The notes under the pieces are model-generated. The model was given only the letters and a program-made list of their open reading frames with translations. It made no database searches and was not told where the DNA came from. A DNA stretch of 64,000 nucleotides, taken from NCBI GenBank assembly GCA_035537255.1, contig DATLMN010000065.1, forward strand, positions 826 through 64,825, written 5' to 3'. Within the stretch, counting starts at the first letter, position 1. Every line of letters starts with the position of its first letter. Shown piece by piece: positions 1 to 64,000 of this stretch. Position numbers and translations under genes: made by a program. Origin of the DNA: Pyrinomonadaceae bacterium (GTDB lineage: Bacteria > Acidobacteriota > Blastocatellia > Pyrinomonadales > Pyrinomonadaceae).

Positions 1-162
1 GCGCAACTGGAAACGCTGATGCGCGATTGCGAAGATGCCATCAACGGAGCGCCCATCAGCGCCCGCCGCTCACTTGAATTGATCACACGCCTGCGCGAGG
101 TCGAGCGCTCGCTTGGCCTCAGGATGCGCGCACGCGAAATCAAGCAGGCCAAAGAAAGATGA
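1..162 (+). CDS. 3' end of an upstream CDS (hypothetical, last 53 aa)
   Basis: Frame +1 is open from the window edge to TGA at 160-162 (...LRMRAREIKQAKER*). No recognisable domain in the visible part. Confidence 0.35.
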   Translation, partial: AQLETLMRDCEDAINGAPISARRSLELITRLREVERSLGLRMRAREIKQAKER

Positions 163-165
163 CTC

Positions 166-262
166 AATTTTGAATTTTAGATTTTGGATTTCGGATTGAA
201 AGACATATCCTATTGCGTCGAAGTCGCTAGCTAATCCAAGAGCCAATTCTAAAATCTAAAAT
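166..262. repeat. Heptamer-arm inverted repeat, family A copy 1
   Basis: 5' arm TTTTGAA TTTTAGA TTTTGGA TTTCGGA; 3' arm AATCCAAGAGCCAATTCTAAAATCTAAAAT. Spans from 4 nt after TGA (160-162) to the ATG at 261. Confidence 0.85.
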
Positions 263-1214
263 GCTCCAACATGTCTCCTCGACAGTCGAACAGATTCTGA
301 CAGAGCTTCGCAAGATCGTCGTCGGCCAGGACGAGCCCATAGAGCAAATCATGGTCGCGCTGCTGGCCGAAGGGCACGCGCTGATCGAGGGCGTGCCGGG
401 CACGGCGAAGACTCTGACCGTCAAGACGCTCGCGCGTATCATCGGCGCAGGTTTTAGCCGCATACAGTTTACGCCAGACCTGATGCCTTCGGACATCACG
501 GGTACGAACGTCTTTAACGTCGCCACCTCGGATTTTACTCTGCGACGAGGGCCTGTCTTTACGGACATCCTGCTGGCGGACGAGATCAACCGCACACCGC
601 CGAAGACGCAGGCCGCGCTCCTTGAAGCGATGGAAGAGCGACAGGTCACGATTGACGGCGATCAGCATCCTCTCTCGCCGCTCTTTACCGTGCTTGCTAC
701 GGAAAATCCGATTGAGTACGAAGGCACGTACCCGCTCCCGGAAGCGCAGCTTGATCGCTTCCTGCTCAAAATCCTGCTCGACTATCCCAGTGAGCAGGCG
801 GAGCAACAGGTCGTCGCCAACTGGGACGCTGGCTTTAACGCGCGCCGCCTTGAACAGGTCGACATTCGCCCTCTGGCCGAGCCGGACGCCATCTCAAAGT
901 GTCGCATGGAAGTGCGCGAGGCACGCATGGAGCCTGGCGTGCAGCGTTACATCGTAGAGATCGTGCGCCGCACGCGCGCGCATCCATCCGTGCTTTACGG
1001 CGCGAGCCCACGCGCATCCGTTGCGCTCCTGCTCTGCACCAAGGCGCTCTCCGCACTTCGCGGCAGAGAATTCGCCACGCCCGACGACGTGCGCGACATC
1101 GCGCGACCCGTACTGCGCCACCGTTTATCGCTACGCGCCGAAGCAGAACTCGACGGCGCAACACCCGACGCCGTCATCACAGACATCTTGCAGACCGTTG
1201 AAGTACCAAGATGA
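261..1214 (+). CDS. MoxR-class AAA+ ATPase
   Basis: 317-aa ORF with Walker A GVPGTAKT and [27 protein letters not shown], typical of MoxR-type ATPases. Followed by a DUF58 gene as in MoxR/Bat-type operons. The ATG sits inside the 3' arm of repeat A1 and has no SD. Confidence 0.9.
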
Positions 1215-1338
1215 TTCCATTTTGGATTTTAGATTTTGGGTTTTGGATTGGCACGTTACGCAGGTTGAAAGCCTCGATTCCAAAATTCAACATAACGAAT
1301 CGCTAATCTAAAATCCAAAATCTAAAATCCAAAATTGA
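1215..1338. repeat. Heptamer-arm inverted repeat, family A copy 2
   Basis: 5' arm TTTTGGA TTTTAGA TTTTGGG TTTTGGA; 3' arm TAATCTA AAATCCA AAATCTA AAATCCA AAATT. Starts right after the moxR stop (1212-1214) and ends 4-6 nt before the ATG at 1342. Confidence 0.9.
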
Positions 1339-1341
1339 CCG

Positions 1342-2661
1342 ATGCGTTTCGTTTTCACCAAACTCTTTTACGTGTTGCTCGCGGTGGGCTTTATTCCGTT
1401 GTCGCTCTCCTGGGGGCGGCCCATTTTGCGCTGGGCGACGCTTTTCTTTGACATAGTGCTGATTACGCTGGCGCTGATCGACGCGCGTATGAGCCGCTGG
1501 CCTGCGGGTGTCGAGGTCTTGCGCGAGTTCGGCGGGCGCTTTGCCGTCGGCGCGGAGACGGAGGTGCGAGTCCGTGTGCTGAATAACACTGCGAGCGCAG
1601 TCACTGTCTGGGTGAAGGACGAGTTTCCGCCGGAGATGGAGTTGAAGGGTTTGCGTGAGGCGCGCATTCGTGTGCAAGCGCTGGAGACGGCCGCGCTCCA
1701 TTACGAGTTGAAGCCGCCAAAACGCGGGCGCTTCGTTTTCGGCCACACGGCCCTGCGTTATCTTTCGCGTTTTGGTCTGGCGTGGTGTCAAAGGCACGTG
1801 GGCGAGCCCTTCGCCGTCAAGGTCTATCCGAATATGCGGCGGGCGCGCGAAGCGGAGTTGAAGGCGCTGGGTGCGCGCTCGCTGGTGGCCGCGCATCGTC
1901 GTTCTTCCTGGCGCGGCGAGGGTCGCGAGTTTGAATCTTTGCGCGACTATGTGCGCGGGGACGAACTGCGTCATGTCTCATGGACGGCGACCGCACGACG
2001 CGGCAGGCTCGTCACACGTCAGTACCAGATAGAGCGCGATCAAACCATTCTGGTGGCTTTGGACGCCGGGCGTTTGATGACGGCGCGCATAGAGCGCGAG
2101 ACGAAACTCGATCTGGCGATTCATGCGACGCTGGCGCTGATGTCTGCGGCGGCGCGCGGCGGCGACAATGCCGGAATAGTCGTCTTCGGTCGGCGCATCA
2201 AATCTTACCTGCCGCCCAAACGCGGCGGCGAGCACATGGACGCGGCCCTCGAAGCCCTCTACGCCGTCGAGCCGGAGATGATCGAGCCATCCTATGCGCG
2301 CGCCTTCGAGTTCATCGCCGCCAACTGTAAGCGGCGCGCTCTGGTCGTCGTCCTCACAGACCTCGTGGACGAAGAGGGCTCGCGCGAGCTGCTGACATCG
2401 CTCAAGCTTTTGCGCCCGCGACATCTGCCGCTCGTCGTCACCATAGGGGATCGCGACCTCAAGGAAGTCGTCCGCCACACGCCCGCAACGACGCGCGACC
2501 TTTTCACGCAATCCGTCGCCGAAGAGATTATCCATCAACGCGAGGCAGCGCTGCGCCGCGTCGAATCACAGGGCGGCCTCGCGCTCGACGTAACAGCCGC
2601 CGCACTCGCGCCGACGCTTCTGGAAAAGTACTTGCAGGTCAAAGAGCGAGGACTACTTTAA
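1342..2661 (+). CDS. DUF58 domain protein (MoxR partner, vWA-like)
   Basis: 439-aa ORF with N-terminal TM helices and the DUF58 signature REFESLRDYVRGDELRHVSW..RRGRLVTRQYQIERD. Lies directly downstream of the MoxR gene. Confidence 0.85.
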   Translation: MRFVFTKLFYVLLAVGFIPLSLSWGRPILRWATLFFDIVLITLALIDARMSRWPAGVEVLREFGGRFAVGAETEVRVRVLNNTASAVTVWVKDEFPPEMELKGLREARIRVQALETAALHYELKPPKRGRFVFGHTALRYLSRFGLAWCQRHVGEPFAVKVYPNMRRAREAELKALGARSLVAAHRRSSWRGEGREFESLRDYVRGDELRHVSWTATARRGRLVTRQYQIERDQTILVALDAGRLMTARIERETKLDLAIHATLALMSAAARGGDNAGIVVFGRRIKSYLPPKRGGEHMDAALEALYAVEPEMIEPSYARAFEFIAANCKRRALVVVLTDLVDEEGSRELLTSLKLLRPRHLPLVVTIGDRDLKEVVRHTPATTRDLFTQSVAEEIIHQREAALRRVESQGGLALDVTAAALAPTLLEKYLQVKERGLL

Positions 2662-2816
2662 AAGGGATGAGGGCGGAGGGATGAGGGATGAAAGAAATGC
2701 TGATTCAACTAGCTCAGTTGGTAGAGCGGCAGACTCTTAATCTGTGGTGCAGTAGTTCGAGCATACTTGAATAACTTCTCATTCATCCCTCATCCCTCCG
2801 CCCTCATCCCTTTTTT
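2662..2816. repeat. Heptamer-arm inverted repeat, family C copy 1 (carries the tRNA-like core at its apex)
   Basis: 5' arm GGGATGA GGGCGGA GGGATGA GGGATGA (2664-2691); 3' arm TCATCCC TCATCCC TCCGCCC TCATCCC (2783-2810). Confidence 0.9.
2702..2773 (+). tRNA. tRNA-Lys(CTT)-like element, non-canonical acceptor and T arms (probable pseudo-tRNA or tRNA-like structure)
   Basis: The D arm TAGCTCAGTTGGTAGAGC and the anticodon arm GCAGA-CTCTTAA-TCTGT (anticodon CTT at 2736-2738) are canonical. The T arm is AGTAG-TTCGAGC-ATACT with a G53:A61 mismatch. The acceptor only pairs as 6 A/T bp (ATTCAA/TTGAAT) with a 1-nt register shift. No CCA is encoded. Confidence 0.5.
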
Positions 2817-3770
2817 CTCCTCTTCTCTGCCGACGAGTAATAGATAGCTGTAGAGGGCTATGCCGGTCAGAGCGGCGACGCTGAATTTGATCGCGGGATG
2901 AATGGGCGCGGGAGAGATAAAGCCTTCGATGATTCCGGCCAGCACGAGCAGCGCGGCGCAACCGGCGATGAGGCGGACGGCTTCGAGGCCGCGCGTCTTC
3001 AGAGCATCGGCACGCGACAAATCGCCTGGCACGAGCAGCGCGCTTCCGATCAGGAGGCCCGCGCCTCCGGCGATAAAGATACAGGAAAGCTCTATCACGC
3101 CGTGCCCGACGACGAAAGCGAGCAGGTCATTGCCGTAGCCCGCGCGATAGACGAGCGCGAAGAGCGCGCCGAAGAGCGCACCGTTGTAGGCCATCAGATA
3201 GAGCGTGCCGACGCCGAACATCGCGCCCAGCGCAAAGGCGTAAAAAGTGACGCCGATGTTGTTCGTCAGAATCTCGCTTGAGCCGACCTGATTCGCCTCA
3301 TTCAAATCTTCCCACCAGTGTATGCGCGCGTCGACGATGTGACGCATCATCGGATGAATCCCGGCGAACTCTGAAAACTCCGGATCGCGCCAAGTGCCGA
3401 CAAATCCAATGAGGGCGAAGACCCAGAAGAAGGCGAACGTAATGGCCGTGTAGCGCCATGTGCGGCGAAACGTTTGCGGAAAGTCGCGCGTGAAAAAATC
3501 TCGCACACGGCGTCCGCCCTGCGCGTCTGCCTGATAGATGCGGCCATGCGCGCGAATGACCAGACTGTTCAGATAGTTGACCAGACGCGGGTCGCGCGAT
3601 TCGGCGCGCGCAATCGCCAGGTCAGAGGCCGTGCGGCGATAGATGCGCCCCAGCTCTCGCACCTCCTCGCGATTCAAACGACGCAAAGACGAACGATCCA
3701 GCAGCGCCAGTAAATCCTCCAGCCGCTGCCAGGCATTTCGACGCGCTAAGATAAATCGATTAGAAGACAT
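2790..3770 (-). CDS. SpoIIM/DUF95-like integral membrane protein
   Basis: 326-aa ORF. N-terminal soluble region (..RLEDLL..LRRLNREEVRELGRIYRRTASDLAIAR) followed by multiple TM helices, typical of the DUF95 proteins found beside MoxR/DUF58 genes. The last ~8 codons and the stop codon lie inside repeat C1. Confidence 0.7.
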   Translation of the reverse strand: MSSNRFILARRNAWQRLEDLLALLDRSSLRRLNREEVRELGRIYRRTASDLAIARAESRDPRLVNYLNSLVIRAHGRIYQADAQGGRRVRDFFTRDFPQTFRRTWRYTAITFAFFWVFALIGFVGTWRDPEFSEFAGIHPMMRHIVDARIHWWEDLNEANQVGSSEILTNNIGVTFYAFALGAMFGVGTLYLMAYNGALFGALFALVYRAGYGNDLLAFVVGHGVIELSCIFIAGGAGLLIGSALLVPGDLSRADALKTRGLEAVRLIAGCAALLVLAGIIEGFISPAPIHPAIKFSVAALTGIALYSYLLLVGREEEKKGMRAEG

Positions 3771-3774
3771 GTGG

Positions 3775-3874
3775 ATAGTTTTCAGTTTTCAGCAATCAGT
3801 TTTCAGAAGTTGAAAGCCGCACGACAGGTGTTAATATAAACGCTGGTCGCTGAAAACTAAAAACTGAAAACTAT
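3775..3874. repeat. Heptamer-arm inverted repeat, family B copy 1
   Basis: AGTTTTC AGTTTTC AGCAATC AGTTTTC ... GCTGAAAACTAAAAACTGAAAACT. Occupies the whole divergent gap between starts 3770 (-) and 3879 (+). Confidence 0.9.
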
Positions 3875-3878
3875 TTGT

Positions 3879-5417
3879 ATGGATCGCCTCGTCGAATGTG
3901 TACCAAACTTTAGCGAAGGTCGCAAGCCTGAAGTGATCGAGCGGCTGGCTCAAACCGTCGAGTCTGTCGAAGGCGCGGTCGTCCTGGACACGCACATCGA
4001 CGCCGATCACAACCGCTCTGTGATTACGTTCGTCGCGGAAGCGGAACAGGTGGTCGAGGCCGCCGTGCGTGTGGTCGCGCTCGCCTCAGAGCTGATCGAT
4101 CTGCGCCAGCACAGGGGCGAGCACCCGCGTCTTGGCGCAACCGATGTACTGCCTTTTGTTCCCGTGCGCGGCGTGATGATGGAGGACTGCATACGATTGG
4201 CCCACGAGGCGGGCGAGCGCATAGCCTTTGAGCTTGGCATTCCCGTCTACTTTTATGAGCGCGCCGCGCGCCGTCCTGATCGTGTGAATCTGGAAGACGT
4301 GCGCCGTGGCGGCTACGAGCTGCTGCGCGAAGAGATCGCAAGCGTAGAGCGCCGCGCGCCGGACGTGGGCCCACCACGACTGCATGAAAACGCCGGGGCC
4401 ATCGTCGTCGGCGCGCGACCTCTGCTCGTCGCCTATAACGTCAATCTGCAAACCGACGATATATCAATCGCCAGACGAATTGCGCACGCCGTGCGCGGGC
4501 GCGATGGAGGCTTACGCTATCTTAAAGCGCTCGGCTTCGAGCTTCAGACGCGCGGTATTGTGCAGGTCTCCATGAACCTGATCGATTACGAGAAGACGCA
4601 GCTTCATCACGCCTTCGAGGCCGTGCGCCGCGAGGCGTTGCGTTACGGCGTCTCTATCGTGGGCAGCGAGATCGTAGGGCTTATCCCGCAGGCCGCGCTC
4701 GACCGCGCCGCCGAATATCATTTACAGATTGAGAATTTCGCGCCCGGACTGGTGCTCGAAAATCGGATCGCAGCGGCGTTCACTGGTAAGGGCGAAAAGG
4801 AGACCGTCAGGGATTTCGCGCAGGCCGTGGCGAGCGCAGAGCCTGCGCCGGGCGGTGGCGCGGCTGCTGCACAGGCGGCATCGCTTGGCGCGGCGCTCGG
4901 CGAGATGATCGGCCACCTGACTGAGGGGCGTGAAAAATTCGCAGACGTGCAGCAAGAGATAGAGGAAGCGCTCGCAGAGTTAGCGCCGTTGCGCAATCAT
5001 CTGCGCCTTGCGGCCGCGCGCGATGCGGAGAGTTTTCAGCGCGTCGTGGATGCGCGCGGCCTTCCGCGTTCGACGGAAGATGAGAGAGTCCTGCGCGCCA
5101 GCGAGATAGAGGCGGCCTTGAAGGGCGCGGCGACCGTGCCGCTTGAGATTGCCAAGTTGGCGGTGCAGGTGCTTGAGCTGCTTGAAACCCTGTCGGAGAT
5201 CGGCAATCCGGTTGCCCTGTCGGACGCCGCCACGGGCGCGCAGCTAGCTCTGGCCTCGGTCGCCTCCGCGCGCTACAACGTGCTCGTCAATACGGCGGAG
5301 ATTGAAGATGAAGAGTTTGCCAGGGAGCATCGTTCGCGCGCAGATGATCTCATGGAGCGCGCGAGGGGAAGCGCCGCGCGCGTCGAAGCCATGTTTATGG
5401 ATTCAATCAAAGCTTGA
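3879..5417 (+). CDS. ftcD: Bifunctional glutamate formimidoyltransferase / formimidoyltetrahydrofolate cyclodeaminase
   Basis: N-terminus MDRLVECVPNFSEGR.. is the formiminotransferase signature. The C-terminal ~190 aa (..PAPGGGAAAAQAASLGAALGEMIG..) match the cyclodeaminase domain. Confidence 0.8.
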   Translation: MDRLVECVPNFSEGRKPEVIERLAQTVESVEGAVVLDTHIDADHNRSVITFVAEAEQVVEAAVRVVALASELIDLRQHRGEHPRLGATDVLPFVPVRGVMMEDCIRLAHEAGERIAFELGIPVYFYERAARRPDRVNLEDVRRGGYELLREEIASVERRAPDVGPPRLHENAGAIVVGARPLLVAYNVNLQTDDISIARRIAHAVRGRDGGLRYLKALGFELQTRGIVQVSMNLIDYEKTQLHHAFEAVRREALRYGVSIVGSEIVGLIPQAALDRAAEYHLQIENFAPGLVLENRIAAAFTGKGEKETVRDFAQAVASAEPAPGGGAAAAQAASLGAALGEMIGHLTEGREKFADVQQEIEEALAELAPLRNHLRLAAARDAESFQRVVDARGLPRSTEDERVLRASEIEAALKGAATVPLEIAKLAVQVLELLETLSEIGNPVALSDAATGAQLALASVASARYNVLVNTAEIEDEEFAREHRSRADDLMERARGSAARVEAMFMDSIKA

Positions 5418-5503
5418 GCCGATATTCCAAGAGGGCAATCCGAGCATCCCTTCGGTTTCGTATATTATTTTGAAGTCTGAATGAATTTGGAGAGTAGACG
5501 AAG

Positions 5504-6031
5504 ATGAACAGACGATTTTTTCTCAAATCCGCACTGACGCTCACGGCCGTCGCGGGTCTTTCTAGATTCTCAATCGTAGAGGTTTTGGCCCAGAACAATT
5601 CTACTGGGAAGAGTGCTTCGGCGCATCTGCCGTTTGCGAAGGTGATTAAAACAGATGCCGAGTGGAAACAACTGCTGACGCCCGAGCAATACTACGTCAC
5701 GCGGCAGAAGGGCACGGAAGCTCCCTATTCGAGCCCGCTCAACGATATTCACGAGAAAGGTGTTTTCCAGTGCGTCTCCTGCTCGCTGCCGCTGTTTAGC
5801 TCAAGTGCGAAGTTCGATTCAAAAACGGGCTGGCCGAGTTTCTGGACACCCATCAACAAAGTCAACGTGCGCGAAGAAGTTGATCGCAGCCTGCCGGAAG
5901 TGCGCACGGAAGTCCTCTGCAACCGCTGCGACGCGCACCTGGGGCACGTCTTCGACGACGGCCCTCCGCCGACCGGCCTGCGCTACTGCATGAACGGCGT
6001 GGCGATGAAGTTTGTCAGGAAGCGAAAATAA
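5504..6031 (+). CDS. msrB: Peptide-methionine (R)-S-oxide reductase MsrB with twin-arginine signal peptide
   Basis: N-terminus [18 protein letters not shown] (Tat-like RRFFLK). Two CxxC zinc motifs (CVSC, CNRC). GWPSFW and the catalytic RYCMNG are present. Confidence 0.9.
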
Positions 6032-6071
6032 GTGAAGACCTGTTGCAGAGATTAATGCGCGGAAAGAAATT

Positions 6072-6201
6072 AACAGGGATGGACAGAGATTGTCAGGATA
6101 AAAAACAGGAAGAAAGCATTCGTGCTTTACATCTGAAATTTAAAAACTCAACTCATCTTGTTGAGCTTTGCTTTTATCCTGCTTATCCTGTCCATCCTGT
6201 T
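6072..6201. repeat. Inverted repeat family D copy 1
   Basis: AACAGGGATGGACAGAGATTGTCAGGATAAAAA ... CTTTTATCCTGCTTATCCTGTCCATCCTGTT. Lies between the convergent msrB and hydrolase genes. Confidence 0.85.
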
Positions 6202-6254
6202 TGATTCTGCTTCGCGCGACTTGTCCCTATATTTTCATTAGCGACCTTTAATCG

Positions 6255-7283
6255 TCACAGATGCTTTTTGAAGAACGAAGCGATCTTCCAGCCGTCCAGA
6301 TAAACCCAGGGTTTCTCGCCGCTCGTGTAGTGCCCGCACGGAAGCCATGCCACATCGAGCGCGATTCCTGCGCGCCTTGTCTCTTCAATCACGTCGCGCG
6401 AGAGATCGACCGGGAAGGTCAGGTCGTGTCGCGCGGCGATAAAGCGCATCGGTCGCGGCCTGATATTCAAAAGGCGTTTGATAAAGGGCAGCGGCGAAAT
6501 CGGCAGCCAGTATTCGCGCAGCTCTTCGAGCGTTACATCTTCGCCGAATCCGGCCTTCACATGCTGTGTCGAGATGCCGCGCCACACGACATCCGCGAAA
6601 TAACCCGAGACGTGGTTAAAGACGCCGACATCTATCTGTTCTTCGTGAGCGTAAGCCAGAAAAGCCGTGCATGAGCCGATGCTCGTGCCCATGATGCCGA
6701 TCCGGTTGTAGCCTTGATGGTCGATCAGCCAGCGCACAGCCGCGCGCGCATCCAAAACCGCCTGACGCATGGATTGAATCGTGCGACCGATGTTCGAGCT
6801 GACGAGATGATCCGCCCGCTCAAGCTCTAAGGGACGGCGCGCCTCGTGATACGGAAGCGTGAGGCGCAGCGCAGAGATGCCTAGCCTGGCGAGCAGGCGA
6901 CCGAGTTCCATGTGGCTGTGCGGCTGCGCGTTCCACTGCGGAAGAATCACTATGGCCGGGCGACGATCATCCTTTGTCCTGTGCTGGCGGGCGGGGAAAA
7001 AGTGCGCACGCACAGTATTGTTTTCCGTTGACGGAGTCCGTATGGCGCTCGTCCAGGTGAGCTGTTGGCCCAACAGTTGATAGTCTTCAATCGGCGGCAG
7101 CGCATAAAATTCTTCGCTTCCTTCTAGGGCACGGCGCGCGTGTTCGCGCAACAGCTCGCGCGGGTCGTCTCCGTTCGCGTGATCCGTAATGAAAGACGTG
7201 CCCCACTCAAAGGGACGCACCACTCTGTTTTTATCGCGCTGCGAAAGATGGCGCTCGCGCGCGCGTATCAACCGTCCGAGCAA
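6255..7283 (-). CDS. Alpha/beta-fold hydrolase
   Basis: 342-aa ORF with nucleophile elbow GTSIG and a late conserved His (LPCGHY). No closer family assignment is possible by eye. Confidence 0.6.
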   Translation of the reverse strand: MLGRLIRARERHLSQRDKNRVVRPFEWGTSFITDHANGDDPRELLREHARRALEGSEEFYALPPIEDYQLLGQQLTWTSAIRTPSTENNTVRAHFFPARQHRTKDDRRPAIVILPQWNAQPHSHMELGRLLARLGISALRLTLPYHEARRPLELERADHLVSSNIGRTIQSMRQAVLDARAAVRWLIDHQGYNRIGIMGTSIGSCTAFLAYAHEEQIDVGVFNHVSGYFADVVWRGISTQHVKAGFGEDVTLEELREYWLPISPLPFIKRLLNIRPRPMRFIAARHDLTFPVDLSRDVIEETRRAGIALDVAWLPCGHYTSGEKPWVYLDGWKIASFFKKHL

Positions 7284-7370
7284 ATCCTTTTCACTGCCTC
7301 TCGTAAACTTTTACCGTCCCTCAACGGGTTCGAGCCCTGCGACGAGCGAACCATCCTAAAGAAAAGAGCT

Positions 7371-7421
7371 GTAAAAGTAAAAAGCAGAGGCGAAGGGAAC
7401 TCTCATTCCTTCGCCTCTGCT
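7371..7421 (-). terminator. Rho-independent terminator of the S8 (pseudo)gene
   Basis: Minus strand: GCAGAGGCGAAGG-aatgagagttc-CCTTCGCCTCTGC followed by TTTTTACTTTTAC. Confidence 0.8.
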
Positions 7422-7451
7422 CTTAAACCCTAAAGGGTTCTTCCCCTCAGC

Positions 7452-8977
7452 TTATGGCCGCTGCATCCAGAAGTTGTAGCTGCCGCTGCCGCTGTAAGAA
7501 ACGATACGCCAGGTGTAATAACCCGCCGTGCCGGTGTAGGTGACGTTCTCGGTTGAGGTGGCGCTTGTCCCGCTCGCCACATTGACCCACGTCGAGCCGT
7601 TCCACTTTTGCAGGTACAGGTCGAAGTCAGCACCCGAAGTTGGCCCACGCAGCCAGCCTCTGTGCGTGCCGGAGACTGAGCTGTAATAGTAAGTGCCGTC
7701 CGGCTGGAACTGAGCCGCGCCTGTGCCAGAGAGAGAGCCGCTGTAGGCTTCGCAGGCCGTGCAGGGAGCGCCACCTGTGCCGCCGCCAGTGGTCAGCAGC
7801 GAGTAGAGAAGGAGATTCGGCGAGCCCGTGCCGATTCCAGTCAGGCGGCCGGAGGTCGCCGTGCTGGTAATCGCGCTCGCAACGGTCGCGGGCGAGGCGG
7901 TCGGGTTGTTTTGTAGATAGAGCGCCGCGACTCCGGCGACGTGCGGTGACGCCATCGAAGTGCCGCTGATCGTATTGGTCGCCGTATCACTCGTGTACCA
8001 TGACGAAGTAATGCTTGTGCCCGGCGCGAACAGATCAAGACACGTGCCGTAATTCGAGGTCGAAGCACGCGCATCCGTGCTCGTCGAGTTGCCGACAGTA
8101 ATCGCTGCGGCCACACGCGCAGGCGAATAGTTACAGGCGTTCAAACCGTCATTGCCGGCGGCAATCGCATAAGTCACGCCAGAGTTAATAGAGTTCTGCA
8201 CTGCCGTATCGAGCGTCGGCGACGCGCCGCCACCCAGACTCATGTTAGCGACAGCAGGGTTCTGGTGATTGGCCGTCACCCAGTCAACGCCAGCGATGAC
8301 GGTCGAGTCCGTGCCGTTGCCCGCGCAGTCGAGCACGCGCACCGCATGAAGGCTGACGCCTTTGGCGACGCCGTAGGTGCTGCCGCCGACAGTGCCCGCG
8401 ACATGCGTGCCGTGTCCGGCGCAGTCGTTGCCGTTCTGCCCGTCGCCGATGGAGTCGAAGACCTTGTTGGCGCGTCCGCCGAACTGTGTGTGGGTGGTGC
8501 GAATGCCTGTGTCTATGACGTAGACGTGAACGCCTGCGCCGGTCGGGGTGTAAGTGTAGTTGCCGTCGAGCGGACGGTCACGCTGGTCTATGCGGTCGAG
8601 TCCCCACGTTGCACCCGTCTGCGTTGTATCGCCGTGAATGATACCGTCCTCTTCCACGTACGCCACGCGCGCATCCTGACTGAGCGCCAGCGCATCCGCT
8701 TCAGCGATCTCGATTGAGAAACCGCTGACGGCGTGTTTGTAGACGTGCTTGACCTTACCGTTGTAGATCGCTGCGAGGTTCTCTGCGATCTCCTTCGCGG
8801 CTGAGCCTTCGCCTTTTGCCCGACGGCCCAATCTTCAAGCACTACGATGTAGCTGTTCTCTACCCTTTTCTCTTTTTTACGAATTTTGTCTTTAGAGCCT
8901 TGACCCTGAACCGAACCGGAAATGAACATCATGGCGCACATCGCCGCCAAGACCACCGCTGTCACAAATTTCTTCAT
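7452..8977 (-). pseudogene. Secreted S8 (subtilisin/proteinase-K-like) peptidase with I9 propeptide and C-terminal PPC-like domain, interrupted by a 1-nt frameshift
   Basis: ORF 8588..8995 encodes the SD (AAGGAG), the signal peptide MKKFVTAVVLAAMCAMMFISGSVQG and the propeptide start [15 protein letters not shown] 7452..8831 continues [29 protein letters not shown].. with the catalytic D, H (HGTHVAGT) and S ([11 protein letters not shown]). The two frames switch within ~8810-8834, next to a GGGCAAAAGG run. Confidence 0.7.
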
Positions 8978-9107
8978 CTTTACTCCTTCGCTCATGTTGA
9001 GAGGTTAATCGTGAGTGGTAAATAAATTAGCGAACGGGGCTGTCGAAAAAACTCCTCCTTGATGAAGTACCTACGAGCTCCAAGTGGCGAGGCTTACGAG
9101 GTTCGTA

Positions 9108-9152
9108 GAAAAAGGGTGATGGGGAGCTTCCATGGAAGCTCCCCATCTTTTT
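9108..9152 (-). terminator. Rho-independent terminator of S8/PA peptidase gene (bidirectional-type)
   Basis: Perfect palindrome GATGGGGAGCTTCCATGGAAGCTCCCCATC, flanked by A5 on one side and ACCCTTTTTC on the other on the minus strand. Confidence 0.8.
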
Positions 9153-9160
9153 AATCGTGG

Positions 9161-10849
9161 TTACTTGCCTGTCCGCGCCATCGCGGCATCGGCGTTAACC
9201 AGACCATTACCGAACGTTGTGTCATAGCCCGCCGCGCCGAGGTCTGTGGCGGACTTCTTCAGCGCGTCTTCAATCGCAGCAGCCGTATAAGTGGGATTGG
9301 CTGCCCAGATCAGAGCCGCGACACCTGTGACATGCGGCGTCGCCATAGACGTGCCGCTGTTGTAATCCCAGTTGGTCGCCTTGTTGACGACTGTGCCGTT
9401 CGTGCCAGCCTGAGCGATAAGCGTCGCGCCCGTCACGTCCGAGACGGTCACGGCGGGAACCCATGCGCGTCCGTCCGTAGTGGTGGCTGCGCCGAGCGTG
9501 CCGCCGAAATCTCCTGCCACGTTGTTGTAAACGATGGCCGCGACTGCTCCGGCGTTCATCGCGTTCTGGACTTTTTCGGCAAAGCTGAGCGTGCCCCGCT
9601 GGATAACCGCGATGTTACCCGAGACGGAAGCCGGAAATTCGCCGACCTGACCGAGGCCGCAGTTGACCAGCGTGCGTGTGATGCCGTTGGTCTGACCCGC
9701 GAAAGTCATCCCGAAGGCCGCGAAAGTCGCGGTGCTCGTCACGGAAGTGTCAAAGCCCTGTCCAAGCGGCACACTGGAAGCAACGTCGACGCCCGGGCCG
9801 ACCAGGTCTATGGCCGTCGTTCCGCGATTCGAGAAGCTCGCAATGGCATTGTTCTTATCCACAGCGCCGACCGCGAGGTTGACCGTGTAGGCCGCAGGAT
9901 AGCTGACCTGATTGGTGAAACCGTCGTTGCCCGTGGCCGCGACGATGATCGCGCCGTACTTGTTGCGGCAGTCGTTATAGAAGCGCTGCTCGGAAAGGGA
10001 AGGAGCGCCGCCGCCTAGACTCATGTTGACGAGGTCGACCTTCGGCCCTGCGGCGTCAGAGACGAGCCACTTGACACCGGCCATGATGCCGGAGCTTGAG
10101 CCTGTCGCAGTGCCGCTGGCCGCATCGCCCTTGAGGACGCGCGCATGATACAGACGCGCACTGTAGGCAGCGCCGTAGACGCCATAGTTGCTGCCCCTGA
10201 CGCCTAGAATCGTTCCGGCCACGTGCGTGCCGTGCGACTCCAAGGGATCGTTATTCCACCAGGGATTGCCGTCCCTTTCGAACGTGTCGTAACCGGCCAC
10301 GTAGTTGGCCGCGATGTCCGGATGCGTGTAGTCCAGACCCGTGTCGGCGATGCCTACTTTAAAGCTCGCGCCGGAATATCCGCGCGCGTGAACGTTGGTC
10401 GTCTTTGTAGTTACCAAGCCGTAAAGGCCGTTGGTAGCGGTCGGCACGAGTTCGCTGGTCGTGAGGTCTGAGAGTCCCATCGCGTAGCGCATGGGTTCCT
10501 GTTCGACGTATTCGACGTTGGGATTATTTTGAAGTGCGGCAAGCTGATTGGGATTATGAATCTCTATAGCAATGAATCTTTGTTCGGGGAACTCGTGACG
10601 CACTGTAGCGCCGTGAGACTTAACCATCGCGCGGTTGGCGGCTGTCACGCCGTTTTTGAAAGAGACGAAATACCTGCCTTCGGCAAAGTCCGGGCGATGC
10701 GAGGCGGCTGCTGATTGTGTCTGATCCGAGAAGCGACCGCCTGAAGGGCCATCCAGGCGATTACGCCCCTGCTGACCAACGACAAGGACAGAAGCAAGCG
10801 TCATAGCGCATAAAGCTACTGCAAGGGATAACGCGAAAACTTTCTTCAT
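9161..10849 (-). CDS. Secreted S8 peptidase with inserted PA domain
   Basis: Signal peptide MKKVFALSLAVALCAMTLA. Catalytic motifs [20 protein letters not shown] and GTSMATPHVTG. PA-like insert ..GNIAVIQRGTLSFAEKVQNAMNAGAVAAIVYNN. Confidence 0.85.
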   Translation of the reverse strand: MKKVFALSLAVALCAMTLASVLVVGQQGRNRLDGPSGGRFSDQTQSAAASHRPDFAEGRYFVSFKNGVTAANRAMVKSHGATVRHEFPEQRFIAIEIHNPNQLAALQNNPNVEYVEQEPMRYAMGLSDLTTSELVPTATNGLYGLVTTKTTNVHARGYSGASFKVGIADTGLDYTHPDIAANYVAGYDTFERDGNPWWNNDPLESHGTHVAGTILGVRGSNYGVYGAAYSARLYHARVLKGDAASGTATGSSSGIMAGVKWLVSDAAGPKVDLVNMSLGGGAPSLSEQRFYNDCRNKYGAIIVAATGNDGFTNQVSYPAAYTVNLAVGAVDKNNAIASFSNRGTTAIDLVGPGVDVASSVPLGQGFDTSVTSTATFAAFGMTFAGQTNGITRTLVNCGLGQVGEFPASVSGNIAVIQRGTLSFAEKVQNAMNAGAVAAIVYNNVAGDFGGTLGAATTTDGRAWVPAVTVSDVTGATLIAQAGTNGTVVNKATNWDYNSGTSMATPHVTGVAALIWAANPTYTAAAIEDALKKSATDLGAAGYDTTFGNGLVNADAAMARTGK

Positions 10850-11199
10850 CTAAATCTCCTCTGAATTTGGAAGTAAGGGTTGGTGAGAGAGGAGGCCCGT
10901 CTTCGACGGCCTCGATTGCTGGGGGAGGATAGCGCGCAAAATGATACCCACGGCACAAGTATTAAGGTAGAGAAGACGTAACTCTCCGCCGGAGCGCGAG
11001 GTTATGAATTTTTCGTTTTATTAGCCGCCCCGTTACCGCTCAGATTGAGATCAAACTTATGGCACAGGCCGGCGAAGTGAGTTACAGGCAGCCTCTGACT
11101 GTAGGGGGATGCGCAGTATAACTACCCTTCTTGATTAATGCAAGGCGGGATTGCAAATATTCTTGCAACGGGGAAAATATTTTTCCGGGAGGGTACGCC

Positions 11200-12783
11200 C
11201 TAGCGTCTACGCTCAAGTAAACGCCGCCACATTTGGGGCAAAAGGAGGGCTGTCTGCGAGACTCTACCCGTGCTGAAACGGCGCGCAAAGCCCCTAAAAA
11301 GGCTTGCGGCCTGCGGTGTATAGCCGAACCACCAGAGGTCTCTAATCCCGCTCAGGCGATTGACGTGGACGTGCTGCGGCGTGACCAGTTCCAACAGCCC
11401 CAAGCGGCCATGCGTGCGCCCCAGGCCGCTCTGTTTGACGCCGCCCCAGGGGGTTTGCGCCACCCCGTGTGTGTAGAGCACTTCGTTGACCATCACCGTG
11501 CCCGCTTCCAGGCGTTCGGCTATGCGGCGTCCGCGCGCCACATTTCGCGTCCACACGCTGGCAGTTAGACCGAAGACGCTATCATTGGCTAAAGAGACGG
11601 CCTCGTCCTCCGTCTTAAAAGTCATCAGGGGCAGCACAGGCCCGAAGGTCTCCTCGCGCATGACCATCATCCTGTGATCGACGCCTGAGAGGATTGTCGG
11701 CTGATAAAACGGGCCTTCCAGACCTTCTGTGCGCGCGCCGCCCGTCAGCGCGCGTGCTCCCTGATTGATCGCGTCTTTGACATGCTCTTCGACGATTGAG
11801 AGTTGTCGCTCGCTGGACATCGCGCCGATGTCCGTATCCTCTGTCGTCCCCTTATTCTGGCGAAGCGCGCGCGTCTCCTTGATAATGCGTTCGATAAACT
11901 GCGGAGCGATGCTTTCATGCACGTAGAGGCGCTCGACCGAAGCGCAGGCTTGGCCGGAATTACTGAACGCGCCCCACACGGCTGCGCTCGCGGCCGTCTC
12001 TAGGTCTGCATCCTCAAGCACGATCATGGGGTCTTTGCCGCCAAGCTCTAAAACGACCGGAATCAGATGGCGCGCGGCACGCTCGGCGACGCGTCGTCCC
12101 GTCGCCACGCTTCCCGTAAACATGATCTTGTCAACGCCCGCGTCGACGAGCGCCGCGCCCGTCTGTCCCTCGCCAGTCACCACGTGCAGCAATCCTTCGG
12201 GCAAACCTGCGCGCGCGAATATATCTTTGATCTTAAGTCCCGTCAGCGGCGTCAATTCGCTCGGCTTCAACACGACAGCATTGCCCGCCATCAGTGCCAT
12301 CACCACTTCGCCCAGGGGGATGGCCCAGGGGAAATTCCAGGGAGAGATGATACCGACCACGCCCAGCGGTTTGTAGATGATGCGCGACGAGCGCGCCATT
12401 AGGCCGTATTGTCCGATGTCTACCTTTTCCGGTTTGAGCAGACGCGCGGTGTTGCGCGCGAAGAATTGCATCAGGTCGAGCGTCGGCGTGATCTCCATCG
12501 AGATGGCTTCGATCAAGGGCTTACCCGTCTCTCTGGAAATGAGGCGTGCGATCTCTTCAATCTCTTCGAGCGCGACTTGGCGGGCACGCGTGATAAAGCG
12601 CCCGCGCTCTCCGTAAGAGAGCTTGGCCCAAGCGCTCTGCGCCGCGCGCGCACTCCTTACCGCCTCAGCAACATCTTCCGCAGAGGCTATTGATACGCGC
12701 CCTATCTCTTCGCCCGTCGCCGGATCGCGCGAGACGATTTCCGCAGCTTGCTTTGTCTCTCTGTCGAGTGTTTGCGTGCTCAT
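11200..12783 (-). CDS. NAD(P)-dependent aldehyde dehydrogenase family protein (with C-terminal extension)
   Basis: 527-aa ORF with ELGGKDP and FSNSGQACASVER (catalytic Cys) motifs. Confidence 0.85.
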   Translation of the reverse strand: MSTQTLDRETKQAAEIVSRDPATGEEIGRVSIASAEDVAEAVRSARAAQSAWAKLSYGERGRFITRARQVALEEIEEIARLISRETGKPLIEAISMEITPTLDLMQFFARNTARLLKPEKVDIGQYGLMARSSRIIYKPLGVVGIISPWNFPWAIPLGEVVMALMAGNAVVLKPSELTPLTGLKIKDIFARAGLPEGLLHVVTGEGQTGAALVDAGVDKIMFTGSVATGRRVAERAARHLIPVVLELGGKDPMIVLEDADLETAASAAVWGAFSNSGQACASVERLYVHESIAPQFIERIIKETRALRQNKGTTEDTDIGAMSSERQLSIVEEHVKDAINQGARALTGGARTEGLEGPFYQPTILSGVDHRMMVMREETFGPVLPLMTFKTEDEAVSLANDSVFGLTASVWTRNVARGRRIAERLEAGTVMVNEVLYTHGVAQTPWGGVKQSGLGRTHGRLGLLELVTPQHVHVNRLSGIRDLWWFGYTPQAASLFRGFARRFSTGRVSQTALLLPQMWRRLLERRR

Positions 12784-12999
12784 TCTCGTATGTGTCTCTC
12801 GTCCGGCTACGGATTATCGCTCATAAAGAGTCGCGGGCGAAAGGGTAAATCAACACGCGGGCTCTAAAAAGTGGCTTGAGACTTTGGCCCATATATCCCT
12901 GATCCTGGTTTCCGTGCGGCCAGTAATCTCAGTTACAATGTCCGTTCACCGCCAGTGCCGCGAAAAATTAGTTCTTATCCAGAAGGAGAAGAAGCCATC

Positions 13000-14295
13000 A
13001 TGCCAAGACCACAGCTCGCGCAGTTTATGGAGCGTTTGGGCCAGGACTCAGTCGCCATCATCAGTAGCGCTCCCGAAGCCACGCGCTCGAACGACACGAA
13101 CTATCGCTATCGTCAAAACTCCGACTTCTATTACCTGACGGGCTTTGACGAGCCCGAAGCAATCGCCGTCATTGCTCCGAACAAGGAACAGAAATTCACG
13201 CTGTTTGTCCGGCCGCGCGATCCCGAAAGAGAGATTTGGGACGGCCGCCGCGCCGGAGTCGAGGGAGCGCTCAAAGAGTACGGCGCGGACGCTGCCTTTC
13301 CCATCTCGGAATTCAGAGAAAAACTGGTCGACCTCATCAGCAACGCGCGCAACCTCTATTATCGCATCGGCGCTGGCAACCCTGAGCTTGACGACCAGCT
13401 CATACGACAGATCGCGAGTATGCGTATCCTCGGGCGCAAAAACATCAATCCGCCGGAAGCCATCATAGACCCCGGCGCAATCCTGCACGAGATGCGCCTG
13501 ATCAAAAGCGCGGACGAGATAGAGCTGATGCAGCGCGCCGCAGACATCGCCGCAGAGGCTCATGTCGAAGCGATGAAACAGGTGCGCCCCGGCATGATGG
13601 AATACGAGATCGAAGCTCTGCTCGAATTCAATTTCCGCAAGAACGGCGCAAACGCTCCGGCCTACACTTCCATCTGCGGCGGTGGGCCAAACGCGACCGT
13701 GCTTCACTACGTCACCAACGATGCGAAGCTGCGCGACGGCGACCTCCTGCTGGTCGACGCGGGAGCGGAATACAAGGGTTATGCTTCGGACATCACGCGC
13801 ACTTTCCCGGTCAACGGGCGTTACACCCCGGCGCAGCGCGACATCTACGATCTGGTGCTGGCCACGCAAGTTGATTGCGTCAAGCGTGCGCGTCCCGGCG
13901 TTACTATGGACGAGCTGAAAAATCATTCGATAGAGATGTTGACGGAAGGCATGGTGCGTTTGGGCTTGCTTGAGGGCGAGCCTTCTAAGCTGATCGAAGA
14001 GGAGAAATACAAACAGTTCTACATGCACGGGCTCGGCCACTTTCTAGGCATAGACGTGCATGACGTGGGCCGCTATTACCACGATGGTGAGTCGCGACGC
14101 CTTGAGCCCGGCATGGTCATCACGGTCGAACCGGGCCTCTACGTCTCGGAGAATACTGAGAACATCCCGGACAAGTATCGCGGCATAGGCGTGCGCATCG
14201 AAGACGACGTGCTCATCACAGAGGACGGCCAGCGCGTGCTCTCAAGCAAAGTGCCCAAGCAGGCCGAAGAGATCGAACAGTTAATGGCGCGCTAA
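13000..14295 (+). CDS. pepP: Xaa-Pro aminopeptidase (M24B)
   Basis: Motifs HGLGHFLGIDVHD, VITVEPGLY and GVRIEDDV. ATG at 13000 is preceded by AGGAG at 12984-12988. The ORF-track start at 12955 lacks an SD. Confidence 0.85.
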   Translation: MPRPQLAQFMERLGQDSVAIISSAPEATRSNDTNYRYRQNSDFYYLTGFDEPEAIAVIAPNKEQKFTLFVRPRDPEREIWDGRRAGVEGALKEYGADAAFPISEFREKLVDLISNARNLYYRIGAGNPELDDQLIRQIASMRILGRKNINPPEAIIDPGAILHEMRLIKSADEIELMQRAADIAAEAHVEAMKQVRPGMMEYEIEALLEFNFRKNGANAPAYTSICGGGPNATVLHYVTNDAKLRDGDLLLVDAGAEYKGYASDITRTFPVNGRYTPAQRDIYDLVLATQVDCVKRARPGVTMDELKNHSIEMLTEGMVRLGLLEGEPSKLIEEEKYKQFYMHGLGHFLGIDVHDVGRYYHDGESRRLEPGMVITVEPGLYVSENTENIPDKYRGIGVRIEDDVLITEDGQRVLSSKVPKQAEEIEQLMAR

Positions 14296-14335
14296 GAGCG
14301 TGAAGGAACAAGCGCCGCCAAAGCGATAGAGTGAC

Positions 14336-14551
14336 AGCCCCTGAAAGGGGCGAAAGAATATAGCCCACGGCTGATGCCGCGGGGACAAGTGTCATACAGA
14401 GAGTAAGAGCCCCGAAGGGGCGAAAGAGATTCGTGTTTAAGATTTACTCAACACGGATTTCTCTCGCCCCTCCGGGGCTCTGATTTTTGTTTAGCCGTGT
14501 GCCCATGACTCACGTCATGGTCTACATTACGCTCGCCCCTTGCAGGGGCTT
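14336..14551. repeat. MITE-like multi-hairpin element R, copy 1
   Basis: About 215 bp. Sub-hairpins GCCCCTgaaAGGGGC, CCCACGGCtgatGCCGCGGG, a long central hairpin GAGCCCCGAAGGGGCGAAAGAGATTCGTGTT..AACACGGATTTCTCTCGCCCCTCCGGGGCTC, CCATGACtcacGTCATGG and GCCCCTtgcAGGGGC. Confidence 0.9.
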
Positions 14552-14568
14552 CACTACGCATGCGCCTT

Positions 14569-15276
14569 TCATGGGCTTGGAGTGGAATTATTCCGTGAGT
14601 GGGCATGGGGATTGGTCGGCATGATCCAGAGTTCGATGGTTAATTCTTCCAGACTGTCGCCCTCTCTCGTGTAGACACGATACGGTTCGATGCCGAGTTC
14701 GTCGACCAGATATTTTCTGGCACGCTCAAGACGCGCTTCGGCCTCACCGGCGACCATCTTCTCGCCGGAGCGGAGCGTGATGATGCCCATCGTATGCGGG
14801 TCGCCGCGTAACCTTGAGGCGAAGTTTCCGAGTCTGGCCTTCTCTTCTTCCAGAGATGCTGTGCCCAAAAACGTATCGAACTTTCGATCAGGGCAAAACG
14901 CCTTGACCTGCACGCCGTACGAAGCTGCTCTGGAACAACTCCCCCACTGGCCGCCGCCCACTTCGACGGTTGCTCTGAGGCCCACCTCAATATCCGCCGA
15001 AGCGTTCACGGTCGCGACCCTGATCGTCGGCGTGCCCTGACCGCTGATGATCCGGCCCGCCGAAACCGTCCAGTGATAGGTATGCTGAACATTCGGATCG
15101 ACGCCAAGGACGCCCGCCGTAAACGTCACCTCGGCATCCGGGCAGATAATTGCGCTCGGAGTTTCCATCGTAATCTCAGGACACTCTGATTGAGGAGGAG
15201 ATGTTGTTGTGTTGCCTGTGACCGGAATGAGGAGGGCTGGAATCAGCAATGAAAGAGAGATCAAAAAAGCTCGCAT
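14569..15276 (-). CDS. Secreted hypothetical protein, paralog 1 (Ig-like N domain plus OmpA-C-like-layout domain)
   Basis: Signal peptide MRAFLISLSLLIPALL. About 35% identical by eye to the neighbouring gene 15389..16150. SD AGGAG lies 9 nt before the ATG at 15276. An alternative upstream ATG is at 15297. Confidence 0.6.
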   Translation of the reverse strand: MRAFLISLSLLIPALLIPVTGNTTTSPPQSECPEITMETPSAIICPDAEVTFTAGVLGVDPNVQHTYHWTVSAGRIISGQGTPTIRVATVNASADIEVGLRATVEVGGGQWGSCSRAASYGVQVKAFCPDRKFDTFLGTASLEEEKARLGNFASRLRGDPHTMGIITLRSGEKMVAGEAEARLERARKYLVDELGIEPYRVYTREGDSLEELTIELWIMPTNPHAHSRNNSTPSP

Positions 15277-15297
15277 GGACTTACTACTCCTGTCCAT
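15275..15297 (-). promoter_or_regulatory. Conserved leader hairpin around the SD and start of paralog 1
   Basis: mRNA ATGGAC-AGGAGTAGTAA-GTCCAT-G. It differs from the paralog-2 leader at one loop position. Confidence 0.5.
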
Positions 15298-15388
15298 TAC
15301 TTTACGCCGCTTTTCCGTAGCTCTGCAACAAGTTTTTACTGAAGGGTCTGCTCTAAGAGTGAAAGCAGTTAATTTGTCGCCTTGAGGT

Positions 15389-16150
15389 TTAGCGATTCTG
15401 TTTTCGCGGGCGCTTTGGTTGGGCGGGGTCAGGAATGATCTCTACTTCGCCGGGGTCAATGGTGCTGGTAGCGTCAGGTTCAATGGGCGGGAAGTTGGCT
15501 GGCAATGCCCACAGCTCGACCGTCAGTTCTTCTCTGTAGCCGCCATCTATCGTCACAATGCGCGAGGCTTGAATCCCTCGCTCGTTGACCAGATGGTTTT
15601 TTGCACGATCCAGTCTCTTTTCAGCCTCATTGACTCTGGCGCGTCTTCCGGCATAGACCAGAATGTAACCGACGGCCGTTGACTCTTCGTGTAACTGAAA
15701 AGCGAAGTTATCGAGTCGCGCTTTCTCATCTTCGAAGTCAATATCACCATACTCGTCGAACTTACGAGGGTGGCCGGACACGATGATTTTCCTCGTGAAC
15801 GATGCTGTTTTCGGACACGTTCCTCTTATCCCACTGACTTCGACCGTCGCCGTGATTTGTCTGTCTGCTAGCCCCTTCGTATCAACTGTGATGCTGTTTG
15901 TCCCTTGTCCTTTGATGATTGTTCCTTCCGAAACTGTCCAGTTGAAGCCCGGCCGAAAGTTCGCATCGGCCCCGTTGATTTTGACGGTGAAGGTGGCGGG
16001 ATCGCCCTGCATTGTTGCATCCAGACACTTCTCGCACTCAATCGTGATGGCCGGGCATTCGGGCTTCACATGCGGCGCAGATGTTCCGGCCTCAAGAGTA
16101 AGTGGAGCGAGCGCGAGCAATAACGTCAGTGTGCAGAGGACTGGGCGCAT
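15389..16150 (-). CDS. Secreted hypothetical protein, paralog 2
   Basis: Same architecture as 14569..15276 (..NWTVSEGTIIKGQGTNSITV.. / ..DEKARLDNFAFQL..AEKRLDRAKNHLVNERGI..ELTVELW). SD AGGAG precedes the ATG at 16150. An alternative ATG is at 16171. Confidence 0.6.
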   Translation of the reverse strand: MRPVLCTLTLLLALAPLTLEAGTSAPHVKPECPAITIECEKCLDATMQGDPATFTVKINGADANFRPGFNWTVSEGTIIKGQGTNSITVDTKGLADRQITATVEVSGIRGTCPKTASFTRKIIVSGHPRKFDEYGDIDFEDEKARLDNFAFQLHEESTAVGYILVYAGRRARVNEAEKRLDRAKNHLVNERGIQASRIVTIDGGYREELTVELWALPANFPPIEPDATSTIDPGEVEIIPDPAQPKRPRKQNR

Positions 16151-16171
16151 GGACTTACTTCTCCTGTCCAT
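16149..16171 (-). promoter_or_regulatory. Conserved leader hairpin around the SD and start of paralog 2
   Basis: mRNA ATGGAC-AGGAGAAGTAA-GTCCAT-G: 6-bp stem, SD in the loop, start codon partly in the 3' stem. Confidence 0.5.
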
Positions 16172-17136
16172 TACTTTACGCTGTTGTTCGAGAGTTCAGC
16201 AACGATCTCGCGCACTGCCTGGCGGCCTCTTTCGACTTCGTCTGGTTTGAATGAGATTGCGCCGACGACGGCGTGGCCGCCACCGCCGTAGCGCTCGCAG
16301 ATCGAGGCTATGTTGTGCGTGCGCGGGCGCGGACTCCAGGGGTTCGAGCCCACGGAAATCTTCGTGCGAAGGGCCCCGCGCGTCAGCGCCACCGAATAGG
16401 TCGTCTCCGGATAAAGATAATAGGGAATAAATTTATTGAAGCCTTCTACACGCTCGTCGACCAGATCGAACTGCACGACGCCGTTGCTGTAAACGGCCTT
16501 GCGCCGGATCGCTTCGAGCGTGTCCAGATGACGATTGAAGATCGGGCGAAAGCGACGCTGTACCTCCTGGCTCAAAGCCACGTCGTCCAGGGGGCGTGTG
16601 ACCAACTCGCGTATAATGCGCTCGATAAAGAGATCGTCCGGGTCGCTTTCGATGACCTGCATCAATTGCAGGGCGGGTGCGCCAAGCTCCACGCACTGCG
16701 CTGCGGATTCGTAGAGCGCGCCGTCTATGATATGAGCCCAGCGGACGAGCGGCTCGTGCATCTCTTCGTGAAACTGGAAGCGCGTCTGTGCAATATCGCT
16801 GATCAGCTCAGTGCAGGACTTGCGCGTTGCGTCCAGAAATTTCTGGCCCGAGCGGTCGCGCCTGTAATGCTCTTCATCCTCTGTGGTGAGAAAGGCCGAC
16901 TGGTGATGATCGAACCACCAGGTCAGGCGCTCCGAGGTGGAGTATTTAAAATCGACGATGGCGTTCTCGTCGCCGTCGAACATCTCTTCGTCGAAGAGCG
17001 CTCCCGGTCGATGCAGCAGGCTGGTGTAAGCTACTTCCGCACGGTGGCGCACGCGCTCCGTGTAGAATCTAGTAAAGACTGCGGCCGAAGCCACGCCGTC
17101 AAAGCAGTGTCCGTGATAAAGTAAGCGAAGTCTCAT
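16171..17136 (-). CDS. DHH/DHHA1-family phosphoesterase-like protein (NrnB-like)
   Basis: N-terminal LLYHGHCFDGVASA (motif I-like, one Asp replaced by Cys), FDHHQ (DHH motif) and GGGGHAVVGA (DHHA1 GGGH). Confidence 0.55.
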   Translation of the reverse strand: MRLRLLYHGHCFDGVASAAVFTRFYTERVRHRAEVAYTSLLHRPGALFDEEMFDGDENAIVDFKYSTSERLTWWFDHHQSAFLTTEDEEHYRRDRSGQKFLDATRKSCTELISDIAQTRFQFHEEMHEPLVRWAHIIDGALYESAAQCVELGAPALQLMQVIESDPDDLFIERIIRELVTRPLDDVALSQEVQRRFRPIFNRHLDTLEAIRRKAVYSNGVVQFDLVDERVEGFNKFIPYYLYPETTYSVALTRGALRTKISVGSNPWSPRPRTHNIASICERYGGGGHAVVGAISFKPDEVERGRQAVREIVAELSNNSVK

Positions 17137-17237
17137 AAGTACCAGCTCAGCGGAAGTCCCTTGTGGATAAAATTTCTGAAGTGCGTCATCTTAGCAGCAG
17201 TGCGGTTTGATTGAAAAACGGAGAGGGACATTAGAGG

Positions 17238-17657
17238 ATGTCTGACACGGAGCGCGTGCGCGAGACCAACGACCGTTTCTATGCGGCGATGAATTCGCTG
17301 GACATCAGCGAGATGGACGAAGTGTGGATGGACGACACTGCGGCCGTCTGCGTGCATCCGGGCCGCGAAGCCATCCTCGGCTACGAGCGCATACGCGAAA
17401 GCTGGCTGATGATCTTTGCCGCGACAGACTCTATGATGATCGCCTCGACCAACGAGCTTGTAACGGTCGCGGGCGACATTGCCTGGGTCGCCTGTACCGA
17501 GACCATTTCGATCATGACGGACGAAGGGCTGGCGGCCGCCGCCGCGCAGGCCACAAACATCTTTCGTCGCCGTAATGATGGCTGGCGCATGATCCTGCAT
17601 CATGCCTCGCCAGTGCCTTTGACCACGCAAGACGAATGGCCCGATGTGATTAATTGA
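17238..17657 (+). CDS. SnoaL-like / NTF2-fold protein
   Basis: 139 aa with ..NDRFYAAMNSLDISEMDEVW..GWRMILHHAS, typical of DUF4440/SnoaL-like small proteins. Confidence 0.65.
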   Translation: MSDTERVRETNDRFYAAMNSLDISEMDEVWMDDTAAVCVHPGREAILGYERIRESWLMIFAATDSMMIASTNELVTVAGDIAWVACTETISIMTDEGLAAAAAQATNIFRRRNDGWRMILHHASPVPLTTQDEWPDVIN

Positions 17658-17680
17658 GGAATACAGGAAAGAACCACGAA

Positions 17681-17757
17681 AAAAAGCAGATGTCAGATGT
17701 CAGATGCTGGATGCTAGTCAAAGCATTTCTCTAACATCTAACATCCGGCATCTGCTC
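17681..17757. repeat. Heptamer-arm inverted repeat, family G
   Basis: GCAGATG TCAGATG TCAGATG CTGGATG CTAG ... CTAACAT CTAACAT CCGGCAT CTGC. Lies between two convergent genes. Confidence 0.9.
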
Positions 17758-17758
17758 T

Positions 17759-18418
17759 TTATTGTTGCTTGCAGGGCGTGACGGCAGTAGTTGATGTTTG
17801 GGGTTGTTGCAGGAAGGCTGCCGGCTTGGCGTCTAATCCAAGACGCTCGCGTATAAACTTCTCGACATCGGCTTCGATCAGCTCGCCGTTGACGACCCAG
17901 GCCGATTCCGTCAACACGTCGCCTGTCTTTTTCAATTTCGACGGCTCAAGAAAGATGTTCCAGGGCGAGCCCCAGCGGCGCGTATCTCCCGCCAGTTGTC
18001 GATAACCGTAATGCGTCGTCTTGTCGCGATCTTCGCGCGCTTCGGATTCCGTCACCACGGTATAGGGCGCGCCCGCTTCGCCGAAGTATGCGCGCGCATC
18101 TGCGGCGGTAGCGTACTCGCTGACGGCGACGACATCCAAGCCCTGCGCCCTGTACTTCTCATAGAGGCGTGCGGCCACCGGCGCTTCGTTGCGCCAGTTG
18201 GGACACCACGGCGCGAAATAGACGACCATCACTAGACGCTTGCCCTGCACGAGCGAGCGCAGGTTGACGGGCGAGCCGTCCTTCACACTCTTATACGTCC
18301 AGTCCTTGTAGTTAACCGTCTTCTCTACGAGCGGCGAGTATTCATGACCGTCCTGCGCGCTTGCCGACACGGGCGCGAGCGCGAATATAAGAGCGACGAA
18401 GAAAAAAAGTCTGCGCAT
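17759..18418 (-). CDS. Secreted thioredoxin-fold protein with monothiol WCPNW motif
   Basis: Signal peptide MRRLFFFVALIFALAPVSASA. Redoxin-like VMVVYFAPWCPNWRNEAP, where the second Cys of CxxC is replaced by Trp. Confidence 0.7.
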   Translation of the reverse strand: MRRLFFFVALIFALAPVSASAQDGHEYSPLVEKTVNYKDWTYKSVKDGSPVNLRSLVQGKRLVMVVYFAPWCPNWRNEAPVAARLYEKYRAQGLDVVAVSEYATAADARAYFGEAGAPYTVVTESEAREDRDKTTHYGYRQLAGDTRRWGSPWNIFLEPSKLKKTGDVLTESAWVVNGELIEADVEKFIRERLGLDAKPAAFLQQPQTSTTAVTPCKQQ

Positions 18419-18434
18419 TGATACTACTCCAAGA

Positions 18435-18501
18435 TAGTTTTCAGTTTTCAGTAATCAGTTTTCAGTTAAAACAAAAAGCTGAAAACTCAAAACTGAAAAC
18501 T
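18435..18501. repeat. Heptamer-arm inverted repeat, family B copy 2
   Basis: AGTTTTC AGTTTTC AGTAATC AGTTTTC ... GCTGAAAACTCAAAACTGAAAACT. Lies between the CcdA-Trx stop and the Trx-like gene start. Confidence 0.9.
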
Positions 18502-18503
18502 GT

Positions 18504-19742
18504 TCATTGATTCCTCGCTGTGACCGGCGTTTCGTCTAGCAGCGGCTTGATGGCGTCTTCAAAGACTTTGCGGCCGCGCGCGCCGATGATCTTCTGTCGA
18601 ATGCGACCTTCGCGGTCGATGATATAAGTCGTCGGCAAAGAGGGAATACCGCCGAACAGAGATTGCACGCCCTCGCCGTTCATCAGGATCGTGTAGTCCT
18701 GCGGCAGCTCCTGCTGAAATTCCCTGACGCCCTCCTCTGTGTCGTCCCAGGAAACGCCGATGATCGTCAATCCCTGATCTTTTAAATCCTTCTGCATAGC
18801 GTTCAGCTCTGGAATCTCTGCGCGACAGGGGCCGCACCATGTGGCCCAGAAGTTGAGCATCACGACGCGCCCGCGCAGCTCGCTCAAGTGAAACTGCTGG
18901 CCTTCGAGCTTGTTCAAAGCGAAGTCCGGGGCGGGCGCAAACGTGCTGTTCGCGGGCGCGGGCGGCGCGTTTGCTTCAAGAGGCGCTGGCGGTTCAAACT
19001 TTATGTAGGATTCCAGATTAGGTATAAATTTTGCGATTACGCTCGCCATTCGAGTTGTATAGTTGGCGGCCACCACGATGCCGATCATAATCAGCATCAC
19101 GCCGGAGAAAACCTCAACCTTGTGCAGGTGCTTGCGAAACTTTGAGTAGAAGCCCAGGAAACGATTGATGCCGAGTCCCGTCAAGAGAAACGGCAGCGCC
19201 AGACCCGCCGCGTAGAAAGAAGAGAGCATGAGGCCGCTCTTCCATCCACCGCTTGTCGCCGCCAGGCCAATGATGCCGCCCAGGATTGGGCCAATGCACG
19301 GCGTCCATCCGGCGGCAAAGGCCATCCCCAGGGTCAGCGACCCGAGCATCCCGCGCGGCTTCTGCTGCGAAAAGAAACGCGTGTCTTTGTAAAGCGCGCC
19401 GATCTTCAGGACGCCGATCAATTGTAAACCAAATCCGATGATGATCAGCCCGCCCGCGATGCGCAACCATTGATTGGCGAGAACCGCAGAGCCAATCAAT
19501 CCGGCGAGCGCTCCTAAAGAGATGAAGATCATCGAAAGCCCCGCGTTGAAGGCGAGCGAGTTTAAGATCACTGCGCGCCGAGCACCCGCGCGCGAGCCGT
19601 CTTCACCTTTCAGGCGGTCAATGCTCACGCCGGAAATCAGCGAGATATAGCCTGGGACGAGCGGCAGCACGCAGGGCGAGATAAACGAAGCGACGCCCGC
19701 GATGAAAGCAATCGGAATGATGGAGATGTAAGAACTATCCAT
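18504..19742 (-). CDS. CcdA/DsbD-type transmembrane thiol-disulfide transporter fused to a C-terminal TlpA-like thioredoxin domain
   Basis: N-terminal FISPCVLPLVPGYISL and ..GWTPCIGPILG (the two CcdA Cys motifs) in a polytopic domain. The C-terminal domain has LNFWATWCGPCRAEIPEL. Confidence 0.85.
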   Translation of the reverse strand: MDSSYISIIPIAFIAGVASFISPCVLPLVPGYISLISGVSIDRLKGEDGSRAGARRAVILNSLAFNAGLSMIFISLGALAGLIGSAVLANQWLRIAGGLIIIGFGLQLIGVLKIGALYKDTRFFSQQKPRGMLGSLTLGMAFAAGWTPCIGPILGGIIGLAATSGGWKSGLMLSSFYAAGLALPFLLTGLGINRFLGFYSKFRKHLHKVEVFSGVMLIMIGIVVAANYTTRMASVIAKFIPNLESYIKFEPPAPLEANAPPAPANSTFAPAPDFALNKLEGQQFHLSELRGRVVMLNFWATWCGPCRAEIPELNAMQKDLKDQGLTIIGVSWDDTEEGVREFQQELPQDYTILMNGEGVQSLFGGIPSLPTTYIIDREGRIRQKIIGARGRKVFEDAIKPLLDETPVTARNQ

Positions 19743-19880
19743 AATTTTTAAGGAAGCTCAGCTGCTTTTTAATCCTCGCGCTGCTGGCCGGAAGATTCTT
19801 CCACACGTTCCGTGGCCGTGCGGCCGAACCCTTGCCCCCACCTTGGAAGATACGACCGACAGTATAGCAAAGGTTTCGTC

Positions 19881-20405
19881 TCAAGGCGGAGGCGCGAGCG
19901 CCTCTCTGGCACTCAGCCGCTTAGCCCCAGACCTTCTCCACAACGCGACATTTAAATAGATGCCCGACAAAGCGGACAAACAGGAGAGCGCCGACATTAA
20001 TATGAGCAGGTAAACCTGCCACGCTCCGGCGAAGAAATAGAAATGCGCCTGGCGAAAATAGCGCGTCATCCATCCGGGCGGCGGCGTCTGAATAACCGCG
20101 CCGGTCTCCGCATCGATCAGCAGCGAATCCGCGCCCATCCCACCCACGGCCTGATACACTGGCCGCCCGTCGCGCACCAGCAGCGTCAGCGCCGTCGTCG
20201 GCAACTCTCTTCCGGCGTACTCGTTGGCGCGCCTGATCGCCTCCACCGTCGTGATGCGGACACGCGCCGCATCTATCTTCTCAACCTTCCCGCCCTCGAC
20301 AGCGCCCGGCCATGCGTACAGCAACCCGCTCGAAGCCCAGGCCAGAACGGGCAAGGCCACAATAATTCCCAACCACGTATGCGCACGATAAATAAGAGAT
20401 CGCAT
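19881..20405 (-). CDS. PepSY-domain membrane protein
   Basis: N-terminal YRAHTWLGIIVALPVLAWASSG (PepSY-associated TM helix style), a central PepSY-like segment and a C-terminal TM helix. Confidence 0.5.
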   Translation of the reverse strand: MRSLIYRAHTWLGIIVALPVLAWASSGLLYAWPGAVEGGKVEKIDAARVRITTVEAIRRANEYAGRELPTTALTLLVRDGRPVYQAVGGMGADSLLIDAETGAVIQTPPPGWMTRYFRQAHFYFFAGAWQVYLLILMSALSCLSALSGIYLNVALWRRSGAKRLSAREALAPPP

Positions 20406-20581
20406 AAAGAGAGTGACGAGCGATGTGTGGCAAGTAGAGCGCGAAAGCGTACCCTTTCAAATACCGCCTGACAATAAGAGCATAAACTCCGGCGTTCCTC
20501 ATTAAAGGAATGATAGTTGTTTTACCGAAGCGCCTGCCACAATTTTTGGATTATCACGATGGTCAACGTTCAGCTCGATTT

Positions 20582-21589
20582 TCAGGGCGTCTGCTCAGGA
20601 GCTTTCTCTGGCGGCTTATTCTGCTGCTCAATCTCCTGCCATGGAATTTTATTGGGGGCCTCGTTGGTTTTATGGCCATAGAAAAGTCCCATCACATGTT
20701 TGTCATACTCCTTCTCGGCCTCTGCCACTCCCCACGCGCCCTCCCGGCACAGGAACAATACCAGACCGCTCAGAAGGACGAGAATAATAAAACGGGTCGC
20801 GAAAGTCTTCCAATTATCGGTGACAGGCCCCACCGACTCTGTTTGAGCGCTACCCTCGGAAGTTGCGTCGATGACACTAGCACTATCTTCAGAAGTTGGG
20901 TCAGTAACTTTATCGCCACCCTCGGAAGTTGCCTCGGCAACTCTAAGGGTTCTGGCTTTTATCCACCTGAAAAGAGCCTCCAGCCCTGCCAAAGCGGTGA
21001 GCAGTAGAAGAGTACCCAGCAGAAATAGCCCGTTAAAGACGGCTCCGCGCAGCACTACTATTCGACTATGCAGCGGCATGAGGACTTCATGGCCCTTGGG
21101 CGAATTGAAGACCTTATACTTCTGAAAATTATAGATCGAATGATAGCCCTTCGTTACTTCTTCCATTACTTCTTCCGTCGGTTTTGGCCCAGCCAACTTT
21201 ACCTTTCTTTCGATCTCCTTAATATCCGGCAGGCCGGGGAAGTCCTTCGGGTCTAACTTATAAAATTTGTCCTTGTAATACGCCTTCATCATCACATCAG
21301 TCCGTATTTCGCCATCTGCCTTTATTTCTACGCCTGAAATATTACGGCTCTCGTTAAAGAGCTTATCCGCGAGAGGAAAAATCACTGTGCCCAGGCAATA
21401 AGCTAAGCCCAGTATGAATGTGCCGATCAGGGCAAAGGGCTGCTCGTTGTTCTTCAGGAAGCCCCGCACTTTGTTAAAGAGATTCTTCCTTGTAAATAAA
21501 TAGTAGAGAATATAAGCAAGGATAAGCAGCCAGGGAATAGCCATCAGGCCAACGACGACTGTTTCGAATGCCAGCTTAATATCTTCCAT
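20582..21589 (-). CDS. Hypothetical polytopic membrane protein (AT-richer gene)
   Basis: ATG at 21589 is preceded by AGGAG. About 4 predicted TM helices and an acidic TSE(G/D)-repeat segment. No recognisable family. Confidence 0.55.
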   Translation of the reverse strand: MEDIKLAFETVVVGLMAIPWLLILAYILYYLFTRKNLFNKVRGFLKNNEQPFALIGTFILGLAYCLGTVIFPLADKLFNESRNISGVEIKADGEIRTDVMMKAYYKDKFYKLDPKDFPGLPDIKEIERKVKLAGPKPTEEVMEEVTKGYHSIYNFQKYKVFNSPKGHEVLMPLHSRIVVLRGAVFNGLFLLGTLLLLTALAGLEALFRWIKARTLRVAEATSEGGDKVTDPTSEDSASVIDATSEGSAQTESVGPVTDNWKTFATRFIILVLLSGLVLFLCREGAWGVAEAEKEYDKHVMGLFYGHKTNEAPNKIPWQEIEQQNKPPEKAPEQTP

Positions 21590-21872
21590 GATTTTCTCCT
21601 GATGCGGCGTGAGTCCTTCGGCGGACACTTGCGGATACAATCCCAGAGCCCAAAGACAGTTGAAAAACCATCTCCGTTACCAACTCTCTTCAACAGAGCG
21701 ACTGCGCGAGGAGCGTATGAGCAGCCCGGAAGAGTTCTATAATTATATGACTGAAGCTTTAGTTACGTTTCAAATGATTGAATGTCTGTTTTTAGACGCG
21801 AGAGTCCGTAGAAGTGGTCAGCCGTTATAAGATGAGTTCGGGCGATCAGCTTAATTGATCGCCCCGCGCCCT

Positions 21873-23333
21873 TTACTGCTCTTGAATCAGTTTCTCAAGC
21901 ATGGCGGCAACCTCATGCGCCGTGCCCTGATCTCCGCCGGTGTCTATGAAGCGGACGATGCCGCGACGGTCTATCAGCACGGCGGTCGGAATACCCATCA
22001 CGCCGTAGTTGAGCATGTTGTCCTCGTTGGCGGCAATCGCGATGCCGTAGGGCAGAGCGTGCTCTTTCTTGAATTTCTCGACGAAGGTCACCTCTTCGGG
22101 CTGACTCACCGCGCGACCGGCGGCCGTGCCGTAGTACTGCGTCATGCCGACGATGACCAATCCCTTGTCCTTATATTTCTCGTACCAGGCTTTGAGATGC
22201 GGGAAGGCTATGATGCAAGGGCCGCACCAGGTGGCCCAGAAATCCAGAAGCACTACACGCCCGCGAAGCTCGGAGATTTTCAGCGGCTGCTGGTCTATCC
22301 ACCTAACAATAGTAATCTCCGGCGCGACTTCGCCCTGAACGCGTAGCTGGCGCTTCTTGCGCCCCAGACTGTAGAGAAGATTGCGCTGTGTGGCCGCGTC
22401 CTTTACCTTCGCGTTGACGAAGGCAATGGATTCGTCAATCATCTTCATCGCTTCGGGTTTGCGCCCGCTCTCGATCAGAATTTCAGAGAGCTTCGCGGTG
22501 GTGTCAGCATAAAGGCGCACGGACTGTGAAAGGAGCGCCGCACTGCGAATCTCTTCCAGGACAGCAATCGCTTCGTCCGTTCTCTTCTTTTCAGCATAGA
22601 TGTCTGCGAGCAGAGTCCCCGCCGTATAGAGCGAGAAGTCGCGCGCCGTTGGGTTCGACGCGAGCGGCTTGACCAGCTTGGCGGCTTTGAATGCTTCTTC
22701 GGCGTGAGACGTGGCGCGCTCTGTCTGTCCAGCTTTGCGGTAAGCCGTGGTCAGCGATTTTTCGATGGCGACTCTCTCACTTGGCTTCTGCGGCTCGTGC
22801 GCGACGTAGGCGGCGAGCGCGCTCTCTGCATCCTCAAGACGATCCGTGCGGGCGGCGCGTTGCGCGACGATGTAGCGCGCGCCCTGCGCCTTCTCGCCCG
22901 ACGGAGCGGGGTCTGCGGCCAGATATTTTTTCAGTGCGTCGAGCGTCCCTTCAGCATTGTCCGCCATGTTGTGCAGCATTCCCAGAAAGTAAAAGTCTTC
23001 GCCCGCGAGAGCGGCGCGTGTTTGAAGCTGCGCGGCGTAACGCGCGGCCATCTCGCGCTGCTCCTGCAAAGTCTTCTCCAACAGCTTCGGATCGAAAGGC
23101 ACTTTCTTATCGGAGAACTCTTTAAACTTGTTCTGCGCGTAGTTGGCCGCCTCTTCAAAAAGAGCAGAGGCCGCGCGGCCATCCGGGTTCGTGGCAGTCG
23201 TCGTTTTAGCCGCAGACGTTTTGACCTCGTTTCCCGCCTGCGCGTAGATACCTGCGGGGCGCAGCGACGCCGCTCCCGTCAAGAGCAACATGAAAGCAAG
23301 ACTGATCGACCTAAAGCTGATAGACTTTTTCAT
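21873..23333 (-). CDS. Secreted TPR-like domain protein fused to a TlpA/ResA-type thioredoxin
   Basis: Signal peptide. Helical repeat region of ~330 aa. C-terminal VVLLDFWATWCGPCIIAFPHL. Confidence 0.8.
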   Translation of the reverse strand: MKKSISFRSISLAFMLLLTGAASLRPAGIYAQAGNEVKTSAAKTTTATNPDGRAASALFEEAANYAQNKFKEFSDKKVPFDPKLLEKTLQEQREMAARYAAQLQTRAALAGEDFYFLGMLHNMADNAEGTLDALKKYLAADPAPSGEKAQGARYIVAQRAARTDRLEDAESALAAYVAHEPQKPSERVAIEKSLTTAYRKAGQTERATSHAEEAFKAAKLVKPLASNPTARDFSLYTAGTLLADIYAEKKRTDEAIAVLEEIRSAALLSQSVRLYADTTAKLSEILIESGRKPEAMKMIDESIAFVNAKVKDAATQRNLLYSLGRKKRQLRVQGEVAPEITIVRWIDQQPLKISELRGRVVLLDFWATWCGPCIIAFPHLKAWYEKYKDKGLVIVGMTQYYGTAAGRAVSQPEEVTFVEKFKKEHALPYGIAIAANEDNMLNYGVMGIPTAVLIDRRGIVRFIDTGGDQGTAHEVAAMLEKLIQEQ

Positions 23334-23361
23334 CCTTCGAATTTTTTCCTTAAGTCCTTAA

Positions 23362-24555
23362 TTAACCTGAAACGGCGACGCTCTGTTGGAAACGCTCCGG
23401 CGTAAATGGTTCGAGCAATCTTGGACGCACGCCGGTCGTGATCTCCAACGCAAGCAGCTCGCCCGTAATGGGCGCAAGCAAGATACCGTTGCGATAATGG
23501 CCGGTCGCGTAATAGAGCCCGGGGGTCTCCGCGCAGCCGCCAATCACAGGCCACTCGTCCGAGCCGACAGCGCGCGGACGCAAGCCCGCCCAGGCATCCA
23601 ATAACGGCAGCCCTTCGACGAGCGGCGCAATCTCTAACGCGTGTCGTGTGATTGCATGGATGCCTCCGCCCGTGACGCGCTTTTCAAAACCGGCGCGCTC
23701 CGTGGTCGAACCCGCGAGCAAGCGTCCATCCATACGCGGAACCAGATAACCGCGCGGGCTGTAGACGACGTGGCGGAAGGGACGCGCCTCTGTCTCAAAG
23801 CAGAGCATCTGTCCCCGCACAGGCTCGACGCGAAGCAGTGGCGGAGCAGTAGCAGCAACAGAACTGCTGTCTCCCGTCGTTTGAATAAAAGAGACCCAAG
23901 CGCCAGCCGCGACGATGACTATGGGTGTGCTTATCGTCCCGCGCGAGGTGTGAACGCCGGTGACGCGCCCGGCGCTCGTCAATACTGATTCGACGTTTGT
24001 ACCCGTCAGCAAGCGCACTCCGCTTAGCTCTGCGAAGCGAGCGAGCGCGGCTACAAGAAGACGATTCTCTACCTGCGCGTCCTGCGGAAAACGTAGCGCA
24101 CGGCTCGCGTGTGGCGATAAGCCAGGCTCTAAACGGCGCGCCTCTTCAACGCTCAACTCTTCGACGGCGAGCCCGGCGCTTCTTTGCCAACGATAGCGCG
24201 CCTCCATCTCACGCTCGTCCTCTTCCGTAAAGCCGAGGTAAAGCGTGCCCGTTCTTTCAAGCTCGATGTCTATGCCGGTCTCTTCCAGAAGCTCTGCGGC
24301 CAAGGTTGAATAGAGAGAGCGACTCGCCAGCGCCAGCTCAAGAAAAGCGTCCGCGCTGTCGGCTTCAACCTGAGCGGCGAGCATTCCGGCAGCCGCCGAT
24401 GAAGCCTCAGCGCCGGGACGCTCACGCTCAATCAAAACTATGCGCTTTACACCGCGACGCGCGAGCGAGCGTGCCACGATCAGTCCGATCACGCCGCCGC
24501 CGATAATGATGGCGTCCGCCGTCTCCCTCGCCTCTGTTGATTCCTGATCTCGCAT
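23362..24555 (-). CDS. thiO: FAD-dependent glycine oxidase-like oxidoreductase (ThiO/DAO family)
   Basis: DAIIIGGGVIGLIVARSLARRG dinucleotide fold, and C-terminal ..TGHYRNGILLAPITGE typical of ThiO. The start is uncertain (ATG 24555 or GTG 24588). Confidence 0.65.
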   Translation of the reverse strand: MRDQESTEARETADAIIIGGGVIGLIVARSLARRGVKRIVLIERERPGAEASSAAAGMLAAQVEADSADAFLELALASRSLYSTLAAELLEETGIDIELERTGTLYLGFTEEDEREMEARYRWQRSAGLAVEELSVEEARRLEPGLSPHASRALRFPQDAQVENRLLVAALARFAELSGVRLLTGTNVESVLTSAGRVTGVHTSRGTISTPIVIVAAGAWVSFIQTTGDSSSVAATAPPLLRVEPVRGQMLCFETEARPFRHVVYSPRGYLVPRMDGRLLAGSTTERAGFEKRVTGGGIHAITRHALEIAPLVEGLPLLDAWAGLRPRAVGSDEWPVIGGCAETPGLYYATGHYRNGILLAPITGELLALEITTGVRPRLLEPFTPERFQQSVAVSG

Positions 24556-24587
24556 TGATACGGAGTTGCTGGTATGATTGCGAACCA

Positions 24588-24709
24588 CAGAAGTCAGAAA
24601 TCAGGACTCAGAATTCAGAATAGAGGCGCGGCAGGTGCTTCTTACCTTGAACTATGATTCCTGAACGACGCTCTTCTACTGACTCCTGAATTCTGAGTCC
24701 TGAGTCCTA
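24588..24709. repeat. Heptamer-arm inverted repeat, family F
   Basis: TCAGAAA TCAGGAC TCAGAAT TCAGAAT ... CTACTGA CTCCTGA ATTCTGA GTCCTGA GTCCT. Lies in the divergent gap between thiO-like and IDH. Confidence 0.9.
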
Positions 24710-24713
24710 TCTT

Positions 24714-25715
<1,002 letters not shown>

Positions 25716-25720
25716 TTAGC

Positions 25721-25937
25721 AAGCCCCTGCAAGGGCTAAAGAATGTAGCCCACGGCGTCAGCCGTGGGGGACAAGTGTCATACAGAGAGTGAGAGCCCCG
25801 AAGGGGCGAAAGAGATTCGTGTTTGAGATTTACTCAACACGGATTTCTGTCGCCCCTCCGGGGCTCTGAATTTTGTTTAGCCGTGTGCCCATGACTTACG
25901 TCATGGTCTACATTACGCTCGCCCTTTGCAGAGGCTT
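25721..25937. repeat. MITE-like multi-hairpin element R, copy 2
   Basis: Collinear with copy 1 with only scattered substitutions (roughly 95% identity by eye, not computed). Confidence 0.9.
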
Positions 25938-25950
25938 TTCATACTTTTAC

Positions 25951-27228
25951 TTAAGCCGTGGGTTTCGCGCGTAAGACCCAGATACTGCGACGGTCATTCG
26001 CGCTTGTGATGTAGCCTATGAAGAGTTGATCGCCCGTCAAGGCTGCCGAAGGCAACTCCGCGCTCGTCGCAAGCGGAGCGTTTTCTTTACCTTCAGTGGC
26101 GAGCGGTGCGGCCATCAAGCGCGGAGTGCCGCCGTCGTTGTTTCCCCAGACTGCTAACAGTTTGCCCGCCTCGTTCGACAGCAAGAGCGGATTGCCGAAT
26201 GCCTGTCCGCCGGCGAAAAGCTTTCTCTCCGAAAAAGTCTTTCCCTGATCGCGCGACTCTGCCCAGTAGAGTCCGGTCGTGCCGCGCTCGCCCTCCGTGT
26301 ACCACATGACGCTCAGCGTGCCGTCGCTCGCAACCGACAACGCAGGGCCTGAGACTGGACATCCGGCGATCAACCATTTGTCATCGCTGACGATCACTGG
26401 ATTGGAATACGTCGCGCCGCTGTCCGCCGATGAAGCGATGGCGATGTGACGATACTCGCCCGGCAGCACCTGCCGCCAACCGATATAGACACGACCGTCA
26501 GCGCCCATCGCGACAGAAGTCTTGCAGCACGGACAGGCTTCACCCGCGATGCGTTGATTTTTAGAGAACGAGCGCCCGCCGTCCGTCGAGAAGGCCGTAA
26601 AGACCTCTTTGTTCTGTTCCATCTGCTCCATCTTTTTCCCGCCCGCCGCGTGTTGCTCGGCAGCCGGTTTGAGATTGCGCTCGTCCAGCCACGCCAGATG
26701 AATACGACCATCCTGACTCACGGCGAGCGAATGCATACCATGCTCTCCAGGCTTCTCGTCATCGTTGACTTTAGTGGGCGGCGCAAAGGAGCGTCCGCCA
26801 TCACGTGAGGCCGAGAGATAAAGAATGCTCGCGTGTGCCTTCGTCGCGTCGCGCGCGGCCCAACCGACATAGACAGTTCCGTCGGCTGCGACAGAGAGCG
26901 TCGGCGCATCACCGCGCCAGGCCGTGGCTTCGCCCGCATTCGGATTGACGCGCACAGGCTCGCCCATAGGCTTTCCTTCGCGGTCGATCTGCGCGACCAT
27001 CACGTCCGCTTCCTTTTTGGGACGATGCTCGACCCACGTGACAAAGGCCGTGCCCTGCGGGCCTGCCGCGACCGCAGGCTCTGCCGAATCTGCATTCTCA
27101 AGAGAGATGCGCACAGGCTCGGCCAGCTTTGCGACCGCCGCCGAGTCTCTACTGAAATACCGCGTGCAAGAAGCGGACGTGAGCCCGAGTAACACGACGC
27201 ATGCGAGGATCGCTTTTATTCTTGTCAT
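25951..27228 (-). CDS. BNR/Asp-box repeat beta-propeller (sialidase-like fold) protein
   Basis: Signal or lipoprotein-like N-terminus. Four Asp-boxes (SRDGGRSF, STDGGRSF, SADSGATY, SRDQGKTF). Confidence 0.7.
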   Translation of the reverse strand: MTRIKAILACVVLLGLTSASCTRYFSRDSAAVAKLAEPVRISLENADSAEPAVAAGPQGTAFVTWVEHRPKKEADVMVAQIDREGKPMGEPVRVNPNAGEATAWRGDAPTLSVAADGTVYVGWAARDATKAHASILYLSASRDGGRSFAPPTKVNDDEKPGEHGMHSLAVSQDGRIHLAWLDERNLKPAAEQHAAGGKKMEQMEQNKEVFTAFSTDGGRSFSKNQRIAGEACPCCKTSVAMGADGRVYIGWRQVLPGEYRHIAIASSADSGATYSNPVIVSDDKWLIAGCPVSGPALSVASDGTLSVMWYTEGERGTTGLYWAESRDQGKTFSERKLFAGGQAFGNPLLLSNEAGKLLAVWGNNDGGTPRLMAAPLATEGKENAPLATSAELPSAALTGDQLFIGYITSANDRRSIWVLRAKPTA

Positions 27229-27240
27229 TAAACTTCTCCC

Positions 27241-30096
27241 TTAAAAATTGAAACGCAGGCCCAACTGAAACTGGCGCGGGTCGAAGGCAGCCGTCGGCTG
27301 ACCAAATGTTGGAAGCGGAGTCGCGCCGGTGCCGAACGTATTATTCGGGATGGAAAGGTTCGCGCGGTTGAGCACGTTGAAGCCTTCGGCGAGCACTTCC
27401 AGTGCAGTGTGATCCGTCAAGCGAAACCGGCGACTAAGGCGCAGGTCTAGCGAGGCGAAGTCGAAGCCGAGACCGCTGTTGCGTCCCACCCCTGCGGGAC
27501 GGTCGTTAGTGATCGTATCAAAGTTACGGTCATTGCCCGTCAGGATATTGAAAGGAAGGCGCGAGGCGTAAGTAAAAATATAGCTCAACCGAAAGCCTCG
27601 GAGCAGTAGGCTAATTCCTTCATTACTTCCTGCCGCTTGCGGCGCTTCGAGCGTACCACTGATGACGAAGCGGTGGCGCTGGTCATTCTCGGAGAGCCCT
27701 CTTTCATCGCGTAGATTAAAATTGTCCTGCGGCGTCGAGAAGAAAAAATTTCCCGCCGTGTCTATCGTCTTCGAGAGCGTGTAGGAGACTCTGAGACTGG
27801 CCCAGCGCGCAGCGCGCTTATTAAAGGCGACCACCATCCCGTTGTAATAAGAGTCCCCGGAACTCTCAAAGCGCGAGATGTTGCCCCAGTTCGGATCGGG
27901 CCTACCAAGATTAGCCACGCCCGCAGATGCCGGAAAGCGCGCCACGTTGATGTTGCGCGAGACTATCAAGTGACGCCCGCGCAGGTACAGGTATCCGATG
28001 GAAACGGAAGCATTGCCCGGCAGCTCGCGCTCAATCTGTAGATTGGCCTGCTCGCTGTAGCTGTTCTCAATCTGCGGGTCTATGCGCGTGATGTTGGGCT
28101 TCGTCGTCAGCGTTGCAGGCTGCGCCGCCAGCACGTTCGGAAAGAGGGGCGCGCCCGCTTGCGTCGGCGACAATTGCACGACGATGTACTTAGAGCCGTC
28201 GCGTTGCAGCGCGTTCGATGTAGCCCGCAGCGGAATACGGTCGAAGTAAAGTCCGAAGCTTGCGCGCAAGACCGTCTTGCCGCTACCCGGAGCAAAGGCT
28301 AGCCCCAATCGCGGCGCTAGATTGTTGGTGTCCGTCTCAACCGGGTCGGGCAAAAACTGCGCGTCGTAACGCAAGCCCGCGTTGATCGTTAAATCACTGC
28401 GCGGTCGCCACTCGTCCTGTATAAAGAGACCGATGTTAGGATTCCACTGCGACTGGCTCTGTGCTCCGAAGGCCTGCTGAAAACTGCTGTAATTGCCCGC
28501 CAGAAAATTGTTGAGCGCCGAAATCTGATCAGCCCCTGCGCCTGACGGCGAGAAGGTATAGACGCCTTGGAGCGCGCCTGGAAAAAGAATATTCACGCGG
28601 TTGTAGAGAAAATCCACGCCGCCTTTGATGGAATGCGCGCCGCGCTCCGTAGAGATGCTGTCGACCACTTCGTAGAGGTCTATGCCGCGCGCCAGCGGCG
28701 AGAAGGTCGCCGTGCCGAAGCTCGCCACGCCAGCGATGTTGACGGCAGGCCCTTTCGCATCGTTGACGGGCGCATCCAGCCGACTGTGAGTGTACTGAAA
28801 GCGCGCCTCGCCCAGCGTACGATTGCTGATGGTTGTGACGTTGCTCAAGACAAACGTCTGATCGCGATTGAGCAGCGCCGTGCCTCGACTGACAGCATTG
28901 AGTCCGCCGACGTTGCGCGAATTCGCGGCCTTGATGTCGTAGAGACTGTAACGCGCCGTCAGTTGATTTGATTCGTTGAGCTTGTGATCTACGCGCGCGA
29001 AAAAGTTTGTCGTGTCGTAGCCGGAGGGCACGATGCCCGTCTCTATGCGCGGGCCGCTGTAGCCGAGTTGATCTAAACGATTATTGATCCTCAGGACATT
29101 GACGGGCGCAATCGTGATGACCGTAGAGTCGTTACGACGCGTCTGCTCGAAATTGGCGAAAAGAAATGTGCGGTCGCGCAGAAGCGGGCCGCCGATGCTC
29201 GCTCCGTACTGCGCTTGCGTGAGCAGGTCTTTGCGCGGCGCGAGTGGATTGCGCGCGTCGAATCGCTGGTTACGAAAGAACCCGTAGAGTCGCCCGCGCC
29301 AGTCGTTCGTTCCCGATTGCGTCAGGATGTTAACGACGCCGCTAGAGGCTCGCCCGAACTCCGCTATGCCACCCGATGTGACCACCTGAAACTCGCGTAT
29401 CACGTCCTGGCTGTAGTATGTGCCCGTCAGGTCTGCCGCGTCGTCATTTGCCGAGAGGCCGTCGACGACGAAGCTGTTGCCGAGGTTTCGCTGACCGGCG
29501 ATGGAGAGCCCCTGTCCGGGCACGGCGGAGGTCTCCGCAAACCGCTGGTTACTGCCAGTGTTGGTGCGCGAAACGCCCGGGACGAGCAGCGCAAGGTCCA
29601 GGTAGTTCCGGCCATTCAAGGGCAGCTCGTCAATCTCGCGCGGAATGATGGTTTCCGCGACCTGCGTGCGCACAGATTCGATGACGGGAAGATCGGCTGT
29701 GATCTGAACGCTCTCCGCCAAGCCCGCGACCGCGAGCCTGACGGGCACATCAATCGTCTGGCCCACGGTCAACGTTAGATTCTTTCGTACAGTCTCGAAC
29801 CCTGTGTGCTCGATTACCAGAAGGTATGCGCCGACCGGCAAGTAAGCGAAGCGGTAATGCCCCTCACCGTCGCTCGCAGTCGTCCGATTCTGGTTGGTCT
29901 CAAGATTCGTGACGGTGAGTTTTGCGCCGATCAGCGCCGCGCCGTTTGTGTCCTCTACGCGACCGCTGAGCGTGGCGGAGGTGACGTTTTGCTGCGCCTG
30001 CGCCGTGGACAGACAAATCCAAAATGCGGTCAACACGGACAGACAAATGACGAGCCGTGTGGGCCAACCTCCGGCCTGCCTTGAATGAGAGATCAT
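27241..30096 (-). CDS. TonB-dependent receptor with N-terminal CarboxypepD_reg-like domain
   Basis: 951 aa with a signal peptide and LSGRVEDTNGAALIGAKLTVTNLETNQNRTTASDGEGHYRF. The size fits plug plus barrel. C-terminal ..LGLRFNF. Confidence 0.85.
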   Translation of the reverse strand: MISHSRQAGGWPTRLVICLSVLTAFWICLSTAQAQQNVTSATLSGRVEDTNGAALIGAKLTVTNLETNQNRTTASDGEGHYRFAYLPVGAYLLVIEHTGFETVRKNLTLTVGQTIDVPVRLAVAGLAESVQITADLPVIESVRTQVAETIIPREIDELPLNGRNYLDLALLVPGVSRTNTGSNQRFAETSAVPGQGLSIAGQRNLGNSFVVDGLSANDDAADLTGTYYSQDVIREFQVVTSGGIAEFGRASSGVVNILTQSGTNDWRGRLYGFFRNQRFDARNPLAPRKDLLTQAQYGASIGGPLLRDRTFLFANFEQTRRNDSTVITIAPVNVLRINNRLDQLGYSGPRIETGIVPSGYDTTNFFARVDHKLNESNQLTARYSLYDIKAANSRNVGGLNAVSRGTALLNRDQTFVLSNVTTISNRTLGEARFQYTHSRLDAPVNDAKGPAVNIAGVASFGTATFSPLARGIDLYEVVDSISTERGAHSIKGGVDFLYNRVNILFPGALQGVYTFSPSGAGADQISALNNFLAGNYSSFQQAFGAQSQSQWNPNIGLFIQDEWRPRSDLTINAGLRYDAQFLPDPVETDTNNLAPRLGLAFAPGSGKTVLRASFGLYFDRIPLRATSNALQRDGSKYIVVQLSPTQAGAPLFPNVLAAQPATLTTKPNITRIDPQIENSYSEQANLQIERELPGNASVSIGYLYLRGRHLIVSRNINVARFPASAGVANLGRPDPNWGNISRFESSGDSYYNGMVVAFNKRAARWASLRVSYTLSKTIDTAGNFFFSTPQDNFNLRDERGLSENDQRHRFVISGTLEAPQAAGSNEGISLLLRGFRLSYIFTYASRLPFNILTGNDRNFDTITNDRPAGVGRNSGLGFDFASLDLRLSRRFRLTDHTALEVLAEGFNVLNRANLSIPNNTFGTGATPLPTFGQPTAAFDPRQFQLGLRFNF

Positions 30097-30391
30097 AACT
30101 TTTCGCTCCCGCGCCTAAGAGACAAGAATCCGCTCGAAAAAATTCGTCCGGACGCGCTTTCCTTTGAAAGAGAAGCACGTCTTCCTTACTACTCGCGCCG
30201 GGTGCTCCCGCTGCGGATTCTTAGTTCCGCGAAGCAAAGAGCAATCCTAACGGCTGTAGCTTACAGGGACAGATTTTTACGCTGACTTTTGAGCGACACA
30301 CAGAAGCTACGCAGCATTGATAGACCGCAAATGGAAACGCCCGCGCATCCCTCTTCTGGAAAGAGATGATGCGACTCTTTTTGGCGCTCTA

Positions 30392-31000
30392 TCAGCCTAT
30401 GTTTATGCTCGCGGGTTCTGGTGCTGTGGCAGTGGGCGGCGCGCGCGGGCGAGATTGTCGGCAGATGACGGCGGGCAAAGTTTGAAGCTTGAAATTTTGT
30501 TCCGTAAGGGAAGCGAGCGTCGGCGGGCGCGGCCTGTGGTTAGCCGCGAGAACTGCTACGCTGCGCCCTCGCCTGACCTGCGACAGGTTAGAGACGGCAG
30601 CGGCGGCGCACTCCGGCGAGCAGGGGCGGATCAAAACATGCGCTTTCATGCTCGGCGGCCGAGGCGGTCGCGCGGCGCGTCCTGTCGATGCGCTATCCGT
30701 TGAAGAATGTGCGTTCGTTCCGCAATGCGATGAGGTTGATGCGTCGGCCTCTATAATCTCAGGAGCAGTCGTGCTGTTCGTCTCGGTTGCTTCCGCGTGA
30801 TGATGATCTTCGCTGGCGGTTACGCTGTGCGTTTGCGCCTCGCTCTCTTCGGAGAAGGCGTGGCTGCAAGAGCCTGCGGCATGCATCGGCTTGCCAGCGC
30901 AGCAACTCATCGTACAGGTTTGCTGCGCCGACGAGAGAGAGGCCGGAACGACGCCCGCTAGAAGCGCGAGCGCCAGGCCCGCCGCCAGCACAATACGCAT
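30392..31000 (-). CDS. Hypothetical secreted Cys/His-rich protein
   Basis: MRIVLAAGLALALLAGVVPASLSSAQ signal, then TCTMSCCAGKPMHAAGSCSH and EDHHHAE. Third-codon-position GC looks genuine at the 5' end, but the C-terminal half is low-complexity. Confidence 0.4.
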   Translation of the reverse strand: MRIVLAAGLALALLAGVVPASLSSAQQTCTMSCCAGKPMHAAGSCSHAFSEESEAQTHSVTASEDHHHAEATETNSTTAPEIIEADASTSSHCGTNAHSSTDSASTGRAARPPRPPSMKAHVLIRPCSPECAAAAVSNLSQVRRGRSVAVLAANHRPRPPTLASLTEQNFKLQTLPAVICRQSRPRAPPTATAPEPASINIG

Positions 31001-31184
31001 GACGTTGACGCAGATCAGCTTCGGATAGTAGAGCCTGGAAGGCACAGCCGGGATTTCCTCAAAGTGCGCGAGGCGTACAGAGATCGCAGGCGCATACTCT
31101 CACAGGAGCTTTTAAAAGATCAAGGTTTATGCTGTGAACTGAAAGGTTCGTGTAGCCTTCGATACTCTTGGAAACAACATCGGG

Positions 31185-31432
31185 AAGCCCCTGATAAGAG
31201 GCGATAGAATGTAGCCCATGACGTAAGTGGGGAAAGCAGTCAAGCAAAGAGTGAGAGCCCCGAAGGGGCGACAGAAATCCGATGTTGAGTATCTTTCAAA
31301 GATGAATCTCTTTCGCCCCTTCGGGGCTCTCACTCTTTGTATCAACTGTCCCCAAGGCTGACGCCGTGGGCTACACTCTATCGCCCCCTTCGGGGCTTGC
31401 TTGGCTGCATTTTGCCGCCCCTTCTGGGCTTT
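31185..31432. repeat. MITE-like multi-hairpin element R, copy 3 (inverted, more diverged)
   Basis: Same modules in the opposite order (..TAGCCCATGACGTAAGTGGGG..GAGAGCCCCGAAGGGGCGACAG..CCCCAAGGCTGACGCCGTGGGCTA..). Confidence 0.8.
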
Positions 31433-31444
31433 TTCATTCCCTTT

Positions 31445-32797
31445 CTAATTGACCAGACCGCCGTTTTCCAGCGCCGTGTAAGTGTCCGGCGAATAGAGTC
31501 CGAGCCAGGGGTCGTTGCCGGGCGTCAGGAAAAGCTCCGCATAAACCTTCTCGTTGAGGGCGTCGACGGTCATGTTCCGCGCACGATTAGCCAGCCAAGC
31601 ATGTATTCTGTTGCGCAGCACGTATTCGTTGCGCACAGTATCGAGCGCCATGTTGCGCTCAAGTTTTTCCACGATGCGCTCTAAGAGCTGAGCGTCTGCG
31701 GGAGTTTTGGCGCTCGCGTTCTCTACTATCGCAGCCGGAGTCTGGCGAGCGATCAGCGCAATGCTACGCTCGTCAAGACGCGCGTCCGCCGCATGTAGCG
31801 CAGCGATCTTGGCCCACGTGGCCTCGTCCATCACGGCCTCAAGCTCCCTGGCATCGGTCGTCATGGCCCTGAGGATATTTACTTCGACGACCATTTTAGT
31901 CATGGCGACGGGAGCGATCTCAAGCGCGTCGGGGTTTTGACGCCTCGCGGAGACTCTGGCGAGCACAGTGTCTGGCACGCGGCCTCCGCTTCTTTGCACA
32001 TCCGTTGACCAATCGGCGGCCGTCTGGTTAACGCGCGTTCTGTGATAACGATAAAAAGCTTCCGTCTGTTGCGCTTCAGTTTTTCCGGCGTACTGCTTGA
32101 CTACTTCTTCCGATTGGGCCAACCCGCGCAGAAAAGCCTTTGGGCCATACAGGCCCGGCAGCGCATCGACGACCCGGCCCTGCGTGTCCAGGATGTAGTG
32201 GATGCTGTTGCCCGTCAGAGTGCGCTCAAGCTTGCGGCCGTCGCCAAAATCTATCGTCACGCGCGGCGCGGGTCGCACGGATTTCCAGTGCAGGATAAAG
32301 CGCTCGCGTAAATTATCCGAGACCTCGCGATTGGCGTAGAGCACCGTGCGAAAGAAGCGACTGTTGGCGCAACTAAATTCTTCATTGAGATTGCCGAGCA
32401 ATCTTAAAGAGAGGATAGGTTTGCCACTGGCGGCGGCGGCACGCTTGGCCTGCTCAAAGTCCGTGTACCAGTAGAGACCGGAAGCGTAGCTGTCGCGCTG
32501 CTGGCTGACGGCATCGAGCGCCGCGCTTAACCGCAGCCACTCGGGACTCGTATCCCTCTGGACATTCGTATTCAGCGTATGACGCTTGATCTCATCATTG
32601 TAGATTTCCATGAGGGCGCTCAAGCCCGCCGGGCCCATCTCGCGCAAGCCCTTGATGGCCGTGGTCGATTCCGAAGAGTTTTCAGAGATGGCCTGGCGGG
32701 CAAGCGCCTCCGGCGTCGTCGCGGAATAAGCAACTTGCGCGAAACAGAGGCCGAAAACAACAAACAGCAGGATTGAAGGGAAAGATTTGAAGCGCAT
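31445..32797 (-). CDS. Hypothetical secreted protein
   Basis: ATG at 32797 is preceded by AGGAG. Signal peptide MRFKSFPSILLFVVFGLCFAQVAYS. No family recognised. Confidence 0.55.
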   Translation of the reverse strand: MRFKSFPSILLFVVFGLCFAQVAYSATTPEALARQAISENSSESTTAIKGLREMGPAGLSALMEIYNDEIKRHTLNTNVQRDTSPEWLRLSAALDAVSQQRDSYASGLYWYTDFEQAKRAAAASGKPILSLRLLGNLNEEFSCANSRFFRTVLYANREVSDNLRERFILHWKSVRPAPRVTIDFGDGRKLERTLTGNSIHYILDTQGRVVDALPGLYGPKAFLRGLAQSEEVVKQYAGKTEAQQTEAFYRYHRTRVNQTAADWSTDVQRSGGRVPDTVLARVSARRQNPDALEIAPVAMTKMVVEVNILRAMTTDARELEAVMDEATWAKIAALHAADARLDERSIALIARQTPAAIVENASAKTPADAQLLERIVEKLERNMALDTVRNEYVLRNRIHAWLANRARNMTVDALNEKVYAELFLTPGNDPWLGLYSPDTYTALENGGLVN

Positions 32798-32995
32798 AAC
32801 GGTCTCCTTAAAAAGCGAGCAGGATATTCGGCGAGGTGCTTTTGTGCTTTGAATACGCATAGGCCCTTGATGGTTGTCCCTTAAGGAAAAACTAAAGGCA
32901 TAAGTATAGAAGGCCCGTGGCCTCTACTTTTGCCTTTGTCTCTGCGGTTTTTTTGCGATTTTAGAGCGGGTTGCGGTTGAGAGTATGTAAGAACG

Positions 32996-33098
32996 TTCAC
33001 CGCAGAGGCGCAGAGTTTACGCAGAGCAGACGCAGAGAGTGGAATTTAATTCTCTGCGTCTGCTCTGCGCCTTTCTCTCTGTGCGTCTCTGCGGTGAA
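32996..33098. repeat. Inverted repeat family H copy 1 (CAGAG-unit arms)
   Basis: TTCACCGCAGAGGCGCAGAGTTTACGCAGAGCAGACGCAGAGAG ... CTCTGCGTCTGCTCTGCGCC..CTCTGTGCGTCTCTGCGGTGAA. Confidence 0.85.
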
Positions 33099-33132
33099 TT
33101 GATTCGCGCTTTACTTTCAGCTGAAAATTGTT

Positions 33133-36099
33133 CTAAGCGACGGGAGTCGTCACTGCCGAGGCCGCCTCGTAATCGCCCGCGACGACGACCGTCAGGTGTT
33201 CGGGCCTGAAGTATTTGCGAATCGCCGCGTTGACCTCCTCAACTGTGACCGCCTGAATGATCTGCGGATAGCGGTCTATGTAGTCCACACCCAGACCGTA
33301 AAACTCTGCATTCCACAGCGCACGCGAGAGCCCAGCGTTGGTCGCGAGCCCGACTTTGAAAGAGCCTATGGCCGAAGATTTTTCATCCGCCAGCTCGTCC
33401 TCCCTTATGCCATGCTCGACGTAATCGCGCAGCACTGTGAGCGCAGAGTTGATAGCCTTCTCTACATTCTGTGGATTGACAGTGACGCCTACGTACCAGG
33501 GGCCGGCCGCCAGCGTCGGCGCGCGAAAGATGGAATTGATACCGTAGGTCAAACCCTCTTTGTCACGTACCTGTAGTCCAAGACGCGAGGAGAGCGTCGA
33601 TTGGCCCAACGCGCTGTTGGCGATTATCGCTGCGTAGTAATCCGAAGAGTCGCGGCGCAGCGGCGCGGCCGTTCCGATCAGCACATCAACGCTCGCCTTC
33701 TCTTTGAGGATGACGACTTCGCGTCGCGAGCCCTGTTGCTGTTCCGGGTCTCGGACGCTGATGTCGACGCTTTCAGGCCCTCCGAAGGAATCGAACGCTT
33801 CCGTGAACTGTGAGCGAACTTCATCCGCAGAGACATCGCCCGTCGTGACCAGGATGAGCGAGCGTCCGCCGTAATATTTTTGATAAAAGGCGCGTACATC
33901 TTCCACCGTGATCGAGTTGATGCTTTCGATCAGACGCTCGCCCGGCGGAACGAAGAAGGGATGCTCAGGGTCGAAGATGACCCCTGTGAAGCGCTCGTAG
34001 CCGCGATAGCGAGTGTTGGCCTGTTGCTCCTGAATCGAGGCGATTGATTGCTGCTTGAGCTTCTCCAATTCGTCTGCGGGGAACGCCGGCTCGCGCAACT
34101 CCTCTGCGAGCGCGCGGATCACTAGCGGTAAATCTTTGGCGAGCGCGCGTGCCACGAAGTTGACGGCGAAAGGGTCTGTCGAAAAATCCATCTCGGCCCC
34201 GACCGATTCAAGATCGCTGGCGAGTTGTAGCTTATCGCGCCGCAAAGTTCCGCGCTCAAGCATACCGGCCGTCAGATTCGCCAGCCCGGGCTTAGAGCGC
34301 GGCTCAAAATAAGAGCCCGCGCGAAGAGAGCCGCGCACGGAAACTGTCGGTGTCGCATGATTTTCCAGCACGAGCAAGGTTGCGCCCGTCTCAAGCTGTG
34401 TGCGCGCAACTCTTGAAGCAAGATTTGATTGGCCCACACTCTTAGGCGTATTCGCTTCAGCCGCGTCCGAAGATTTACTGCCGCGTCCTCCTGCTTGCCC
34501 CCGCTGCGCCGTCTCCTGCGGAGTCACGGAGCCGCCGCTGCCAGAGCCACGACCGCCATCCATCTCGCCATTAGACCTATCAAACGCAGCGCTCGGCTCA
34601 TCAGCTTCGGGCTCGTCATAAAACTTGACGCTGCGGCGCGGGAAGAGATCGCGAAGCGATGTGGCTTGACTGCTGCTTATGGCGCTCACTGATCCGTCTC
34701 CGTTACCGCTGCCGTTTCCATTGCCGCCGCCATTACTGTTACTGCCCGGCTGCTTCGGAATAAAATGGCCGACCGTGCGATTGTCTTCCGTGAAGTAGGT
34801 GCGCGCCACACGCGCCGTGTCCGCGCGCGTCACCTTCGCGATGTTCGTCGTGTAATCCTTGTAGAAGCGCCAGTCTGCGACGGCTTCGGCCTCGGACAAC
34901 TGAACGGCGATGGCGTAAGTTCCGTCGCTGTTATAAGCCTGCTGCGCGATGATCTGTTGTTTGGCCTTTTCGACTTCGGCTTCGGTCAAGCCTTCGCGCG
35001 CGACTCTATCCAACTCCAGGAGGATTTTTTCTTCGACCACTTTGGGCTCGACGCCCGGCGTCACGAGCGCGACCGCGTTGAAGAGTCCAGGGTCGCGATG
35101 CTGATCCGTATTGGCGTAAGCGTGAACGGCGAGCTGCGTCTCGACCAGCGATTGATAAAGGCGGCTGGTGATGCCTTGCGAGAGCGCGACCGAGAGCACG
35201 ACGAGCGGATAAATATCGTTCTCGACGGGCGGGGCTGCGGCACGCTCTGCCAGCTCACTGTTCGAGAGCACGTTCATTTGCCCTAGCACGCCCGGCGTAT
35301 GAAAGGCTATCTGCACGACGGCCAGCTCGCCGACGCGGCGAATCACCAGACGGCGCTCGCCCTGTTGCGGCGGCTCTTCTGTGTAAACTTCCGGGATCGG
35401 CTCTGTCGAAGCCTGATACGCACCGAAATAATTTTTGATTAGATCGAGCACCATCGCGCGTTCGAAATCGCCGACGATAATCACCGTCGCATTGTTCGGG
35501 TGATAAAAGGTGTCGTAGAAGGCCTTGAGGCGAGAGGTCGGCACGCCCTCGACATCAGCGCGCCAGCCGATGGTCGGATGATGATAGGGATGCTCGCGAA
35601 ACGCTGCGGCGTAGACGGCTTCGTCCAGAACTTCGGTCGGCTCGTTCTGTCCGCGCTCTAATTCGTTTCTGACCACGGTCATCTCGGACTGCCTGTCCTC
35701 GTCCGCGATCAGAGAGTTACGCATGCGGTCTGCTTCCAACTTTATCGCCAGCTCGATCTGATCCGACGGGACGGTCTGAAAATAGTTCGTGCGGTCGTAC
35801 CAGGTGGTCGCGTTAAAGTCCGCTCCGATCTTTTGCAGAGTGGCGGCGATCTGCGTATTGCTGGCCTTGTTAAAGGTCGGCGTGCCCTTGAACATCATAT
35901 GCTCAAGCAGATGCGTCGAGCCGGTGTAGCCTACGGCCTCGTTGCGCGAGCCGACCTTGTAGAGCACCAGCACGGTCGCCACGGGCGCAACTCGGTTTTC
36001 CAACAGCAACACTTTCATCCCGTTTTCCAGTCGGTACTCTTCGATCCCGTCCGCAGCCGCGACAAACTGGACGCCGTCCGGTAATTGTTCGTTCTCCAC
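33133..36099 (-). CDS. M16 (pitrilysin/insulinase) family peptidase, two M16 units fused
   Basis: HLLEHMMFKG (inverted zinc motif HxxEH) in the N-terminal unit and a second, inactive-type M16 unit. The two are separated by ~120 aa of Gly/Asn/Ser-rich low-complexity linker. Confidence 0.85.
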   Translation of the reverse strand: MENEQLPDGVQFVAAADGIEEYRLENGMKVLLLENRVAPVATVLVLYKVGSRNEAVGYTGSTHLLEHMMFKGTPTFNKASNTQIAATLQKIGADFNATTWYDRTNYFQTVPSDQIELAIKLEADRMRNSLIADEDRQSEMTVVRNELERGQNEPTEVLDEAVYAAAFREHPYHHPTIGWRADVEGVPTSRLKAFYDTFYHPNNATVIIVGDFERAMVLDLIKNYFGAYQASTEPIPEVYTEEPPQQGERRLVIRRVGELAVVQIAFHTPGVLGQMNVLSNSELAERAAAPPVENDIYPLVVLSVALSQGITSRLYQSLVETQLAVHAYANTDQHRDPGLFNAVALVTPGVEPKVVEEKILLELDRVAREGLTEAEVEKAKQQIIAQQAYNSDGTYAIAVQLSEAEAVADWRFYKDYTTNIAKVTRADTARVARTYFTEDNRTVGHFIPKQPGSNSNGGGNGNGSGNGDGSVSAISSSQATSLRDLFPRRSVKFYDEPEADEPSAAFDRSNGEMDGGRGSGSGGSVTPQETAQRGQAGGRGSKSSDAAEANTPKSVGQSNLASRVARTQLETGATLLVLENHATPTVSVRGSLRAGSYFEPRSKPGLANLTAGMLERGTLRRDKLQLASDLESVGAEMDFSTDPFAVNFVARALAKDLPLVIRALAEELREPAFPADELEKLKQQSIASIQEQQANTRYRGYERFTGVIFDPEHPFFVPPGERLIESINSITVEDVRAFYQKYYGGRSLILVTTGDVSADEVRSQFTEAFDSFGGPESVDISVRDPEQQQGSRREVVILKEKASVDVLIGTAAPLRRDSSDYYAAIIANSALGQSTLSSRLGLQVRDKEGLTYGINSIFRAPTLAAGPWYVGVTVNPQNVEKAINSALTVLRDYVEHGIREDELADEKSSAIGSFKVGLATNAGLSRALWNAEFYGLGVDYIDRYPQIIQAVTVEEVNAAIRKYFRPEHLTVVVAGDYEAASAVTTPVA

Positions 36100-36265
36100 A
36101 GCGATTGTTTCTCCTTCTTATCAATAAAGCGAGCGGCAGATAAATACGTTTGATCTGACGCGCTCCGGTCTTACTTTATGGCCTTGATTAAAATGTTCTA
36201 CGGAGAGACTACCCAAAGCGTTTCGTTCGGGGCAAGCTTGGAGAGGGCTTTTCCACCCCGCCCGT

Positions 36266-37630
36266 CTAGAAATTTTCCAGCACGAGGAGCGCCGTTTCGC
36301 CGCCGCCCGAAGAGACGTTGCAGAGCGAAGAGGCCGAGAGACGCACCAGCGCGCCCTCTACACGGTTGAGAAAGAGGAAGGGATTGAAGTCTATAAACAT
36401 CTCGTCTGTGAAGAGGCTGTCCGCCGTGAACATCGCCATGCGCGCTTTCTCGACCATGACGCGCTCCTGCACAACGAAGGAGTTTTGGAGAGCGAGCCGG
36501 ATGGCTTCCTCCCAAGCAGAGGTATCCGTCTCCCAGCCGATCACCACGCCATGACCGCCGTAATCGTCATTGGGTTTGATGACCAGACGCTCGCGCTCTT
36601 TCAGCAACACATCCAGAAGATCACGCTCCGCGCCACGGTAGGTCGTTTTACCGTCGCGCACGCGCCGCGTCCAGGGAATATGTTTAAGTATGCAGGCAAC
36701 CTGCTCCGGCGTGAACAGATAATGGTACGCTGGATCGCTGAGGATGGCGAAGCCCGCCTTCTTGTGGGCCAACTTTGTGCGGAAGGAGTTAATCAGGCAG
36801 ACCTTGTGCTCAATGTAAGCGCGCGCGAGCGGATGCGTCTCGTCGAACTTTTCCAGAAATTCATGAATAATGACGCGCTTGTAAAGAATATCTATCCGAA
36901 AATCTCCGGCGCGAAGCTCCTGGCCGTCGTATTCAAGAGAGCGCGGGTCTGCGATGATTGTCCTGTAGCCTTCCGCTTCAAAGTAATCTTTCAAAATCTC
37001 GAACTCGCTGGCGGTCGAGACGCCCTCCCAGTCGACGATGGCGATCTGCGCGTGCTCGCTCCTGTGGCCGCTCCACTCGCGATAGGTTTCGAGCATCGCA
37101 CGCAGTAGAGCTTGGTGCGGGCGCGGCAGCCAGTGTGCGCCGTGCTCTGCGAGAAACTCTTTCATGTGCGGTAGACCAAAGAGCACCTTTTCAAGCTGCA
37201 TCTGGTCGGCAATCCCCGCTGGGCTTTCGGCGTTGTATTCCAGAAACTGAAAATCCTCGCCGTCAAGATAAGCATCCAGACGGCTGGTCACGCAAAGCGT
37301 CTGGTATCCGGGATCGAAGCGCGCCATTCTCTTTTCGCGCTCGGTCAAATCCAGCTCGTTCATCAGCGCATCATCCTGAAGCGCCGCGTGGGCCAACCGC
37401 TCAAAGGCTGCGGCGAGCGTCTCTGCGGCACGCGCGACGCGCGTGTACTGCGAGCGCGAGAGAATCAGCGGGCGAAGAAAGGGACACGTGGGGCGCTCGT
37501 CATGCAGCAGTCCAAGCTCGCGCTGCGTATTGAGCAACTGCTCGAACAGTGGTGGGCCAATCGAGGCATCGCGCGCGATGCGCTCGTCCAGCCGACTAAC
37601 GGTTGAAGCAAGCTGCTTCGGGTTTGACAT
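36266..37630 (-). CDS. Circularly permuted ATP-grasp family protein
   Basis: ..RLDAYLDGEDFQFLEYNAESPAG.. and C-terminal ..ALVRLSASSLCNVSSGGGETALLV resemble the CP-ATP-grasp (DUF404/407-type) pattern. ATG at 37630 with GGAG upstream. Confidence 0.55.
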   Translation of the reverse strand: MSNPKQLASTVSRLDERIARDASIGPPLFEQLLNTQRELGLLHDERPTCPFLRPLILSRSQYTRVARAAETLAAAFERLAHAALQDDALMNELDLTEREKRMARFDPGYQTLCVTSRLDAYLDGEDFQFLEYNAESPAGIADQMQLEKVLFGLPHMKEFLAEHGAHWLPRPHQALLRAMLETYREWSGHRSEHAQIAIVDWEGVSTASEFEILKDYFEAEGYRTIIADPRSLEYDGQELRAGDFRIDILYKRVIIHEFLEKFDETHPLARAYIEHKVCLINSFRTKLAHKKAGFAILSDPAYHYLFTPEQVACILKHIPWTRRVRDGKTTYRGAERDLLDVLLKERERLVIKPNDDYGGHGVVIGWETDTSAWEEAIRLALQNSFVVQERVMVEKARMAMFTADSLFTDEMFIDFNPFLFLNRVEGALVRLSASSLCNVSSGGGETALLVLENF

Positions 37631-37746
37631 ATTCGAAGGTCTCCAACGGGGGAGCAGGAAGAGGCAGATCATGCGAGGCGACGGACGGTACTAATCTAAC
37701 GGACTATGACGCTCTTGCTAAACCTTATCACAGAATCATCTTGGCT

Positions 37747-37947
37747 GCTTCAGCAATCGAAGCAAGAGTGGTAGGTCAATTTGAATAATTGAATAAGCAT
37801 TGCACCAGAGACTCACCACAGAGACACAGAGGACACGTAGATGACACAGAGAGTCAGTATCACTCAAACCTCCGTGCTTCCTCTGTGCCTCTGTGGTGAA
37901 TGGCAGCTTTCATCACTCTCAATTTCAAATTGACCCACTACTGAAGC
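37747..37947. repeat. Nested inverted repeat, family H-like core inside an outer palindrome
   Basis: Core CACCACAGAGACACAGAGGACACG ... CGTGCTTCCTCTGTGCCTCTGTGGTG. Outer arms AGTGGTAGGTCAATTTGAA / TTCAAATTGACCCACTACT. Confidence 0.75.
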
Positions 37948-38112
37948 GAGAGCGGCAGCCGTCTAAATTTCGGTGGCGGACGCCGAAGTAATAGTCTAAG
38001 ATTCCGGCCAAGCGATTCCCCTGTTTCCCTCTTTGATGTCAGGCCCAAGGGTTTGCCGCTCCTGACGGCGAACCCGATTCGATAATCCGCGCAAGGGGAA
38101 GAATCTTAACTT

Positions 38113-39555
38113 ATGCTGAGACGAAAAAGCGCTGCCACGCTGCTCATATTTTTGTTGATCCTGACACAGCCTTCCTGCCGTAGTCTTTTGGGCGACAGAA
38201 GCGCCGAGAGCGGCAAGACTGCGAGCGGAAGACCCGCGCCGCATTTTAAGCCTGGCTTTAATCTTTTCACGCCGGAGCAGGACATGGAGCTTGGCCGCCG
38301 CTCTGCGCAGCAGATCGCGCAGCAGGTGCCGCTCCTGCGCGACGACAGAATCAACGGTTACATACAGCAGCTCGGCAAACGGCTCGCTGGAAAAGCTCCG
38401 GGCTTTCCCTTCACTTACCAGTTCGCCGTCATCGCTACCAAAGAGATCAACGCCTTCGCGCTTCCAGGCGGTTACATCTTCGTCAACGCGGGCACGCTCG
38501 CCGCCGCCAAAAACGAGGGCGAGCTGGCTGGCGTCATCGCGCACGAAATCTCTCACGTCGCGCTGCGTCATGGGACTAACCAGGCATCTAAAGCATACGT
38601 CGCGCAGCGCGGCATAGACATCCTGCGCACCATCGCCGGCGGCAGCCAGAGCGCAGACGAGATTATTCAGACCATCGGCGGAGCGGGCGCGAACATGGTC
38701 TTTCTCAAGTTCGGCCGCACGGCAGAGACGCAGGCAGACATAGAGGGCGCGCACATCATGGCCGACACAGGCTATGACCCGCGCGACATGGCAAATTTTT
38801 TTAAGACTCTTCAGGAAAAAAGTCGCGGCCAGAGAGTGCCGGAAATGTTGAGCGATCATCCGGACCCGGGCAATCGCATCGAAAGCATCAACAGGGAGAT
38901 GGCGAAGCTGCGCCTGAGCCAGAATCCCATACACAACTCGAACGAGTTTCAACAGGCGAAGGCTCTGCTGACGGGCGGAGGCGGCGACGGCGCACTCAAT
39001 TCGTCGAGCCAGCCGACGCGCACTGGCCCAAGCGATCCCGGCGACAACAAACCCGGCGCGAGACCTACAGCGCCCTCCGCTTCTTTGCGCGAGTTTCAAT
39101 CACCCGACGGCGCGTTCGCACTGCGCTATCCCGATAATTGGGATGTAGTGACAGCCGATAATGTGCAGATGATCTTTGCTCCGCCCGGCGCGTACGGACA
39201 AAAAGACGAAGCAGTCTTTGTCACGCACGGTCTCTTTGTCGGCGCGGTCGCGCCCCCTGCAAGCGATCTGGAAACAGCCAACCGGCAATTTATACAGCAG
39301 CAGATTGAGATGAATCCTGATTTTCGTGTGCTGCGCGCACCTGAGGCCATCAACTTCGGCGGGAGACGCGGCTACGCCACGGTCGTCGGCGGCCCATCGG
39401 CCATCACGGGCGTGATGGAGATCGACATTATCCACACGACGGCCACGTCGGACGGAAAATTGTTCTACCTGATCGCGATGGCTCCCGAAGACGAGTTCGA
39501 GACGTACAGGCAGACCTTCGAGCAGATTATCGCGAGCCTTCGACTGGCTGGATAA
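38113..39555 (+). CDS. Secreted M48-family zinc metallopeptidase with C-terminal extra domain
   Basis: Signal peptide. HEISHVALRHG (HExxH) and downstream ..EADIEGAHIMADTGYDP. Confidence 0.85.
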   Translation: MLRRKSAATLLIFLLILTQPSCRSLLGDRSAESGKTASGRPAPHFKPGFNLFTPEQDMELGRRSAQQIAQQVPLLRDDRINGYIQQLGKRLAGKAPGFPFTYQFAVIATKEINAFALPGGYIFVNAGTLAAAKNEGELAGVIAHEISHVALRHGTNQASKAYVAQRGIDILRTIAGGSQSADEIIQTIGGAGANMVFLKFGRTAETQADIEGAHIMADTGYDPRDMANFFKTLQEKSRGQRVPEMLSDHPDPGNRIESINREMAKLRLSQNPIHNSNEFQQAKALLTGGGGDGALNSSSQPTRTGPSDPGDNKPGARPTAPSASLREFQSPDGAFALRYPDNWDVVTADNVQMIFAPPGAYGQKDEAVFVTHGLFVGAVAPPASDLETANRQFIQQQIEMNPDFRVLRAPEAINFGGRRGYATVVGGPSAITGVMEIDIIHTTATSDGKLFYLIAMAPEDEFETYRQTFEQIIASLRLAG

Positions 39556-39584
39556 GAGCAGTATAATGAGAAACTGAGGAGGCT

Positions 39585-40145
39585 TTGATAAGCGCCACTA
39601 TGAATAAGCTAATTCTTTCAATCGTCTTTCTGCTTTTGTGTTACCCGGCGGTAATGGCTCAACCTGCTGATGTACAGAAAACTGACGCACCCATATCGTT
39701 GCGCTTTGAATATGAGGATAAATGCGGCAGCCCTCTAGTTGAAAGTATGATTTGGTCATTGGTTGAAGGCACAGTTATCAAGGTCGTTGACGGTGATACC
39801 ATCTTAATGCTGACGAAAGAGAATAAACGTCGGCGGATTGATTTAGCTGCTGTTGATGCATCTGCCGCAGATGATGCTGCGCGCCGGATGCTTAATGAGC
39901 TTGTGTTGAACCGAGCAGTCAATGTGCTCGTTAATCCGAGCAACGTCAAATCCAAAAAAGTTTCCGGCGTTGTTAAGACAGTAGGAGCAGATGTCAATCG
40001 TGCTTTGATACAGGCTGGCGCAGCCCGTTATAAAGAACCAGCGCCATACAGCATGTCAAACCATGCATCTTGCGTTTATAGAATAACGGAGAGTGAAGCG
40101 CGGGAAGCAAAGCGCGGTTTATGGCAGACAGTTGTTTCCCGTTAG
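39585..40145 (+). CDS. Secreted staphylococcal-nuclease-like (SNase/OB-fold) protein, catalytic residues apparently missing
   Basis: VEGTVIKVVDGDTILM...GLWQ layout of thermonuclease homologues. The RL.GID.PE motif is replaced by IDLAAVDASA. The start is uncertain (TTG 39585 or ATG 39600). Confidence 0.5.
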   Translation: MISATMNKLILSIVFLLLCYPAVMAQPADVQKTDAPISLRFEYEDKCGSPLVESMIWSLVEGTVIKVVDGDTILMLTKENKRRRIDLAAVDASAADDAARRMLNELVLNRAVNVLVNPSNVKSKKVSGVVKTVGADVNRALIQAGAARYKEPAPYSMSNHASCVYRITESEAREAKRGLWQTVVSR

Positions 40146-40212
40146 TCAGCTCGAACGAAGCGCGGTCAATCCTGAAAGACTTCAGTACCGGCGAGTGGCG
40201 TAATGGAAAAGA

Positions 40213-41535
40213 GTGATGAGGAGAAAACTCATTTCAGCTTCTATGGCCGGGTTCTGTCTAATGGTTTGTCTAAGCGACGGCGCTTTACTCTCCGCGCCTC
40301 TCACACGGCGGAGCGCGCAAACCCTTAAAGAGAAGGAAGCGACAAAGCGCGACGCCTTTAATAATCGGATCGCAGAACTGAGGGCGCTTTACGAAGCGCA
40401 TCAATGGTTCAAGCTGCGTGATGCTGTACAGGCAACAGATGCGCCTGTGTTTTATCGCGGCGCTGTCGCTGCTGCTTTTAACGACATCAAGCAGGCGGAG
40501 AAGAGTCTTCAGGCAGTCATCAACTCCGCGCCGCAAGCAGGGCTGGTATCCGAGGCGCGCGAATTATTGATCAATACTTACATGCGTGCGGGGCTTTACA
40601 GGCAGTCTCTCTCAGAGACCGAACAGGCGCGTGTGCTGAAGCCGAATGATAACGGCCTGAAAAACGCGCGCATACTCTTCTCCACTTTCAGCCAATACCC
40701 GGAGCAGACTGTTTCAGCACGCCGCTTCTCCGAACTCCGCTACGCCATGAAGGAGGGCAATCTCTTTATCCCTGTGAAGGTCAACGGCAAGCAGGCCAGT
40801 TACATTGTTGACACGGGCGCAAACTTCTCACTGATCAGCGAGACGGAAGCCAAACGCCTGGGGCTTAACATCAGTGAGCGAAGCGGAGCCAGGATAGGCG
40901 ATTCGTCAGGCCTTGACTTAGATTTTCGCGTGGCCGTTGCAGACCGCCTGACAGTGGGTCGCATGCGGCTCAGACACGTCCCCTTTTTTGTGATGCGCGA
41001 CGATCAGCAGCCGTTTGTAGACCTTCCTGCGGGCGAGCGCGGAATCATCGGCCTGCCTGTGCTGCTGGCTTTCCAGACCGTGCGCTGGAATCGTGAAGGC
41101 AAGTTCGAGATCGGCTTTGCGCCGCGCGCGACGCCCACACGCAAATCCAATCTGTGCTTTGAAGGTCTACAGCCCATCGTCGAAGCGGAGTTCCGGCAGA
41201 GCAAGATCAATATATTTCTGGACACCGGCGCGACACACACGCGCGCTCTGCCTCTGTTTGCCAGAGAGTTCGCCGCCTTTGTTAACGAAGCCGGAAAGAA
41301 AGGCTCGCAGCGCGTGACTGGCGTCGGCGGTAGTGTGGATGTCGAGACCATACGGCTGCCCGAATTGAGGCTTCGCATCAACGGCTCAGAGGTCGCGTTG
41401 AGTCCCGCCGAAGTGCTTTTGAGGGAGACTGCTTCCGGCCTTAGCTGGTCTCACGTCTGGGCGGGTATGGACCTGCTCAATCAGGCGCGCGTAGTGACGC
41501 TCGATTTCAAGTCGATGACGCTTACCCTTGAGTAA
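40213..41535 (+). CDS. Secreted protein with two retropepsin-like aspartic protease domains
   Basis: Signal peptide and a helical N-domain. Two DTG motifs (YIVDTGANFSLIS and IFLDTGATHTRAL) about 130 aa apart. Confidence 0.7.
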   Translation: MMRRKLISASMAGFCLMVCLSDGALLSAPLTRRSAQTLKEKEATKRDAFNNRIAELRALYEAHQWFKLRDAVQATDAPVFYRGAVAAAFNDIKQAEKSLQAVINSAPQAGLVSEARELLINTYMRAGLYRQSLSETEQARVLKPNDNGLKNARILFSTFSQYPEQTVSARRFSELRYAMKEGNLFIPVKVNGKQASYIVDTGANFSLISETEAKRLGLNISERSGARIGDSSGLDLDFRVAVADRLTVGRMRLRHVPFFVMRDDQQPFVDLPAGERGIIGLPVLLAFQTVRWNREGKFEIGFAPRATPTRKSNLCFEGLQPIVEAEFRQSKINIFLDTGATHTRALPLFAREFAAFVNEAGKKGSQRVTGVGGSVDVETIRLPELRLRINGSEVALSPAEVLLRETASGLSWSHVWAGMDLLNQARVVTLDFKSMTLTLE

Positions 41536-41802
41536 ATCAACTAGAGACGCGCGCCTGACAACTCATTCAACCCCGACGCCTCTCTTAGCAAAGCTTTCAT
41601 CATCTCCCTCTACTGTCTGCAAGAATGTTTTTTGCGCGGCGCGCGTTGCTTCAGGCGACACGTTACCACCGTCATTTAATTAGACAAGCGTCAGAAAAAT
41701 ATTGCACCTCCAAGACTGCTTACTGATGAAACTCTCCATCCTTGGCGCAGTGATAATACCGGTATGGCTGTTGCTCCTCTGCTTGCCTGAGGAGGAATTT
41801 AT

Positions 41803-42744
41803 ATGAAAAGCGTGGCGCGTCTGAGATTATTATTCACCGTCGTTGCTGCTGTGCTGTTGTTGTCTGCTCTCACGCTGGCAATCCCGCAGCAGGATTCTAC
41901 AAGAACGGATTGGACGCCGCCCTCTTCACGCAAAGCGAAGACGCCTTTTGCTCCCAAGCCATTCGGCGGAGACAATATCTTCCGGGGCGAAGCCGAAGTT
42001 TGGCTGGCGGATGCCATCGAAAAACTGGAAGGCGGGATTTTTACACCCGTCGATGACAGGGCTGTCCCTGACTATGTCTCGCAAGTTGGCAACTATCTTG
42101 TTTCGCACTCGGTCGCTCCGACAAAGCAATACAAGTTCATCGTCACTACGGATTGGATGCCGGATGCCATGACGGCCGGAGGCGGACGCATTTATATCAG
42201 TCGTGGAATGCTCGAACTGCTCGAAAGCGAAGACGAACTAGCGGGCGTGCTGGCACACGAGATTGCTCACGACGCGTTCAGTCATGCCGCCAGGACTGTC
42301 ACGCGACAAATGTTCTGGATGACCGGAACGAGAAAAGTAAAAACGCCCGCTGAGGTCGAGGCTGCTCTGGAGAAATTATGGACTGAATATCAGAAGAAAC
42401 CGATAACAGCGATTGGCGAGAAGTTGTTAGGGTTCGCTCGGTTTGACGAGTTGGAAGCTGATCGCGCCGCTTTCTACAACCTTTATAAAGCTGGCTATAA
42501 CCCTTACGCCCTTGTCACTGTCTTAAAGCGAATGGCGCGGGAAGACAAGCAGGAGATGGGTCAGAATCAATACTACTTGTATCAATTTCTGGTTCTTCTC
42601 TTCGGCAATCACCCGCCTTCCGCCCAACGCTCGATGGCTATTTCGTGGGAATCGAACTTTCTCAAAATGCCAGACCGTGATTCTCGTCATAAAAGCGCAG
42701 CCTTTGATGCTATGAAGTTAAGAATTAAGAGTCTGCCGAAATAA
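41803..42744 (+). CDS. Secreted M48-family zinc metallopeptidase
   Basis: SD GAGGAGG, a signal peptide, and HEIAHDAFSH (HExxH) with downstream ..FDELEADRAAF. Confidence 0.8.
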   Translation: MKSVARLRLLFTVVAAVLLLSALTLAIPQQDSTRTDWTPPSSRKAKTPFAPKPFGGDNIFRGEAEVWLADAIEKLEGGIFTPVDDRAVPDYVSQVGNYLVSHSVAPTKQYKFIVTTDWMPDAMTAGGGRIYISRGMLELLESEDELAGVLAHEIAHDAFSHAARTVTRQMFWMTGTRKVKTPAEVEAALEKLWTEYQKKPITAIGEKLLGFARFDELEADRAAFYNLYKAGYNPYALVTVLKRMAREDKQEMGQNQYYLYQFLVLLFGNHPPSAQRSMAISWESNFLKMPDRDSRHKSAAFDAMKLRIKSLPK

Positions 42745-42943
42745 ATTTGCATCTTCTGTGTCAAGGCAGAGCCCGGATGCTCGAACAAAGCGCCACCGCT
42801 CAAAGCTTGCCTTCCATGCACGGTTCTCAGATTTCATCCGGCTTGTCGCTTTCGTCTGGCGGCGGGTTGCCTCTGTCATCCGGCGCTGGCATTTTGAGCC
42901 TCACGCGGATAATCTTATCTCCTACAATCGATTGTTCGGGTGA

Positions 42944-44320
42944 ATGCTTATGAAAAGAATCTTCATTGTGGCAGCGCTCTGCTGCTTTTTCCTGATTCCT
43001 TCAAAGGGCTACGCGTGTAGCTGCGCGACGGGTGATCCGGCTTCCGAATTTAATGACGCGAAGGCGATCTTCATCGGACAAATGCTCGGCGGGAATGAAA
43101 AGTTGTCCGTGAAAGACAGCAAAGGCAAATCCCATTCTATCGAAGCCGGGGACGTGCGTTTTATGGTGGAAGAAATCTTCAAGGGAGACGTGGCGGGCGA
43201 GACCACAATTCAGGTTGCCAGTCATAATGGTACGAGCTGTGGCCCTTATGGGCTCAAGCGTGGCGAGCGATACCTTGTTTACGTGTACAGCAGTGAGGAG
43301 GATGAAAAGATTCTTTACACGGGCGTTTGCACACGAACGGTGGCAGTTAGCAGCAACTATGCCAAAGAGGATTTGGATTTCCTGCGCAATCTTCCGGCAG
43401 CCGGAACAGGCGGTAATCTACAGGGAAGTATCTGGGCCGATCTGCGCGAAGGCGGAGCGACTCCGCTCCCGAACGTCAAAGTCAATATCCGCAACGCTGA
43501 CAATCAAGTCATAACGGTGAGCACCGACAAGGACGGCAAATTTGAGTTGAAGAAATTGAAGGCGGGCAAGTACAGAGTCGAACCAGAGTTCCCGGCAAAC
43601 TATACGAGTGAAAATGAATTTGCCGAAGTCAAAGTTGATGATCGAGGGACGGCCAGCGTAGGCTTTGAAGCCTACATCAACGGCAGAGTCTCAGGGCGCA
43701 TTATTGATCGCGAGGGCCAGGGCTTCAATTCAATATTTCTTCATCTGGTCGGAGGGGATAAATCTGTTTACGGACATTCTACCGGCGAGGGCGGAGGTTT
43801 CGAGGCGCAGGGTATTCCTCCGGGAGAATACGTCCTGTACCTTGAAATGCATCACGCCGATTACCAAAAGAACAGAAACTTCTATTACCCCGGAACTTTT
43901 CAGCGTGAAGAGGCGACGGTCATCAAAGTCGGCTTAGGGGAGAAGGTTGAAGGGATAGAGTTTCTTCTGCCCGACGAATTTAAGGTTCGCACCGTTGAAG
44001 GTCAGGTCGTGTGGGAAGACGGTCAGCCCGCCGCCGATGTGGAAGTAATATTGCTCTGCCCGGCCAGCGTCAAGCCGAATGGCTTTGTCGTTGAATTTAC
44101 CCCGAACCAGACACAAACCGATAAGCAGGGACGATTTCGGATTGAAGGCTTGACAGGCGAATCCTACTGGATTGAAGCACGCGGATCAAAAGCTGATGGC
44201 AAAAAGGACGAATTAATTGAAGCACATTCGCCGTCAAGAAAAATTATCTTGAGTGAAAATCTGAAAAACATCAGCCTCGTGTTGTCTGAGAGAGGGTTAG
44301 CGGGTGGCTGCGAAAAGTAG
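42944..44320 (+). CDS. Secreted protein: TIMP/NTR-like N-terminal module followed by three CarboxypepD_reg-like (transthyretin-like) domains
   Basis: The signal peptide ends ..SKGYA|CSC, so the mature protein starts Cys-Ser-Cys. Cys are at mature positions 1, 3, 75 and 105. Three repeats follow of the type G.V.D..G.P...V.V......T.TD..G.F....L..G.Y. Confidence 0.6.
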   Translation: MLMKRIFIVAALCCFFLIPSKGYACSCATGDPASEFNDAKAIFIGQMLGGNEKLSVKDSKGKSHSIEAGDVRFMVEEIFKGDVAGETTIQVASHNGTSCGPYGLKRGERYLVYVYSSEEDEKILYTGVCTRTVAVSSNYAKEDLDFLRNLPAAGTGGNLQGSIWADLREGGATPLPNVKVNIRNADNQVITVSTDKDGKFELKKLKAGKYRVEPEFPANYTSENEFAEVKVDDRGTASVGFEAYINGRVSGRIIDREGQGFNSIFLHLVGGDKSVYGHSTGEGGGFEAQGIPPGEYVLYLEMHHADYQKNRNFYYPGTFQREEATVIKVGLGEKVEGIEFLLPDEFKVRTVEGQVVWEDGQPAADVEVILLCPASVKPNGFVVEFTPNQTQTDKQGRFRIEGLTGESYWIEARGSKADGKKDELIEAHSPSRKIILSENLKNISLVLSERGLAGGCEK

Positions 44321-44362
44321 TTTTTCCAAAATCGTTGCTCGATTTATCAACCGGCTTTTCCA

Positions 44363-45685
44363 TCAAGAGTTTTGAGCTGTTGTGATGGCGACCGCTTGCT
44401 CTTTTTCCGTTTGCTCCGCCGTTGGCCCAAAGGGAAGCTCAATCGCGAAGGTCGAGCCCTCGCCCGGCTTTGAATCGACGCTGACTTCGCCGCCGTGCGC
44501 GCGCGCCAGATGCTTGACGATAGCGAGGCCAAGGCCCGTCCCACCCACATCGCGAGAGCGCGAGTGGTCAACCCTGTAGAAGCGCTCGAAGATGCGCGTC
44601 AGTTGCTCCGAACGAATGCCGTCGCCCGTGTCGCGCACAGTGATGCGGTCACGCTCGGCCTTCTGCTCATGCCTGATCGTGACCGTCCCACCCTCGCGAT
44701 TAAATTTGATCGCGTTATCGATCAGGTTGGTCAGCATCTGTTCCAGACGACGAGGGTCTGCGTAGACGCTCACTTCTGTTGGGACTTCATTGTTGATCGA
44801 GACGTGCGCGGCTTCGGCACGCGCGGCGAGTGCAGTCCTCACGTCTTCCACCAGCGGGCGCAAGCTAACAGGTTTGGGATGAACCGGAGATGTTCCGGCC
44901 TCTATGGCAGATAGTTCCAGAATGTCTTCGATGAGGCTGCGCATGCGCTCTGCGTTGCGGCGAATTACACTGAGGAAGCGCTGGTTATTTTCCGTGTCGT
45001 TGATCGCTCCGTCTTCTAGAGTCTCGACGAAGGCTAGGATCGCCGCGAGCGGCGTGCGCAGCTCGTGCGAGACGTTGGAGAGAAATTCCTGGCGCACGCG
45101 CTCCAATCTTTCGAGCCGCGTGATGTCGAAGAAGACGCCGACAGCCCCGCGCGTCTTTATATCATCGCTTAAGTGCAAAGGAATGACGCGCAGGCTGAAG
45201 ATTCTGCGATCTTCTGCCGCAAGCATCTCGACTCTGGCGTTGGCCTGCGTGTTCTGCTTCAGCGCCTCGGAAAATGCCGCATGGATGGACGGGTTGCGCG
45301 TCAGCTCAGACAAGGCTCTGTCTTCGAGCGGGCCTTCGACGTGGCTGAAAATCTCAAGCGCCGCGCGATTCGAGGCGACCACGAGCATCGCTTGATCGAC
45401 GACGACCATGCCTTCGCGCATGTTCTTCATCGTCGCTTCGAGCAGACGCGATGCGCGCTCGGCATCATCGACGGCGCTCCGGCCCTGCTCAAATACGCTC
45501 GAAGCCGCAACCCTTGAGCGACTCTTCTCATCCTGATTGCGAAAGAGCAGACGCCCGAAGGCGATGCCCGCGAGAATGGCGCAAAGCAGCGCCAGCCCCG
45601 TGCGCAGATTCAGGGGATGCGTCACCAGCAGCGCCGCGACACCCGCACCGCAAACAAAAAGCGCAAACCACAGACGAAGAGACAT
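44363..45685 (-). CDS. phoR: Phosphate-regulon sensor histidine kinase
   Basis: TM region, PAS-like segment, H-box SHELRTPLAAI and the HATPase motif GGTGLGLAIVKHL. Adjacent to phoB, phoU and pstSCAB. Confidence 0.8.
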   Translation of the reverse strand: MSLRLWFALFVCGAGVAALLVTHPLNLRTGLALLCAILAGIAFGRLLFRNQDEKSRSRVAASSVFEQGRSAVDDAERASRLLEATMKNMREGMVVVDQAMLVVASNRAALEIFSHVEGPLEDRALSELTRNPSIHAAFSEALKQNTQANARVEMLAAEDRRIFSLRVIPLHLSDDIKTRGAVGVFFDITRLERLERVRQEFLSNVSHELRTPLAAILAFVETLEDGAINDTENNQRFLSVIRRNAERMRSLIEDILELSAIEAGTSPVHPKPVSLRPLVEDVRTALAARAEAAHVSINNEVPTEVSVYADPRRLEQMLTNLIDNAIKFNREGGTVTIRHEQKAERDRITVRDTGDGIRSEQLTRIFERFYRVDHSRSRDVGGTGLGLAIVKHLARAHGGEVSVDSKPGEGSTFAIELPFGPTAEQTEKEQAVAITTAQNS

Positions 45686-45797
45686 AAAAATAAGGGATGA
45701 AGGATGAGGGATGAGGGATGAAGTAAAGACGGACTGAATGATTCAACACTTGGTCGGTTCAATCATTCATCCCTCACGCTGCCGCCCTCATCCCTTC
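45686..45797. repeat. Heptamer-arm inverted repeat, family C copy 2
   Basis: GGGATGA AGGATGA GGGATGA GGGATGA ... TTCATCCCTCACGCTGCCGCCCTCATCCC, with inner palindrome GAATGATT/AATCATTC. Lies between phoB and phoR. Confidence 0.9.
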
Positions 45798-46482
45798 TAT
45801 TGGCGCATCCGACAAAGCGATAGCCAACGCCGATGACTGTTTCCAGGCACGAGCCGCAGTCGCCAAGCTTTTGTCTAAGGCGACGAATATGTACGTCCAG
45901 AGTGCGCGTGTCGCCGTAATACTGGTGTCCCCAGACATCGTCCAGGAGTCGCTGGCGCGTCGCGACGCGACCGGCGCTCTTTGCCAGCATGGAGAGCAGC
46001 GCAAACTCCTTGCGTGTGAGCTTGACGCTCTCGCCGTCGCAAGTGACCTGCATATCTGCGAAATCAATCTGTAGACGACTGTCCTCGTAACGCGCGCTCT
46101 GATTATCGTCTGTGCGGCGCAACACTGCGCGAACGCGCGCCATCAGCTCGCGCACGGAGAAAGGCTTCGCAATGTAGTCGTCAGCGCCAAGATCAAGCCC
46201 GGCTACACGATCAGCCTCAGAGACGCGCGCCGTCAACATAATAATCGGGGTGCGTCGCGTCGCGGGCTCGCGCCTGAGGCGGCGGCACAACTCCATGCCG
46301 CTCATTCCCGGCAGCATCAAATCCAGAATCACGAGCGCCGGTGGACTCTTGACATCGAGCGCCGCCGCCAGGCCCTTTTCGCCCGTCTCGGCAATTCGCA
46401 CCTCAAGCCCGTCGCGCTCTAGATTGTAGCGCAGGCTCTCCGCAATATCCGCGTCATCTTCGACGATCAGTATAGGTCGCAT
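45763..46482 (-). CDS. phoB: OmpR-family response regulator (PhoB-like)
   Basis: Receiver domain ILIVEDD..DLMLPG..; winged-helix C-terminus ..IGVGYRF. The last ~11 codons and the stop are encoded by repeat C2. Confidence 0.8.
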   Translation of the reverse strand: MRPILIVEDDADIAESLRYNLERDGLEVRIAETGEKGLAAALDVKSPPALVILDLMLPGMSGMELCRRLRREPATRRTPIIMLTARVSEADRVAGLDLGADDYIAKPFSVRELMARVRAVLRRTDDNQSARYEDSRLQIDFADMQVTCDGESVKLTRKEFALLSMLAKSAGRVATRQRLLDDVWGHQYYGDTRTLDVHIRRLRQKLGDCGSCLETVIGVGYRFVGCANRRDEGGSVRDE

Positions 46483-46593
46483 AAAAGCAGGGATGAGGGC
46501 GGAGGGATGAGGGATGAAAGGGGTTGAGCGAATGATTCATTTGTAATGTGATTCAGCGGTTCATCCCTCATCCTTCATCCCTCATCCCTTCGT
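46483..46593. repeat. Heptamer-arm inverted repeat, family C copy 3
   Basis: GGGATGA GGGCGGA GGGATGA GGGATGA ... TCATCCC TCATCCT TCATCCC TCATCCC. Lies between phoU and phoB. Confidence 0.9.
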
Positions 46594-47253
46594 TCAGTTG
46601 CTGTGTTTGATAAAGGCGGCTTCGGTCATGTAAACGGTCAGCTCGCAGATGTCCGTGACGTAATCGCCGATGCGTTCGATGTGTTTGGCGACGAAGAGCA
46701 GTCGCGCGGCGCGCGTCGTCGTCGCAGGGTCTTGGGTCATCAGCTCGATCAGATCGTGAAAGATGCCATTATAGAGTTCGTCTATCTGGTCGTCCCGCGC
46801 GATGACTCTGCGCGCGGCCGCCGCATCATTGGTAGTGAAGGCGTTAAGTGCAGCATGCAGCATGCTGGCCGCGTGCTCTGCCATCAGCGGCAGATCGACG
46901 TGGGTTTTGAGTTGCGGCTCATCGTTAAGGTCAATGGTGGCGCGGGCGATGTTGCAGGCGTGATCGGCGATGCGTTCCAGGAGCGGCGTGATCTTCGCCA
47001 CGGAGATGACGAAGCGCAGGTCGCGCGCCGCCGGTTGACGCAGCGCGATGGTGTCGACGCAGAGACGATCTATTTCCAGCTCAAGTTGATCTATCTCGTC
47101 ATCGCCCGCGAGAACTTCACGCGCCGTCGCGCTATCGCGTTCGACCAGCGCGTACATAGCTCTCTGAAGCGCCGTCTCCGTCTCGCCGCCCAGCAGCAGC
47201 ACGCGGTCACGTAAAACGCCCAGCTCGCGATCAAGTAATCTATGCTGTTCCAT
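46594..47253 (-). CDS. phoU: Phosphate signalling complex protein PhoU
   Basis: 219 aa with the two PhoU repeats containing E/DxxxD-type motifs (..RIADHACNIA.. / ..RIGDYVTDIC..). Confidence 0.9.
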   Translation of the reverse strand: MEQHRLLDRELGVLRDRVLLLGGETETALQRAMYALVERDSATAREVLAGDDEIDQLELEIDRLCVDTIALRQPAARDLRFVISVAKITPLLERIADHACNIARATIDLNDEPQLKTHVDLPLMAEHAASMLHAALNAFTTNDAAAARRVIARDDQIDELYNGIFHDLIELMTQDPATTTRAARLLFVAKHIERIGDYVTDICELTVYMTEAAFIKHSN

Positions 47254-47347
47254 AACTCAATTTTGGATTTTAGATTTTGGATTAACGAACGGATTGAATG
47301 AAGCTGACGGCTCTATCTCTCAATCCAAAATCCAAAATCTAAAATTA
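47254..47347. repeat. Heptamer-arm inverted repeat, family A copy 3
   Basis: TTTTGGA TTTTAGA TTTTGGA ... AATCCAAAATCCAAAATCTAAAATT. Fills the pstB-stop to phoU-start gap. Confidence 0.9.
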
Positions 47348-48205
47348 ACCAAACCGTCCGGTAATGTAATCCTCCGTCAGCTTCTCTTCGGGATTGGTGA
47401 ACATGCGCTCTGTGGCGTTGACCTCTATCAGTTTACCCAGCCAGAAGAAGGCCGTCTTGTCGGAGACGCGCGCCGCCTGCTGCATATTATGCGTAACGAT
47501 GACAATAGTGTACTGCTCTTTGAGGCCGACGATCAGCTCTTCGATCTTTTGCGTCGCAATCGGATCGAGCGCCGATGCGGGCTCGTCCATCAATACGACT
47601 TCGGGACGCACAGCCAGCGCACGCGCGATACAAAGACGCTGTTGTTGCCCGCCTGACAGACCGAGCGCTGATGATTTCAAACGGTCTTTCACTTCGGGCC
47701 AGAGCGCCGCATCCAGCAGCGCCTGTTCGACTCTCTCGTGCAGCTCCGCCTTGTTCGCCGCCAGTCGATTGATGCGCAGACCGTAAGCGACGTTGTCGAA
47801 GATGGATTTCGGGAACGGGTTAGACTTTTGAAAAACCATCCCGACTTTGCGACGCAGTTCGACGACATCCGTGTCGGGCGCGTAGATGTCTTGCCCGTCA
47901 ATCTCGATTATCCCTTCGGCGCGTGTGCCGGGAATGGTATCGTTCATGCGATTCAATGTGCGCAGGAACGTAGACTTGCCGCAGCCGGACGGCCCGATCA
48001 GAGCCATCACGCCGCGCTCAGGGATGTTCAGAGAGATATTGTAGAGCGCCTGCGCCCGGCCGTAAAAAAAGTTCAGCTCGCGTACGCCGATTTTTATCTC
48101 GGAAGGGGCGCGCTCCATTTGCTTGCTCACCCGTTCCCGCTCGTCATCAGGAAGTGATTCAGCCATACGGGGCACGCTCACCATTTTTTGAGCTGGCATT
48201 GACAT
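47345..48205 (-). CDS. pstB: Phosphate ABC transporter ATP-binding protein
   Basis: GPSGCGKST Walker [10 protein letters not shown] signature and VLMDEP Walker B. The N-terminal region is typical of PstB. ATG 48205 was chosen because the longer ORF would read through repeat E. Confidence 0.9.
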
Positions 48206-48213
48206 TTTAAATA

Positions 48214-48303
48214 CAGTGACAAGTGACGAGTGGCGACTGACAAGTAAGAAGTCAAAAGCTTTTTCACTGCTTGTCACTTGTCACTTGCCACTCTTCACTG
48301 CTT
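48214..48303. repeat. Heptamer-arm inverted repeat, family E
   Basis: ACAGTGA CAAGTGA CGAGTGG CGACTGA CAAGTAA ... CACTGCTTGTCACTTGTCACTTGCCACTCTTCACTG. Lies between pstA and pstB. Confidence 0.9.
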
Positions 48304-48304
48304 T

Positions 48305-49153
48305 TCAAACTTTCTGGCGCGTAAAGAAGCGCACGGCGATATTGATTAAGAGAATCATCGTCATCAGGACAAGCGTGGCGGCCCAGGCCTGCGCGTGCCA
48401 TTCATCGTAGGGCGAGATGGCGTAATTGTATATCTGCACGGTCAGGCTGGCGATGGGCTGATCCAGATAACCCTCGAAAAAGAAGCGGCTGCCAAACGCC
48501 GTAAACAAAAGCGGCGCTGTCTCGCCGGAGACGCGCGCGATGGCTAGCATCGCCCCCGTCGCAATGCCAGAGCTTGCGGCGGGCAGCACTACTCCCAACG
48601 TCACTCTCCACTGCGGCGCACCCAGGGCGAGCGCCCCCTCGCGCAAAGATGTCGGAACTAAGCGAATCATCTCTTCGGTCGTGCGCGTGACAATCGGAAT
48701 CATAATCAGCGCCAGAGCAATACCACCTGCGAGCGCTGAGAAATGTTTCTGCGGAATGACGATCAGCGTATAAACGAAGACGCCGACGACGATAGAAGGC
48801 ACGCCCGTCAGAGTGTCCGTGACGAAACGCACAGTATGACCAAACCAGCCGTCGCCGTACTCCGCCAGATAAATGCCCGCTGCGATTCCCACTGGCAGAC
48901 CGATCACAGAAGCCAGCCCGAGCAGCAAGAGCGTGCCCGTGATGGCATTGCCGATACCGCCGCCTTCGCCCACGGGGCGCGGCCTGTCCATCAGGAACTG
49001 TAGGTTGATCGAAGTAACGCCGCGCATCAATATGTAACCGAGGATAACTATCAGCACGGCACTGACCGTCAACGCACAAAAGGCCGCGAGCCCTGTCATC
49101 ACAGTGCTCACGATTCTTCGCCGACCGATTTTTCTTCCCTGCCGCTCTTTCAT
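48305..49153 (-). CDS. pstA: Phosphate ABC transporter permease PstA
   Basis: Polytopic permease with an EAA-type loop (..REGALALGAPQWRV..). ATG 49153 overlaps the pstC stop codon (ATGA). Confidence 0.9.
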   Translation of the reverse strand: MKERQGRKIGRRRIVSTVMTGLAAFCALTVSAVLIVILGYILMRGVTSINLQFLMDRPRPVGEGGGIGNAITGTLLLLGLASVIGLPVGIAAGIYLAEYGDGWFGHTVRFVTDTLTGVPSIVVGVFVYTLIVIPQKHFSALAGGIALALIMIPIVTRTTEEMIRLVPTSLREGALALGAPQWRVTLGVVLPAASSGIATGAMLAIARVSGETAPLLFTAFGSRFFFEGYLDQPIASLTVQIYNYAISPYDEWHAQAWAATLVLMTMILLINIAVRFFTRQKV

Positions 49154-50163
49154 GTCGCCCTCGCCGTGCCGCTCGTCCCACGCGTCACGCTCCACACCAG
49201 AAGCTTCGCCAGTCCGTTGACGATAAAAGTAACGACAAACAGAATAAGGCCGATCTCGACCAGCGCGCTCAGGTACAGATCGCCGGTTGCTTCCGTAAAC
49301 TCGTTGGCGATGACGGACGCTATTGTGTAAGAGGGCGCAAAGAGCGAGGCGCTGATCTCCGGTCGATTGCCTATGACCATCGTGACGGCCATCGTCTCAC
49401 CTATGGCGCGTCCCAGCCCCAGAATAATTGCGCCCGCTATTCCCGAAGCGGCGTTAGCCAGCACGACTCTGGTCATCTCCCAACGTGTTGCGCCGAGCGC
49501 AAGCGCCGCCTCGCGCTGCGACGTGGGCACTGCCGAGAGCACATCGCGCACGACCGCCGTGATGATCGGCGTAATCATGATGGCGAGAATGATACCGCCC
49601 GTCAGGAGCCCTATGCCCGTGATGGGCCCACTGAAGAGCGGCAGCCATCCGAGATAGCTTTGAAGCAACGGCTCGACGTGTATGCGCAGCAGGGGCGCAA
49701 GCACGAAGATGCCCCACAGCCCGTAGACGACGGAAGGAATCGCCGCCAGCAGCTCGACCAGAAAGGCCAGCGGGCGCGCAAGGCGCGGCGGCGCTTGCTC
49801 GACCAGAAAGATCGCGACGCCGAGCGAGAATGGCACGGCGATCAGCAGCGCGATCAGCGAAGAGACGACCGTCCCGTAGATAAAGGGCAGCGCGCCGAAC
49901 CGCCCCATCACAGGATTCCACTCGCGCCCCGTCAAAAAGCCAAAGCCGAACTCGCGCAGAGACAGACTGGAATTCGTAGCCATAGAGGCGATCATCAACG
50001 AGACGATCAATAAAATAAGCGCCGCGCTCGCCAGCAGGATCAGTCGAAACACGGCATCGCCCGTCGTGCCCGTCGCAGAGAGCGTGCGCCGCCATCTCCA
50101 CACACGCGCCAACGCGCCGTACGCGGCCGCAGGACTCTGAACATTTTGCTGCGAGCTAGACAT
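49150..50163 (-). CDS. pstC: Phosphate ABC transporter permease PstC
   Basis: Polytopic permease with ..QREAALALGATRWE.. Position is between pstS and pstA. Confidence 0.9.
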   Translation of the reverse strand: MSSSQQNVQSPAAAYGALARVWRWRRTLSATGTTGDAVFRLILLASAALILLIVSLMIASMATNSSLSLREFGFGFLTGREWNPVMGRFGALPFIYGTVVSSLIALLIAVPFSLGVAIFLVEQAPPRLARPLAFLVELLAAIPSVVYGLWGIFVLAPLLRIHVEPLLQSYLGWLPLFSGPITGIGLLTGGIILAIMITPIITAVVRDVLSAVPTSQREAALALGATRWEMTRVVLANAASGIAGAIILGLGRAIGETMAVTMVIGNRPEISASLFAPSYTIASVIANEFTEATGDLYLSALVEIGLILFVVTFIVNGLAKLLVWSVTRGTSGTARAT

Positions 50164-50256
50164 AAAAAGCAGGGATGAGGGCGGAGGGATGAGGGATGAA
50201 GGAAGAACAGTTCAACTTGAATAATTTCTTATTCATCCCTCATCCTTCATCCCTTA
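50164..50256. repeat. Heptamer-arm inverted repeat, family C copy 4
   Basis: GGGATGA GGGCGGA GGGATGA GGGATGA AGGAAGA ... TTCATCCC TCATCCT TCATCCC. Lies between pstS and pstC. Its loop ..GTTCAAC|TTGAATAA.. equals the C1 loop without the tRNA-like core. Confidence 0.9.
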
Positions 50257-51339
50257 TCTCAGTGGTTTCCCGCCTGTGGTTATCGAGTTGATCTTGGCTT
50301 CGGCGCGCTTGACAATCTCTGCGGGCAGCGGCGCGTACTGCAAATCTCTGGCGAACTGCTCGCCCTCGTGTATGCCCCACCAGAGAAAGTCGACGAGCGC
50401 CTTGCCTTTGGCGGCGTCCTTTTGCTCTTTGTAGGCGAGGATGTAAGTGTAGCTTGAGATCGGGTAAGCACTTGCGCCGCTCGCGTTAGTGATCTGTACG
50501 CGCAGGTCTTCGGGAGTTGTCGCCACGGATTCGGCAGCCGCCGCCGTCACAGCATCGAGGCTCGGCAGGACGAAATTGCCGGAGCTGTTTTTGATCTGCG
50601 CGGCGGGCAGCTTGTTCTGCACGGCGTAGGCCAGCTCGACGTAGCCGATAGTGTTCGGCGTTTGCTTGACCTGACCCGTCACGCCCTCGTTGCCTTTGCC
50701 GCCCAGGCCTACGGGCCATTGCGGCGAAGTCCCCGTCCCGACCTTCTCTTTCCACTCTGCGCTGACCTTCGACAGATAGTCCGTGAAGACTGCGCTCGTG
50801 CCGCTGCCGTCCGAGCGATGCACGACAGTGATGTCTGCGGCTGGAAGATTAGCGTTCGCGTTATCGGCCTTGATGCGTGGATCGTCCCAGCGCTTGATCT
50901 TGCCCAGAAAGATGTCCGCGATTACGTCGGGCGAGAAACGCAGCGCTTCCGAGACACCGGACAGGTTGTAGGTCACGACAACAGCGCCGAGCACCGTCGG
51001 GATATGAAGAATTTCGCCGGGCGCTTTCTTCAAATCTTCGTCCTTCATGGGCGAGTCGGACGCGCCGAAATCGATTGTCTGATCCTGTATCTGCTTGATG
51101 CCGCCGCCCGATCCGATTGACTGATAATCCATCTGGACATTCGGATTGATCTTGCCGTATTCGCTCAGCCATTTTTGATAAAGCGGATTGGGAAAAGTCG
51201 CGCCCGCGCCTTGCAGCCGCACCTTTCCGCCGCCACCTCCTGCGCCCCCTTGCTGGCCGCTACAGTTAAAGGAGAGCGCTGCCAATGACAGGATTATCAA
51301 GGCAAGCGTCGCGCGTCGAATCTCTCTGGATAGGGGCAC
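50254..51339 (-). CDS. pstS: Phosphate-binding protein PstS
   Basis: GAGATFPNPLYQKW and HRSDGSGTS motifs. GTG start at 51339 with AGGAG 9-10 nt upstream. Confidence 0.9.
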   Translation of the reverse strand: MPLSREIRRATLALIILSLAALSFNCSGQQGGAGGGGGKVRLQGAGATFPNPLYQKWLSEYGKINPNVQMDYQSIGSGGGIKQIQDQTIDFGASDSPMKDEDLKKAPGEILHIPTVLGAVVVTYNLSGVSEALRFSPDVIADIFLGKIKRWDDPRIKADNANANLPAADITVVHRSDGSGTSAVFTDYLSKVSAEWKEKVGTGTSPQWPVGLGGKGNEGVTGQVKQTPNTIGYVELAYAVQNKLPAAQIKNSSGNFVLPSLDAVTAAAAESVATTPEDLRVQITNASGASAYPISSYTYILAYKEQKDAAKGKALVDFLWWGIHEGEQFARDLQYAPLPAEIVKRAEAKINSITTGGKPLR

Positions 51340-51396
51340 TTGGATGATCTCCTAGCTTCTTCTCGATTGTTGAACAGGACATTAGAGCTTAAGCCC

Positions 51397-51440
51397 TGGA
51401 TGTTAAATCCATCTGAACTTCATCGAAACTTTATGTGAAC
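51397..51440 (-). promoter_or_regulatory. Pho-box-like array upstream of pstS (four 11-bp phased repeats)
   Basis: Minus strand: GTTCACATAAA GTTTCGATGAA GTTCAGATGGA TTTAACATCCA, then 12 nt and TAATGT (-10-like). Lies 58-101 nt upstream of the GTG start. Confidence 0.6.
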
Positions 51441-51486
51441 AAAACGTCGTGCAAGCCGAGCGGTCTAGACTCTCAAAGCAGATTCA

Positions 51487-51579
51487 AACAGGGATGGACA
51501 GAGATTGTCAGGATAAAAACGACGAGTGAGAAGATTAAAAGCCTGCTCCTTGCTCGTCACTTATTACTCGTCACTGCTC
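51487..51579. repeat. Chimeric repeat: family D half-element joined to a family E-like half
   Basis: 33 nt identical to D1 (AACAGGGATGGACAGAGATTGTCAGGATAAAAA), then GACGAGTGAG...CTCGTCACTTATTACTCGTCACTG resembling family E units. The two halves are not mutually complementary. Confidence 0.75.
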
Positions 51580-54500
51580 TTAAAAGTTGAAGCGCACGGC
51601 GAACTGAATCTGGCGGCTTGTGCCAAGGCCGACGGTGCGCTCGACCGTTTGCCGCAGCAGACCGAATGTGCCGCCCGCCGCCGACTGTGTGTAGGGTTGT
51701 CCGGGTTGTGTTCCTGTGCCGACAGAGTAAAGTCCCGTCGCCGTGTTGAAGCTGACCGTCGGGAGCGCCAGATTCAAGCGGGACGCTGGAACGTCGAAGT
51801 TCGTAAAGTTAAAGATATTGAAGAACTCCGCGCGCAGCTCTACGTTCTTGCTCTCCGTCAGGCGGATACGCTTGTTGAGGATAAAGTCTACCTGCTTGAA
51901 ATTTGGCCCGCGCAAAGCGTTGCGCGCCAGATCGCCGAATGTGCCGGGCAGCGGCGTGGCAAAGGCCGCAGGGTTCAGAATGCTGCGGTCATTGTTCAAG
52001 TAAGGATCGACGCCGGGGATCAAGTCCGGGCGTCGAACGTTGCGCGATGCCCCACCGCCGGGCGTATTGACGACGGCGATAAAGCCCGGCGGCAGCGGAT
52101 TCGCCGCGTTGATCGTGCCCGGCAGTTGCGCCACAAAGCCTTGGGCCAACAGCGTCGTCGCACCACCCGCGCCCGTCGGCACGACACATCCTCCCGCCGT
52201 GACACATTGCATCACCAAGTCAGGGCGCACAATGCCGATCTCAAGTGGAAGACCGCTGCGAGCATTAATGATCGTGCCGATTTCCAGATTGCCCAGAAGC
52301 TTATCAAGGACGCCGCCCATGTCGAGCGTTTTGCCGCTGCCGACCGGCAGCAGATAAAGCGCGCTGAAGTTAAAGGTATGACGCACGTCGAAATTGTTGT
52401 AGCTTCGGTCATAATCGAACTCATCAAGAGCGCGGGCATTGTTGGCCGCCGTGCGCGCTTCGTTTGAACCGGCTGTATTACCGATTGAGCGCCCGAAAGT
52501 GTACTGCGCGTTCAGGGTCAAGCCTGTGCTAAAACGGCGCGCAAGCTGAACCTGCAAAGCGTTGTAGCTGTCAGAGCCTCCGCTCGTTTTGTAGTCAACC
52601 TCCGCAAAGGGATTGTTGACGGAGCTTGTGCCGGAGACGAGCGAGAACTCGCGCACGGTGTTGACGGCGATGACACGGCCCGTCGCAGCGTCCGTGCGAT
52701 TGATGATGCCAAAGCCTGTGGGCAACTGCGTGCCGTTAACAATCGTAGTTTGGCCCGGCAAAATCTGATTGGTGACACTGCGCAAAAATAGATTGCGTCC
52801 CTGACTGCCGACGTAACCGATGGTCGCCACCATCTTGTAAGGCAACTCCTGCTGGATGGAGAAGCTGTACTGGTAAACCTTCTCAGGGATCGTGTACTCG
52901 GACGCATAAGCGCGCGGCTGGAATGAGCGGTTCAAGGGATTAGCGACGAAGTTTGAGATGATCGCGTTGATGGCGGCGGTCTGATCCGGATTGAACGTGA
53001 GCAGTGGGCCGCTCGTTAAGGTCGAGCTGATGCGGTCTGATTCAATCGGCTGAATCTGATCTTCCGTCTGTCCAGGCCCGTAAAAGATGCCGAACCCTCC
53101 GCGCAGAACTGTTCGACCACCGCCGAAGAATCCGTCGCTGTTAGGGCGCGGCGACCAGCTCAAAGCGAGGCGTGGGCCAAAGTTGGTCTTGGAAGCTTTG
53201 AAGGCCGCTTCCGTCGGGTCACGCAGGATGCCGCGATCAACGTCGAACAGGATTTGCAGGTCGCGTGCTTCGCGCAGCGGCGTGTAATACTCATAGCGCA
53301 ATCCGTAATTCAAGGTCAGGTTCTGTCTGATCTTCCATTCATCCTGCGCGTAGGCGATGTAGTATTCCTGCTCCGCCTTGCGCTGACCCGTCGCGCCGTT
53401 GTTGAAGGGGCTCGGCGCGCTCACATCGCCGAGGTATTGGATGGACTGCGGCTGGTTGAGCAGAAAGCTGTTGATGTTCGAGAAGGTGTAGGTCGTGCCG
53501 CCCTGCCTGTCCGTGTAGAGGCGAATCAAACGAACTTCGCCGCCGAACTTGTAGTTGTGATTCCCCTTCGTCCAGTTCAGATTGTCTATAAAGGAGAGCG
53601 AGTAAGGCGTGTAGGGCTGACCGCGGCCGTTCGTCGCAGAGTTGGCGCGCACCAGTCCGCCGGGCGATGCCATGCCTGCGTTCGTGCCCTGTCCTGGGAG
53701 CGCGAAGCCTGCGACCGAGCCGGAGATGTTGATCGAGAGCTGCGACAGATCAATCCCGTTCACGACGGGCGCGACTCCGTTGACGCGCGTATACGCTTCG
53801 TTAAATCCGACCTTGAACTCGTTGACGACCGTCGGTTTCAGGATGGATTGAAATGCGAGGACTGCGTTCTGCGGATTGGCGACGAAGTTTATATGGCGAC
53901 CCGTGACGCCTTCGGGCTGATCGTTTCTGCCCTGATCGCGGAATAAGCGAAAATAAAAGGAGTGCTTCTGGTTAAAGCGGTTGTCGAAGCGAAAGGCAAC
54001 GGCATTTTCATCTACCTTGGTGGTTGATTGAAGCTGAACTGTATCGAAGAGGTCTGGGCCAACGCGCAGCACCGAGACAGCAGGATCACGAAAGGCGGAG
54101 ATCAAAGGCAGAATGGCAGCGTTACACGCGATTGTTCCAGTGCCCACAGGCGCGGCGCAGATTCTCGAAGCCTGACCCGGAACAGTCTCAATCGAATTGA
54201 TTCCGGCCCGCAGGCGATAGCCTTCGTAAGAGAAGAAGAAAAACGCTTTGTCCCTGATGATTGGCCCACCGATAGAGCCGCCGAATTGATTGAGACGCAG
54301 AGGCGATTTCTTTCCGATAATATTATCGAAAAAGTTGGCGGCATCGAGCGCGTCGTTGCGCAGGTACTCGAACAGCGAGCCGTGAAACTCGTTGCCGCCG
54401 GATTTCGTCACGACGTTGATCTGCCCGCCCGTGCCAGTGCCGTACTCTGCCGGATAGTTACTTGAATCCACGCGAAACTCCTGCACGTTCTCCAGAGAGG

Positions 54501-55173
54501 ATTGCAGGCGAAACGGCGAAGGGACTTCACCGTTAAGATTGCCCGGGCTGGCGTCTATAACGGCAGAGCCCTCTATGCCGTCGTAGCGAACAATATTTTG
54601 TTCGACGGCGCGGCCGGAAAAGCGTATGTCGCCGAACGTGCCGGAACCTGTATTGACGGAGCCGGGCGCTTGCAGATAGAGCTGCGAAAGCTGTCTGCCA
54701 TTAAGCGGCAGACCCACGACCTCGCGCTCGCTGACGTTCGCGCCCATACGCGCCGAGCTGGTATCAATCAAGTCTTCCGACGCACCGGCGCTAACGTCAA
54801 CAGAGGCGGCGACGCCTGTGGCCTGCAACGTGAGATCAAGATTTAGCTCCTGCCCGACAGACAACTGAACGTTATTGATCGTCGCAGAAAGGTTCGTGCC
54901 GCTGACAGTGACCGTATAGGTCGATGCCTTGAGCGGAGAGACAATGTATGTTCCCGATTCAGACGAAACGGCAGTGCGCTCTTCGCCCGTGCGCTCATTC
55001 TTCACGGTAATGTCTGCGCCTTGCACGAGTCCGCCGTTGATGTCCTTGACCGTGCCGACGATGCGGCCTGTATCGGTCTGAGCGAAAACTATTGGGGCAA
55101 TAAAAAATAGCGCCAGCAGCGCTATCAGAAAAGATCGGGGGCGAAGGGGGCGCTCCGCCTGTAGCTTAATCAT
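51580..55173 (-). CDS. TonB-dependent receptor with CarboxypepD_reg-like N-domain, probably Pho-regulated
   Basis: About 1197 aa. AGGAG lies 7 nt before the ATG at 55173. Signal peptide, TGRIVGTVKDINGGLVQGADITVKNERTGEERTAVSSESGTYIV, and C-terminal ..FAVRFNF. Confidence 0.85.
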   Translation of the reverse strand: MIKLQAERPLRPRSFLIALLALFFIAPIVFAQTDTGRIVGTVKDINGGLVQGADITVKNERTGEERTAVSSESGTYIVSPLKASTYTVTVSGTNLSATINNVQLSVGQELNLDLTLQATGVAASVDVSAGASEDLIDTSSARMGANVSEREVVGLPLNGRQLSQLYLQAPGSVNTGSGTFGDIRFSGRAVEQNIVRYDGIEGSAVIDASPGNLNGEVPSPFRLQSSLENVQEFRVDSSNYPAEYGTGTGGQINVVTKSGGNEFHGSLFEYLRNDALDAANFFDNIIGKKSPLRLNQFGGSIGGPIIRDKAFFFFSYEGYRLRAGINSIETVPGQASRICAAPVGTGTIACNAAILPLISAFRDPAVSVLRVGPDLFDTVQLQSTTKVDENAVAFRFDNRFNQKHSFYFRLFRDQGRNDQPEGVTGRHINFVANPQNAVLAFQSILKPTVVNEFKVGFNEAYTRVNGVAPVVNGIDLSQLSINISGSVAGFALPGQGTNAGMASPGGLVRANSATNGRGQPYTPYSLSFIDNLNWTKGNHNYKFGGEVRLIRLYTDRQGGTTYTFSNINSFLLNQPQSIQYLGDVSAPSPFNNGATGQRKAEQEYYIAYAQDEWKIRQNLTLNYGLRYEYYTPLREARDLQILFDVDRGILRDPTEAAFKASKTNFGPRLALSWSPRPNSDGFFGGGRTVLRGGFGIFYGPGQTEDQIQPIESDRISSTLTSGPLLTFNPDQTAAINAIISNFVANPLNRSFQPRAYASEYTIPEKVYQYSFSIQQELPYKMVATIGYVGSQGRNLFLRSVTNQILPGQTTIVNGTQLPTGFGIINRTDAATGRVIAVNTVREFSLVSGTSSVNNPFAEVDYKTSGGSDSYNALQVQLARRFSTGLTLNAQYTFGRSIGNTAGSNEARTAANNARALDEFDYDRSYNNFDVRHTFNFSALYLLPVGSGKTLDMGGVLDKLLGNLEIGTIINARSGLPLEIGIVRPDLVMQCVTAGGCVVPTGAGGATTLLAQGFVAQLPGTINAANPLPPGFIAVVNTPGGGASRNVRRPDLIPGVDPYLNNDRSILNPAAFATPLPGTFGDLARNALRGPNFKQVDFILNKRIRLTESKNVELRAEFFNIFNFTNFDVPASRLNLALPTVSFNTATGLYSVGTGTQPGQPYTQSAAGGTFGLLRQTVERTVGLGTSRQIQFAVRFNF

Positions 55174-55332
55174 AGAAATCTCCTGTGGCCCATGCTTCAT
55201 GTTGAAGGAAATGTGCATCGGCGGAAAAGAGAGTCCGCCGTCAGTTTGTTTATCAGAACAGGTTTCGCAGAGCTTTTTGTTTAGTCACAAGTGCGAACAA
55301 GGAATGTTGCTTCAAGGAAGACAGACTATGTG

Positions 55333-55376
55333 GGCCGAGTTAAAAGGGCGTGAATAGCGCCTTAAATTTTCGTAAA
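55333..55376 (-). promoter_or_regulatory. Pho-box-like array upstream of the TonB-dependent receptor
   Basis: Minus strand: TTTACGAAAAT TTAAGGCGCTA TTCACGCCCTT TTAACTCGGCC, with a TT(T/A/C)A(C/G) core every 11 nt, about 160 nt upstream of ATG 55173. Confidence 0.5.
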
Positions 55377-55425
55377 CTTTTGGCGGGGCGGGAGGCTTGG
55401 AACTATCAACGGCTGACATCACAAA

Positions 55426-55461
55426 GGCGCTTTCAGATTGCGCACACAATCTGAAAGCGCC
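55426..55461 (-). terminator. Strong hairpin downstream of the small 4-Cys protein gene (possible terminator)
   Basis: 15-bp perfect stem GGCGCTTTCAGATTG-cgcaca-CAATCTGAAAGCGCC. The minus-strand tail TTTGTGATG is only weakly U-rich. Confidence 0.4.
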
Positions 55462-55604
55462 TGGAAAAAAGCCTTTCGAGAGCACACAAGCGGGCTTTGC
55501 TACTCGCCTGCGCGCGGCTCTACTTCAGAGACAGATAGAGCAGTATCTCTGCCGTGCTAGACACGCGACTTGTGAGGCTCTTGATTAACCATCGGACGTA
55601 AGAC

Positions 55605-55895
55605 TTAACAAGGAACCCAGCCATTACGACCAGGGTCTTGGCAGCAAATGTCAACGATTTCCGATGTCTGGTATTGCGAGCTTTGTCCGGTCAGAGTTCC
55701 CTGCCCATTACAGTTGACGTAACGACTGCCAATCACCTGTGTGTGGCTCGCGTCACTGTAATAGGTGATTTCATACGAGTACCTGGGCTGAGGTGTAGAA
55801 CTAACTTTACTCGACGGAAGGAAAGCACCCGTTAGCAACAGCGCCAGAAATGCTGCGAAAACAAACCGTCTCACTGCTCCAGAGAATAGTTTCAT
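55605..55895 (-). CDS. Small secreted 4-Cys protein
   Basis: 96 aa with a signal peptide. Mature part ..YEITYYSDASHTQVIGSRYVNCNGQGTL..DICCQDPGRNGWVPC. I have seen the YYSDA...C.G pattern in small secreted proteins, but I will not name a family. Confidence 0.5.
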   Translation of the reverse strand: MKLFSGAVRRFVFAAFLALLLTGAFLPSSKVSSTPQPRYSYEITYYSDASHTQVIGSRYVNCNGQGTLTGQSSQYQTSEIVDICCQDPGRNGWVPC

Positions 55896-56268
55896 GTCTC
55901 CTCCTAATTTTGTGATGGTGTGGTGAAGTTTATTGCGCCCCGAAAAGTCCAGATGTGTCCCTTCGCTAATAGGGCTTAGGGTAAGGCGACCAGCCGAAGC
56001 CGTATCATCGAGGGCTTTCAGCTCATCTTTACTTTATTATTAGGAGCGCAGTTCGTGGGGGAAGATTGAAAAACGTTTTTCCTGTCCAGTTGAGGTGAGC
56101 AACGTTTTTCGGGACTAATCTACTCTTCCGAACAAACAACGTCAAGAAAGTTCTTGATCGGGTAGCGGGTCAGTTTGAGATTGAATACACAGCCTGTTGA
56201 AACTCATCACCGCAAACACAAGAGGAAAGAGAAACCACTCGCCTGAATTTTATCAGGTCAATAAATCG

Positions 56269-56310
56269 AGAGGCCGGAGCGGAACACGTTTGGTTCTCAC
56301 TCCGGCCTCT
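56269..56310 (-). terminator. Hairpin downstream of gene 56339..56881 (possible terminator)
   Basis: AGAGGCCGGAG-(20 nt)-CTCCGGCCTCT. Minus-strand tail CGATTTATTG. Confidence 0.4.
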
Positions 56311-56338
56311 ATTGTGTGCTGTTGCGGCTGTCAGATGT

Positions 56339-56881
56339 TTAGTAACCTCTGTAGCCTTCGGTGTAGCCGTTGATGAACGCCTGACGGAAGTACTGCTGAT
56401 AGATATAGCGGTCGCCAAGACGAGAGCTATAGTCCTTAGAGGCTTCCCTATAGGTCTCCTCATCGTTGTAGTTGAAGCCTTCACCGCGCTCGCGGTCTCT
56501 GCGGCCTTCCTTGACGCCTTCATTAGCGCCGGCGTTGAGAGCGGTCTGGCGAAGCTGCAAAGAGCCTCCGTAGTTGCCATATCCATCATTGGAACGGCCG
56601 TTACCATAGTAACCACCATTGTTACCATAGTACCCGCCGTTGTTACCGTAGATACCGCCACTGCGCTGAGCACGACGCTGCTCGCGTCTCTGTTGACGCT
56701 CTAACTCACGCTGACGACGACGCTGTTCGCGTTCATAGTCGCGCTGACGCCTGTATTGATCATTCTGCCCATAGGGCCACTGCGCCTGTGCGGTCACACT
56801 GGTTGTGATGAATGTGCCAAATAGAAGAGAGAATGCCAGTAATGCTCCCCCAACTCTGTTCCGAATCTGTCTGCTTTTCAT
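56339..56881 (-). CDS. Secreted low-complexity protein (R/Q/E-rich helix plus GYYGNNG repeats plus Tyr-rich C-domain)
   Basis: Signal peptide, RRQRDYEREQRRRQRELERQQRREQRR, GGIYGNNGGYYGNNGGYYGNG, then ..YFRQAFINGYTEGYRGY. Confidence 0.55.
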   Translation of the reverse strand: MKSRQIRNRVGGALLAFSLLFGTFITTSVTAQAQWPYGQNDQYRRQRDYEREQRRRQRELERQQRREQRRAQRSGGIYGNNGGYYGNNGGYYGNGRSNDGYGNYGGSLQLRQTALNAGANEGVKEGRRDRERGEGFNYNDEETYREASKDYSSRLGDRYIYQQYFRQAFINGYTEGYRGY

Positions 56882-57697
56882 ATTCTAACCCCCCTTTGGT
56901 AAGTAACACTGGCAATCACCATGCCAGTAAAAACAACCGTCACCGACTAACAAGTTGCAGGTTGATTGCAATTCCGAGATTTACGGATTTACTTAAAAAA
57001 TAGCCTGTGTTTTTGACTATTTACGTCATTGATTTACTGATCGTCTTCAACATATTTGGTTTTAGATCATATGTATTACAAGAATCCTGGCATATCACCC
57101 AACACTTTCGCCGGTCGTTATATACTTTATAGTGCATACATCCGCTTAAATAGAAAAAAGGGCCGGCGACGCGCGTGCGCTGCCGGGTTGTTTTGTTGGC
57201 CCACCGAAGTTGAATTGAGAAAATAGATGCCGCAAGTAGTGAAAGCTACAGACCGCTGTCGTTTTATCTGTCAACGGCGATTTGATTCTGATCACACAGC
57301 CCGCCGACTAGTCTATATCCCAGACTAGCCAGTAACGCTTTTTCCTGTTTTTATAAAGGTGTGTCTAGAGAGGGGCGCGCGCCGGACGCGCCGTTTTGAG
57401 TGTGTTAGTTCGGATGGCGTTCAGGCTCTGTTGGTGATTGGCCCAGGCGTTCGTAACTAATATTTAATCGGCCATTAACCGTAAGTTTAGGGTGGGTGTT
57501 TATGATCTGGCCTGCACCCGCCCCTCACTTGTGTCTGGCTTGGGTTGTGCGAGGGCGCTTAAGTTCCTCGCACAACCCCAACTCATCAAGAGCTTTTAAG
57601 CCTGCCTCTCGCGCTGGCAGAAAACTCTAACAATCGTCGAGCGTTCCGGCTTGAAGAGTCATTTGCCTTGGCGGCTCACTGTCACGCCGGCTGTAGC

Positions 57698-57985
57698 TTA
57701 TGGTCTTCTGTTGCCGTTACCGTTACCGTTGCCCGCGCCCGTGCCACGTGCATTTGAATTCAAGTTGGATACACCGGCCGTGTTCGCATTACCGTTGTTG
57801 TTGACGACAGTCGCCACATTGGAATTGGGATTGACACGCGGACTGATGTTGGCGTTGGTCTCGACCACACCGTTTCTGGTGGCGTTGTTGCTAGCGCTGT
57901 TACTATTGTTACTATTGTCGCCGCCGCAGCCAGCCAAGAAGCTGGCGACGATGAGCGCGACCGGGAGAGCTAAGGTTCGTCGCAT
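57698..57985 (-). CDS. Asn-rich small lipoprotein
   Basis: MRRTLALPVALIVASFLAGC lipobox (LAGC), followed by an N/S/G-rich low-complexity tail. Confidence 0.5.
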   Translation of the reverse strand: MRRTLALPVALIVASFLAGCGGDNSNNSNSASNNATRNGVVETNANISPRVNPNSNVATVVNNNGNANTAGVSNLNSNARGTGAGNGNGNGNRRP

Positions 57986-58171
57986 TGAACTCCTCCTGTG
58001 CTTGTATCTATGAAATTACATGGAGAGACCGGGCAGGCCCGACGCGCATTTCAAGCGCTGTGACCACCCGACTTGAGTCCCTCTTACAGGGAACGAAGGT
58101 TTCCGGCCACCTCAAGCCTGAAAGCAAGCGTGGCCGGAATCTTTCATCCCACTACTACGGGCAGCAAATTT

Positions 58172-58711
58172 TTAGCGGTAGACATGCTCGCCGCGATTGC
58201 TGCGCCAGTCATTCTCGAAATACTCGGCATCCTCGTCATTGCGCGCATTGATGCCCATCACGATGCCGCCACTCTTGATGCCTTCTTCGTAATCCTTGAC
58301 ACGCTCTTCCGGGATACCAGCGCCAACGAGAGCGCCGATGATACCGCCGGTCGCGCCGCCAGCGCCTGCACCCGCCAGAGCGGCCGCAATCGGGCCTGCG
58401 ACGATCAATCCGAGACCGGGCAGAGCGACTGAAGTTCCGATGGCCGCGATGGCAGCCAGCGTTGCGCCGACAGTGCCGCCGATGGCCGCACCCGTGCCCG
58501 CACCTTCAAGGGCCTTGTTGCCAAGCTCTGTCTCTCTTCCGCCAACAAAATGTTTGTTGCGAGTCTCGTCCGACATCAAAAGATTCACGTCATCCTGGCT
58601 GTAGCCACGACTGGTGAGCGAGCCATAAGCGCGCTCGGCGCTTTCTCTGTCTCTGAATAGTCCGGTCACCGTGCGTGAACGACCTGCTGAAGTACCTGTT
58701 GTTTCTGCCAT
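58172..58711 (-). CDS. YflT/general-stress-protein-like domain protein with Gly-zipper membrane segment
   Basis: ..VTGLFRDRESAERAYGSLTSRGYSQDDVNLLM.. (YflT-like), a Gly/Ala-rich hydrophobic core, and ..GIPEERVKDYEEGIKSGGIVMGI.. Confidence 0.55.
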   Translation of the reverse strand: MAETTGTSAGRSRTVTGLFRDRESAERAYGSLTSRGYSQDDVNLLMSDETRNKHFVGGRETELGNKALEGAGTGAAIGGTVGATLAAIAAIGTSVALPGLGLIVAGPIAAALAGAGAGGATGGIIGALVGAGIPEERVKDYEEGIKSGGIVMGINARNDEDAEYFENDWRSNRGEHVYR

Positions 58712-59018
58712 TTTCTAAACCTCCGAGTCTAATTGTAAGTTGGATCAACGGTGCGATATGCCCTATTGCATACCGCTCGCTCCGTATGCTTTCGCATTTC
58801 AAAACAAACCGCCGCCACGCATTTCGGCCTTTAAAAACCGCCGCGTGTACGATTTTCGTTCCAAACTAAAGCGGCTATACAGGGTAAAAGCAAAAGACAG
58901 GCCACAACCTCTGGATTTGGGGCAAGGAAGGATTTGAGCAGACAATAATTCGACGACGCTTTTTGTAAAGCAGAGCGCGAACATTATGGCTTGCGCGCTT
59001 AGGCTCAAAAGCTAAACC

Positions 59019-60047
59019 TCAGCGCTCGATTTTCAGCGCGCTCAGATCAATCTGGTAGATGTCGCCCAGACCGTTGCGCGGCCCTCTGAGCCTGTTTGAC
59101 AGCTCCGTGTAGGTCAGAGGTTTTGGCGGCGTTTCACTCGTCGCATCTCTGGTGCTCGTCCAGAAAAAGTATTTTCCGTCGGGCGAGATTTTCGGCGACA
59201 GTTCGTTACCGCTCGAATTGATTTGATCGCCCAGATTGACCGGCTCCGTCCAGACGCCTTTGCGGTTGTAGCTCAAATAAAGATCAAAGCCTCCGCGCGC
59301 ATCTTTACGACCGCCGCACATAAAGATCAGAAAGCTCTCGTCAGGAGCGATCAAAGGCTCGAACTCGTTGAACTGTGTATTGAGTGTCGCGCCCAGGTTT
59401 TCCGCTGGCGCGTAACTGCCGTTGACGAGCCGAGAGCGATAGAGGTCCGTGCGACCTTTGCCGCCTTCACGATCCGAGCCGAAGTAGATCGTCCCGTTGG
59501 CCGCAATCGTCGGATACCACTCGTTGCCGGGGCTGTTGACGGGAGCGCCCAAGTTCACCGGCGCGCTCCATCCACTCGCGGTCATCTCCATCATCCAGAT
59601 GTCCAGATCATCTTTGGCTCGCGGGGCGGCAGCAGCCGTGCTGGCAAGCGGACGGTTCGAGATAAAGTAAAAGCGTTTTCCGTCCGGCGTGATAAAAGGG
59701 TCTGCGTCGGAGTATTGCCCGGAGAAGGGCGCGACCTCCGGCGTCGTCCAACGCCCATTCTTAAAATGCGAGACGACGATGGTCCAGAAGCTGAAGTTTG
59801 GATTGTTCTTCAGAAAGTAGACGGTTCTGCCGTCAGGCGTAAAAGCCGGATGCGACTCGTAATCGCCCGTACACAGCGTGCCCTCCGCAAAAATTGCAGG
59901 CTCACTCATCGATTTGGCGGAAGCGTAAGGATGAGCTGATCGATCATCCATCCGGCTTGCGCTCACAGTCTTCTGCCAGTCAGGGCAGAGCGCGCTGAAG
60001 AAGAGCAGCGAGGCGACAACGATTATCGAATACGCATACCTGTTCAT
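59019..60047 (-). CDS. PD40/TolB-like beta-propeller repeat protein
   Basis: Repeated ..P.(F/I)(T/S)PDG...(Y/F)F.S.R.. units (FTPDGRTVYF, ITPDGKRFYFISNR, ISPDGKYFFWTSTR). Confidence 0.7.
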   Translation of the reverse strand: MNRYAYSIIVVASLLFFSALCPDWQKTVSASRMDDRSAHPYASAKSMSEPAIFAEGTLCTGDYESHPAFTPDGRTVYFLKNNPNFSFWTIVVSHFKNGRWTTPEVAPFSGQYSDADPFITPDGKRFYFISNRPLASTAAAAPRAKDDLDIWMMEMTASGWSAPVNLGAPVNSPGNEWYPTIAANGTIYFGSDREGGKGRTDLYRSRLVNGSYAPAENLGATLNTQFNEFEPLIAPDESFLIFMCGGRKDARGGFDLYLSYNRKGVWTEPVNLGDQINSSGNELSPKISPDGKYFFWTSTRDATSETPPKPLTYTELSNRLRGPRNGLGDIYQIDLSALKIER

Positions 60048-60077
60048 GATTCAAGACACCTTTATCGTCATGTATGG

Positions 60078-60584
60078 TCATGATCCGGGAGCGGGCTCTG
60101 ATAAAGCCAGCTCGAAGCCGTACTCTATAGAGTTGTTGGCATCCTTCAGCTCGCGCTTGCCTGTTTGCAGAAAACCCATATTCGTGTAGAGACGATGAGC
60201 ATCAAGAAAGCGCGTGTCGCTCCAGAGAATCATCTGCCGCAGACCTGCGCGGCGCGTATGATCTATCGCCATCTGTACCAGCTGCCGCGCCCAGCCCTGC
60301 CGACGCAAGCTCCTGTGAACGTAGAGCGTCTTTAACTCGGCGGAGTCCGCGTGCAGCAGCACCGCGCCGCTCGCTTTAACGACGCCCTCATCTTCGACGA
60401 CCCACAACTCGCCGCCGCTTTCGCGAAAGTACTTTGCAGGGTCTGTCAGATACGGCTCATCCCGTTCGACATCGAGCGTGCAATCATACTCGCCGTAGAC
60501 CTCTGCGATCAGACGCTGGATGCCGTCGGTATCCTGCACTTGGGCAAGTCTGAGCCGTGGTGGCATAGATGAGAATCTCTGCAA
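60078..60584 (-). CDS. GNAT-family N-acetyltransferase
   Basis: 168 aa with ..LYVHRSLRRQGWARQLVQMAIDHTRRAG.. (acetyl-CoA binding motif A). Confidence 0.8.
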   Translation of the reverse strand: MQRFSSMPPRLRLAQVQDTDGIQRLIAEVYGEYDCTLDVERDEPYLTDPAKYFRESGGELWVVEDEGVVKASGAVLLHADSAELKTLYVHRSLRRQGWARQLVQMAIDHTRRAGLRQMILWSDTRFLDAHRLYTNMGFLQTGKRELKDANNSIEYGFELALSEPAPGS

Positions 60585-60621
60585 GGAAAGCTAAGCGCGC
60601 GCGAAATGCAAGCGCCTGTGG

Positions 60622-61065
60622 TCAGGCTAAAGCGCCGAGTTGTTTGAGCAGGAGCGCTCTGTCGAAATAAGCATTTTCACCCGCGAGCTTTCCCTCTTCA
60701 TCGAAAGTGTAGACGGTGCAGACGGCGACCTTGAAAGAGCGCCCCGTCGCCTGATAACCCTGCCACGTGCCCGTGTGTCTGCCGCTAAGGGTCTGTTCGA
60801 GGATGATGGCGTCATCGGCGATGTGTCGTCGCCTTACGTCAATTCGCAGATCGGAAAAGCCGCCGTTATCGTTGAACCCGAACTCTTCATGCAGAGAGCG
60901 AATGCCCTTGTGATTCTCGAACTTGTAGCCGTTGAGGATCATGATCGCTCCCCGTCCGAATGTCTCCATGATCGCTTCCAGCTCATGCGCATTCTCCGCG
61001 CGCAGATGTTCTTCCAGAAGCGCGACGCGCGTCCTCAACTGATCCTCAGACCATGCCTGCGACAT
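60622..61065 (-). CDS. SnoaL-like / ester-cyclase-type NTF2-fold protein
   Basis: ATG 61065 is preceded by GAGGAG. ..LSGRHTGTWQGYQATGRSFKVAVCTVYTFDEEGKLAGE.. is typical of ester cyclases. Confidence 0.65.
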   Translation of the reverse strand: MSQAWSEDQLRTRVALLEEHLRAENAHELEAIMETFGRGAIMILNGYKFENHKGIRSLHEEFGFNDNGGFSDLRIDVRRRHIADDAIILEQTLSGRHTGTWQGYQATGRSFKVAVCTVYTFDEEGKLAGENAYFDRALLLKQLGALA

Positions 61066-61262
61066 CTTTAATCTCCTCGCAGCTATTCTCTCCTTGAGCC
61101 GCCGTTCAAGATAGCGCAAATTGGAAGTGTTCGGCTATTGACTTGACACGTGTTCGGGTGTAAAAGCCAATCAAGTTTTCTGACACCCTAGCCCATCCTC
61201 GTTCATAGATGTGCCAGCAAGACAATTATTCAAAGCATGCTAAAGACGAAAGGAAATACGAA

Positions 61263-61922
61263 ATGGCTATTCGTTTAGGCGACACCGCGCCGGATTTCAC
61301 AGCACAAACCACAGAAGGCCCGCTCAAATTCCATGACTGGATAGGCGATAGTTGGGCCGTACTGTTTTCTCATCCCAAAGATTTTACTCCCGTCTGTACG
61401 ACGGAGCTGGGCGAGTGCGCGCGCCTCAAGCCGGAATTCGACCGCCGCAACGTCAAAGTCATAGGGCTGAGCGTCGACCCGGCAGACTCGCACGAAAAAT
61501 GGGCGGCCGATATTGAAGAGACTCAAGGGACGGCCCTGAACTTTCCGCTGATCGCAGATTCGGACCGCAAGGTCTCAGACCTCTATGACATGATTCATCC
61601 GAACGCGAGCGATACTTTTACCGTGCGCTCCGTCTATGTCATCGGGCCTGACAAAAAAGTGAAGCTGATGATCACATACCCTGCGAGCACGGGCCGCAAC
61701 TTCGACGAAATCCTGCGCGTCATAGACTCTCTGCAACTGACGGCCAACTACAGCGTCGCGACACCCGTCAACTGGAAAGACGGGGACGACGTGATTATCG
61801 TCCCCTCGATGTCGGACGAGGACGCGAAGGCGAAATTCCCTGCGGGCTGGACAGCGCACAAGCCCTACCTGAGAGTCACGCCGCAGCCTAACAAAGCGGA
61901 CGCAGCGAAAGGCGGCAAGTAA
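61263..61922 (+). CDS. 1-Cys peroxiredoxin (Prx6 type)
   Basis: MAIRLGDTAPDFTAQTTEG..WAVLFSHPKDFTPVCTTELG; the single PVCTTE motif and the length are typical of Prx6. Confidence 0.9.
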   Translation: MAIRLGDTAPDFTAQTTEGPLKFHDWIGDSWAVLFSHPKDFTPVCTTELGECARLKPEFDRRNVKVIGLSVDPADSHEKWAADIEETQGTALNFPLIADSDRKVSDLYDMIHPNASDTFTVRSVYVIGPDKKVKLMITYPASTGRNFDEILRVIDSLQLTANYSVATPVNWKDGDDVIIVPSMSDEDAKAKFPAGWTAHKPYLRVTPQPNKADAAKGGK

Positions 61923-61986
61923 GAAAGCCGCCCGCATTACGAAAGTAAAGTTAGACGCAAGACAAGATTGGTCAAATGATAGACGG

Positions 61987-62029
61987 CCACTCGCGAGTTT
62001 CACGTAAAGCTCGCGAGTGGTTTTCTTTT
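61987..62029 (+). terminator. Rho-independent terminator of the peroxiredoxin gene
   Basis: CCACTCGCGAG-tttcacgtaaag-CTCGCGAGTGG followed by TTTTCTTTT. Confidence 0.85.
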
Positions 62030-62289
62030 GAGAACTGAAAGGAGCAACAGAGTAACGGGACAGAGAGGGGTTGGCGGTGGGTAGTACGGGAAGCTACCCA
62101 CCTGCTCTTTGCGGGAATCCCCTGTCTTGGGCGATTCTCAACGAGGTACTTTAAGACAAAGATCAAATCGACGGATGTTTCCAGAAAACCGCCCTTCAAG
62201 CGCGGCCTCCCCGAGCGACTTTTCGGTGGCTTCGGTTTATAATTATCTTTTCCATAATTCAGCCATTAAAACCTTTAGAAGGAGTATTC

Positions 62290-64000
62290 ATGACCGCTGT
62301 AGAGAAGACAGGCAAGCGCCCCGCGAGCATCAGCTTTAAGGGCCGCATTCTTTTCCTGACCGACGATGTCTCTTTGATTCGCCGCCAGCTTGAACAGGGC
62401 GAAGACCTGCCCTTTGATCCCGATCAGGAGTTGATGAGCAATATCTCGACGGACGAGATTACGCCGGGCTGGGTCTGCTTTTATTACGACGAGACTTTGG
62501 GCCAGTACGTCTATGTCGGAATGCGCGAAGCGGCAGTGCAGAAGGATGAAGTTAAAAACGGCGGCTTCTCCGTCGTCGTCTCCGGTCTCTCGAAGGGCTG
62601 CGGCTCGTCGCGTGAGACAGCGCCTTATGCTGAAAAGTGGGCGGGCATCGAATTGGTCATCGCCAAATCAATCGAGAAGATTTACGGACAGAACTCGCAG
62701 AACATAGGTCTTCTGACCTCTACGGACTTTAGCCTTATCGAGCGCATACGCCGTGGCGAAGAGATTCCCTTAGAAGAGTTCACGCGCGGTCTGGACCCGA
62801 TCTCGAAATCAATCGTCGAGTATGGCGGCCTCTTCAATTACAACAAGGCGCGGCTTGCGGGCGATGTGCAGCCCCCGCCATTGGAAACCGGACGGCGACC
62901 GATGACGATTGTCGAGAAGATCATCGCTCGCCATGCTTTTGTGCGCGCAGGAGAGGTCGGTGTCAAAGCAGTCAAGCCCGGCGATGCGCTCTTTGCCGTC
63001 GCGGACGTGCGCTTCTCTCACGAGTACGTTACGCCGATGGCCGAATCCCTTTTTCGTCAGGCGCTCGGCGCAGACGCGCGCGTGACCGAGCCGGAATCCG
63101 TCTTCGCTTTCCGCGATCACCTGACATTCCTTGGACAGGTCATGCCGCCAAAGCAGCGCGAGATGGGATTGCTTGAGCGCGCAGACGGACTCGCCGTCAC
63201 GCAGGCGGAGTTCACCGTGCGTCAGAACATACGTCTCTACGGCGAGAACCCAGAGGGTGGCTCGGAAGCTATCTGTCACAACGCCGTGGTCGAAGACCTC
63301 GCGCTCCCGGGCCAGATCGTCATCGGCACGGACTCGCACACGTGCATGGCAGGCGTGCTCGGCTGCTTCGCCTTCGGCGTGGGCTCAACGGACATGGCCA
63401 ACGCCTGGTACACGAAAGACATACGCATACGCGTTCCGGAAACCGTGCGCTATGTGCTGAAAGGAAAGAAGCACGCAGACGTGACGGCCAAGGACGTGAT
63501 GCTTTATATCCTCGCGACTCCGTACATGAAATCGAGCAAGGGGATCGGCAAGGTGCTGGAGTTCGCGGGCGAGGGCTTGAAGGATTGGCCCATGGACGAG
63601 CGCGCGACCCTGACGAACATGGCAGTCGAAGCAGGAGGCACGACCGGCATCATAGAGCCTGACGAAGTGACGCTGGACTACATCGTACGCATGCGCGGCC
63701 TCGACGCGGAAGAGGTGCGCAAGGGCTTTCTCAAGAGCGATGAGGACGCAGAGTACGCCGAAGTCTTCGAGATCAATCTGGACGAGATACGGCCTATGGT
63801 CGCCACGCCCGGCGATCCGCGCAACGGCATACACATCACAGAGCTTCCCACAGAAGTGAAGATAGACATTGCATACGGCGGCTCTTGCACGGGCGGCAAG
63901 ATGGCGGACATGGATATGTACGCGGCCGTGCTCAAGCGCGCCGTCGAGCAAGGCCGAACGGTTGCGCCCGGCGTTCAGCTCTTTCTTCAATTCGGCTCGC
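62290..64000 (+). CDS. Aconitase-family hydro-lyase with swivel (LeuD-like) domain N-terminal to the catalytic (LeuC-like) domains; 3'-truncated by the window edge
   Basis: Not in the ORF track because there is no stop in the window. Hand translation from ATG 62290 (AAGGAG upstream): MTAVEKTGKRPASISFKGRILFLTDD..ISTDEITPG..GCGSSRE.. then ..MTIVEKIIARHA..GTDSHT..YGGSCTGGK.. Confidence 0.8.
   Translation, partial: MTAVEKTGKRPASISFKGRILFLTDDVSLIRRQLEQGEDLPFDPDQELMSNISTDEITPGWVCFYYDETLGQYVYVGMREAAVQKDEVKNGGFSVVVSGLSKGCGSSRETAPYAEKWAGIELVIAKSIEKIYGQNSQNIGLLTSTDFSLIERIRRGEEIPLEEFTRGLDPISKSIVEYGGLFNYNKARLAGDVQPPPLETGRRPMTIVEKIIARHAFVRAGEVGVKAVKPGDALFAVADVRFSHEYVTPMAESLFRQALGADARVTEPESVFAFRDHLTFLGQVMPPKQREMGLLERADGLAVTQAEFTVRQNIRLYGENPEGGSEAICHNAVVEDLALPGQIVIGTDSHTCMAGVLGCFAFGVGSTDMANAWYTKDIRIRVPETVRYVLKGKKHADVTAKDVMLYILATPYMKSSKGIGKVLEFAGEGLKDWPMDERATLTNMAVEAGGTTGIIEPDEVTLDYIVRMRGLDAEEVRKGFLKSDEDAEYAEVFEINLDEIRPMVATPGDPRNGIHITELPTEVKIDIAYGGSCTGGKMADMDMYAAVLKRAVEQGRTVAPGVQLFLQFGS

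Follow-up and report, generated by a model that had tools for sequence, protein, structure and literature searches.

Heptamer-armed hairpins between stop and start codons in a Pyrinomonadaceae bacterium as probable miniatures of a dispersed element carrying a PF05635 gene

The window analyzed here is a 64-kb stretch of DNA from a Pyrinomonadaceae bacterium. Its frame-1 open reading frame (ORF) ending with the TGA at 160 to 162 (plus strand) belongs to a DUF4350-family gene; in L001, which is the same contig, moxR is likewise preceded by a DUF4350 gene. On the same strand follow moxR (261 to 1214; TGA at 1212 to 1214), which encodes a MoxR-type AAA+ ATPase (Pfam AAA_3, E = 1e-63), and a DUF58/VWA gene (1342 to 2661; Pfam DUF58, E = 1e-33). 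The spacer in front of moxR is occupied by A1 (167 to 263, plus strand), a decayed copy of a mini-element that we designate family A, with a 5' array at 167 to 197 (TTTTGAATTTTAGATTTTGGATTTCGGATT) and a degenerate 3' array at 232 to 260. The spacer behind moxR holds A2 (1216 to 1338, plus strand), an intact copy with arms at 1216 to 1252 and 1302 to 1338 and a loop of 49 nt. A third copy, A3 (47254 to 47347, minus strand; arms at 47259 to 47283 and 47322 to 47346), lies between pstB and phoU, which were assigned by Pfam (ABC_tran and PhoU); the pstB TAA is at 47345 to 47347 and the phoU ATG at 47251 to 47253. The placements described in an earlier sequence-only reading of this DNA were reproduced for all three copies. 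The A1 array begins 4 nt past the TGA, and the 3' arm contains the moxR ATG (261 to 263), which overlaps the helix (..AAAATCTAAAATG). A2 lies directly past the moxR TGA and reaches up to the DUF58 ATG at 1342, which is 3 nt past its 3' arm. A3 lies directly past the pstB TAA and stops 5 nt short of the phoU ATG. The start position of moxR is kept in eight relatives and that of DUF58 in four, among them L002, L007, and L008.

Tandem Repeats Finder assigned a period of 7 to each of the two arms in A1 to A3, and the TTTTRGATTTTRGATT pattern was matched 14 times where 0.03 matches were expected, far above chance. The arms form an inverted repeat of 37 nt in A2 (89% complementary) and of 25 nt in A3 (92% complementary), and the loops of the three mini-elements are 34 to 55 nt long. 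RNA folding gave -52.1 kcal/mol for A2 (z score of -7.6, about 34 bp), -31.3 kcal/mol for A3 (z score of -4.6, helix of about 20 to 28 bp), and only -21 kcal/mol for A1 (z score of -1.3). The helix of about 30 bp claimed previously fails for A1, which barely folds, because the A1 helix is 15 bp long (174 to 188 with 248 to 262). In A2 and A3, the stop is 0 to 4 nt from the helix and the helix is 3 to 6 nt from the start. The folding energies predict that the region upstream of the A2 and A3 downstream starts is locked in a very stable helix, the other foot of which abuts the upstream stop, so that each start would be sequestered in a structure that reaches that stop; the predicted A1 structure is weak. 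Given such stability, the start would be unusable on intact polycistronic RNA unless the helix were opened or cut. This raises the question of how a gene is translated when its whole ribosome-binding region sits in a 30-bp helix.

The moxR, DUF58, and phoU starts had been described as having no Shine-Dalgarno (SD) sequence, which is correct: GGAG, GAGG, and AGGA are all absent upstream of them. AGGAG is indeed found at other genes in the window, e.g., those at 9161 to 10849 and 33133 to 36099 (both on the minus strand), the gene at 41803, and pstS. An SD sequence is present in only about 14 of the 45 window genes, so its absence is common here. About a quarter of the window genes begin directly past a heptamer array, and none of the 11 array-flush genes has an SD sequence, compared with 14 of the 34 others (P = 0.01). 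At the orthologous junctions of relatives we found either other heptamer families or empty spacers of 1 to 45 nt, without a GGAG/GAGG core in any. GGAG preceded the start at none of the 22 occupied pst-pho junctions in relatives, and the core was also absent from their hairpin-free moxR/DUF58 and phoB/phoR junctions. Nearly all 3' arms are G-poor, so no start codon is possible within them. Annotation is affected as well, in that ORF finders extend genes into the heptamer arrays.

The window contains 12 hairpins with tandem-heptamer arms, which fall into at least six sequence families. Family B (AGGGATG) is represented by a perfect stem (33/33 Watson-Crick pairs) at 2660 to 2814, between the convergent DUF58 and SpoIIM-like genes, and by hairpins on the minus strand at the phoB/phoR (45687 to 45801), phoU/phoB (46484 to 46594), and pstS/pstC (50171 to 50258) junctions. 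A tRNA-Lys(CTT) gene (2702 to 2775) lies within the loop of the first of these. The notion that the tRNA provides a conserved processing context was rejected, as this tRNA-Lys is missing from the orthologous junction in relatives. Family C (AGTTTTC) includes C1 (3775 to 3874), which fills the spacer of a divergent gene pair flush with both start codons, and a hairpin between two same-strand redoxin genes (18436 to 18502, minus strand), where the sequence that separates the hairpin from the ATG includes GGAG. Hairpin D (24588 to 24717; CAGAATT/CAGGACT family) fills the divergent spacer between a DAO oxidoreductase gene and an isocitrate/isopropylmalate dehydrogenase gene and overlaps both starts. 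At the pstA/pstB junction there is an AGTGACA-family hairpin (48215 to 48299, minus strand), with the ATG at 48203 to 48205 as the likely pstB start. A CAGATGT-family hairpin (17681 to 17760, minus strand) lies directly past a stop codon and looks like a terminator, because a T7 run follows it.

A search of Rfam with gathering thresholds returned no match at the hairpins; in E-value mode it returned only far-subthreshold look-alikes of plant and animal microRNA precursors on both strands, i.e., generic long hairpins. Of the promoters sought in the loops, only that of C1 was convincing, with a promoter-like TTGAAA-N16-TG-TAATAT at 3810 to 3837. The loops of A2 and of L210, an element in another genome, have TTGAAA-N17-CAAnAT in common, which is a weak promoter match. 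We regard a loop promoter for the downstream gene as an open alternative, not as a conclusion.

In L007, a relative whose MoxR is 89% identical, the family-A arms have a PF05635 gene between them (Pfam E = 4e-16), which lies flush with the moxR ATG. PF05635 is a four-helix-bundle family that Pfam names "23S rRNA intervening-sequence protein." In the 2.16 Mb examined, family-A arrays flank five of six PF05635-like genes (L007, L086, L124, L132, and L189). Six further PF05635 homologues were chosen by protein similarity alone; bins of Blastocatellia and Pyrinomonadaceae were sampled along with the cyanobacterium Kamptonema formosum (L202). All six lie between two same-strand genes and have family-A arms. 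Five of them have (TTTTRGA)4-5 no more than 2 nt past the upstream stop; the L204 array overlaps it. The last heptamer is 1 to 15 nt from the next called ATG, again in five of six, L206 being without an adjacent downstream gene. The full-length copies have only a PF05635 gene of 117 to 144 amino acids between their arms and no transposase. In four of the six, this ORF reads through the 3' arm and ends 1 to 49 nt before the next called start. A PF05635 search found about 8,000 relatives at E values of ≤1e-10; among the best 120 (70 to 100% identical to the query), 91 terminate in N[PL]KSKI.., the peptide obtained by translating the 3' array. Among the heptamer families, the PF05635 link was seen with family A and a single TTTTTGA variant (L098), not with B, C, D, or E. 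All copies studied sit between protein-coding genes, and none sits in a 23S rRNA helix.

A2 and A3 share the ends of these full-length elements. The 3' end of A2 (AATCCAAAATCTAAAATCCAAAATTGA) is the C-terminal coding end and stop (NPKSKIQN-stop) of the four-helix-bundle gene of the full-length element. The A2 terminus matches that of full-length L207 at 27/27 positions and the A3 3' terminus does so at 28/28, the stop codon included in both cases. This coding end is the sole gene remnant in the mini-elements: tblastn with two four-helix-bundle proteins gave no match to a PF05635 ORF in the window, and a blastn-short search for gene remnants in the mini-element loops matched the arms only. The descent of A1 and A3 by deletion is read from their termini only, because their loops have no similarity to the full-length element.

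Dispersal is apparent from a comparison of A2 with the L210 element, which occupies a nonorthologous junction (pstB/phoU) in another genome and is 87.5% identical to A2, loop included (43/55 in the loop). In addition, identical 30-nt arms with the odd unit AGGGATGAGGGCGGAGGGATGAGGGATGAA occur at four loci in two genomes. Across five genomes, heptamer hairpins or arrays from many families filled 22 of 30 pst-pho junctions, and the empty ones measured 1 to 21 nt; most of 24 hairpins in six Pyrinomonadaceae sequences lie within about 10 nt of a flanking stop or start. No consistent target-site duplication was found when the ends of A2, L207, L203, L209, and L202 were compared. TGA/TTGA recurs at the two ends of A2 and of L207, whereas L203, L209, and L202 do not show this. 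G.U and A.C mismatches in the stems were about equally frequent (6 versus 7), with no sense-strand bias; this count is uninformative, and nothing in it therefore shows selection on the RNA helix. The near-perfect complementarity of the arms could reflect youth or homogenization at the DNA level.

The orientation of the arrays was assessed with 140 family-A arrays from 120 metagenome contigs. The start of a long ORF lay within 10 nt downstream of 38 arrays in the A-rich reading, compared with 4 in the T-rich reading (P = 6e-8), and the stop of a long ORF lay within 10 nt upstream of 27 arrays in the T-rich reading, compared with 3. About two-thirds of the arrays (95/140) were solo, i.e., without an inverted partner, so it may be that arrays can also originate or survive singly.

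Taken together, we consider it probable (about 0.7) that A1 to A3 are ORF-less miniatures of a dispersed palindromic element whose ends are inverted TTTTRGA arrays (TCYAAAA on the 3' side) and whose full-length form carries a PF05635 gene. Dispersed, intervening-sequence-like mini-elements are the most likely description of the three copies. On this reading, the span from stop to start and the missing SD sequence are hallmarks of this class of element and did not evolve for moxR, DUF58, or phoU, because full-length and mini copies alike occupy very short stop/start spacers. This reading ties together cargo gene, heptamer arrays, and precise stop/start placement, and it gives the repeats a testable origin.

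The closest known counterparts are the S23p/PF05635 intervening sequences in the 23S rRNA of Coxiella burnetii and Leptospira. In Coxiella, a 28-bp stem of terminal inverted repeats is cleaved in its middle by RNase III, and tandem GACAGAT heptamers in variable copy number lie directly upstream of the S23p ATG (PMC4990558). The present elements share with these a stem about 28 bp long, tandem heptamers extending to an ORF ATG, a PF05635 four-helix-bundle cargo (here in the full-length relatives), and insertion inside a transcript as a self-contained stem-loop (here predicted). They differ in that their site is a protein-gene spacer instead of 23S helix 9, 25, or 45, in that the three window copies have no ORF, and in their heptamer, TTTTRGA as opposed to the GACAGAT of Coxiella. 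RNase III excision has been shown for the rRNA element, whereas for the present hairpins it is inferred.

Cyanobacterial STRR repeats are heptamer direct repeats by start codons. TAACTGA repeats, known from Beggiatoaceae, cyanobacteria, and Bacteroidetes, stop about 1 nt short of start codons at which ribosome binding sites are seldom found (PMC4679880), and the recF and recO starts of Nostoc have (TTCAAAA)3 and GACYAAT repeats (bioRxiv 10.1101/2022.06.06.494920). The family-A arrays resemble all of these in having three to six tandem 7-nt units in fixed orientation, ending 0 to 5 nt before a start within operons and without a canonical SD sequence, and in the recurrence of one heptamer in distant phyla. 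Unlike those repeats, which were described as direct only, they come as inverted pairs that make long hairpins, and a PF05635 cargo gene goes with them. Neither of these two reports (PMC4679880 and bioRxiv 10.1101/2022.06.06.494920) mentions a link between PF05635 and heptamer repeats.

The definition of a miniature inverted-repeat transposable element (MITE) is matched in part: terminal inverted repeats are present, and the copies are dispersed and conserved in their interior (A2 versus L210), but there is no transposase-coding parent. The Correia/NEMIS elements of Neisseria and the enterobacterial ERIC and REP/BIME sequences are miniature palindromic repeats that are cotranscribed in operons, and Correia elements reportedly change mRNA stability and serve as substrates of RNase III. 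The present hairpins resemble them in size (about 100 to 150 bp), in their terminal inverted repeats, in their intergenic location within operons, and in folding as part of an mRNA. They differ from them in their tandem-heptamer arms, in their flush stop/start placement, in that no target-site duplication was seen, and in that the full-length relative encodes no transposase.

The sequence-only reading had proposed that the hairpin couples translation of the two genes, either by joining stop and start so that reinitiation spans the stem base or by opening the start only when an upstream ribosome melts it. The geometry on which this was based stands, since in the A2 and A3 folds both feet abut the stop and start codons and the helices (-31 and -52 kcal/mol for A3 and A2) are too stable to open spontaneously. 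RNA-unfolding and reinitiation models of coupling are both established (reviewed in PMC12548453), and in them, as here, the two genes share a strand, and the downstream start has no SD sequence and lies within structure into which the upstream ribosome has to move. The full-length ORF that runs through the 3' arm would fit a short-range chain of this kind, which a mini-copy could keep only via the stem. As a dedicated device, however, the hairpin is an unlikely candidate. Known coupling involves gene-specific structures and linear stop-start distances mostly below about 50 nt, whereas these hairpins are copies of a dispersed insert of 90 to 125 nt, and a library screen cited in the same review (PMC12548453) found that structure just past the stop correlated negatively with coupling. 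Similar hairpins, moreover, are not confined to same-strand pairs but lie between divergent genes (C1 and D) and convergent genes (the tRNA-bearing family-B hairpin at 2660 to 2814). Solo arrays hug start codons with no partner to pair with, A1 barely folds, unrelated heptamer families occupy the orthologous junctions, and hairpin-free relatives are equally devoid of a GGAG/GAGG core at the same junctions. What we retain from the proposal is that a folded stem would keep stop and start next to each other, which may reasonably explain the tolerance of such inserts.

Two other explanations were given still less weight. The arrays themselves might be the functional units, with the hairpin secondary and the G-poor 3' array serving as a protein-binding or unstructured leader; the proposed array binders are ribosomal protein S1, cold-shock proteins, or CsrA, and replication slippage, i.e., an origin in place, has been suggested for the cyanobacterial and Beggiatoa heptamer repeats. 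This has published precedent in the TAACTGA (PMC4679880) and Nostoc (bioRxiv 10.1101/2022.06.06.494920) repeats, and it is favored by the G-poor, start-codon-free nature of nearly all 3' arms and by the solo arrays, which obey the same start-codon rule on their own (23/95 versus 2/95). We nonetheless judge it improbable. All 12 intergenic heptamer arrays of the window are paired, and the recurrence of the AGGGATGAGGGCGGAGGGATGAGGGATGAA-unit arms at four loci in two genomes and of the A2 loop in an element of another genome indicates copying of whole elements, not local slippage. Highly improbable, in our estimation, are ordinary REP/BIME-like palindromes or intrinsic terminators that stabilize or attenuate the upstream mRNA and have nothing to do with PF05635. 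REP elements do occur inside enterobacterial operons, and the position of the hairpins within the pst operon may be seen as analogous; a T-run also follows the 3' arm in family B and in the CAGATGT family. The family-A arms, however, are TTTTRGA repeats with no GTAG or CGTC head, and their termini are those of PF05635 elements. An intrinsic terminator was ruled out for family A because its AU-rich stems are followed by TTGACCG, TTGAGTT, or ATG and not by a T-run; the one terminator match that overlapped A2 (stem at 1206 to 1225) took the T-rich start of the array itself as its tail.

If A1 to A3 are indeed miniatures of a PF05635 element, a route to translation of the downstream genes may be suggested. 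The arms would pair in the polycistronic RNA, over 20 to 34 bp in A2 and A3 and over 15 bp in A1, the decayed copy, and would extrude the insert. The stem would then probably be cut by RNase III, given that it is built like the intervening sequence in the Coxiella 23S rRNA, or it may be melted by the ribosome that terminates at its 5' foot. Either event would release the 3' array, G-poor and devoid of start codons, to act as a short leader without structure for SD-independent initiation. Translation of the downstream gene may thus depend on RNase III cutting, on melting by the upstream ribosome, or on a promoter in the loop.

The Pyrinomonadaceae lineage hosts many families of heptamer-stem elements that colonize operon junctions and turn over rapidly between species. 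Few unexplained small genes are more common in cyanobacteria, Bacteroidetes, and Acidobacteria than those for PF05635 "four helix bundle proteins," and start-codon heptamer repeats have been noted for decades without, to our knowledge, an explanation. We tentatively propose, as an idea that is more speculative than the origin of A1 to A3, that PF05635 cassettes with inverted heptamer ends are unrecognized mobile "intervening sequences of operons." Such cassettes would home to the 1- to 20-nt stop-start junctions of tightly linked genes in many phyla, would be neutralized at the RNA level by RNase III excision or by ribosomes crossing the base of the stem, and would decay to mini-hairpins and solo arrays. 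If this is true, rRNA intervening sequences, the start-codon heptamers of cyanobacteria and Beggiatoa, and the acidobacterial hairpins would have one origin, and a role would be suggested for the PF05635 protein, e.g., as a pentamer that binds three to five heptamer units.

The positions that the sequence-only reading gave for hairpins A1, A2 and A3, each running from a stop codon to the next start, agree with the sequence. TGA 160-162 (plus strand) ends a DUF4350 gene, as the record L001 shows; the TTTTRGA units of A1 run from 167 (plus strand), and the moxR ATG at 261 lies inside ..AAAATCTAAAATG. A2 begins a few bases after the moxR TGA (1212-1214, plus strand), with arms at 1216-1252 and 1302-1338 (plus strand), and the DUF58 gene starts with the ATG at 1342. 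A3 (47254-47347), on the minus strand, adjoins the pstB TAA, and its other end, AAAATTGAGTT, stands before the phoU ATG. Pfam identified MoxR (AAA_3), DUF58, PhoU and PstB, and the family-A motif matched the window 14 times, against 0.03 matches expected by chance. Relatives retain the same start positions for moxR and DUF58 regardless of the upstream sequence, so the start calls are sound. The strong helix attributed to all three hairpins was recovered for A2 (-52.1 kcal/mol, z -7.6) and A3 (-31.3 kcal/mol, z -4.6) but not for A1, a decayed copy that folds at -21 kcal/mol (z -1.3) with a 15 bp helix. Folding models show the start regions at A2 and A3 to be thermodynamically sequestered.

The same reading held that the genes behind these hairpins lack a Shine-Dalgarno (SD) site, and GGAG, GAGG and AGGA are indeed absent upstream of the moxR, DUF58 and phoU starts (3/3). 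A GGAG/GAGG-type site was present in about 14/45 window genes and in 25/117 genes of the window and relatives together (background, about 8%); absence of an SD is common here. The arrays are nevertheless associated with missing SD sites: an SD was present in 0/11 array-preceded versus 14/34 other window genes (p = 0.01).

A1 to A3 are members of a far larger class. In the window, 12 hairpins have arms of 3 to 5 tandem heptamers: three of family A (TTTTRGA), four of B (AGGGATG), two of C (AGTTTTC) and one each of D (CAGAATT), E (AGTGACA) and an unnamed family (CAGATGT). All intergenic heptamer arrays of the window are paired. Same-strand gene junctions hold 9/12 hairpins, including 5/6 junctions of pstS-C-A-B-phoU-phoB-phoR, and the hairpins at 3775-3874 and 24588-24717 fill divergent-gene spacers, flush with both starts. 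In 24 hairpins taken from six related sequences, most feet are no more than about 10 nt away from the neighbouring stop or start. A family-B hairpin at 2660-2814, between the convergent DUF58 and SpoIIM-like genes, has a perfect 33-bp stem with a tRNA-Lys in its loop; an rRNA-type processing stem would look alike. This tRNA-Lys(CTT) (2702-2775) was called by ARAGORN and scored 39 bits with Rfam, low for a tRNA. No tRNA was found at the DUF58|SpoIIM-like junction in six relatives; the tRNA is possibly cargo, or an insertion specific to this lineage.

Other repeats were also seen. G+C-rich nested palindromes (AGAGCCCCGAAGGGGCGAAAGAGAT...) form a second class at 31200-31400, 14406-14481 and 25792-25867. 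Small hairpins with GYGTAAGC loops adjoin a match to Rfam Acido-Lenti-1 at 31351-31397 (39.6 bits), and relative L002 has related palindromes at its DUF58|SpoIIM junction (12400-12610). The 351-nt spacer at 37660-38010, flanked by 36266-37672(-) and 38113(+), has a folding energy of -122 kcal/mol. Its nested inverted repeats, with arms at 37813-37833 and 37879-37899, consist of 8-nt units resembling CACAGAGA and make up a palindromic element that is longer than, and different from, the heptamer hairpins. Tandem repeats of 21-nt, 12-nt and 6-nt units (GTTACCATAGTAACCACCATT; GTTACC) in a lower-GC stretch, at 56600-56660 and 57700-57920, are unrelated to them.

Orthologous junctions in relatives were occupied differently. 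The closest MoxR loci came from Pyrinomonadaceae bins (77-90% identity); together with the Acido-Lenti-1 match, they assign the window to a Pyrinomonadaceae acidobacterium. In L002, the AGGGATG family lies ahead of moxR, and CGTAAAT separates moxR from DUF58; the moxR junctions of L003 and L004 have CTTTGAA and a GATTTTC-like unit, respectively; and moxR|DUF58 has no hairpin in L007 (45-nt spacer) or L008 (5-nt spacer, GTG start). No GGAG/GAGG core precedes the starts at the compared moxR junctions of relatives, where weak AGGGA/AAGGA-like matches are present. In the pst-pho operon of the window and four relatives, hairpins or arrays of many unrelated heptamer families occupy 22/30 junctions, none of the 22 with GGAG before the start, and the unoccupied junctions measure 1-21 nt. 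Three window loci and L007 share family-B arms that agree over all 30 nt, the odd unit GGGCGGA included. The pstB|phoU element of L210 is 87.5% identical to A2, at a non-orthologous junction, including the loop (43/55), and is closer to A2 than to A3, though A3 occupies the orthologous site. These shared arms and the A2/L210 likeness show copying of whole elements; by sequence comparison, the heptamer hairpins are dispersed elements with fast turnover, not conserved ones. The relatives L211 (4075-4167, 4984-5000) and L213 (5661-5715) provided two further kinds of trace at pst junctions: solo 3' arms, with (CTGAAAA)n preceding pstB and (GCCTACT)n preceding phoB, and a 17-nt pstB|phoU spacer that holds a remnant, GATTTTAGATT. 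These arms and the GATTTTAGATT remnant are possible footprints of hairpin decay or excision.

A longer form of the element was found in L007 (89% MoxR identity), where family-A arms about 400 nt apart surround a 130-aa gene matching PF05635 (E = 4e-16), the Pfam 23S rRNA intervening-sequence protein, and the 3' array directly abuts the moxR ATG. Among metagenome contigs retrieved by the array pattern, four further array pairs surround PF05635-like genes; in all 2.16 Mb of sequence examined, 5/6 such genes were flanked by family-A arrays. As an array-independent test, the L007 protein was used as the query of a protein search. Of the roughly 8000 matches, the best 120 all belonged to PF05635 and came from acidobacteria and cyanobacteria. 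Six homologues on long contigs were taken for neighbourhood study. All six lie between two same-strand genes, which in at least four cases are neighbouring genes for transporters (solute-binding protein|permease and oppB|oppC). The array (TTTTRGA)4-5 comes within 2 nt after the upstream stop in five (the L204 array overlaps it); in four, the cargo ORF reads into (AATCYAAAA)n; and in five, the next called ATG is 1-15 nt past the last heptamer, L206 having no adjacent downstream gene. The C-terminal end N[PL]KSKI.., present in 91 of the best 120 homologues, is the translated 3' array. The build recurs, with heptamer TTTTTGA, in a distant homologue on a low-GC contig (L098). The termini of A2 (27/27) and A3 (28/28) match a full-length element, stop codon included (NPKSKIQN*).

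The full-length element has the same anatomy as the Coxiella 23S rRNA intervening sequence, which has a 28-bp stem of terminal inverted repeats, cut in mid-stem by RNase III, and tandem GACAGAT heptamers of variable copy number up to the S23p ATG (PMC4990558). On the shared termini and this anatomy, A1 to A3 are most likely ORF-less miniatures of an intervening-sequence-like element residing between cistrons. Their arrays also share start-codon proximity without an SD with heptamer direct repeats of Beggiatoaceae (PMC4679880) and Nostoc (bioRxiv 10.1101/2022.06.06.494920); neither source links such repeats to PF05635. The kinds involved are already known: S23p-bearing rRNA intervening sequences, heptamer repeats close to start codons, and miniature palindromic repeats within operons. 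The literature searched did not yield an association of PF05635 cargo with heptamer-array ends outside rRNA, exact stop-to-start placement of such elements, or an Acidobacteria mini-hairpin family.

The arrays follow a strong strand rule despite few inverted partners. Among 140 family-A arrays on 120 contigs (G+C 0.24-0.67), only 45 have an inverted partner. A long-ORF start lies within 10 nt downstream of 38 in the A-rich versus 4 in the T-rich reading (p = 6e-8; solo arrays, 23 versus 2), and a long-ORF stop within 10 nt upstream of 27 in the T-rich reading versus 3. Nearly all heptamer families combine a G/T-rich 5' arm with a G-poor 3' arm, so no ATG, GTG or TTG is possible inside the latter. 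The phoU|phoB hairpin of L212 (5661-5742) is an exception: its 5' arm is rich in C (AGTCCCA), and its 3' arm, which adjoins the ATG, is rich in G (TGGGACT).

The comparisons establish the element's identity, placement and turnover. We propose that the arms pair and extrude the insert, which would thereby be tolerated. RNase III might then cleave the stem, as it does in the rRNA elements, or a ribosome terminating at the 5' foot might melt it, and the freed G-poor 3' array could serve as a short unstructured leader for SD-independent initiation. Termination-reinitiation coupling, proposed earlier from the adjacency of stop and start across the helix, is kept as one inferred route to helix opening and rejected as the reason for the hairpins, which are dispersed elements. 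A G.U strand test gave no RNA-level signal (6 versus 7), so selection on the RNA helix is unproven. Between divergent genes each mRNA would carry one arm at most, and the promoter would therefore have to lie in the loop. The C1 loop (hairpin 3775-3874) holds a good promoter candidate at 3810-3837, and A2 and L210 share a weak TTGAAA-N17-CAAnAT. A decamer, GTTGAAAGCC, occurs in loops of different families, C1 (3810-3837) and A2 (1265-1292), with counterparts GTTGAAAGCT in L210 (about 4920-4950) and ATTGAAAGAC in A1; in C1 the decamer supplies the -35 element of an extended -10 promoter, close to consensus, that lies between the divergent genes. These decamers hint that hairpin loops bear outward promoters.

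Array-encoded tails were seen in L007 (9535-9565, 9972-10008), P0006 and the metagenome contig L086: in the upstream TauE gene the 5' array codes for the end ..MILDFGFSILD*, and ..NPKSKIQN closes the four-helix-bundle proteins. A spurious pstB GTG start was called at 48277, within hairpin E. The arrays thus append brief, repetitive tails to proteins and can cause starts and stops to be misannotated.

What the first reader, a model, noticed from the sequence alone, without database searches (positions are those of the whole stretch)
2662..2816. A tRNA-Lys(CTT)-like core sits exactly at the apex of a family-C hairpin; another copy of the element has the empty site
The C1 loop reads ..GATTCAAC-[TAGCTCAGTTGGTAGAGCGGCAGACTCTTAATCTGTGGTGCAGTAGTTCGAGCATAC]-TTGAATAACTTCTCATTCATCCC. 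The C4 loop (50203-50235) reads ..CAGTTCAAC-TTGAATAATTTCTTATTCATCCC. The 57-nt tRNA body is therefore present or absent precisely between TTCAAC and TTGAATAA.

The acceptor stem of the tRNA-like structure is supplied by the element's own small palindrome ATTCAA/TTGAAT. The D arm and anticodon arm are textbook tRNA-Lys. In contrast, the T stem has a G53:A61 mismatch, the acceptor stem is 6 A/T pairs in a shifted register, and no CCA is encoded.

Three readings are possible. It may be a decaying tRNA gene that seeded the repeat family. It may be a tRNA fragment captured by the element. Or it may be a functional tRNA-like processing signal (an RNase P/Z handle) at the 3' end of the moxR-DUF58 transcript. 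No integrase or att-type duplication is nearby.
Basis: seen in the sequence. Interest (0 to 1): 0.65.

Follow-up and report, generated by a model that had tools for sequence, protein, structure and literature searches.

The report
tRNA-Lys relic inside a palindromic repeat
A 57-base piece of a lysine tRNA sits exactly at the centre of a common intergenic palindrome in a soil acidobacterium; it is real but rare and lineage-specific, and it is more likely a decaying captured tRNA fragment than a working tRNA gene.

Summary
Window 2660-2814 is a hairpin with 36-nt arms (97% complementary) built of GGGATGA heptamers. A tRNA-Lys(CTT) body (2710-2766) lies exactly at its dyad centre, and the repeat's own apex palindrome ATTCAA/TTGAAT supplies the acceptor stem.

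ARAGORN calls it a tRNA. Rfam scores it 39.2 bits (gathering score 29), but the geometry is off: G1·A72, a register shift, a 4-5 bp T stem and G53:A61.

The host is a Pyrinomonadaceae bacterium. The hairpin between the convergent DUF58 and SpoIIM genes is ancestral. Four orthologous loci (L001, L011, L015, L005) carry it without any tRNA, and L001 shares the left junction base for base.

The filled form appears in only two other public datasets:
- X25 has a 114-nt contig nearly identical to the window, with C61 restoring the T stem.
- X3 has the same body at the same locus but inverted, with a different broken T stem.

Exact-pattern scans of GTDB genomes and JGI metagenomes found no other copy and no donor tRNA.

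Best reading (confidence 0.58): a tRNA-derived fragment was gained once at the tip of a REP-like palindrome, was then inverted or converted through the arms, and is now decaying in the T arm. It is co-transcribed as 3'-UTR loop cargo. A function as a tRNA-like processing handle is not excluded, because no RNA data exist.

The parts
2660..2695 (+). Left arm of the family-C palindrome. It consists of an A-run followed by GGGATGA-type heptamers and overlaps the DUF58 stop codon at 2659-2661.
   Evidence: I1: 36 nt, 97% complementary
2696..2709 (+). Left apex flank AATGCTGATTCAAC. This sequence pre-exists in empty copies. ATTCAA (2703-2708) serves as the 5' acceptor strand.
   Evidence: Identical in the L001 ortholog and in empty contigs of X1 and X26; ARAGORN fold
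2710..2766 (+). 57-nt insert corresponding to tRNA-Lys(CTT) positions 8-64: D arm, anticodon arm, variable loop GGTGC and most of the T arm.
   Evidence: Absent from all orthologs (alignment A1).
2736..2738 (+). Anticodon CTT
   Evidence: ARAGORN places the anticodon at position 35 of 2702-2775
2763..2763 (+). A at tRNA position 61, which breaks the G53:C61 pair. The X25 copy has C here.
   Evidence: A>C at 2763 in the 114-nt X25 contig
2767..2778 (+). Right apex flank TTGAATAACTTC. TTGAAT acts as the 3' acceptor strand, with T2767 doubling as position 65 or 66. A2773 or A2774 acts as the discriminator, depending on the fold. No CCA is encoded.
   Evidence: The same flank occurs in C4 and in X3.
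2779..2814 (+). Right arm of the palindrome, followed by a T-run ending at 2816. It encodes the last 8 codons and the stop codon (2790-2792) of SpoIIM on the minus strand.
1342..2661 (+). DUF58/vWA gene of the moxR-DUF58 operon. The hairpin lies in its 3' UTR.
   Evidence: PF01882, PF13519
2790..3770 (-). Convergent SpoIIM-family membrane protein gene
   Evidence: PF01944
50174..50258 (+). Family-C copy C4. This is an empty paralog with apex CAGTTCAAC|TTGAATAATTTCTTAT, located between pstS and pstC.
   Evidence: (I4)
46484..46594 (+). Family-C copy C3 with the other loop type, located between phoU and phoB.
   Evidence: (I5)
45687..45801 (+). Family-C copy C2, located between phoB and phoR.
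   Evidence: (I6)

Best explanation
**Host element.** The host is one copy of an abundant, REP-like intergenic palindrome of Pyrinomonadaceae. Its arms are tandem GGGATGA heptamers. Its roughly 34-nt loop has its own small palindrome, GATTCAA-S-TTGAAT. This copy sits between the convergent DUF58 and SpoIIM genes, where an A-run precedes it and a T-run follows it. It most likely acts as a bidirectional terminator and 3'-end stabiliser (inferred).

**Insertion.** In the common ancestor of the window strain and the X3 strain, a 57-nt piece of a tRNA-Lys(CTT) gene (positions 8-64) became lodged exactly at the dyad centre, which is the hairpin or cruciform tip. Anything inserted at the centre of a palindrome is automatically flanked by complementary sequence. 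The repeat's ATTCAA/TTGAAT therefore mimics an acceptor stem, and gene finders call a tRNA.

**Likely route (inferred).** Breakage or polymerase stalling at the extruded hairpin tip was repaired by microhomology-guided copying of a tRNA gene, using AC^T at both junctions. Alternatively, the fragment arrived by gene conversion from another filled family-C copy.

**Later history.**
- The loop was inverted, or converted in the opposite orientation, through the inverted arms (X3).
- The T arm has been damaged independently: C61 to A in the window, and a 5-nt patch TCCGG in X3.
- X25 keeps the intact T stem.

**Present role.** The insert has no recognisable promoter of its own and is transcribed only as part of the 3' UTR hairpin loop. 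It is probably not a decoding tRNA. It is loop cargo in slow decay.

**Shown versus inferred.** Shown: the anatomy, the empty orthologs, the rarity, the inversion and the T-arm variants. Inferred: the insertion mechanism, the terminator role and the lack of function.
For: **Anatomy**
- establish the structure described above.

**Empty orthologs**
- L001 (97% protein identity) has the left junction identical base for base, with no insert.
- L005, L011 and L015 are also empty. Alignment A1 shows a clean 57-nt gap in all of them.
- No tRNA was found in any of 12 related loci.

**Phylogenetic placement**
- In the adjacent 245 nt of SpoIIM, X3 differs from the window at 18 positions and L001 at 24. 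The two filled copies therefore appear to be each other's closest relatives (an 18 versus 24 margin), and a single gain is most parsimonious.

**Rarity**
- The T-arm 21-mer gave 0 hits in GTDB genomes and in JGI metagenomes.
- The pattern arm + N{5,35} + D-arm gave 0 hits in JGI metagenomes.
- Only one run holds the sampled 31-mers.
- No contig covers 2743-2792 in X1, X2, X4 or X5.
- By contrast, the arms reach word depths in the thousands in the same soil runs.

**Not an assembly artefact**
- Independent contigs from X25 and X3 carry the insert.

**Signs of decay or relaxed constraint**
- The 3' strand of the T stem is CCTAC in X25, CATAC in the window and TCCGG in X3.
- ARAGORN folds a 7-bp acceptor with G1·A72, a 3-nt linker at positions 8-9 and a 4-bp T stem.
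- Rfam needs a 2-nt deletion in the acceptor stem.
- The score is 39.2 bits, against 71.9 bits for a phage tRNA-Lys(CTT) that shares the same 25-nt stretch spanning the 3' part of the D arm and the anticodon arm.
- The cloverleaf energy is -10.6 to -13.5 kcal/mol, against an MFE of -17.9 kcal/mol.

**No own promoter and no mobility genes**
- No sigma-70-like promoter was found.
- No integrase, transposase, reverse transcriptase or Ro60 was found among the 45 of 50 window ORFs scanned.

**REP-like behaviour of the host family**
- The other copies are intercistronic in the pstSCAB-phoU-phoBR operon.
Against: - **Precise boundaries.** The insert begins exactly at U8 and ends at position 64/65. 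This is more precise than random fragment capture predicts, and it hints at a structure-guided mechanism or at selection for a complete cloverleaf when the insert arose.
- **Intact body.** All universal tertiary nucleotides are present (U8, A14, G18G19, A21, U33, G53T54T55C56, A58, C48). In X25 every stem is intact.
- **Age without heavy decay.** The copy has persisted across about 7% flank divergence (X3) without heavy decay of the D and anticodon arms.
- **Possible other context.** The X25 copy is about 98% identical to the window, yet the flanking genes were not found there at 95% or higher. The filled element may also exist in another genomic context.
- **No donor found.** The 35-mer spanning the D and anticodon arms gave 0 hits in 185,579 species genomes, so the insert is not a fresh copy of any sampled tRNA.
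- **AT-rich T stem.** The AGTAG/CTACT stem looks inherited from a functional tRNA rather than produced by decay.
- **Untested points.** There are no expression data. The rest of the source genome could not be inspected for a second tRNA-Lys(CTT).
Confidence: 0.58

Rival explanations
1. **Functional tRNA-like 3'-UTR module.** The cloverleaf at the tip of the long stem would be recognised by RNase P and/or RNase Z, or would simply block 3' exonucleases. It would define or protect the 3' end of the moxR-DUF58 mRNA. In the inverted X3 form it would do the same for the SpoIIM mRNA. This would work like plant-mitochondrial t-elements or the MALAT1 mascRNA.
For: - The tRNA-like sequence lies sense to a converging gene in both orientations.
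- The body has intact tertiary nucleotides, and the X25 variant has a perfect T stem.
- The insert boundaries coincide with the ends of the acceptor stem.
- There is no promoter of its own, so it can only be expressed as part of an mRNA.
Against: - Every other ortholog examined lacks it.
- The T arm, which RNase P and RNase Z measure, is the part that is mutating.
- Acceptor plus T stacking is 10-11 bp, not 12.
- Leader and trailer are locked together in a 36-bp duplex.
- The cloverleaf is not the predicted fold.
- There are no RNA data.
Confidence: 0.2
2. **Working tRNA-Lys(CTT) gene.** The transcript would be processed out of the hairpin, given CCA post-transcriptionally and charged by LysRS. 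The acceptor stem would be unusual.
For: - ARAGORN and Rfam both call it above their thresholds.
- The anticodon loop is canonical, and an A sits at the discriminator position.
- AAG is the commoner lysine codon in the five neighbouring genes (28 AAG against 20 AAA).
Against: - It shows a G1·A72 mismatch, an A/T-rich acceptor, an extra linker nucleotide or a 5-bp acceptor, and G53:A61.
- It scores 39.2 bits, well below the 71.9 bits of the tRNA-Lys(CTT) on L013.
- It is absent at this locus in relatives with 97% to 84% identity.
- The T arm is broken in a different way in X3.
- It has no promoter.
Confidence: 0.07
3. **Ancestral tRNA gene that seeded family C.** The apex palindrome ATTCAA/TTGAAT of all family-C copies would be the remnant acceptor stem. 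Empty copies would arise by structure-mediated precise deletion of the body between the ACT...ACT microrepeats.
For: - A 3-nt direct repeat (AC^T) lies at both junctions at the base of a stem. This is the classic substrate for slipped-strand deletion.
- The ATTCAA motif recurs in many family-C loops.
Against: - Empties outnumber filled copies by orders of magnitude.
- Outgroup orthologs are all empty, and only the window and X3, which look most closely related (18 versus 24 differences in 245 nt), are filled.
- Family-C loops include a second, unrelated loop type of 43-44 nt.
- An A/T-rich acceptor stem with a G·A closing mismatch is unlikely for a founder tRNA in a 57% GC genome.
Confidence: 0.05
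4. **Assembly artefact.** The insert would be a chimeric join created in a high-copy repeat.
For: The arms are extremely repetitive in soil metagenomes, and several related contigs break at them (L010 and L012).
Against: - The same arrangement appears in independent runs from other studies: X25, a 114-nt contig spanning both junctions, and X3.
- A k-mer assembler cannot join a tRNA body lacking both acceptor strands to unique apex flanks on both sides.
Confidence: 0.02

Closest known systems
tRNA pseudogenes and tRNA-derived fragments in bacterial genomes
   Same: - It has clear sequence descent from a tRNA-Lys(CTT): 34 of 35 bases match a genuine soil tRNA over the D and anticodon arms.
- Its structure is defective.
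- It is not conserved among relatives.
   Different: - Such remnants usually lie next to integrated elements, as att-site duplications of the tRNA 3' end.
- Here the piece is the internal body (positions 8-64), without either acceptor strand.
- It lies at the exact dyad of a repeat, with no integrase nearby.
- The host repeat supplies a surrogate acceptor stem.
REP/BIME-type repetitive extragenic palindromes, described in for example PMC3733652 (this comparison concerns the host element)
   Same: - These are high-copy, short intergenic palindromes.
- They are placed right after stop codons, between convergent genes, and between cistrons. Here they sit between pstS and pstC, phoU and phoB, and phoB and phoR.
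- They are expected to act in termination and mRNA stabilisation.
   Different: - The arms are tandem heptamer repeats (GGGATGA), 28-36 nt long, with loops of 33-68 nt. REPs are compact 20-40 bp palindromes.
- No GTAG or CGTC end tag is present.
- No RAYT-type transposase was found in the window.
- Several parallel heptamer families coexist.
tRNA-like mRNA end-processing signals: plant-mitochondrial t-elements, the mitochondrial tRNA punctuation model and the MALAT1 mascRNA (recalled from my own knowledge)
   Same: A tRNA-shaped fold sits at the 3' end of a longer transcript and could recruit RNase P or RNase Z.
   Different: - Those elements are conserved and experimentally processed.
- This one is lineage-specific, has a shortened acceptor/T stack and is clamped inside a 36-bp duplex.
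- Its processing is untested.
Bacterial Y RNA YrlA (PMC4201824)
   Same: The architecture is similar: a long stem formed by the 5' and 3' ends, with a tRNA-like domain at its tip. M. smegmatis YrlA is cut by RNase P and receives CCA.
   Different: - YrlA is encoded next to rsr (Ro60) and carries the GNCGAAN0-1G motif.
- Neither feature is present here, and there is no Rfam hit.
- Here the tRNA-like part keeps a full canonical anticodon arm, that of tRNA-Lys(CTT).

Membership tests
Canonical tRNA (Rfam RF00005) or functional tRNA-Lys gene | Covariance-model score at or above the gathering score, and a call from a tRNA gene finder | tested here: met
   Rfam gives 39.2 bits against 29. ARAGORN calls tRNA-Lys(ctt) at 2702-2775.
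Canonical tRNA (Rfam RF00005) or functional tRNA-Lys gene | A 7-bp acceptor stem plus a 5-bp T stem (12-bp coaxial stack), with a 2-nt linker at positions 8-9 | tested here: not met
   Rfam finds a 5-bp acceptor with a 2-nt deletion. ARAGORN finds a 7-bp acceptor with G1·A72, a 3-nt linker and a 4-bp T stem.
Canonical tRNA (Rfam RF00005) or functional tRNA-Lys gene | The conserved G53:C61 pair and T-loop | tested here: not met
   The window has A at position 61 (2763). C61 is present only in the X25 variant. In X3, positions 60-64 read TCCGG.
Canonical tRNA (Rfam RF00005) or functional tRNA-Lys gene | Conservation of the gene at the orthologous locus in close relatives | tested here: not met
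   It is absent from L001, L005, L011 and L015. It is also absent from the loci carrying an APH insertion.
Canonical tRNA (Rfam RF00005) or functional tRNA-Lys gene | Expression, 5' and 3' processing, CCA addition and aminoacylation | not testable with these tools
   No RNA run holds the locus.
REP/BIME-like extragenic palindromes (host element) | A high-copy intergenic imperfect palindrome found at gene ends and between cistrons | tested here: met
   The window holds four copies and the relatives hold more. Word depth reaches the thousands in soil runs.
REP/BIME-like extragenic palindromes (host element) | A GTAG or CGTC tetranucleotide tag at one end, and an associated RAYT transposase (PMC3733652) | tested here: not met
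   The arm ends read AAAAGGGATGA.../...TCATCCCTTTT, with no tag. No Y1 transposase was found among 45 window ORFs. The rest of the genome was not seen.
MITE | Terminal inverted repeats flanked by a target-site duplication | tested here: not met
   No direct duplication flanks C1-C4.
Bacterial Y RNA (YrlA) | Encoded adjacent to rsr (Ro60/TROVE), a GNCGAAN0-1G motif, and a match to the Rfam model | tested here: not met
   The neighbours are MoxR, DUF58, SpoIIM, FTCD and MsrB. The motif is absent on both strands. No Y-RNA hit appears at E <= 10.
Intrinsic (Rho-independent) terminator | A G+C-rich stem immediately followed by a U-tract | tested here: inconclusive
   A 36-bp stem is followed by T6 at 2811-2816, and the other strand has a T4 run (the complement of A2660-2663).

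The most novel reading that the evidence does not exclude
The apex palindrome of this repeat family would work as a ready-made acceptor stem. A tRNA body dropped at the dyad would become a complete, processable tRNA-like unit. It would serve either as a bacterial counterpart of mitochondrial t-elements marking mRNA 3' ends, or as a newly born tRNA gene. The surrounding high-copy inverted arms could then flip it or copy it to other loci by recombination. In that case the filled element would be a repeat-borne, mobile tRNA-like module rather than debris.
Probability: 0.12. Interest if true: 0.7.

Novelty: new variant of a known kind. Interest (0 to 1): 0.4.

Why it matters
If this is only a relic, it still has practical value. 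Gene finders will annotate it as a tRNA-Lys gene in Pyrinomonadaceae MAGs, which inflates tRNA counts. It also gives a clean, datable example of templated or captured insertion at the tip of a bacterial palindrome. Its later history, inversion and patch-wise change, documents recombination among REP-like repeats.

If the tRNA-like fold is processed, it would be a rare bacterial case of a tRNA-shaped mRNA end signal. It would also show how repeat palindromes can supply an acceptor stem to create new tRNA-like RNAs.

The host repeats themselves are several families of heptamer-built hairpins at nearly every operon junction. They appear undescribed and may be the more rewarding subject.

Tried and rejected
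- **Finding the source genome.** The exact DUF58 protein is not on record. The best relative is 97% identical, so the genome's other tRNA-Lys genes could not be inspected.
- **Donor search.** The 35-mer covering the D and anticodon arms gave 0 hits in GTDB genomes. The T-arm 21-mer gave 0 hits in genomes, metagenomes and viral contigs. A 25-mer hit only a jumbo-phage tRNA array with a different D arm, which is not the donor.
- **Search for further filled copies.** The pattern arm + N{5,35} + D-arm gave 0 hits in JGI metagenomes. That pattern would miss copies with variant arms such as X3.
- **Retrieving the X3 contig through a SpoIIM C-terminal protein search.** The search returned only short, distant fragments. 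The full-length SpoIIM search and the last two look-ups gave an APH-insertion locus and one more empty ortholog.
- **Reading the four X3 substitutions in 2699-2747.** The read laying difference table stayed empty for these pieces. I could only show two things: at least one substitution lies in 2714-2761, and probably none lies in 2748-2761, which rests on that empty table for a stretch where the X3 contig is the only depth.
- **RNA evidence.** No RNA runs were found.
- **YrlA or other known RNA.** Only generic long-hairpin matches to miRNA precursors appeared, all below their gathering scores.
- **Thermodynamic folding.** The MFE is a rod, not a cloverleaf. This is weak evidence, because real tRNAs also depend on tertiary contacts and modifications.
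- **X1 "empty allele".** The 61-nt X1 contig has a different left arm (AAAGCAGGGATGAAGG...), so it is a paralog and not the C1 locus.
Full report
**1. What is in the sequence**

Window 2660-2814 is a long inverted repeat. The arms are 2660-2695 and 2779-2814, 36 nt each and 97% complementary (I1). They are built of GGGATGA-type heptamers, with AAAA before and TTTTTT after.

The left arm starts inside the stop codon of a DUF58/vWA gene (1342-2661, plus strand). The right arm encodes the last eight codons and the stop of a convergent SpoIIM-family gene (2790-3770, minus strand).

The 83 nt between the arms (2696-2778) read AATGCTGATTCAAC - 57 nt - TTGAATAACTTC. The 57 nt (2710-2766) are a textbook tRNA body from U8 to position 64:
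- D stem GCTC/GAGC, with A14, G18G19 and A21.
- Anticodon stem GCAGA/TCTGT, with loop CTCTTAA (anticodon CTT at 2736-2738).
- Variable loop GGTGC.
- T stem-loop AGTAG-TTCGAGC-ATAC.

ARAGORN reports tRNA-Lys(ctt) at 2702-2775. Rfam RF00005 gives 39.2 bits against a gathering score of 29, with E = 9.6e-5 over the whole window.

**2. How tRNA-like it really is**

The acceptor helix is the repeat's own small palindrome, ATTCAA/TTGAAT. No fold gives canonical geometry.
- Rfam pairs only 5 bp of acceptor and deletes two 3' positions.
- ARAGORN draws a 7-bp acceptor closed by a G1·A72 mismatch, three nucleotides instead of two between the acceptor and D stems, and a 4-bp T stem.
- In the window, position 61 is A, which breaks the near-universal G53:C61 pair.
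- No CCA is encoded.
- The cloverleaf evaluates at -10.6 kcal/mol for the window, and at -12.9 to -13.5 kcal/mol with C61. A rod-like MFE fold reaches -17.9 kcal/mol.
- Within the whole element, forcing the cloverleaf costs about 8.5 kcal/mol (-83.0 against -91.5).
- As a benchmark, a phage tRNA-Lys(CTT) that shares the 25-nt stretch GGTAGAGCGGCAGACTCTTAATCTG with the insert scores 71.9 bits with the same model.
- No sigma-70-like promoter precedes the insert. It can only be transcribed as part of the DUF58 3' UTR.

**3. The host element**

GGGATGAGGGATGAA-type arms occur at four places in the window, against 0.11 matches expected by chance. The copies are C1 (this one), C2 at 45687-45801, C3 at 46484-46594 and C4 at 50174-50258.

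Pfam annotation shows that C2-C4 are intercistronic in a pstS-pstC-pstA-pstB-phoU-phoB-phoR cluster on the minus strand. Their positions are pstS|C4|pstC, phoU|C3|phoB and phoB|C2|phoR. This is how REP/BIME elements behave.

Relatives carry the same family at other junctions. In soil metagenome contigs the arms reach word depths in the thousands.

Loops come in two types:
- A 33-34-nt type with the apex GCTGATTCAA-S-TTGAAT, seen in C4, the L001 ortholog and L011 at 7297.
- A 43-44-nt type.

C1's loop is 91 nt, which equals 34 + 57. The window also holds several other hairpin families built from different heptamers.

**4. Organism and orthologous loci**

DUF58 homologues are named Pyrinomonadaceae (Acidobacteriota) by their sources. 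The source genome itself is not in the collections.

I fetched the DUF58|SpoIIM junction from relatives.
- L001/L002 (97% protein identity)...GGGATGAAAGGAATGCTGATTCAAC|TTGCAGGCTTTCTTATTCATCCC... This is the same hairpin with the same left junction and no insert.
- L011 (91%): an AGGATGA-armed hairpin with apex GCATTCAAGACATTGAAGC.
- L015 (SpoIIM 90% identical): apex GCTGTTCAAGCCGAATAAC.
- L005/L006 (90%): a related heptamer hairpin.
- L003, L008, L009 and L014: an APH-family gene has replaced the junction.
- L007 (81%, from a 6.27-Mb contig): other palindromes.
- L010 and L012: the contigs end in the left arm.

ARAGORN finds no tRNA in any of these loci. Alignment A1 shows a clean 57-nt gap in every ortholog and in C4. 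The hairpin is therefore ancestral at this junction and the tRNA body is not.

**5. Other occurrences of the filled form**

Exact scans found nothing:
- The T-arm 21-mer in GTDB genomes and JGI metagenomes.
- Arm + N{5,35} + D-arm in JGI metagenomes.
- The T-arm pattern in viral contigs.

The k-mer index of public runs found one run, X25. It holds a 114-nt contig equal to window 2681-2794, with two differences. One of them is A2763C, which restores G53:C61 and gives a perfect 5-bp T stem. Positions 2714-2761 are 100% identical. The flanking genes were not found in X25 at 95% or higher, so its context is unknown.

Run X3 holds a 390-nt contig with two parts:
- Positions 146-390 match window 2821-3065 (the end of SpoIIM) with 18 differences.
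- Positions 53-135 match the reverse complement of 2679-2761.

The same body, with the same left junction, therefore sits at the orthologous locus but is inverted relative to the flanks. Beyond 2761 the X3 contig reads TCCGG-TTGAATAACTTCTTATTCATCCCTC. Its 3' T-stem strand is thus TCCGG, against CATAC in the window and CCTAC in X25.

X1 holds the closest strain, with several flank pieces 100% identical. It shows no contig over 2743-2792, and neither do X2, X4 and X5.

Empty copies with an identical left apex and a TTGAATAGTTTCTTAT right apex occur in X1 and X26. The X1 copy has a different left arm, so it is a paralog.

**6. Polarity and history**

In the 245 nt next to the element, X3 differs from the window at 18 positions and L001 at 24. 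More distant orthologs differ at 33-37. By this modest margin the two filled loci are each other's closest relatives, and all outgroups are empty.

One gain in their common ancestor is the parsimonious reading. The alternative, several independent precise losses, is mechanically possible because ACT microrepeats lie at the base of a stem, but it needs more events.

Between L001 and the window, the second heptamer of the left arm changed from AGGATGA to GGGCGGA. The new version matches both the right arm and the left arms of C3 and C4. The right apex changed from TTGCAGGCT to TTGAATAAC, which resembles C4. These clustered changes look like gene conversion among family-C copies.

The insert may therefore have arisen in another copy and been copied here. 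The X3 inversion can be explained either by recombination between the inverted arms or by conversion from an oppositely oriented copy.

The three versions of the T-arm 3' strand (intact, one mismatch, and a 5-nt patch) indicate relaxed constraint on the part of a tRNA that processing enzymes measure.

**7. Origin of the fragment**

The donor is unidentified. A genuine-looking soil tRNA (..GGGCCGA|TAGCTCAG...) matches 34 of 35 bases over 2710-2744. However, the exact 35-mer is absent from 185,579 species genomes.

The AT-rich T stem AGTAG/CTACT and the variable loop GGTGC were matched by nothing in the exact scans: the 21-mer spanning them is absent from GTDB genomes, JGI metagenomes and viral contigs.

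The insert has no inverted or direct terminal repeats beyond the AC^T microhomology. There is no target duplication. No integrase, transposase or reverse transcriptase was found among the 45 of 50 window ORFs scanned.

Insertion exactly at the dyad centre points to the hairpin or cruciform tip as the site of breakage or polymerase stalling. Repair would then have used short microhomology to copy or capture tRNA-gene DNA. This step is inference.

The coincidence of the insert ends with tRNA positions 8 and 64/65 remains the most striking unexplained feature.

**8. Comparison with known systems**

- As a tRNA it fails the geometry, G53:C61 and conservation tests, although it passes the detection thresholds.
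- The host behaves like REP/BIME elements but lacks their GTAG/CGTC tag and compact form (PMC3733652).
- Architecturally, a long stem capped by a tRNA-like domain recalls bacterial Y RNA YrlA (PMC4201824). There is no rsr neighbour, no GNCGAAN0-1G motif and no Rfam hit.
- Functionally, the nearest analogues for the "processing handle" idea are mitochondrial t-elements, tRNA punctuation and mascRNA (recalled from my own knowledge).

**9. Verdict**

The feature is real and unusual, but it is rare and lineage-specific. The best explanation is a tRNA-derived fragment captured at the tip of a REP-like palindrome and now decaying (confidence about 0.58).

A functional tRNA-like 3'-UTR module is not excluded (about 0.2). 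A decoding tRNA is unlikely (about 0.07). The "founder of the family" reading is disfavoured (about 0.05), and an assembly artefact is excluded for practical purposes (about 0.02).

Interest is moderate at 0.4. The heptamer-hairpin repeat system that hosts the insert may deserve more attention than the insert itself.

Noticed in passing
window 174-262, 1216-1338, 3775-3874, 18436-18510, 24588-24716, 32996-33098, 37813-37899, 47259-47346: There are several further families of long intergenic hairpins whose arms are tandem heptamer repeats (TTTTGGA/TTTTAGA, CAGTTTT, CAGAAxT, CRCAGAG). They sit at gene junctions, for example between moxR and DUF58 and between pstB and phoU. I found no description of this genome-wide system of heptamer-built palindromes in the literature searches I ran.
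   Followed up: partly
window 45687-45801, 46484-46594, 50174-50258: Family-C hairpins are intercistronic within a pstSCAB-phoU-phoB-phoR cluster on the minus strand. This position is typical of REP-like mRNA stabilisers or attenuators that set differential expression within an operon.
   Followed up: partly
window 2664-2687 (+) and 2787-2810 (-): Each family-C arm reads GGGATGAGGGCGGAGGGATGAGGG on its own strand, which is a canonical (G3N4)4 G-quadruplex motif. Transcripts in either direction start the element with a potential G4 that competes with the hairpin.
   Followed up: no
window 2790-2814; L001 11394-11420: The SpoIIM ORF runs into the right arm of the palindrome. Its last 8 codons (..EKKGMRAEG*) and its stop codon are repeat-encoded. 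The same holds in relatives.
   Followed up: no
window 2671-2677 compared with L001 11332-11338: The second heptamer of the left arm differs at three positions between close relatives (GGGCGGA against AGGATGA). In the window this makes the arms perfectly complementary. This suggests concerted change by gene conversion among repeat copies or between arms.
   Followed up: partly
L003 11354-12304, L008 1581-2534, L009 11375-12301, L014 3417-4367: In several relatives an APH-family phosphotransferase gene (PF01636) occupies the DUF58|SpoIIM junction in place of the hairpin. This junction is a hotspot of gene-content change.
   Followed up: no
window 31245-31339 and 31351-31397; L007 11350-11560: An Acido-Lenti-1 RNA (39.6 bits against a gathering score of 37) lies directly after a palindrome with 34-nt arms containing GAGCCCCGAAGGGGCGA. 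A similar GAGCCCCTGAAAGGGGCGAAAGAA palindrome family occurs at the DUF58 junction of the 81% relative L007.
   Followed up: no
L013 (IMGVR_UViG_3300009093_000034, 305,833 nt contig) 1-9842: This viral contig carries an array of 19-20 tRNA genes in under 10 kb, including five tRNA-Lys. It was found only because one of them contains the 25-mer GGTAGAGCGGCAGACTCTTAATCTG. It is not the donor.
   Followed up: partly

Follow-up and report, generated by a model that had tools for sequence, protein, structure and literature searches.

A protein whose predicted mature N-terminus begins Cys-Ser-Cys, as animal TIMPs begin Cys-x-Cys, is encoded at positions 42,944 to 44,320 (forward strand) of the window, that is, of the whole stretch of 64,000 nucleotides of DNA from a soil acidobacterium (Pyrinomonadaceae) that was analysed. 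The gene lies directly downstream of one for an M48 zinc peptidase. Two questions are raised by this locus: whether the bacterial protein is related to TIMPs and may act as they do, and whether the neighbouring peptidase is its target.

The gene product and its predicted N-terminus

The open reading frame list gives a product of 458 amino acids, while a gene caller starts at Met3 (position 42,950) and gives 456; the numbering of mature residues is the same either way, and an identical 456-amino-acid product is called on JGI contig L047. Amino acids 1-24 (42,944..43,015, forward strand) have the n-, h- and c-regions of a Sec signal peptide (MLMKR, IFIVAALCCFFLI and PSKGYA), with a predicted signal peptidase I cut after Ala24. 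The site reads PSKGYA/CSCATGDP (predicted cut at the slash), with Gly at -3, Ala at -1 and a hydrophobic h-region upstream. The preliminary description had placed Cys as the first mature residue at this junction (GYA/CSC), and the prediction is upheld by the (-3,-1) rule and by family conservation, on which it rests. Cys1-Ser2-Cys3 (43,016..43,024, forward strand), the predicted mature N-terminus, is the putative equivalent of the TIMP inhibitory tip, as judged from family conservation and from alignment with C1-T2-C3 of TIMP-1.

The gene belongs to a large family of accessory genes that stand alone and come mainly from Acidobacteriota, comprising 5466 clusters at 50% identity. The nearest TIMP-like homologues of the window protein are 66-70% identical, and the closest orthologue in the set of related loci is 68% identical. 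The C-x-C start was retained directly at an AxA-type signal-peptidase site, as module positions 1-3, in 145 of 149 members, and a hydrophobic h-region preceded it in all 149. Module position 1 corresponds to a median precursor residue of 26 across the family. The residue between the two cysteines is Ser or Thr in 107 of 135 modules (79%; Ser in 99, Thr in 8).

Three transthyretin-like (TTR) domains follow the N-terminal module on the forward strand, as had been proposed. Domain 1 (CarboxypepD_reg/SpaA type; amino acids ~157-245, 43,412..43,678) was delimited by Pfam, by the strand pattern of the model and by covariation, with Pfam spans of amino acids 173-234 for CarboxypepD_reg and 171-239 for SpaA. 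Domain 2 (amino acids ~248-341, 43,685..43,966) was delimited by a CarboxypepD_reg stretch and a beta-sandwich strand pattern in the model, and domain 3 (amino acids ~348-447, 43,985..44,284), which includes Cys348, by matches to TTR-52, DUF4198 and DUF6795 at amino acids 351-414. CarboxypepD_reg (PF13620) matched the window protein in three stretches with 77.5 bits (cut-off 32.3) and SpaA with 52.9 bits (cut-off 23.1), and matches to SdrD_B and Big_1 were also obtained; a CarboxypepD_reg/transthyretin-like match was found in all 58 full-length relatives. The full-length AF2 model (pLDDT 94.7, pTM 0.81) gave domain-level Foldseek matches only (TM <=0.26), to the stalks of pilins and adhesins, and these matches say little about function.

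Homology of the N-terminal module to TIMP

The N-terminal module (mature residues 1-129; 43,016..43,402, forward strand), as defined by Pfam TIMP, AF2, Foldseek and hhalign, is homologous to the N-domain of animal TIMPs. TIMP was the sole Pfam family to match it (amino acids 24-129 aligned to positions 2-107 of the 183-position profile), the window protein scoring 13.6 bits at full length and 16.6 bits over amino acids 1-161 against a gathering cut-off of 23.1. The same family was matched by 19 of 27 close relatives (best E 1.4e-5) and by 17 of the 58 divergent full-length relatives (best E 2.8e-6), and family members P0015 and P0124 have full-strength precomputed PF00965 matches. Pfam NTR (PF01759) was neither among the families listed for the window module nor among the 25 families that most relatives match. 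The proposed search against both profiles thus bore out the TIMP half, at a sub-threshold score for the window protein, while NTR was missing from the families listed.

A family profile built from 135 sequences was aligned with human N-TIMPs in hhalign at 96.8% probability (E 3e-10), compared to at most 1.8% for the reversed and 20 shuffled controls. The window sequence alone gave 2.5%; the resemblance to TIMP is significant at the family level only. The N-TIMP-1 sequence used is 100% identical to PDB 1d2b_A and has cysteines at 1, 3, 70 and 99. Against it the family register is C1-C1, C3-C3, P8-P8, AF-AF (positions 11-12), C75-C70 and C105-C99, and an FKG/YKG motif is likewise in register with the TIMPs. 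The correspondence of the four cysteines that had been read from the sequence is thereby reproduced by profile alignment. Searches of PDB sequences were less productive: single-sequence phmmer with the mature module returned no match, and hmmsearch with the family profile matched only TTR-like domains (SdrD, NOMO) and no TIMP. Profile-to-sequence searching is too insensitive for this module, and profile-profile and fold searches are needed.

The AF2 model of the module alone (pLDDT 91.5, pTM 0.85) adopts an OB/NTR fold, and the best 17 Foldseek matches in the PDB were all to TIMP-1, TIMP-2 or the PCOLCE NTR module (prob 1.0, E 3e-5 to 5e-3, TM ~0.5, high rmsd), with generic OB folds next in the list at TM ~0.3. 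Pfam, hhalign and Foldseek thus agree with the preliminary description that the module is a true TIMP/NTR-fold homologue. A predicted cleavage that leaves Cys1 unexposed, a modelled fold other than OB/NTR, or orthologues without the C-x-C start, had been named beforehand as grounds for refuting that claim; all three were looked for, and the predicted exposure of Cys1, the modelled fold and the start were found.

The four module cysteines (mature 1, 3, 75 and 105; precursor 25, 27, 99 and 129) are conserved in 96%, 100%, 98% and 97%, respectively, of the 135 divergent modules; Cys75 lies in TSCG and Cys105 in GVCTRT. A partner can be given for each of the six mature cysteines of the window protein, through the TIMP register for two of the pairs and through covariation for C348-C432. 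The latter two, Cys432 being located in the C-terminal tail (GGCEK), are both present in 15 members and both missing in 43, with no discordant case. Cysteine counts are even in 45 of 58 members, and members without Cys1 always lack one further Cys, which is C75 in two members and C105 in three, a pattern too mixed to confirm the 1-75 pairing cleanly. No equivalent of C13-C124, the third N-TIMP disulfide, is present in the window protein. Covariation instead pairs Cys9 with Cys212, in TTR domain 1, in 66-78% of relatives; this link is missing from the window protein, where Thr occupies position 212. An N-terminal Cys nucleophile of the Ntn-hydrolase type was also considered and rejected, as the fold is OB and not alpha-beta-beta-alpha and the cysteines are accounted for as disulfides.

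The adjacent M48 gene

The upstream gene, M48b (41,803..42,744, forward strand), encodes an M48 peptidase with the motif HEIAH (Pfam Peptidase_M48, E 2.9e-20) and is separated from the TIMP-like gene by 199 nt, as first described. The proposal that the two form a protease/inhibitor pair, or that the protein is functionally paired with another M48 or M16 enzyme nearby, was not supported by comparison with other loci. An M48 homologue was found within 8 kb on either side at none of 34 related loci, the one carrying the closest orthologue included, and no flanking family occurred in more than 3 of the 115 flanking genes. No protease neighbours were found at the loci of the short stand-alone members P0124 and P0166. 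Conversely, a TIMP-like gene is absent next to the M48b orthologues of 89%, 81% and 76% identity.

At the closest syntenic relative, the colinear locus L039, M48b abuts PhoR and 15 bp stand in place of the TIMP-like gene. The alignment obtained with blastn (L039 6874-7957 to window 41,677-42,762; L039 7973-13,556 to window 44,363-50,000) delimits a segment of 1.6 kb, the gene and its short flanks, at 42,763..44,362. Neither terminal direct or inverted repeats nor a target-site duplication were found at this indel, and a mobile element was accordingly rejected as its cause. We lean towards insertion here over deletion in L039, given the low GC content of the gene (0.508, compared to 0.567 for the window) and a similar indel pattern of an SNase gene. 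The GC content of M48b is also low (0.513), which runs counter to the GC argument.

The position of the gene beside the M48 peptidase is incidental. As the adjacency arises from a lineage-specific indel, the target is not specifically the adjacent M48, and the neighbourhood, although tempting, does not support a cognate pair. A role for the protein as cognate inhibitor of M48b, or of the M48a or M16 enzymes close by, in self-protection or regulation is considered very unlikely. It would draw on the co-directional arrangement of the two genes after four other secreted hydrolase genes, on the lack of a terminator-like site between them, and on the recurrence of the arrangement, with an identical protein, on the independent contig L047. 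Set against these are the loci described above and the differing identities of the nearest homologues (66-70% for the TIMP-like protein, 88-91% for M48b), which indicate that the two genes have different histories. TIMPs are known as inhibitors of metzincins and are not known to inhibit M48 or M16 enzymes. The gap also contains a sigma-70-like promoter match (42,886..42,913, forward strand; 9/12 in a consensus scan, 30 nt before the start codon), which speaks against the pair as weak evidence only, the region having four such sites where 2.1+-1.5 are expected.

Proposed function and comparison with known systems

Taken together, sequence and model make it slightly more probable than not that the protein is an orphan inhibitor with the TIMP mechanism, Sec-exported, disulfide-bonded and carried on a TTR stalk. 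It would be located in the cell envelope or outside the cell, where three transthyretin-like beta-sandwich domains would form a rigid stalk for a TIMP-like head. Cleavage by signal peptidase I after Ala24 would leave a free alpha-amino group on Cys1, and disulfides Cys1-Cys75 and Cys3-Cys105 would tie the segment Cys1-Ser2-Cys3-Ala4 to the loop Thr73-Ser74-Cys75, giving a rigid wedge like that of TIMPs. This wedge would enter the active-site cleft of a zinc endopeptidase, with the catalytic zinc chelated by the amino and carbonyl groups of Cys1 and Ser2 pointing into S1'. We infer the cleavage, the disulfides, the zinc chelation and the inhibitory activity, and the role may be protection of the envelope or regulation of secreted metalloproteases. 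Several observations count against an inhibitor: many NTR modules, among them netrins, C345C, sFRP and PCOLCE, have no inhibitory function, no conserved protease neighbour points at a target, and the Foldseek TM is moderate with a high rmsd. For the family as a whole, it is a tentative view, held at a little under even confidence, that this very large and rapidly evolving accessory family of Acidobacteriota consists of genuine inhibitors with the TIMP mechanism, in which a free Cys1 at the head of the rigid TTR stalk chelates zinc, and that in soil they act as orphan shields against zinc endopeptidases, whether foreign or self-secreted.

The N-module may instead be a non-inhibitory NTR/OB head, displayed on a stalk of transthyretin/CnaB type, that binds a ligand such as a protein, a polysaccharide or part of the cell wall. 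The whole would then be an adhesin- or matrix-type surface protein in which the placement of Cys1 serves only to stabilise the fold through N-terminal disulfides. We regard this as rather unlikely. Most animal NTR modules bind and do not inhibit, with agrin NtA and PCOLCE NTR among the Foldseek matches; the stalk matches pilin and adhesin architectures at the domain level and SpaA, SdrD_B and Big_1 in Pfam; the inter-domain disulfide fixes head to stalk in most relatives; and a conserved protease neighbour is lacking. However, NTR modules that do not inhibit lie internally or at the C-terminus and need no free N-terminus, and the module matches Pfam TIMP and not NTR. Binding would likewise require neither the absence of any spacer between signal-peptidase site and Cys1 in 145 of 149 members nor Ser/Thr at position 2.

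The favoured inhibitor presupposes cleavage by signal peptidase I. If Cys25 were instead the lipidated +1 Cys of a signal peptidase II site, the N-terminus would be acylated and anchored in the membrane and could not serve as a zinc ligand of TIMP type. A Cys right after a signal peptide whose last residue is small invites this reading, a very permissive lipobox pattern fits 55 of 149 members, and the TIMP-like protein of Listeria is a lipoprotein (PMC8235301). The window sequence, however, is K-G-Y-A-C and not the lipobox L-[AS]-[GA]-C. Leu at -3 in only 1 of 149 members (A/V/T/I/S/G instead), together with A, G or S at -1 in 147, argues against a lipobox, and in the listed sequences a bulky or charged residue (Y, F, H, R, N) is common at -2. 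With Cys1 lipidated the number of thiols would also be odd, but the counts are predominantly even, all six cysteines of the window protein can be paired and members losing Cys1 lose a second Cys also; the lipoprotein is thus extremely improbable. Smaller still, and close to negligible, is the likelihood of a chance resemblance, in which an unrelated beta-rich domain would have four similarly spaced cysteines. The sub-threshold Pfam score and low hhalign probability of the window sequence alone and a sequence identity to TIMPs of 13-18% would allow it, but three independent methods, sequence-to-profile, controlled profile-to-profile and structure searches, all converge on TIMP, and the register extends past the cysteines to P8, A11-F12 and the FKG/YKG motif.

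Recent reviews treat TIMPs as a metazoan invention (PMC4860685, PMC9409782). The preliminary description knew of no characterised prokaryotic inhibitor of TIMP type, and the literature searched likewise yielded no characterised bacterial TIMP-domain protein; the existence of TIMP domains in 'various Eubacteria' was, however, already noted by Brew & Nagase in 2010, as cited in PMC3516229. That statement is also tempered by the metzincin and TIMP-like lipoprotein pair of Listeria studied in 2021 (PMC8235301), although the lipoprotein was not shown to inhibit. New here are the size of the bacterial TIMP branch (thousands of clusters at 50% identity), the retention of all sequence hallmarks by which the inhibitory mechanism is recognised, the junction of signal peptide and Cys1 without a spacer among them, and an architecture of its own, in which a TTR stalk replaces the C-domain of TIMPs. 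No description of the N-TIMP plus three TTR architecture (~455-480 amino acids), of the family size and acidobacterial concentration or of the covarying inter-domain disulfide was found in the literature searched. If these proteins are TIMP-mechanism inhibitors of metalloproteases, they would be the first prokaryotic TIMPs and would extend the mechanism to prokaryotes, which would mean that it is older than Metazoa or was transferred between bacteria and animals. They would also constitute a layer of protease defence or control in a phylum that ranks among the most abundant in soil and a pool of stable, disulfide-bonded scaffolds for inhibitor engineering.

Other bacterial inhibitors of zinc endopeptidases are secreted or located in the envelope, as is proposed for the protein described here. 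These include the operon-encoded potempins, which inhibit metallopeptidases, of Tannerella forsythia (PMC9890683) and the serralysin inhibitors APRin/Inh of Pseudomonas and Serratia, cited in PMC8235301, where the N-terminal segment of APRin is described as inserting into the protease active site. Their folds are unrelated to that of the present protein, and they adjoin the genes of their cognate peptidases, as in the pairs potempin-KLIKK and APRin-AprA, whereas no such conserved adjacency was found here. In the Mtz/Tim system of Listeria monocytogenes, a metzincin and a TIMP-like lipoprotein, Tim resembles TIMP in predicted structure only (Phyre2 ~60%) and not in sequence, has the lipobox LTAC and is an Mtz substrate and not a demonstrated inhibitor (PMC8235301). 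Tim and the present protein are both bacterial, have a TIMP-like fold and have been considered in connection with a metalloprotease, but Tim is consistently paired with a metzincin gene, whereas the present protein has no conserved protease partner, is homologous to TIMP at the sequence level and has C-x-C at a predicted signal peptidase I site. The bacterial proteins of Brew & Nagase (2010), as far as they are presented in PMC3516229, probably belong to the same branch of the superfamily; they are single-domain TIMPs, whereas the present family is mainly N-TIMP with three TTR domains. The PCOLCE NTR module (1uap) and agrin NtA (1jb3, 1jc7, 1pxu) are of the same fold class (Foldseek E 7e-4 to 1e-2) but, unlike the N-module, are not at a processed N-terminus or are without a free Cys1-x-Cys3. 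Compared to animal TIMP-1 to -4 (PF00965, MEROPS I35), the window protein is bacterial (Acidobacteriota) and below the Pfam threshold, has three TTR-like domains in place of the C-domain with its three disulfides, and has neither C13-C124 nor the Cys9-Cys212 of most relatives. Like them, however, it is predicted to be secreted and to have Cys1 as the first residue behind the signal peptide, begins Cys1-(Ser/Thr)-Cys3, has the OB/NTR fold with cysteines that line up with those of the 1-70 and 3-99 disulfides, and conserves Pro8, Ala-Phe 11-12 and the aromatic-Lys-Gly motif.

Sequence, profile and structural evidence for a TIMP-like domain

The ORF at 42944..44320 (+) encodes a secreted TIMP-like/transthyretin-like (TTR) protein of 458 amino acids; gene callers in the public data start at Met3 (42950), giving a product of 456 amino acids, and a second, independent contig from JGI (L047) carries an identical 456-aa product. 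By inspection, the protein opens with a typical Sec signal peptide (MLMKR, a hydrophobic core and PSKGYA), directly followed by CSCATGDP, and the mature protein has cysteines at positions 1, 3, 75, 105, 348 and 432. Three stretches matched CarboxypepD_reg/transthyretin-like domains in Pfam (77.5 bits), and the sole Pfam match in the N-terminal part was a weak one to TIMP (PF00965; amino acids 24-129 against profile positions 2-107), scoring 13.6 bits (16.6 bits for amino acids 1-161) against a cut-off of 23.1. The ORF list and Pfam thus bore out the reading frame, the four cysteines at 1, 3, 75 and 105, the three TTR domains and the M48 gene 199 nt upstream that had been reported in the preliminary description.

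A search with the N-module (the first domain, of ~129 residues) returned 26 close homologues. Of these and the window protein, 19 of 27 individually matched Pfam TIMP (best E 1.4e-5), and no other Pfam family matched the N-module of these 27 sequences. When 1.84 billion cluster representatives were searched with a profile, 5466 proteins were retrieved at E<=1e-3 (481 at E<=1e-10), and TIMP was matched at E<=0.01 by 17 of 58 divergent full-length members (best 2.8e-6; Pfam). Using hhalign, a 135-sequence bacterial module profile was compared with four human N-TIMPs (TIMP-1 to -4, the TIMP-1 input being 100% identical to PDB 1d2b_A), which gave a probability of 96.8% (E 3e-10) with C1-C1, C3-C3, P8-P8, A11F12-A11F12, FKG-YKG, C75-C70 and C105-C99 in register, compared to <=1.8% for the control profiles (reversed TIMP and 20 column-shuffled). 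The window sequence alone reached only 2.5%, so the match originally made by eye is validated through the family only: TIMP is matched in register, below threshold for the window protein and significantly family-wide.

The mature N-module was modelled with AlphaFold2 (pLDDT 91.5, pTM 0.85), and the best 17 PDB matches of the model in Foldseek were all TIMP-1, TIMP-2 or PCOLCE NTR (prob 1.0, E 3e-5 to 5e-3, TM ~0.5), followed by generic OB folds at TM ~0.3; agrin NtA was also among the matches. The proposed resemblance to TIMP N-domains was therefore recovered in structure as well, and with sequence-profile, profile-profile and structural methods in agreement it is real at family level. Across Acidobacteriota the N-module is followed by three TTR-like domains in a conserved layout (~455-480 aa), and the full-length model (AlphaFold2; pLDDT 94.7, pTM 0.81) points to a rigid four-domain body.

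Other builds were observed in the family. Short variants of ~115-180 aa occur on independent contigs (L009 7926-8447; P0018, P0019, P0026 and P0053), in which the first ~90 N-module residues are joined directly to the last ~60 of TTR domain 3 with loss of Cys105. One Pyrinomonadaceae MAG encodes a second, short TIMP-like paralogue of 178 aa (L006 6302-6838; hmmsearch E 7e-10), located ~1 kb upstream of its full-length gene. Full-strength precomputed Pfam TIMP matches were found for members P0015 and P0124, the latter (L043/L044 5001-5615) a stand-alone protein of 204 aa present in two NCBI assemblies; contig numbering suggests that these are very large, and the flanks look bacterial (amidohydrolase, isochorismatase, cupin).

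The signal peptide junction and probable cysteine pairing

Hallmark statistics are based on 135 divergent modules and on 149 members with a complete N-terminus. C1, C3, C75 and C105 were conserved in 96%, 100%, 98% and 97%, respectively, and residue 2 was Ser or Thr in 79%, as it is in TIMPs. Module residue 1 was at a median of residue 26 in the precursor; a hydrophobic h-region preceded the site in 149/149, C-x-C stood immediately at the signal-peptide end in 145/149, and position -1 was A/G/S in 147/149. Position -3 was A/V/T/I/S/G, with Leu in only 1/149, and position -2 was frequently bulky or charged among the sequences listed, a signature of signal peptidase I and not of a lipobox. As first proposed, the predicted cleavage would expose Cys1, and relatives keep the C-x-C start; such a zero-spacer junction across sequences this divergent is the strongest argument for functional importance of a free Cys1 N-terminus.

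All six mature cysteines of the window protein are pairable: the TIMP register accounts for two pairs, and covariation, perfect among 58 full-length relatives (15 both, 43 neither, 0 discordant), for C348-C432. The putative Cys348 (44057-44059)/Cys432 (44309-44311) pair would connect TTR domain 3 with the GGCEK tail at the C-terminus and is found mainly in a subclade without Cys9/Cys212. Cys9 ('PCEAF', N-module) and Cys212 ('DRGC', TTR domain 1) also covaried perfectly in these relatives (45 both, 13 neither, 0 discordant), which indicates, at sequence level, an inter-domain disulfide by which the head's N-terminal segment would be tied to the stalk. This pair is present in most relatives (P0015, P0020 and 43 others), and both cysteines are lost in the subclade of the window protein, which has Ala9 (43040-43042) and Thr212 (43649-43651) instead.

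Cys1 is replaced by Ser, Asn or Thr in P0076, P0089, P0104, P0106 and P0135, possibly naturally occurring variants that are rewired or do not inhibit. All five also lack one other cysteine (C75 in two, C105 in three); this co-loss supports a disulfide-bonded Cys1, without settling its partner.

Genomic context

Loci with relatives were nearly all from Acidobacteriota (Pyrinomonadaceae/Blastocatellia, Bryobacteraceae and Terriglobia). The adjoining M48 peptidase (M48b, 41803..42744, +; motif HEIAH) is separated from the TIMP-like gene by 199 nt containing a tentative promoter-like site, and a protease/inhibitor pair had been proposed. This M48 protein is 100% identical to an NCBI entry named for Pyrinomonadaceae (Acidobacteriota), the family of the MAG to which the window belongs. 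No homologue of either window M48 was found within ±8 kb at any of 34 loci, that of the closest orthologue (68% identity, full length) included, and an M16 homologue was found at only one. In a Pfam census of 115 flanking genes, no neighbour family recurred in more than three and no metallopeptidase was among the 25 families listed; other neighbours of family members included EF-P, VWA, KaiC-like ATPase and amidohydrolase genes. In addition, no TIMP-like neighbour was found beside M48b orthologues at 89%, 81% and 76% identity. The closest syntenic relative (L039) follows window 34025-50000 in the same gene order, with 83-90% of nucleotides identical (M16, ATP-grasp, M48a, Asp protease, M48b, PhoR, PhoB, PhoU, Pst), and 42763-44362, holding only the TIMP-like gene and short flanks, has 15 bp as its counterpart in L039; no repeats were found at the boundaries of this indel. 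All of these results are against the M48 pairing, and the TIMP-like gene is stand-alone. It has a GC content of 0.508 (whole window, 0.567), and identity to its nearest homologues is only 66-70%, compared to 88-91% for M48b; on this basis its behaviour is that of an accessory gene that evolves fast.

A secreted staphylococcal-nuclease-like gene (39585-40145, GC 0.465) in the same block of secreted hydrolases is a second accessory indel, with 22 bp in L039. M48a (38113-39555) is a BepA-like (NCBIfam) protein of 480 aa with a PsbP-like C-terminal domain (PF01789, aa 441-477, E 4.6e-6; Pfam), a fusion also present in L039. At 33133-37672 (-), an M16 peptidase of 988 aa, which contains a long Gly/Ser/Asn linker of low complexity, adjoins a 468-aa protein, the L039 orthologue of which gave a faint CP_ATPgrasp_2 match; the M16/468-aa pair is conserved in L039. 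A VWA-domain protein lies directly upstream of the TIMP-like gene in two loci, L037 (311-1684; ends 6 nt before the gene, with Pfam VWA matches) and L009 (6371-7897; called by eye from sequence), and VWA is absent from the 25 families listed in the census.

Predicted function and comparison with known systems

The most likely function, somewhat more probable than not, is inhibition of zinc endopeptidases by a TIMP-type wedge. Cys1 would be exposed by Sec export and cleavage by SPase I; two disulfides would hold the Cys1-Ser2-Cys3-Ala4 segment against the loop Thr73-Ser74-Cys75; the catalytic zinc would be chelated by the amine and carbonyl of Cys1, with Ser2 entering S1'; and the TTR stalk would position or anchor the head. 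The homology, the fold, the register of the cysteines, the N-terminal junction and the stand-alone status of the gene are results of the analysis; cleavage, disulfide formation, zinc chelation, inhibition and the biological role are inferred.

In the main rival reading, possible and clearly the less probable, the N-module would be an NTR-type binding head that does not inhibit, carried on an adhesin-like stalk. The stalk is similar to CnaB/prealbumin-type domains of pilins and adhesins, though only at the level of domains (Foldseek); against this rival, the inhibitory hallmarks are kept in the head. A cognate inhibitor of the M48 peptidase, suggested by adjacency in the window, is improbable given the lack of conserved adjacency. 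A lipoprotein, which would also place a cysteine at the signal-peptide end, is more doubtful still in view of the residues at -3 and -2, and chance resemblance, for which the low score of the single sequence might speak, is very unlikely beside the profile controls. Of the preliminary interpretation, the TIMP-like part therefore stands on homology, fold and cysteine register, and the M48 pair does not.

The occurrence of single-domain TIMP proteins in 'various Eubacteria' is attributed to Brew & Nagase 2010, as cited in PMC3516229, so bacterial TIMP-domain proteins have by that citation been on record since 2010; the inhibitory function here is a prediction. Recent papers on TIMP evolution regard TIMPs as a metazoan family (PMC4860685, PMC9409782), the phrases 'bacterial TIMP' and 'prokaryotic TIMP' did not occur in the literature searched, and family members are publicly annotated as 'prealbumin domain-containing protein' or 'hypothetical protein'. 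As the inhibitory hallmarks are conserved family-wide, the question of whether prokaryotic TIMPs exist becomes directly testable. The window protein has a TIMP N-domain; the C-domain of TIMPs and the third disulfide of their N-domain are absent, and with its sub-threshold Pfam score it is best called TIMP-like, not TIMP. In the Listeria Mtz/Tim system, the authors of which found no prior record of TIMP-like bacterial proteins, Tim is a lipoprotein that is cleaved by its metzincin and resembles TIMP in predicted structure only (PMC8235301); the potempins (PMC9890683) and APRin have unrelated folds and are encoded beside their targets.
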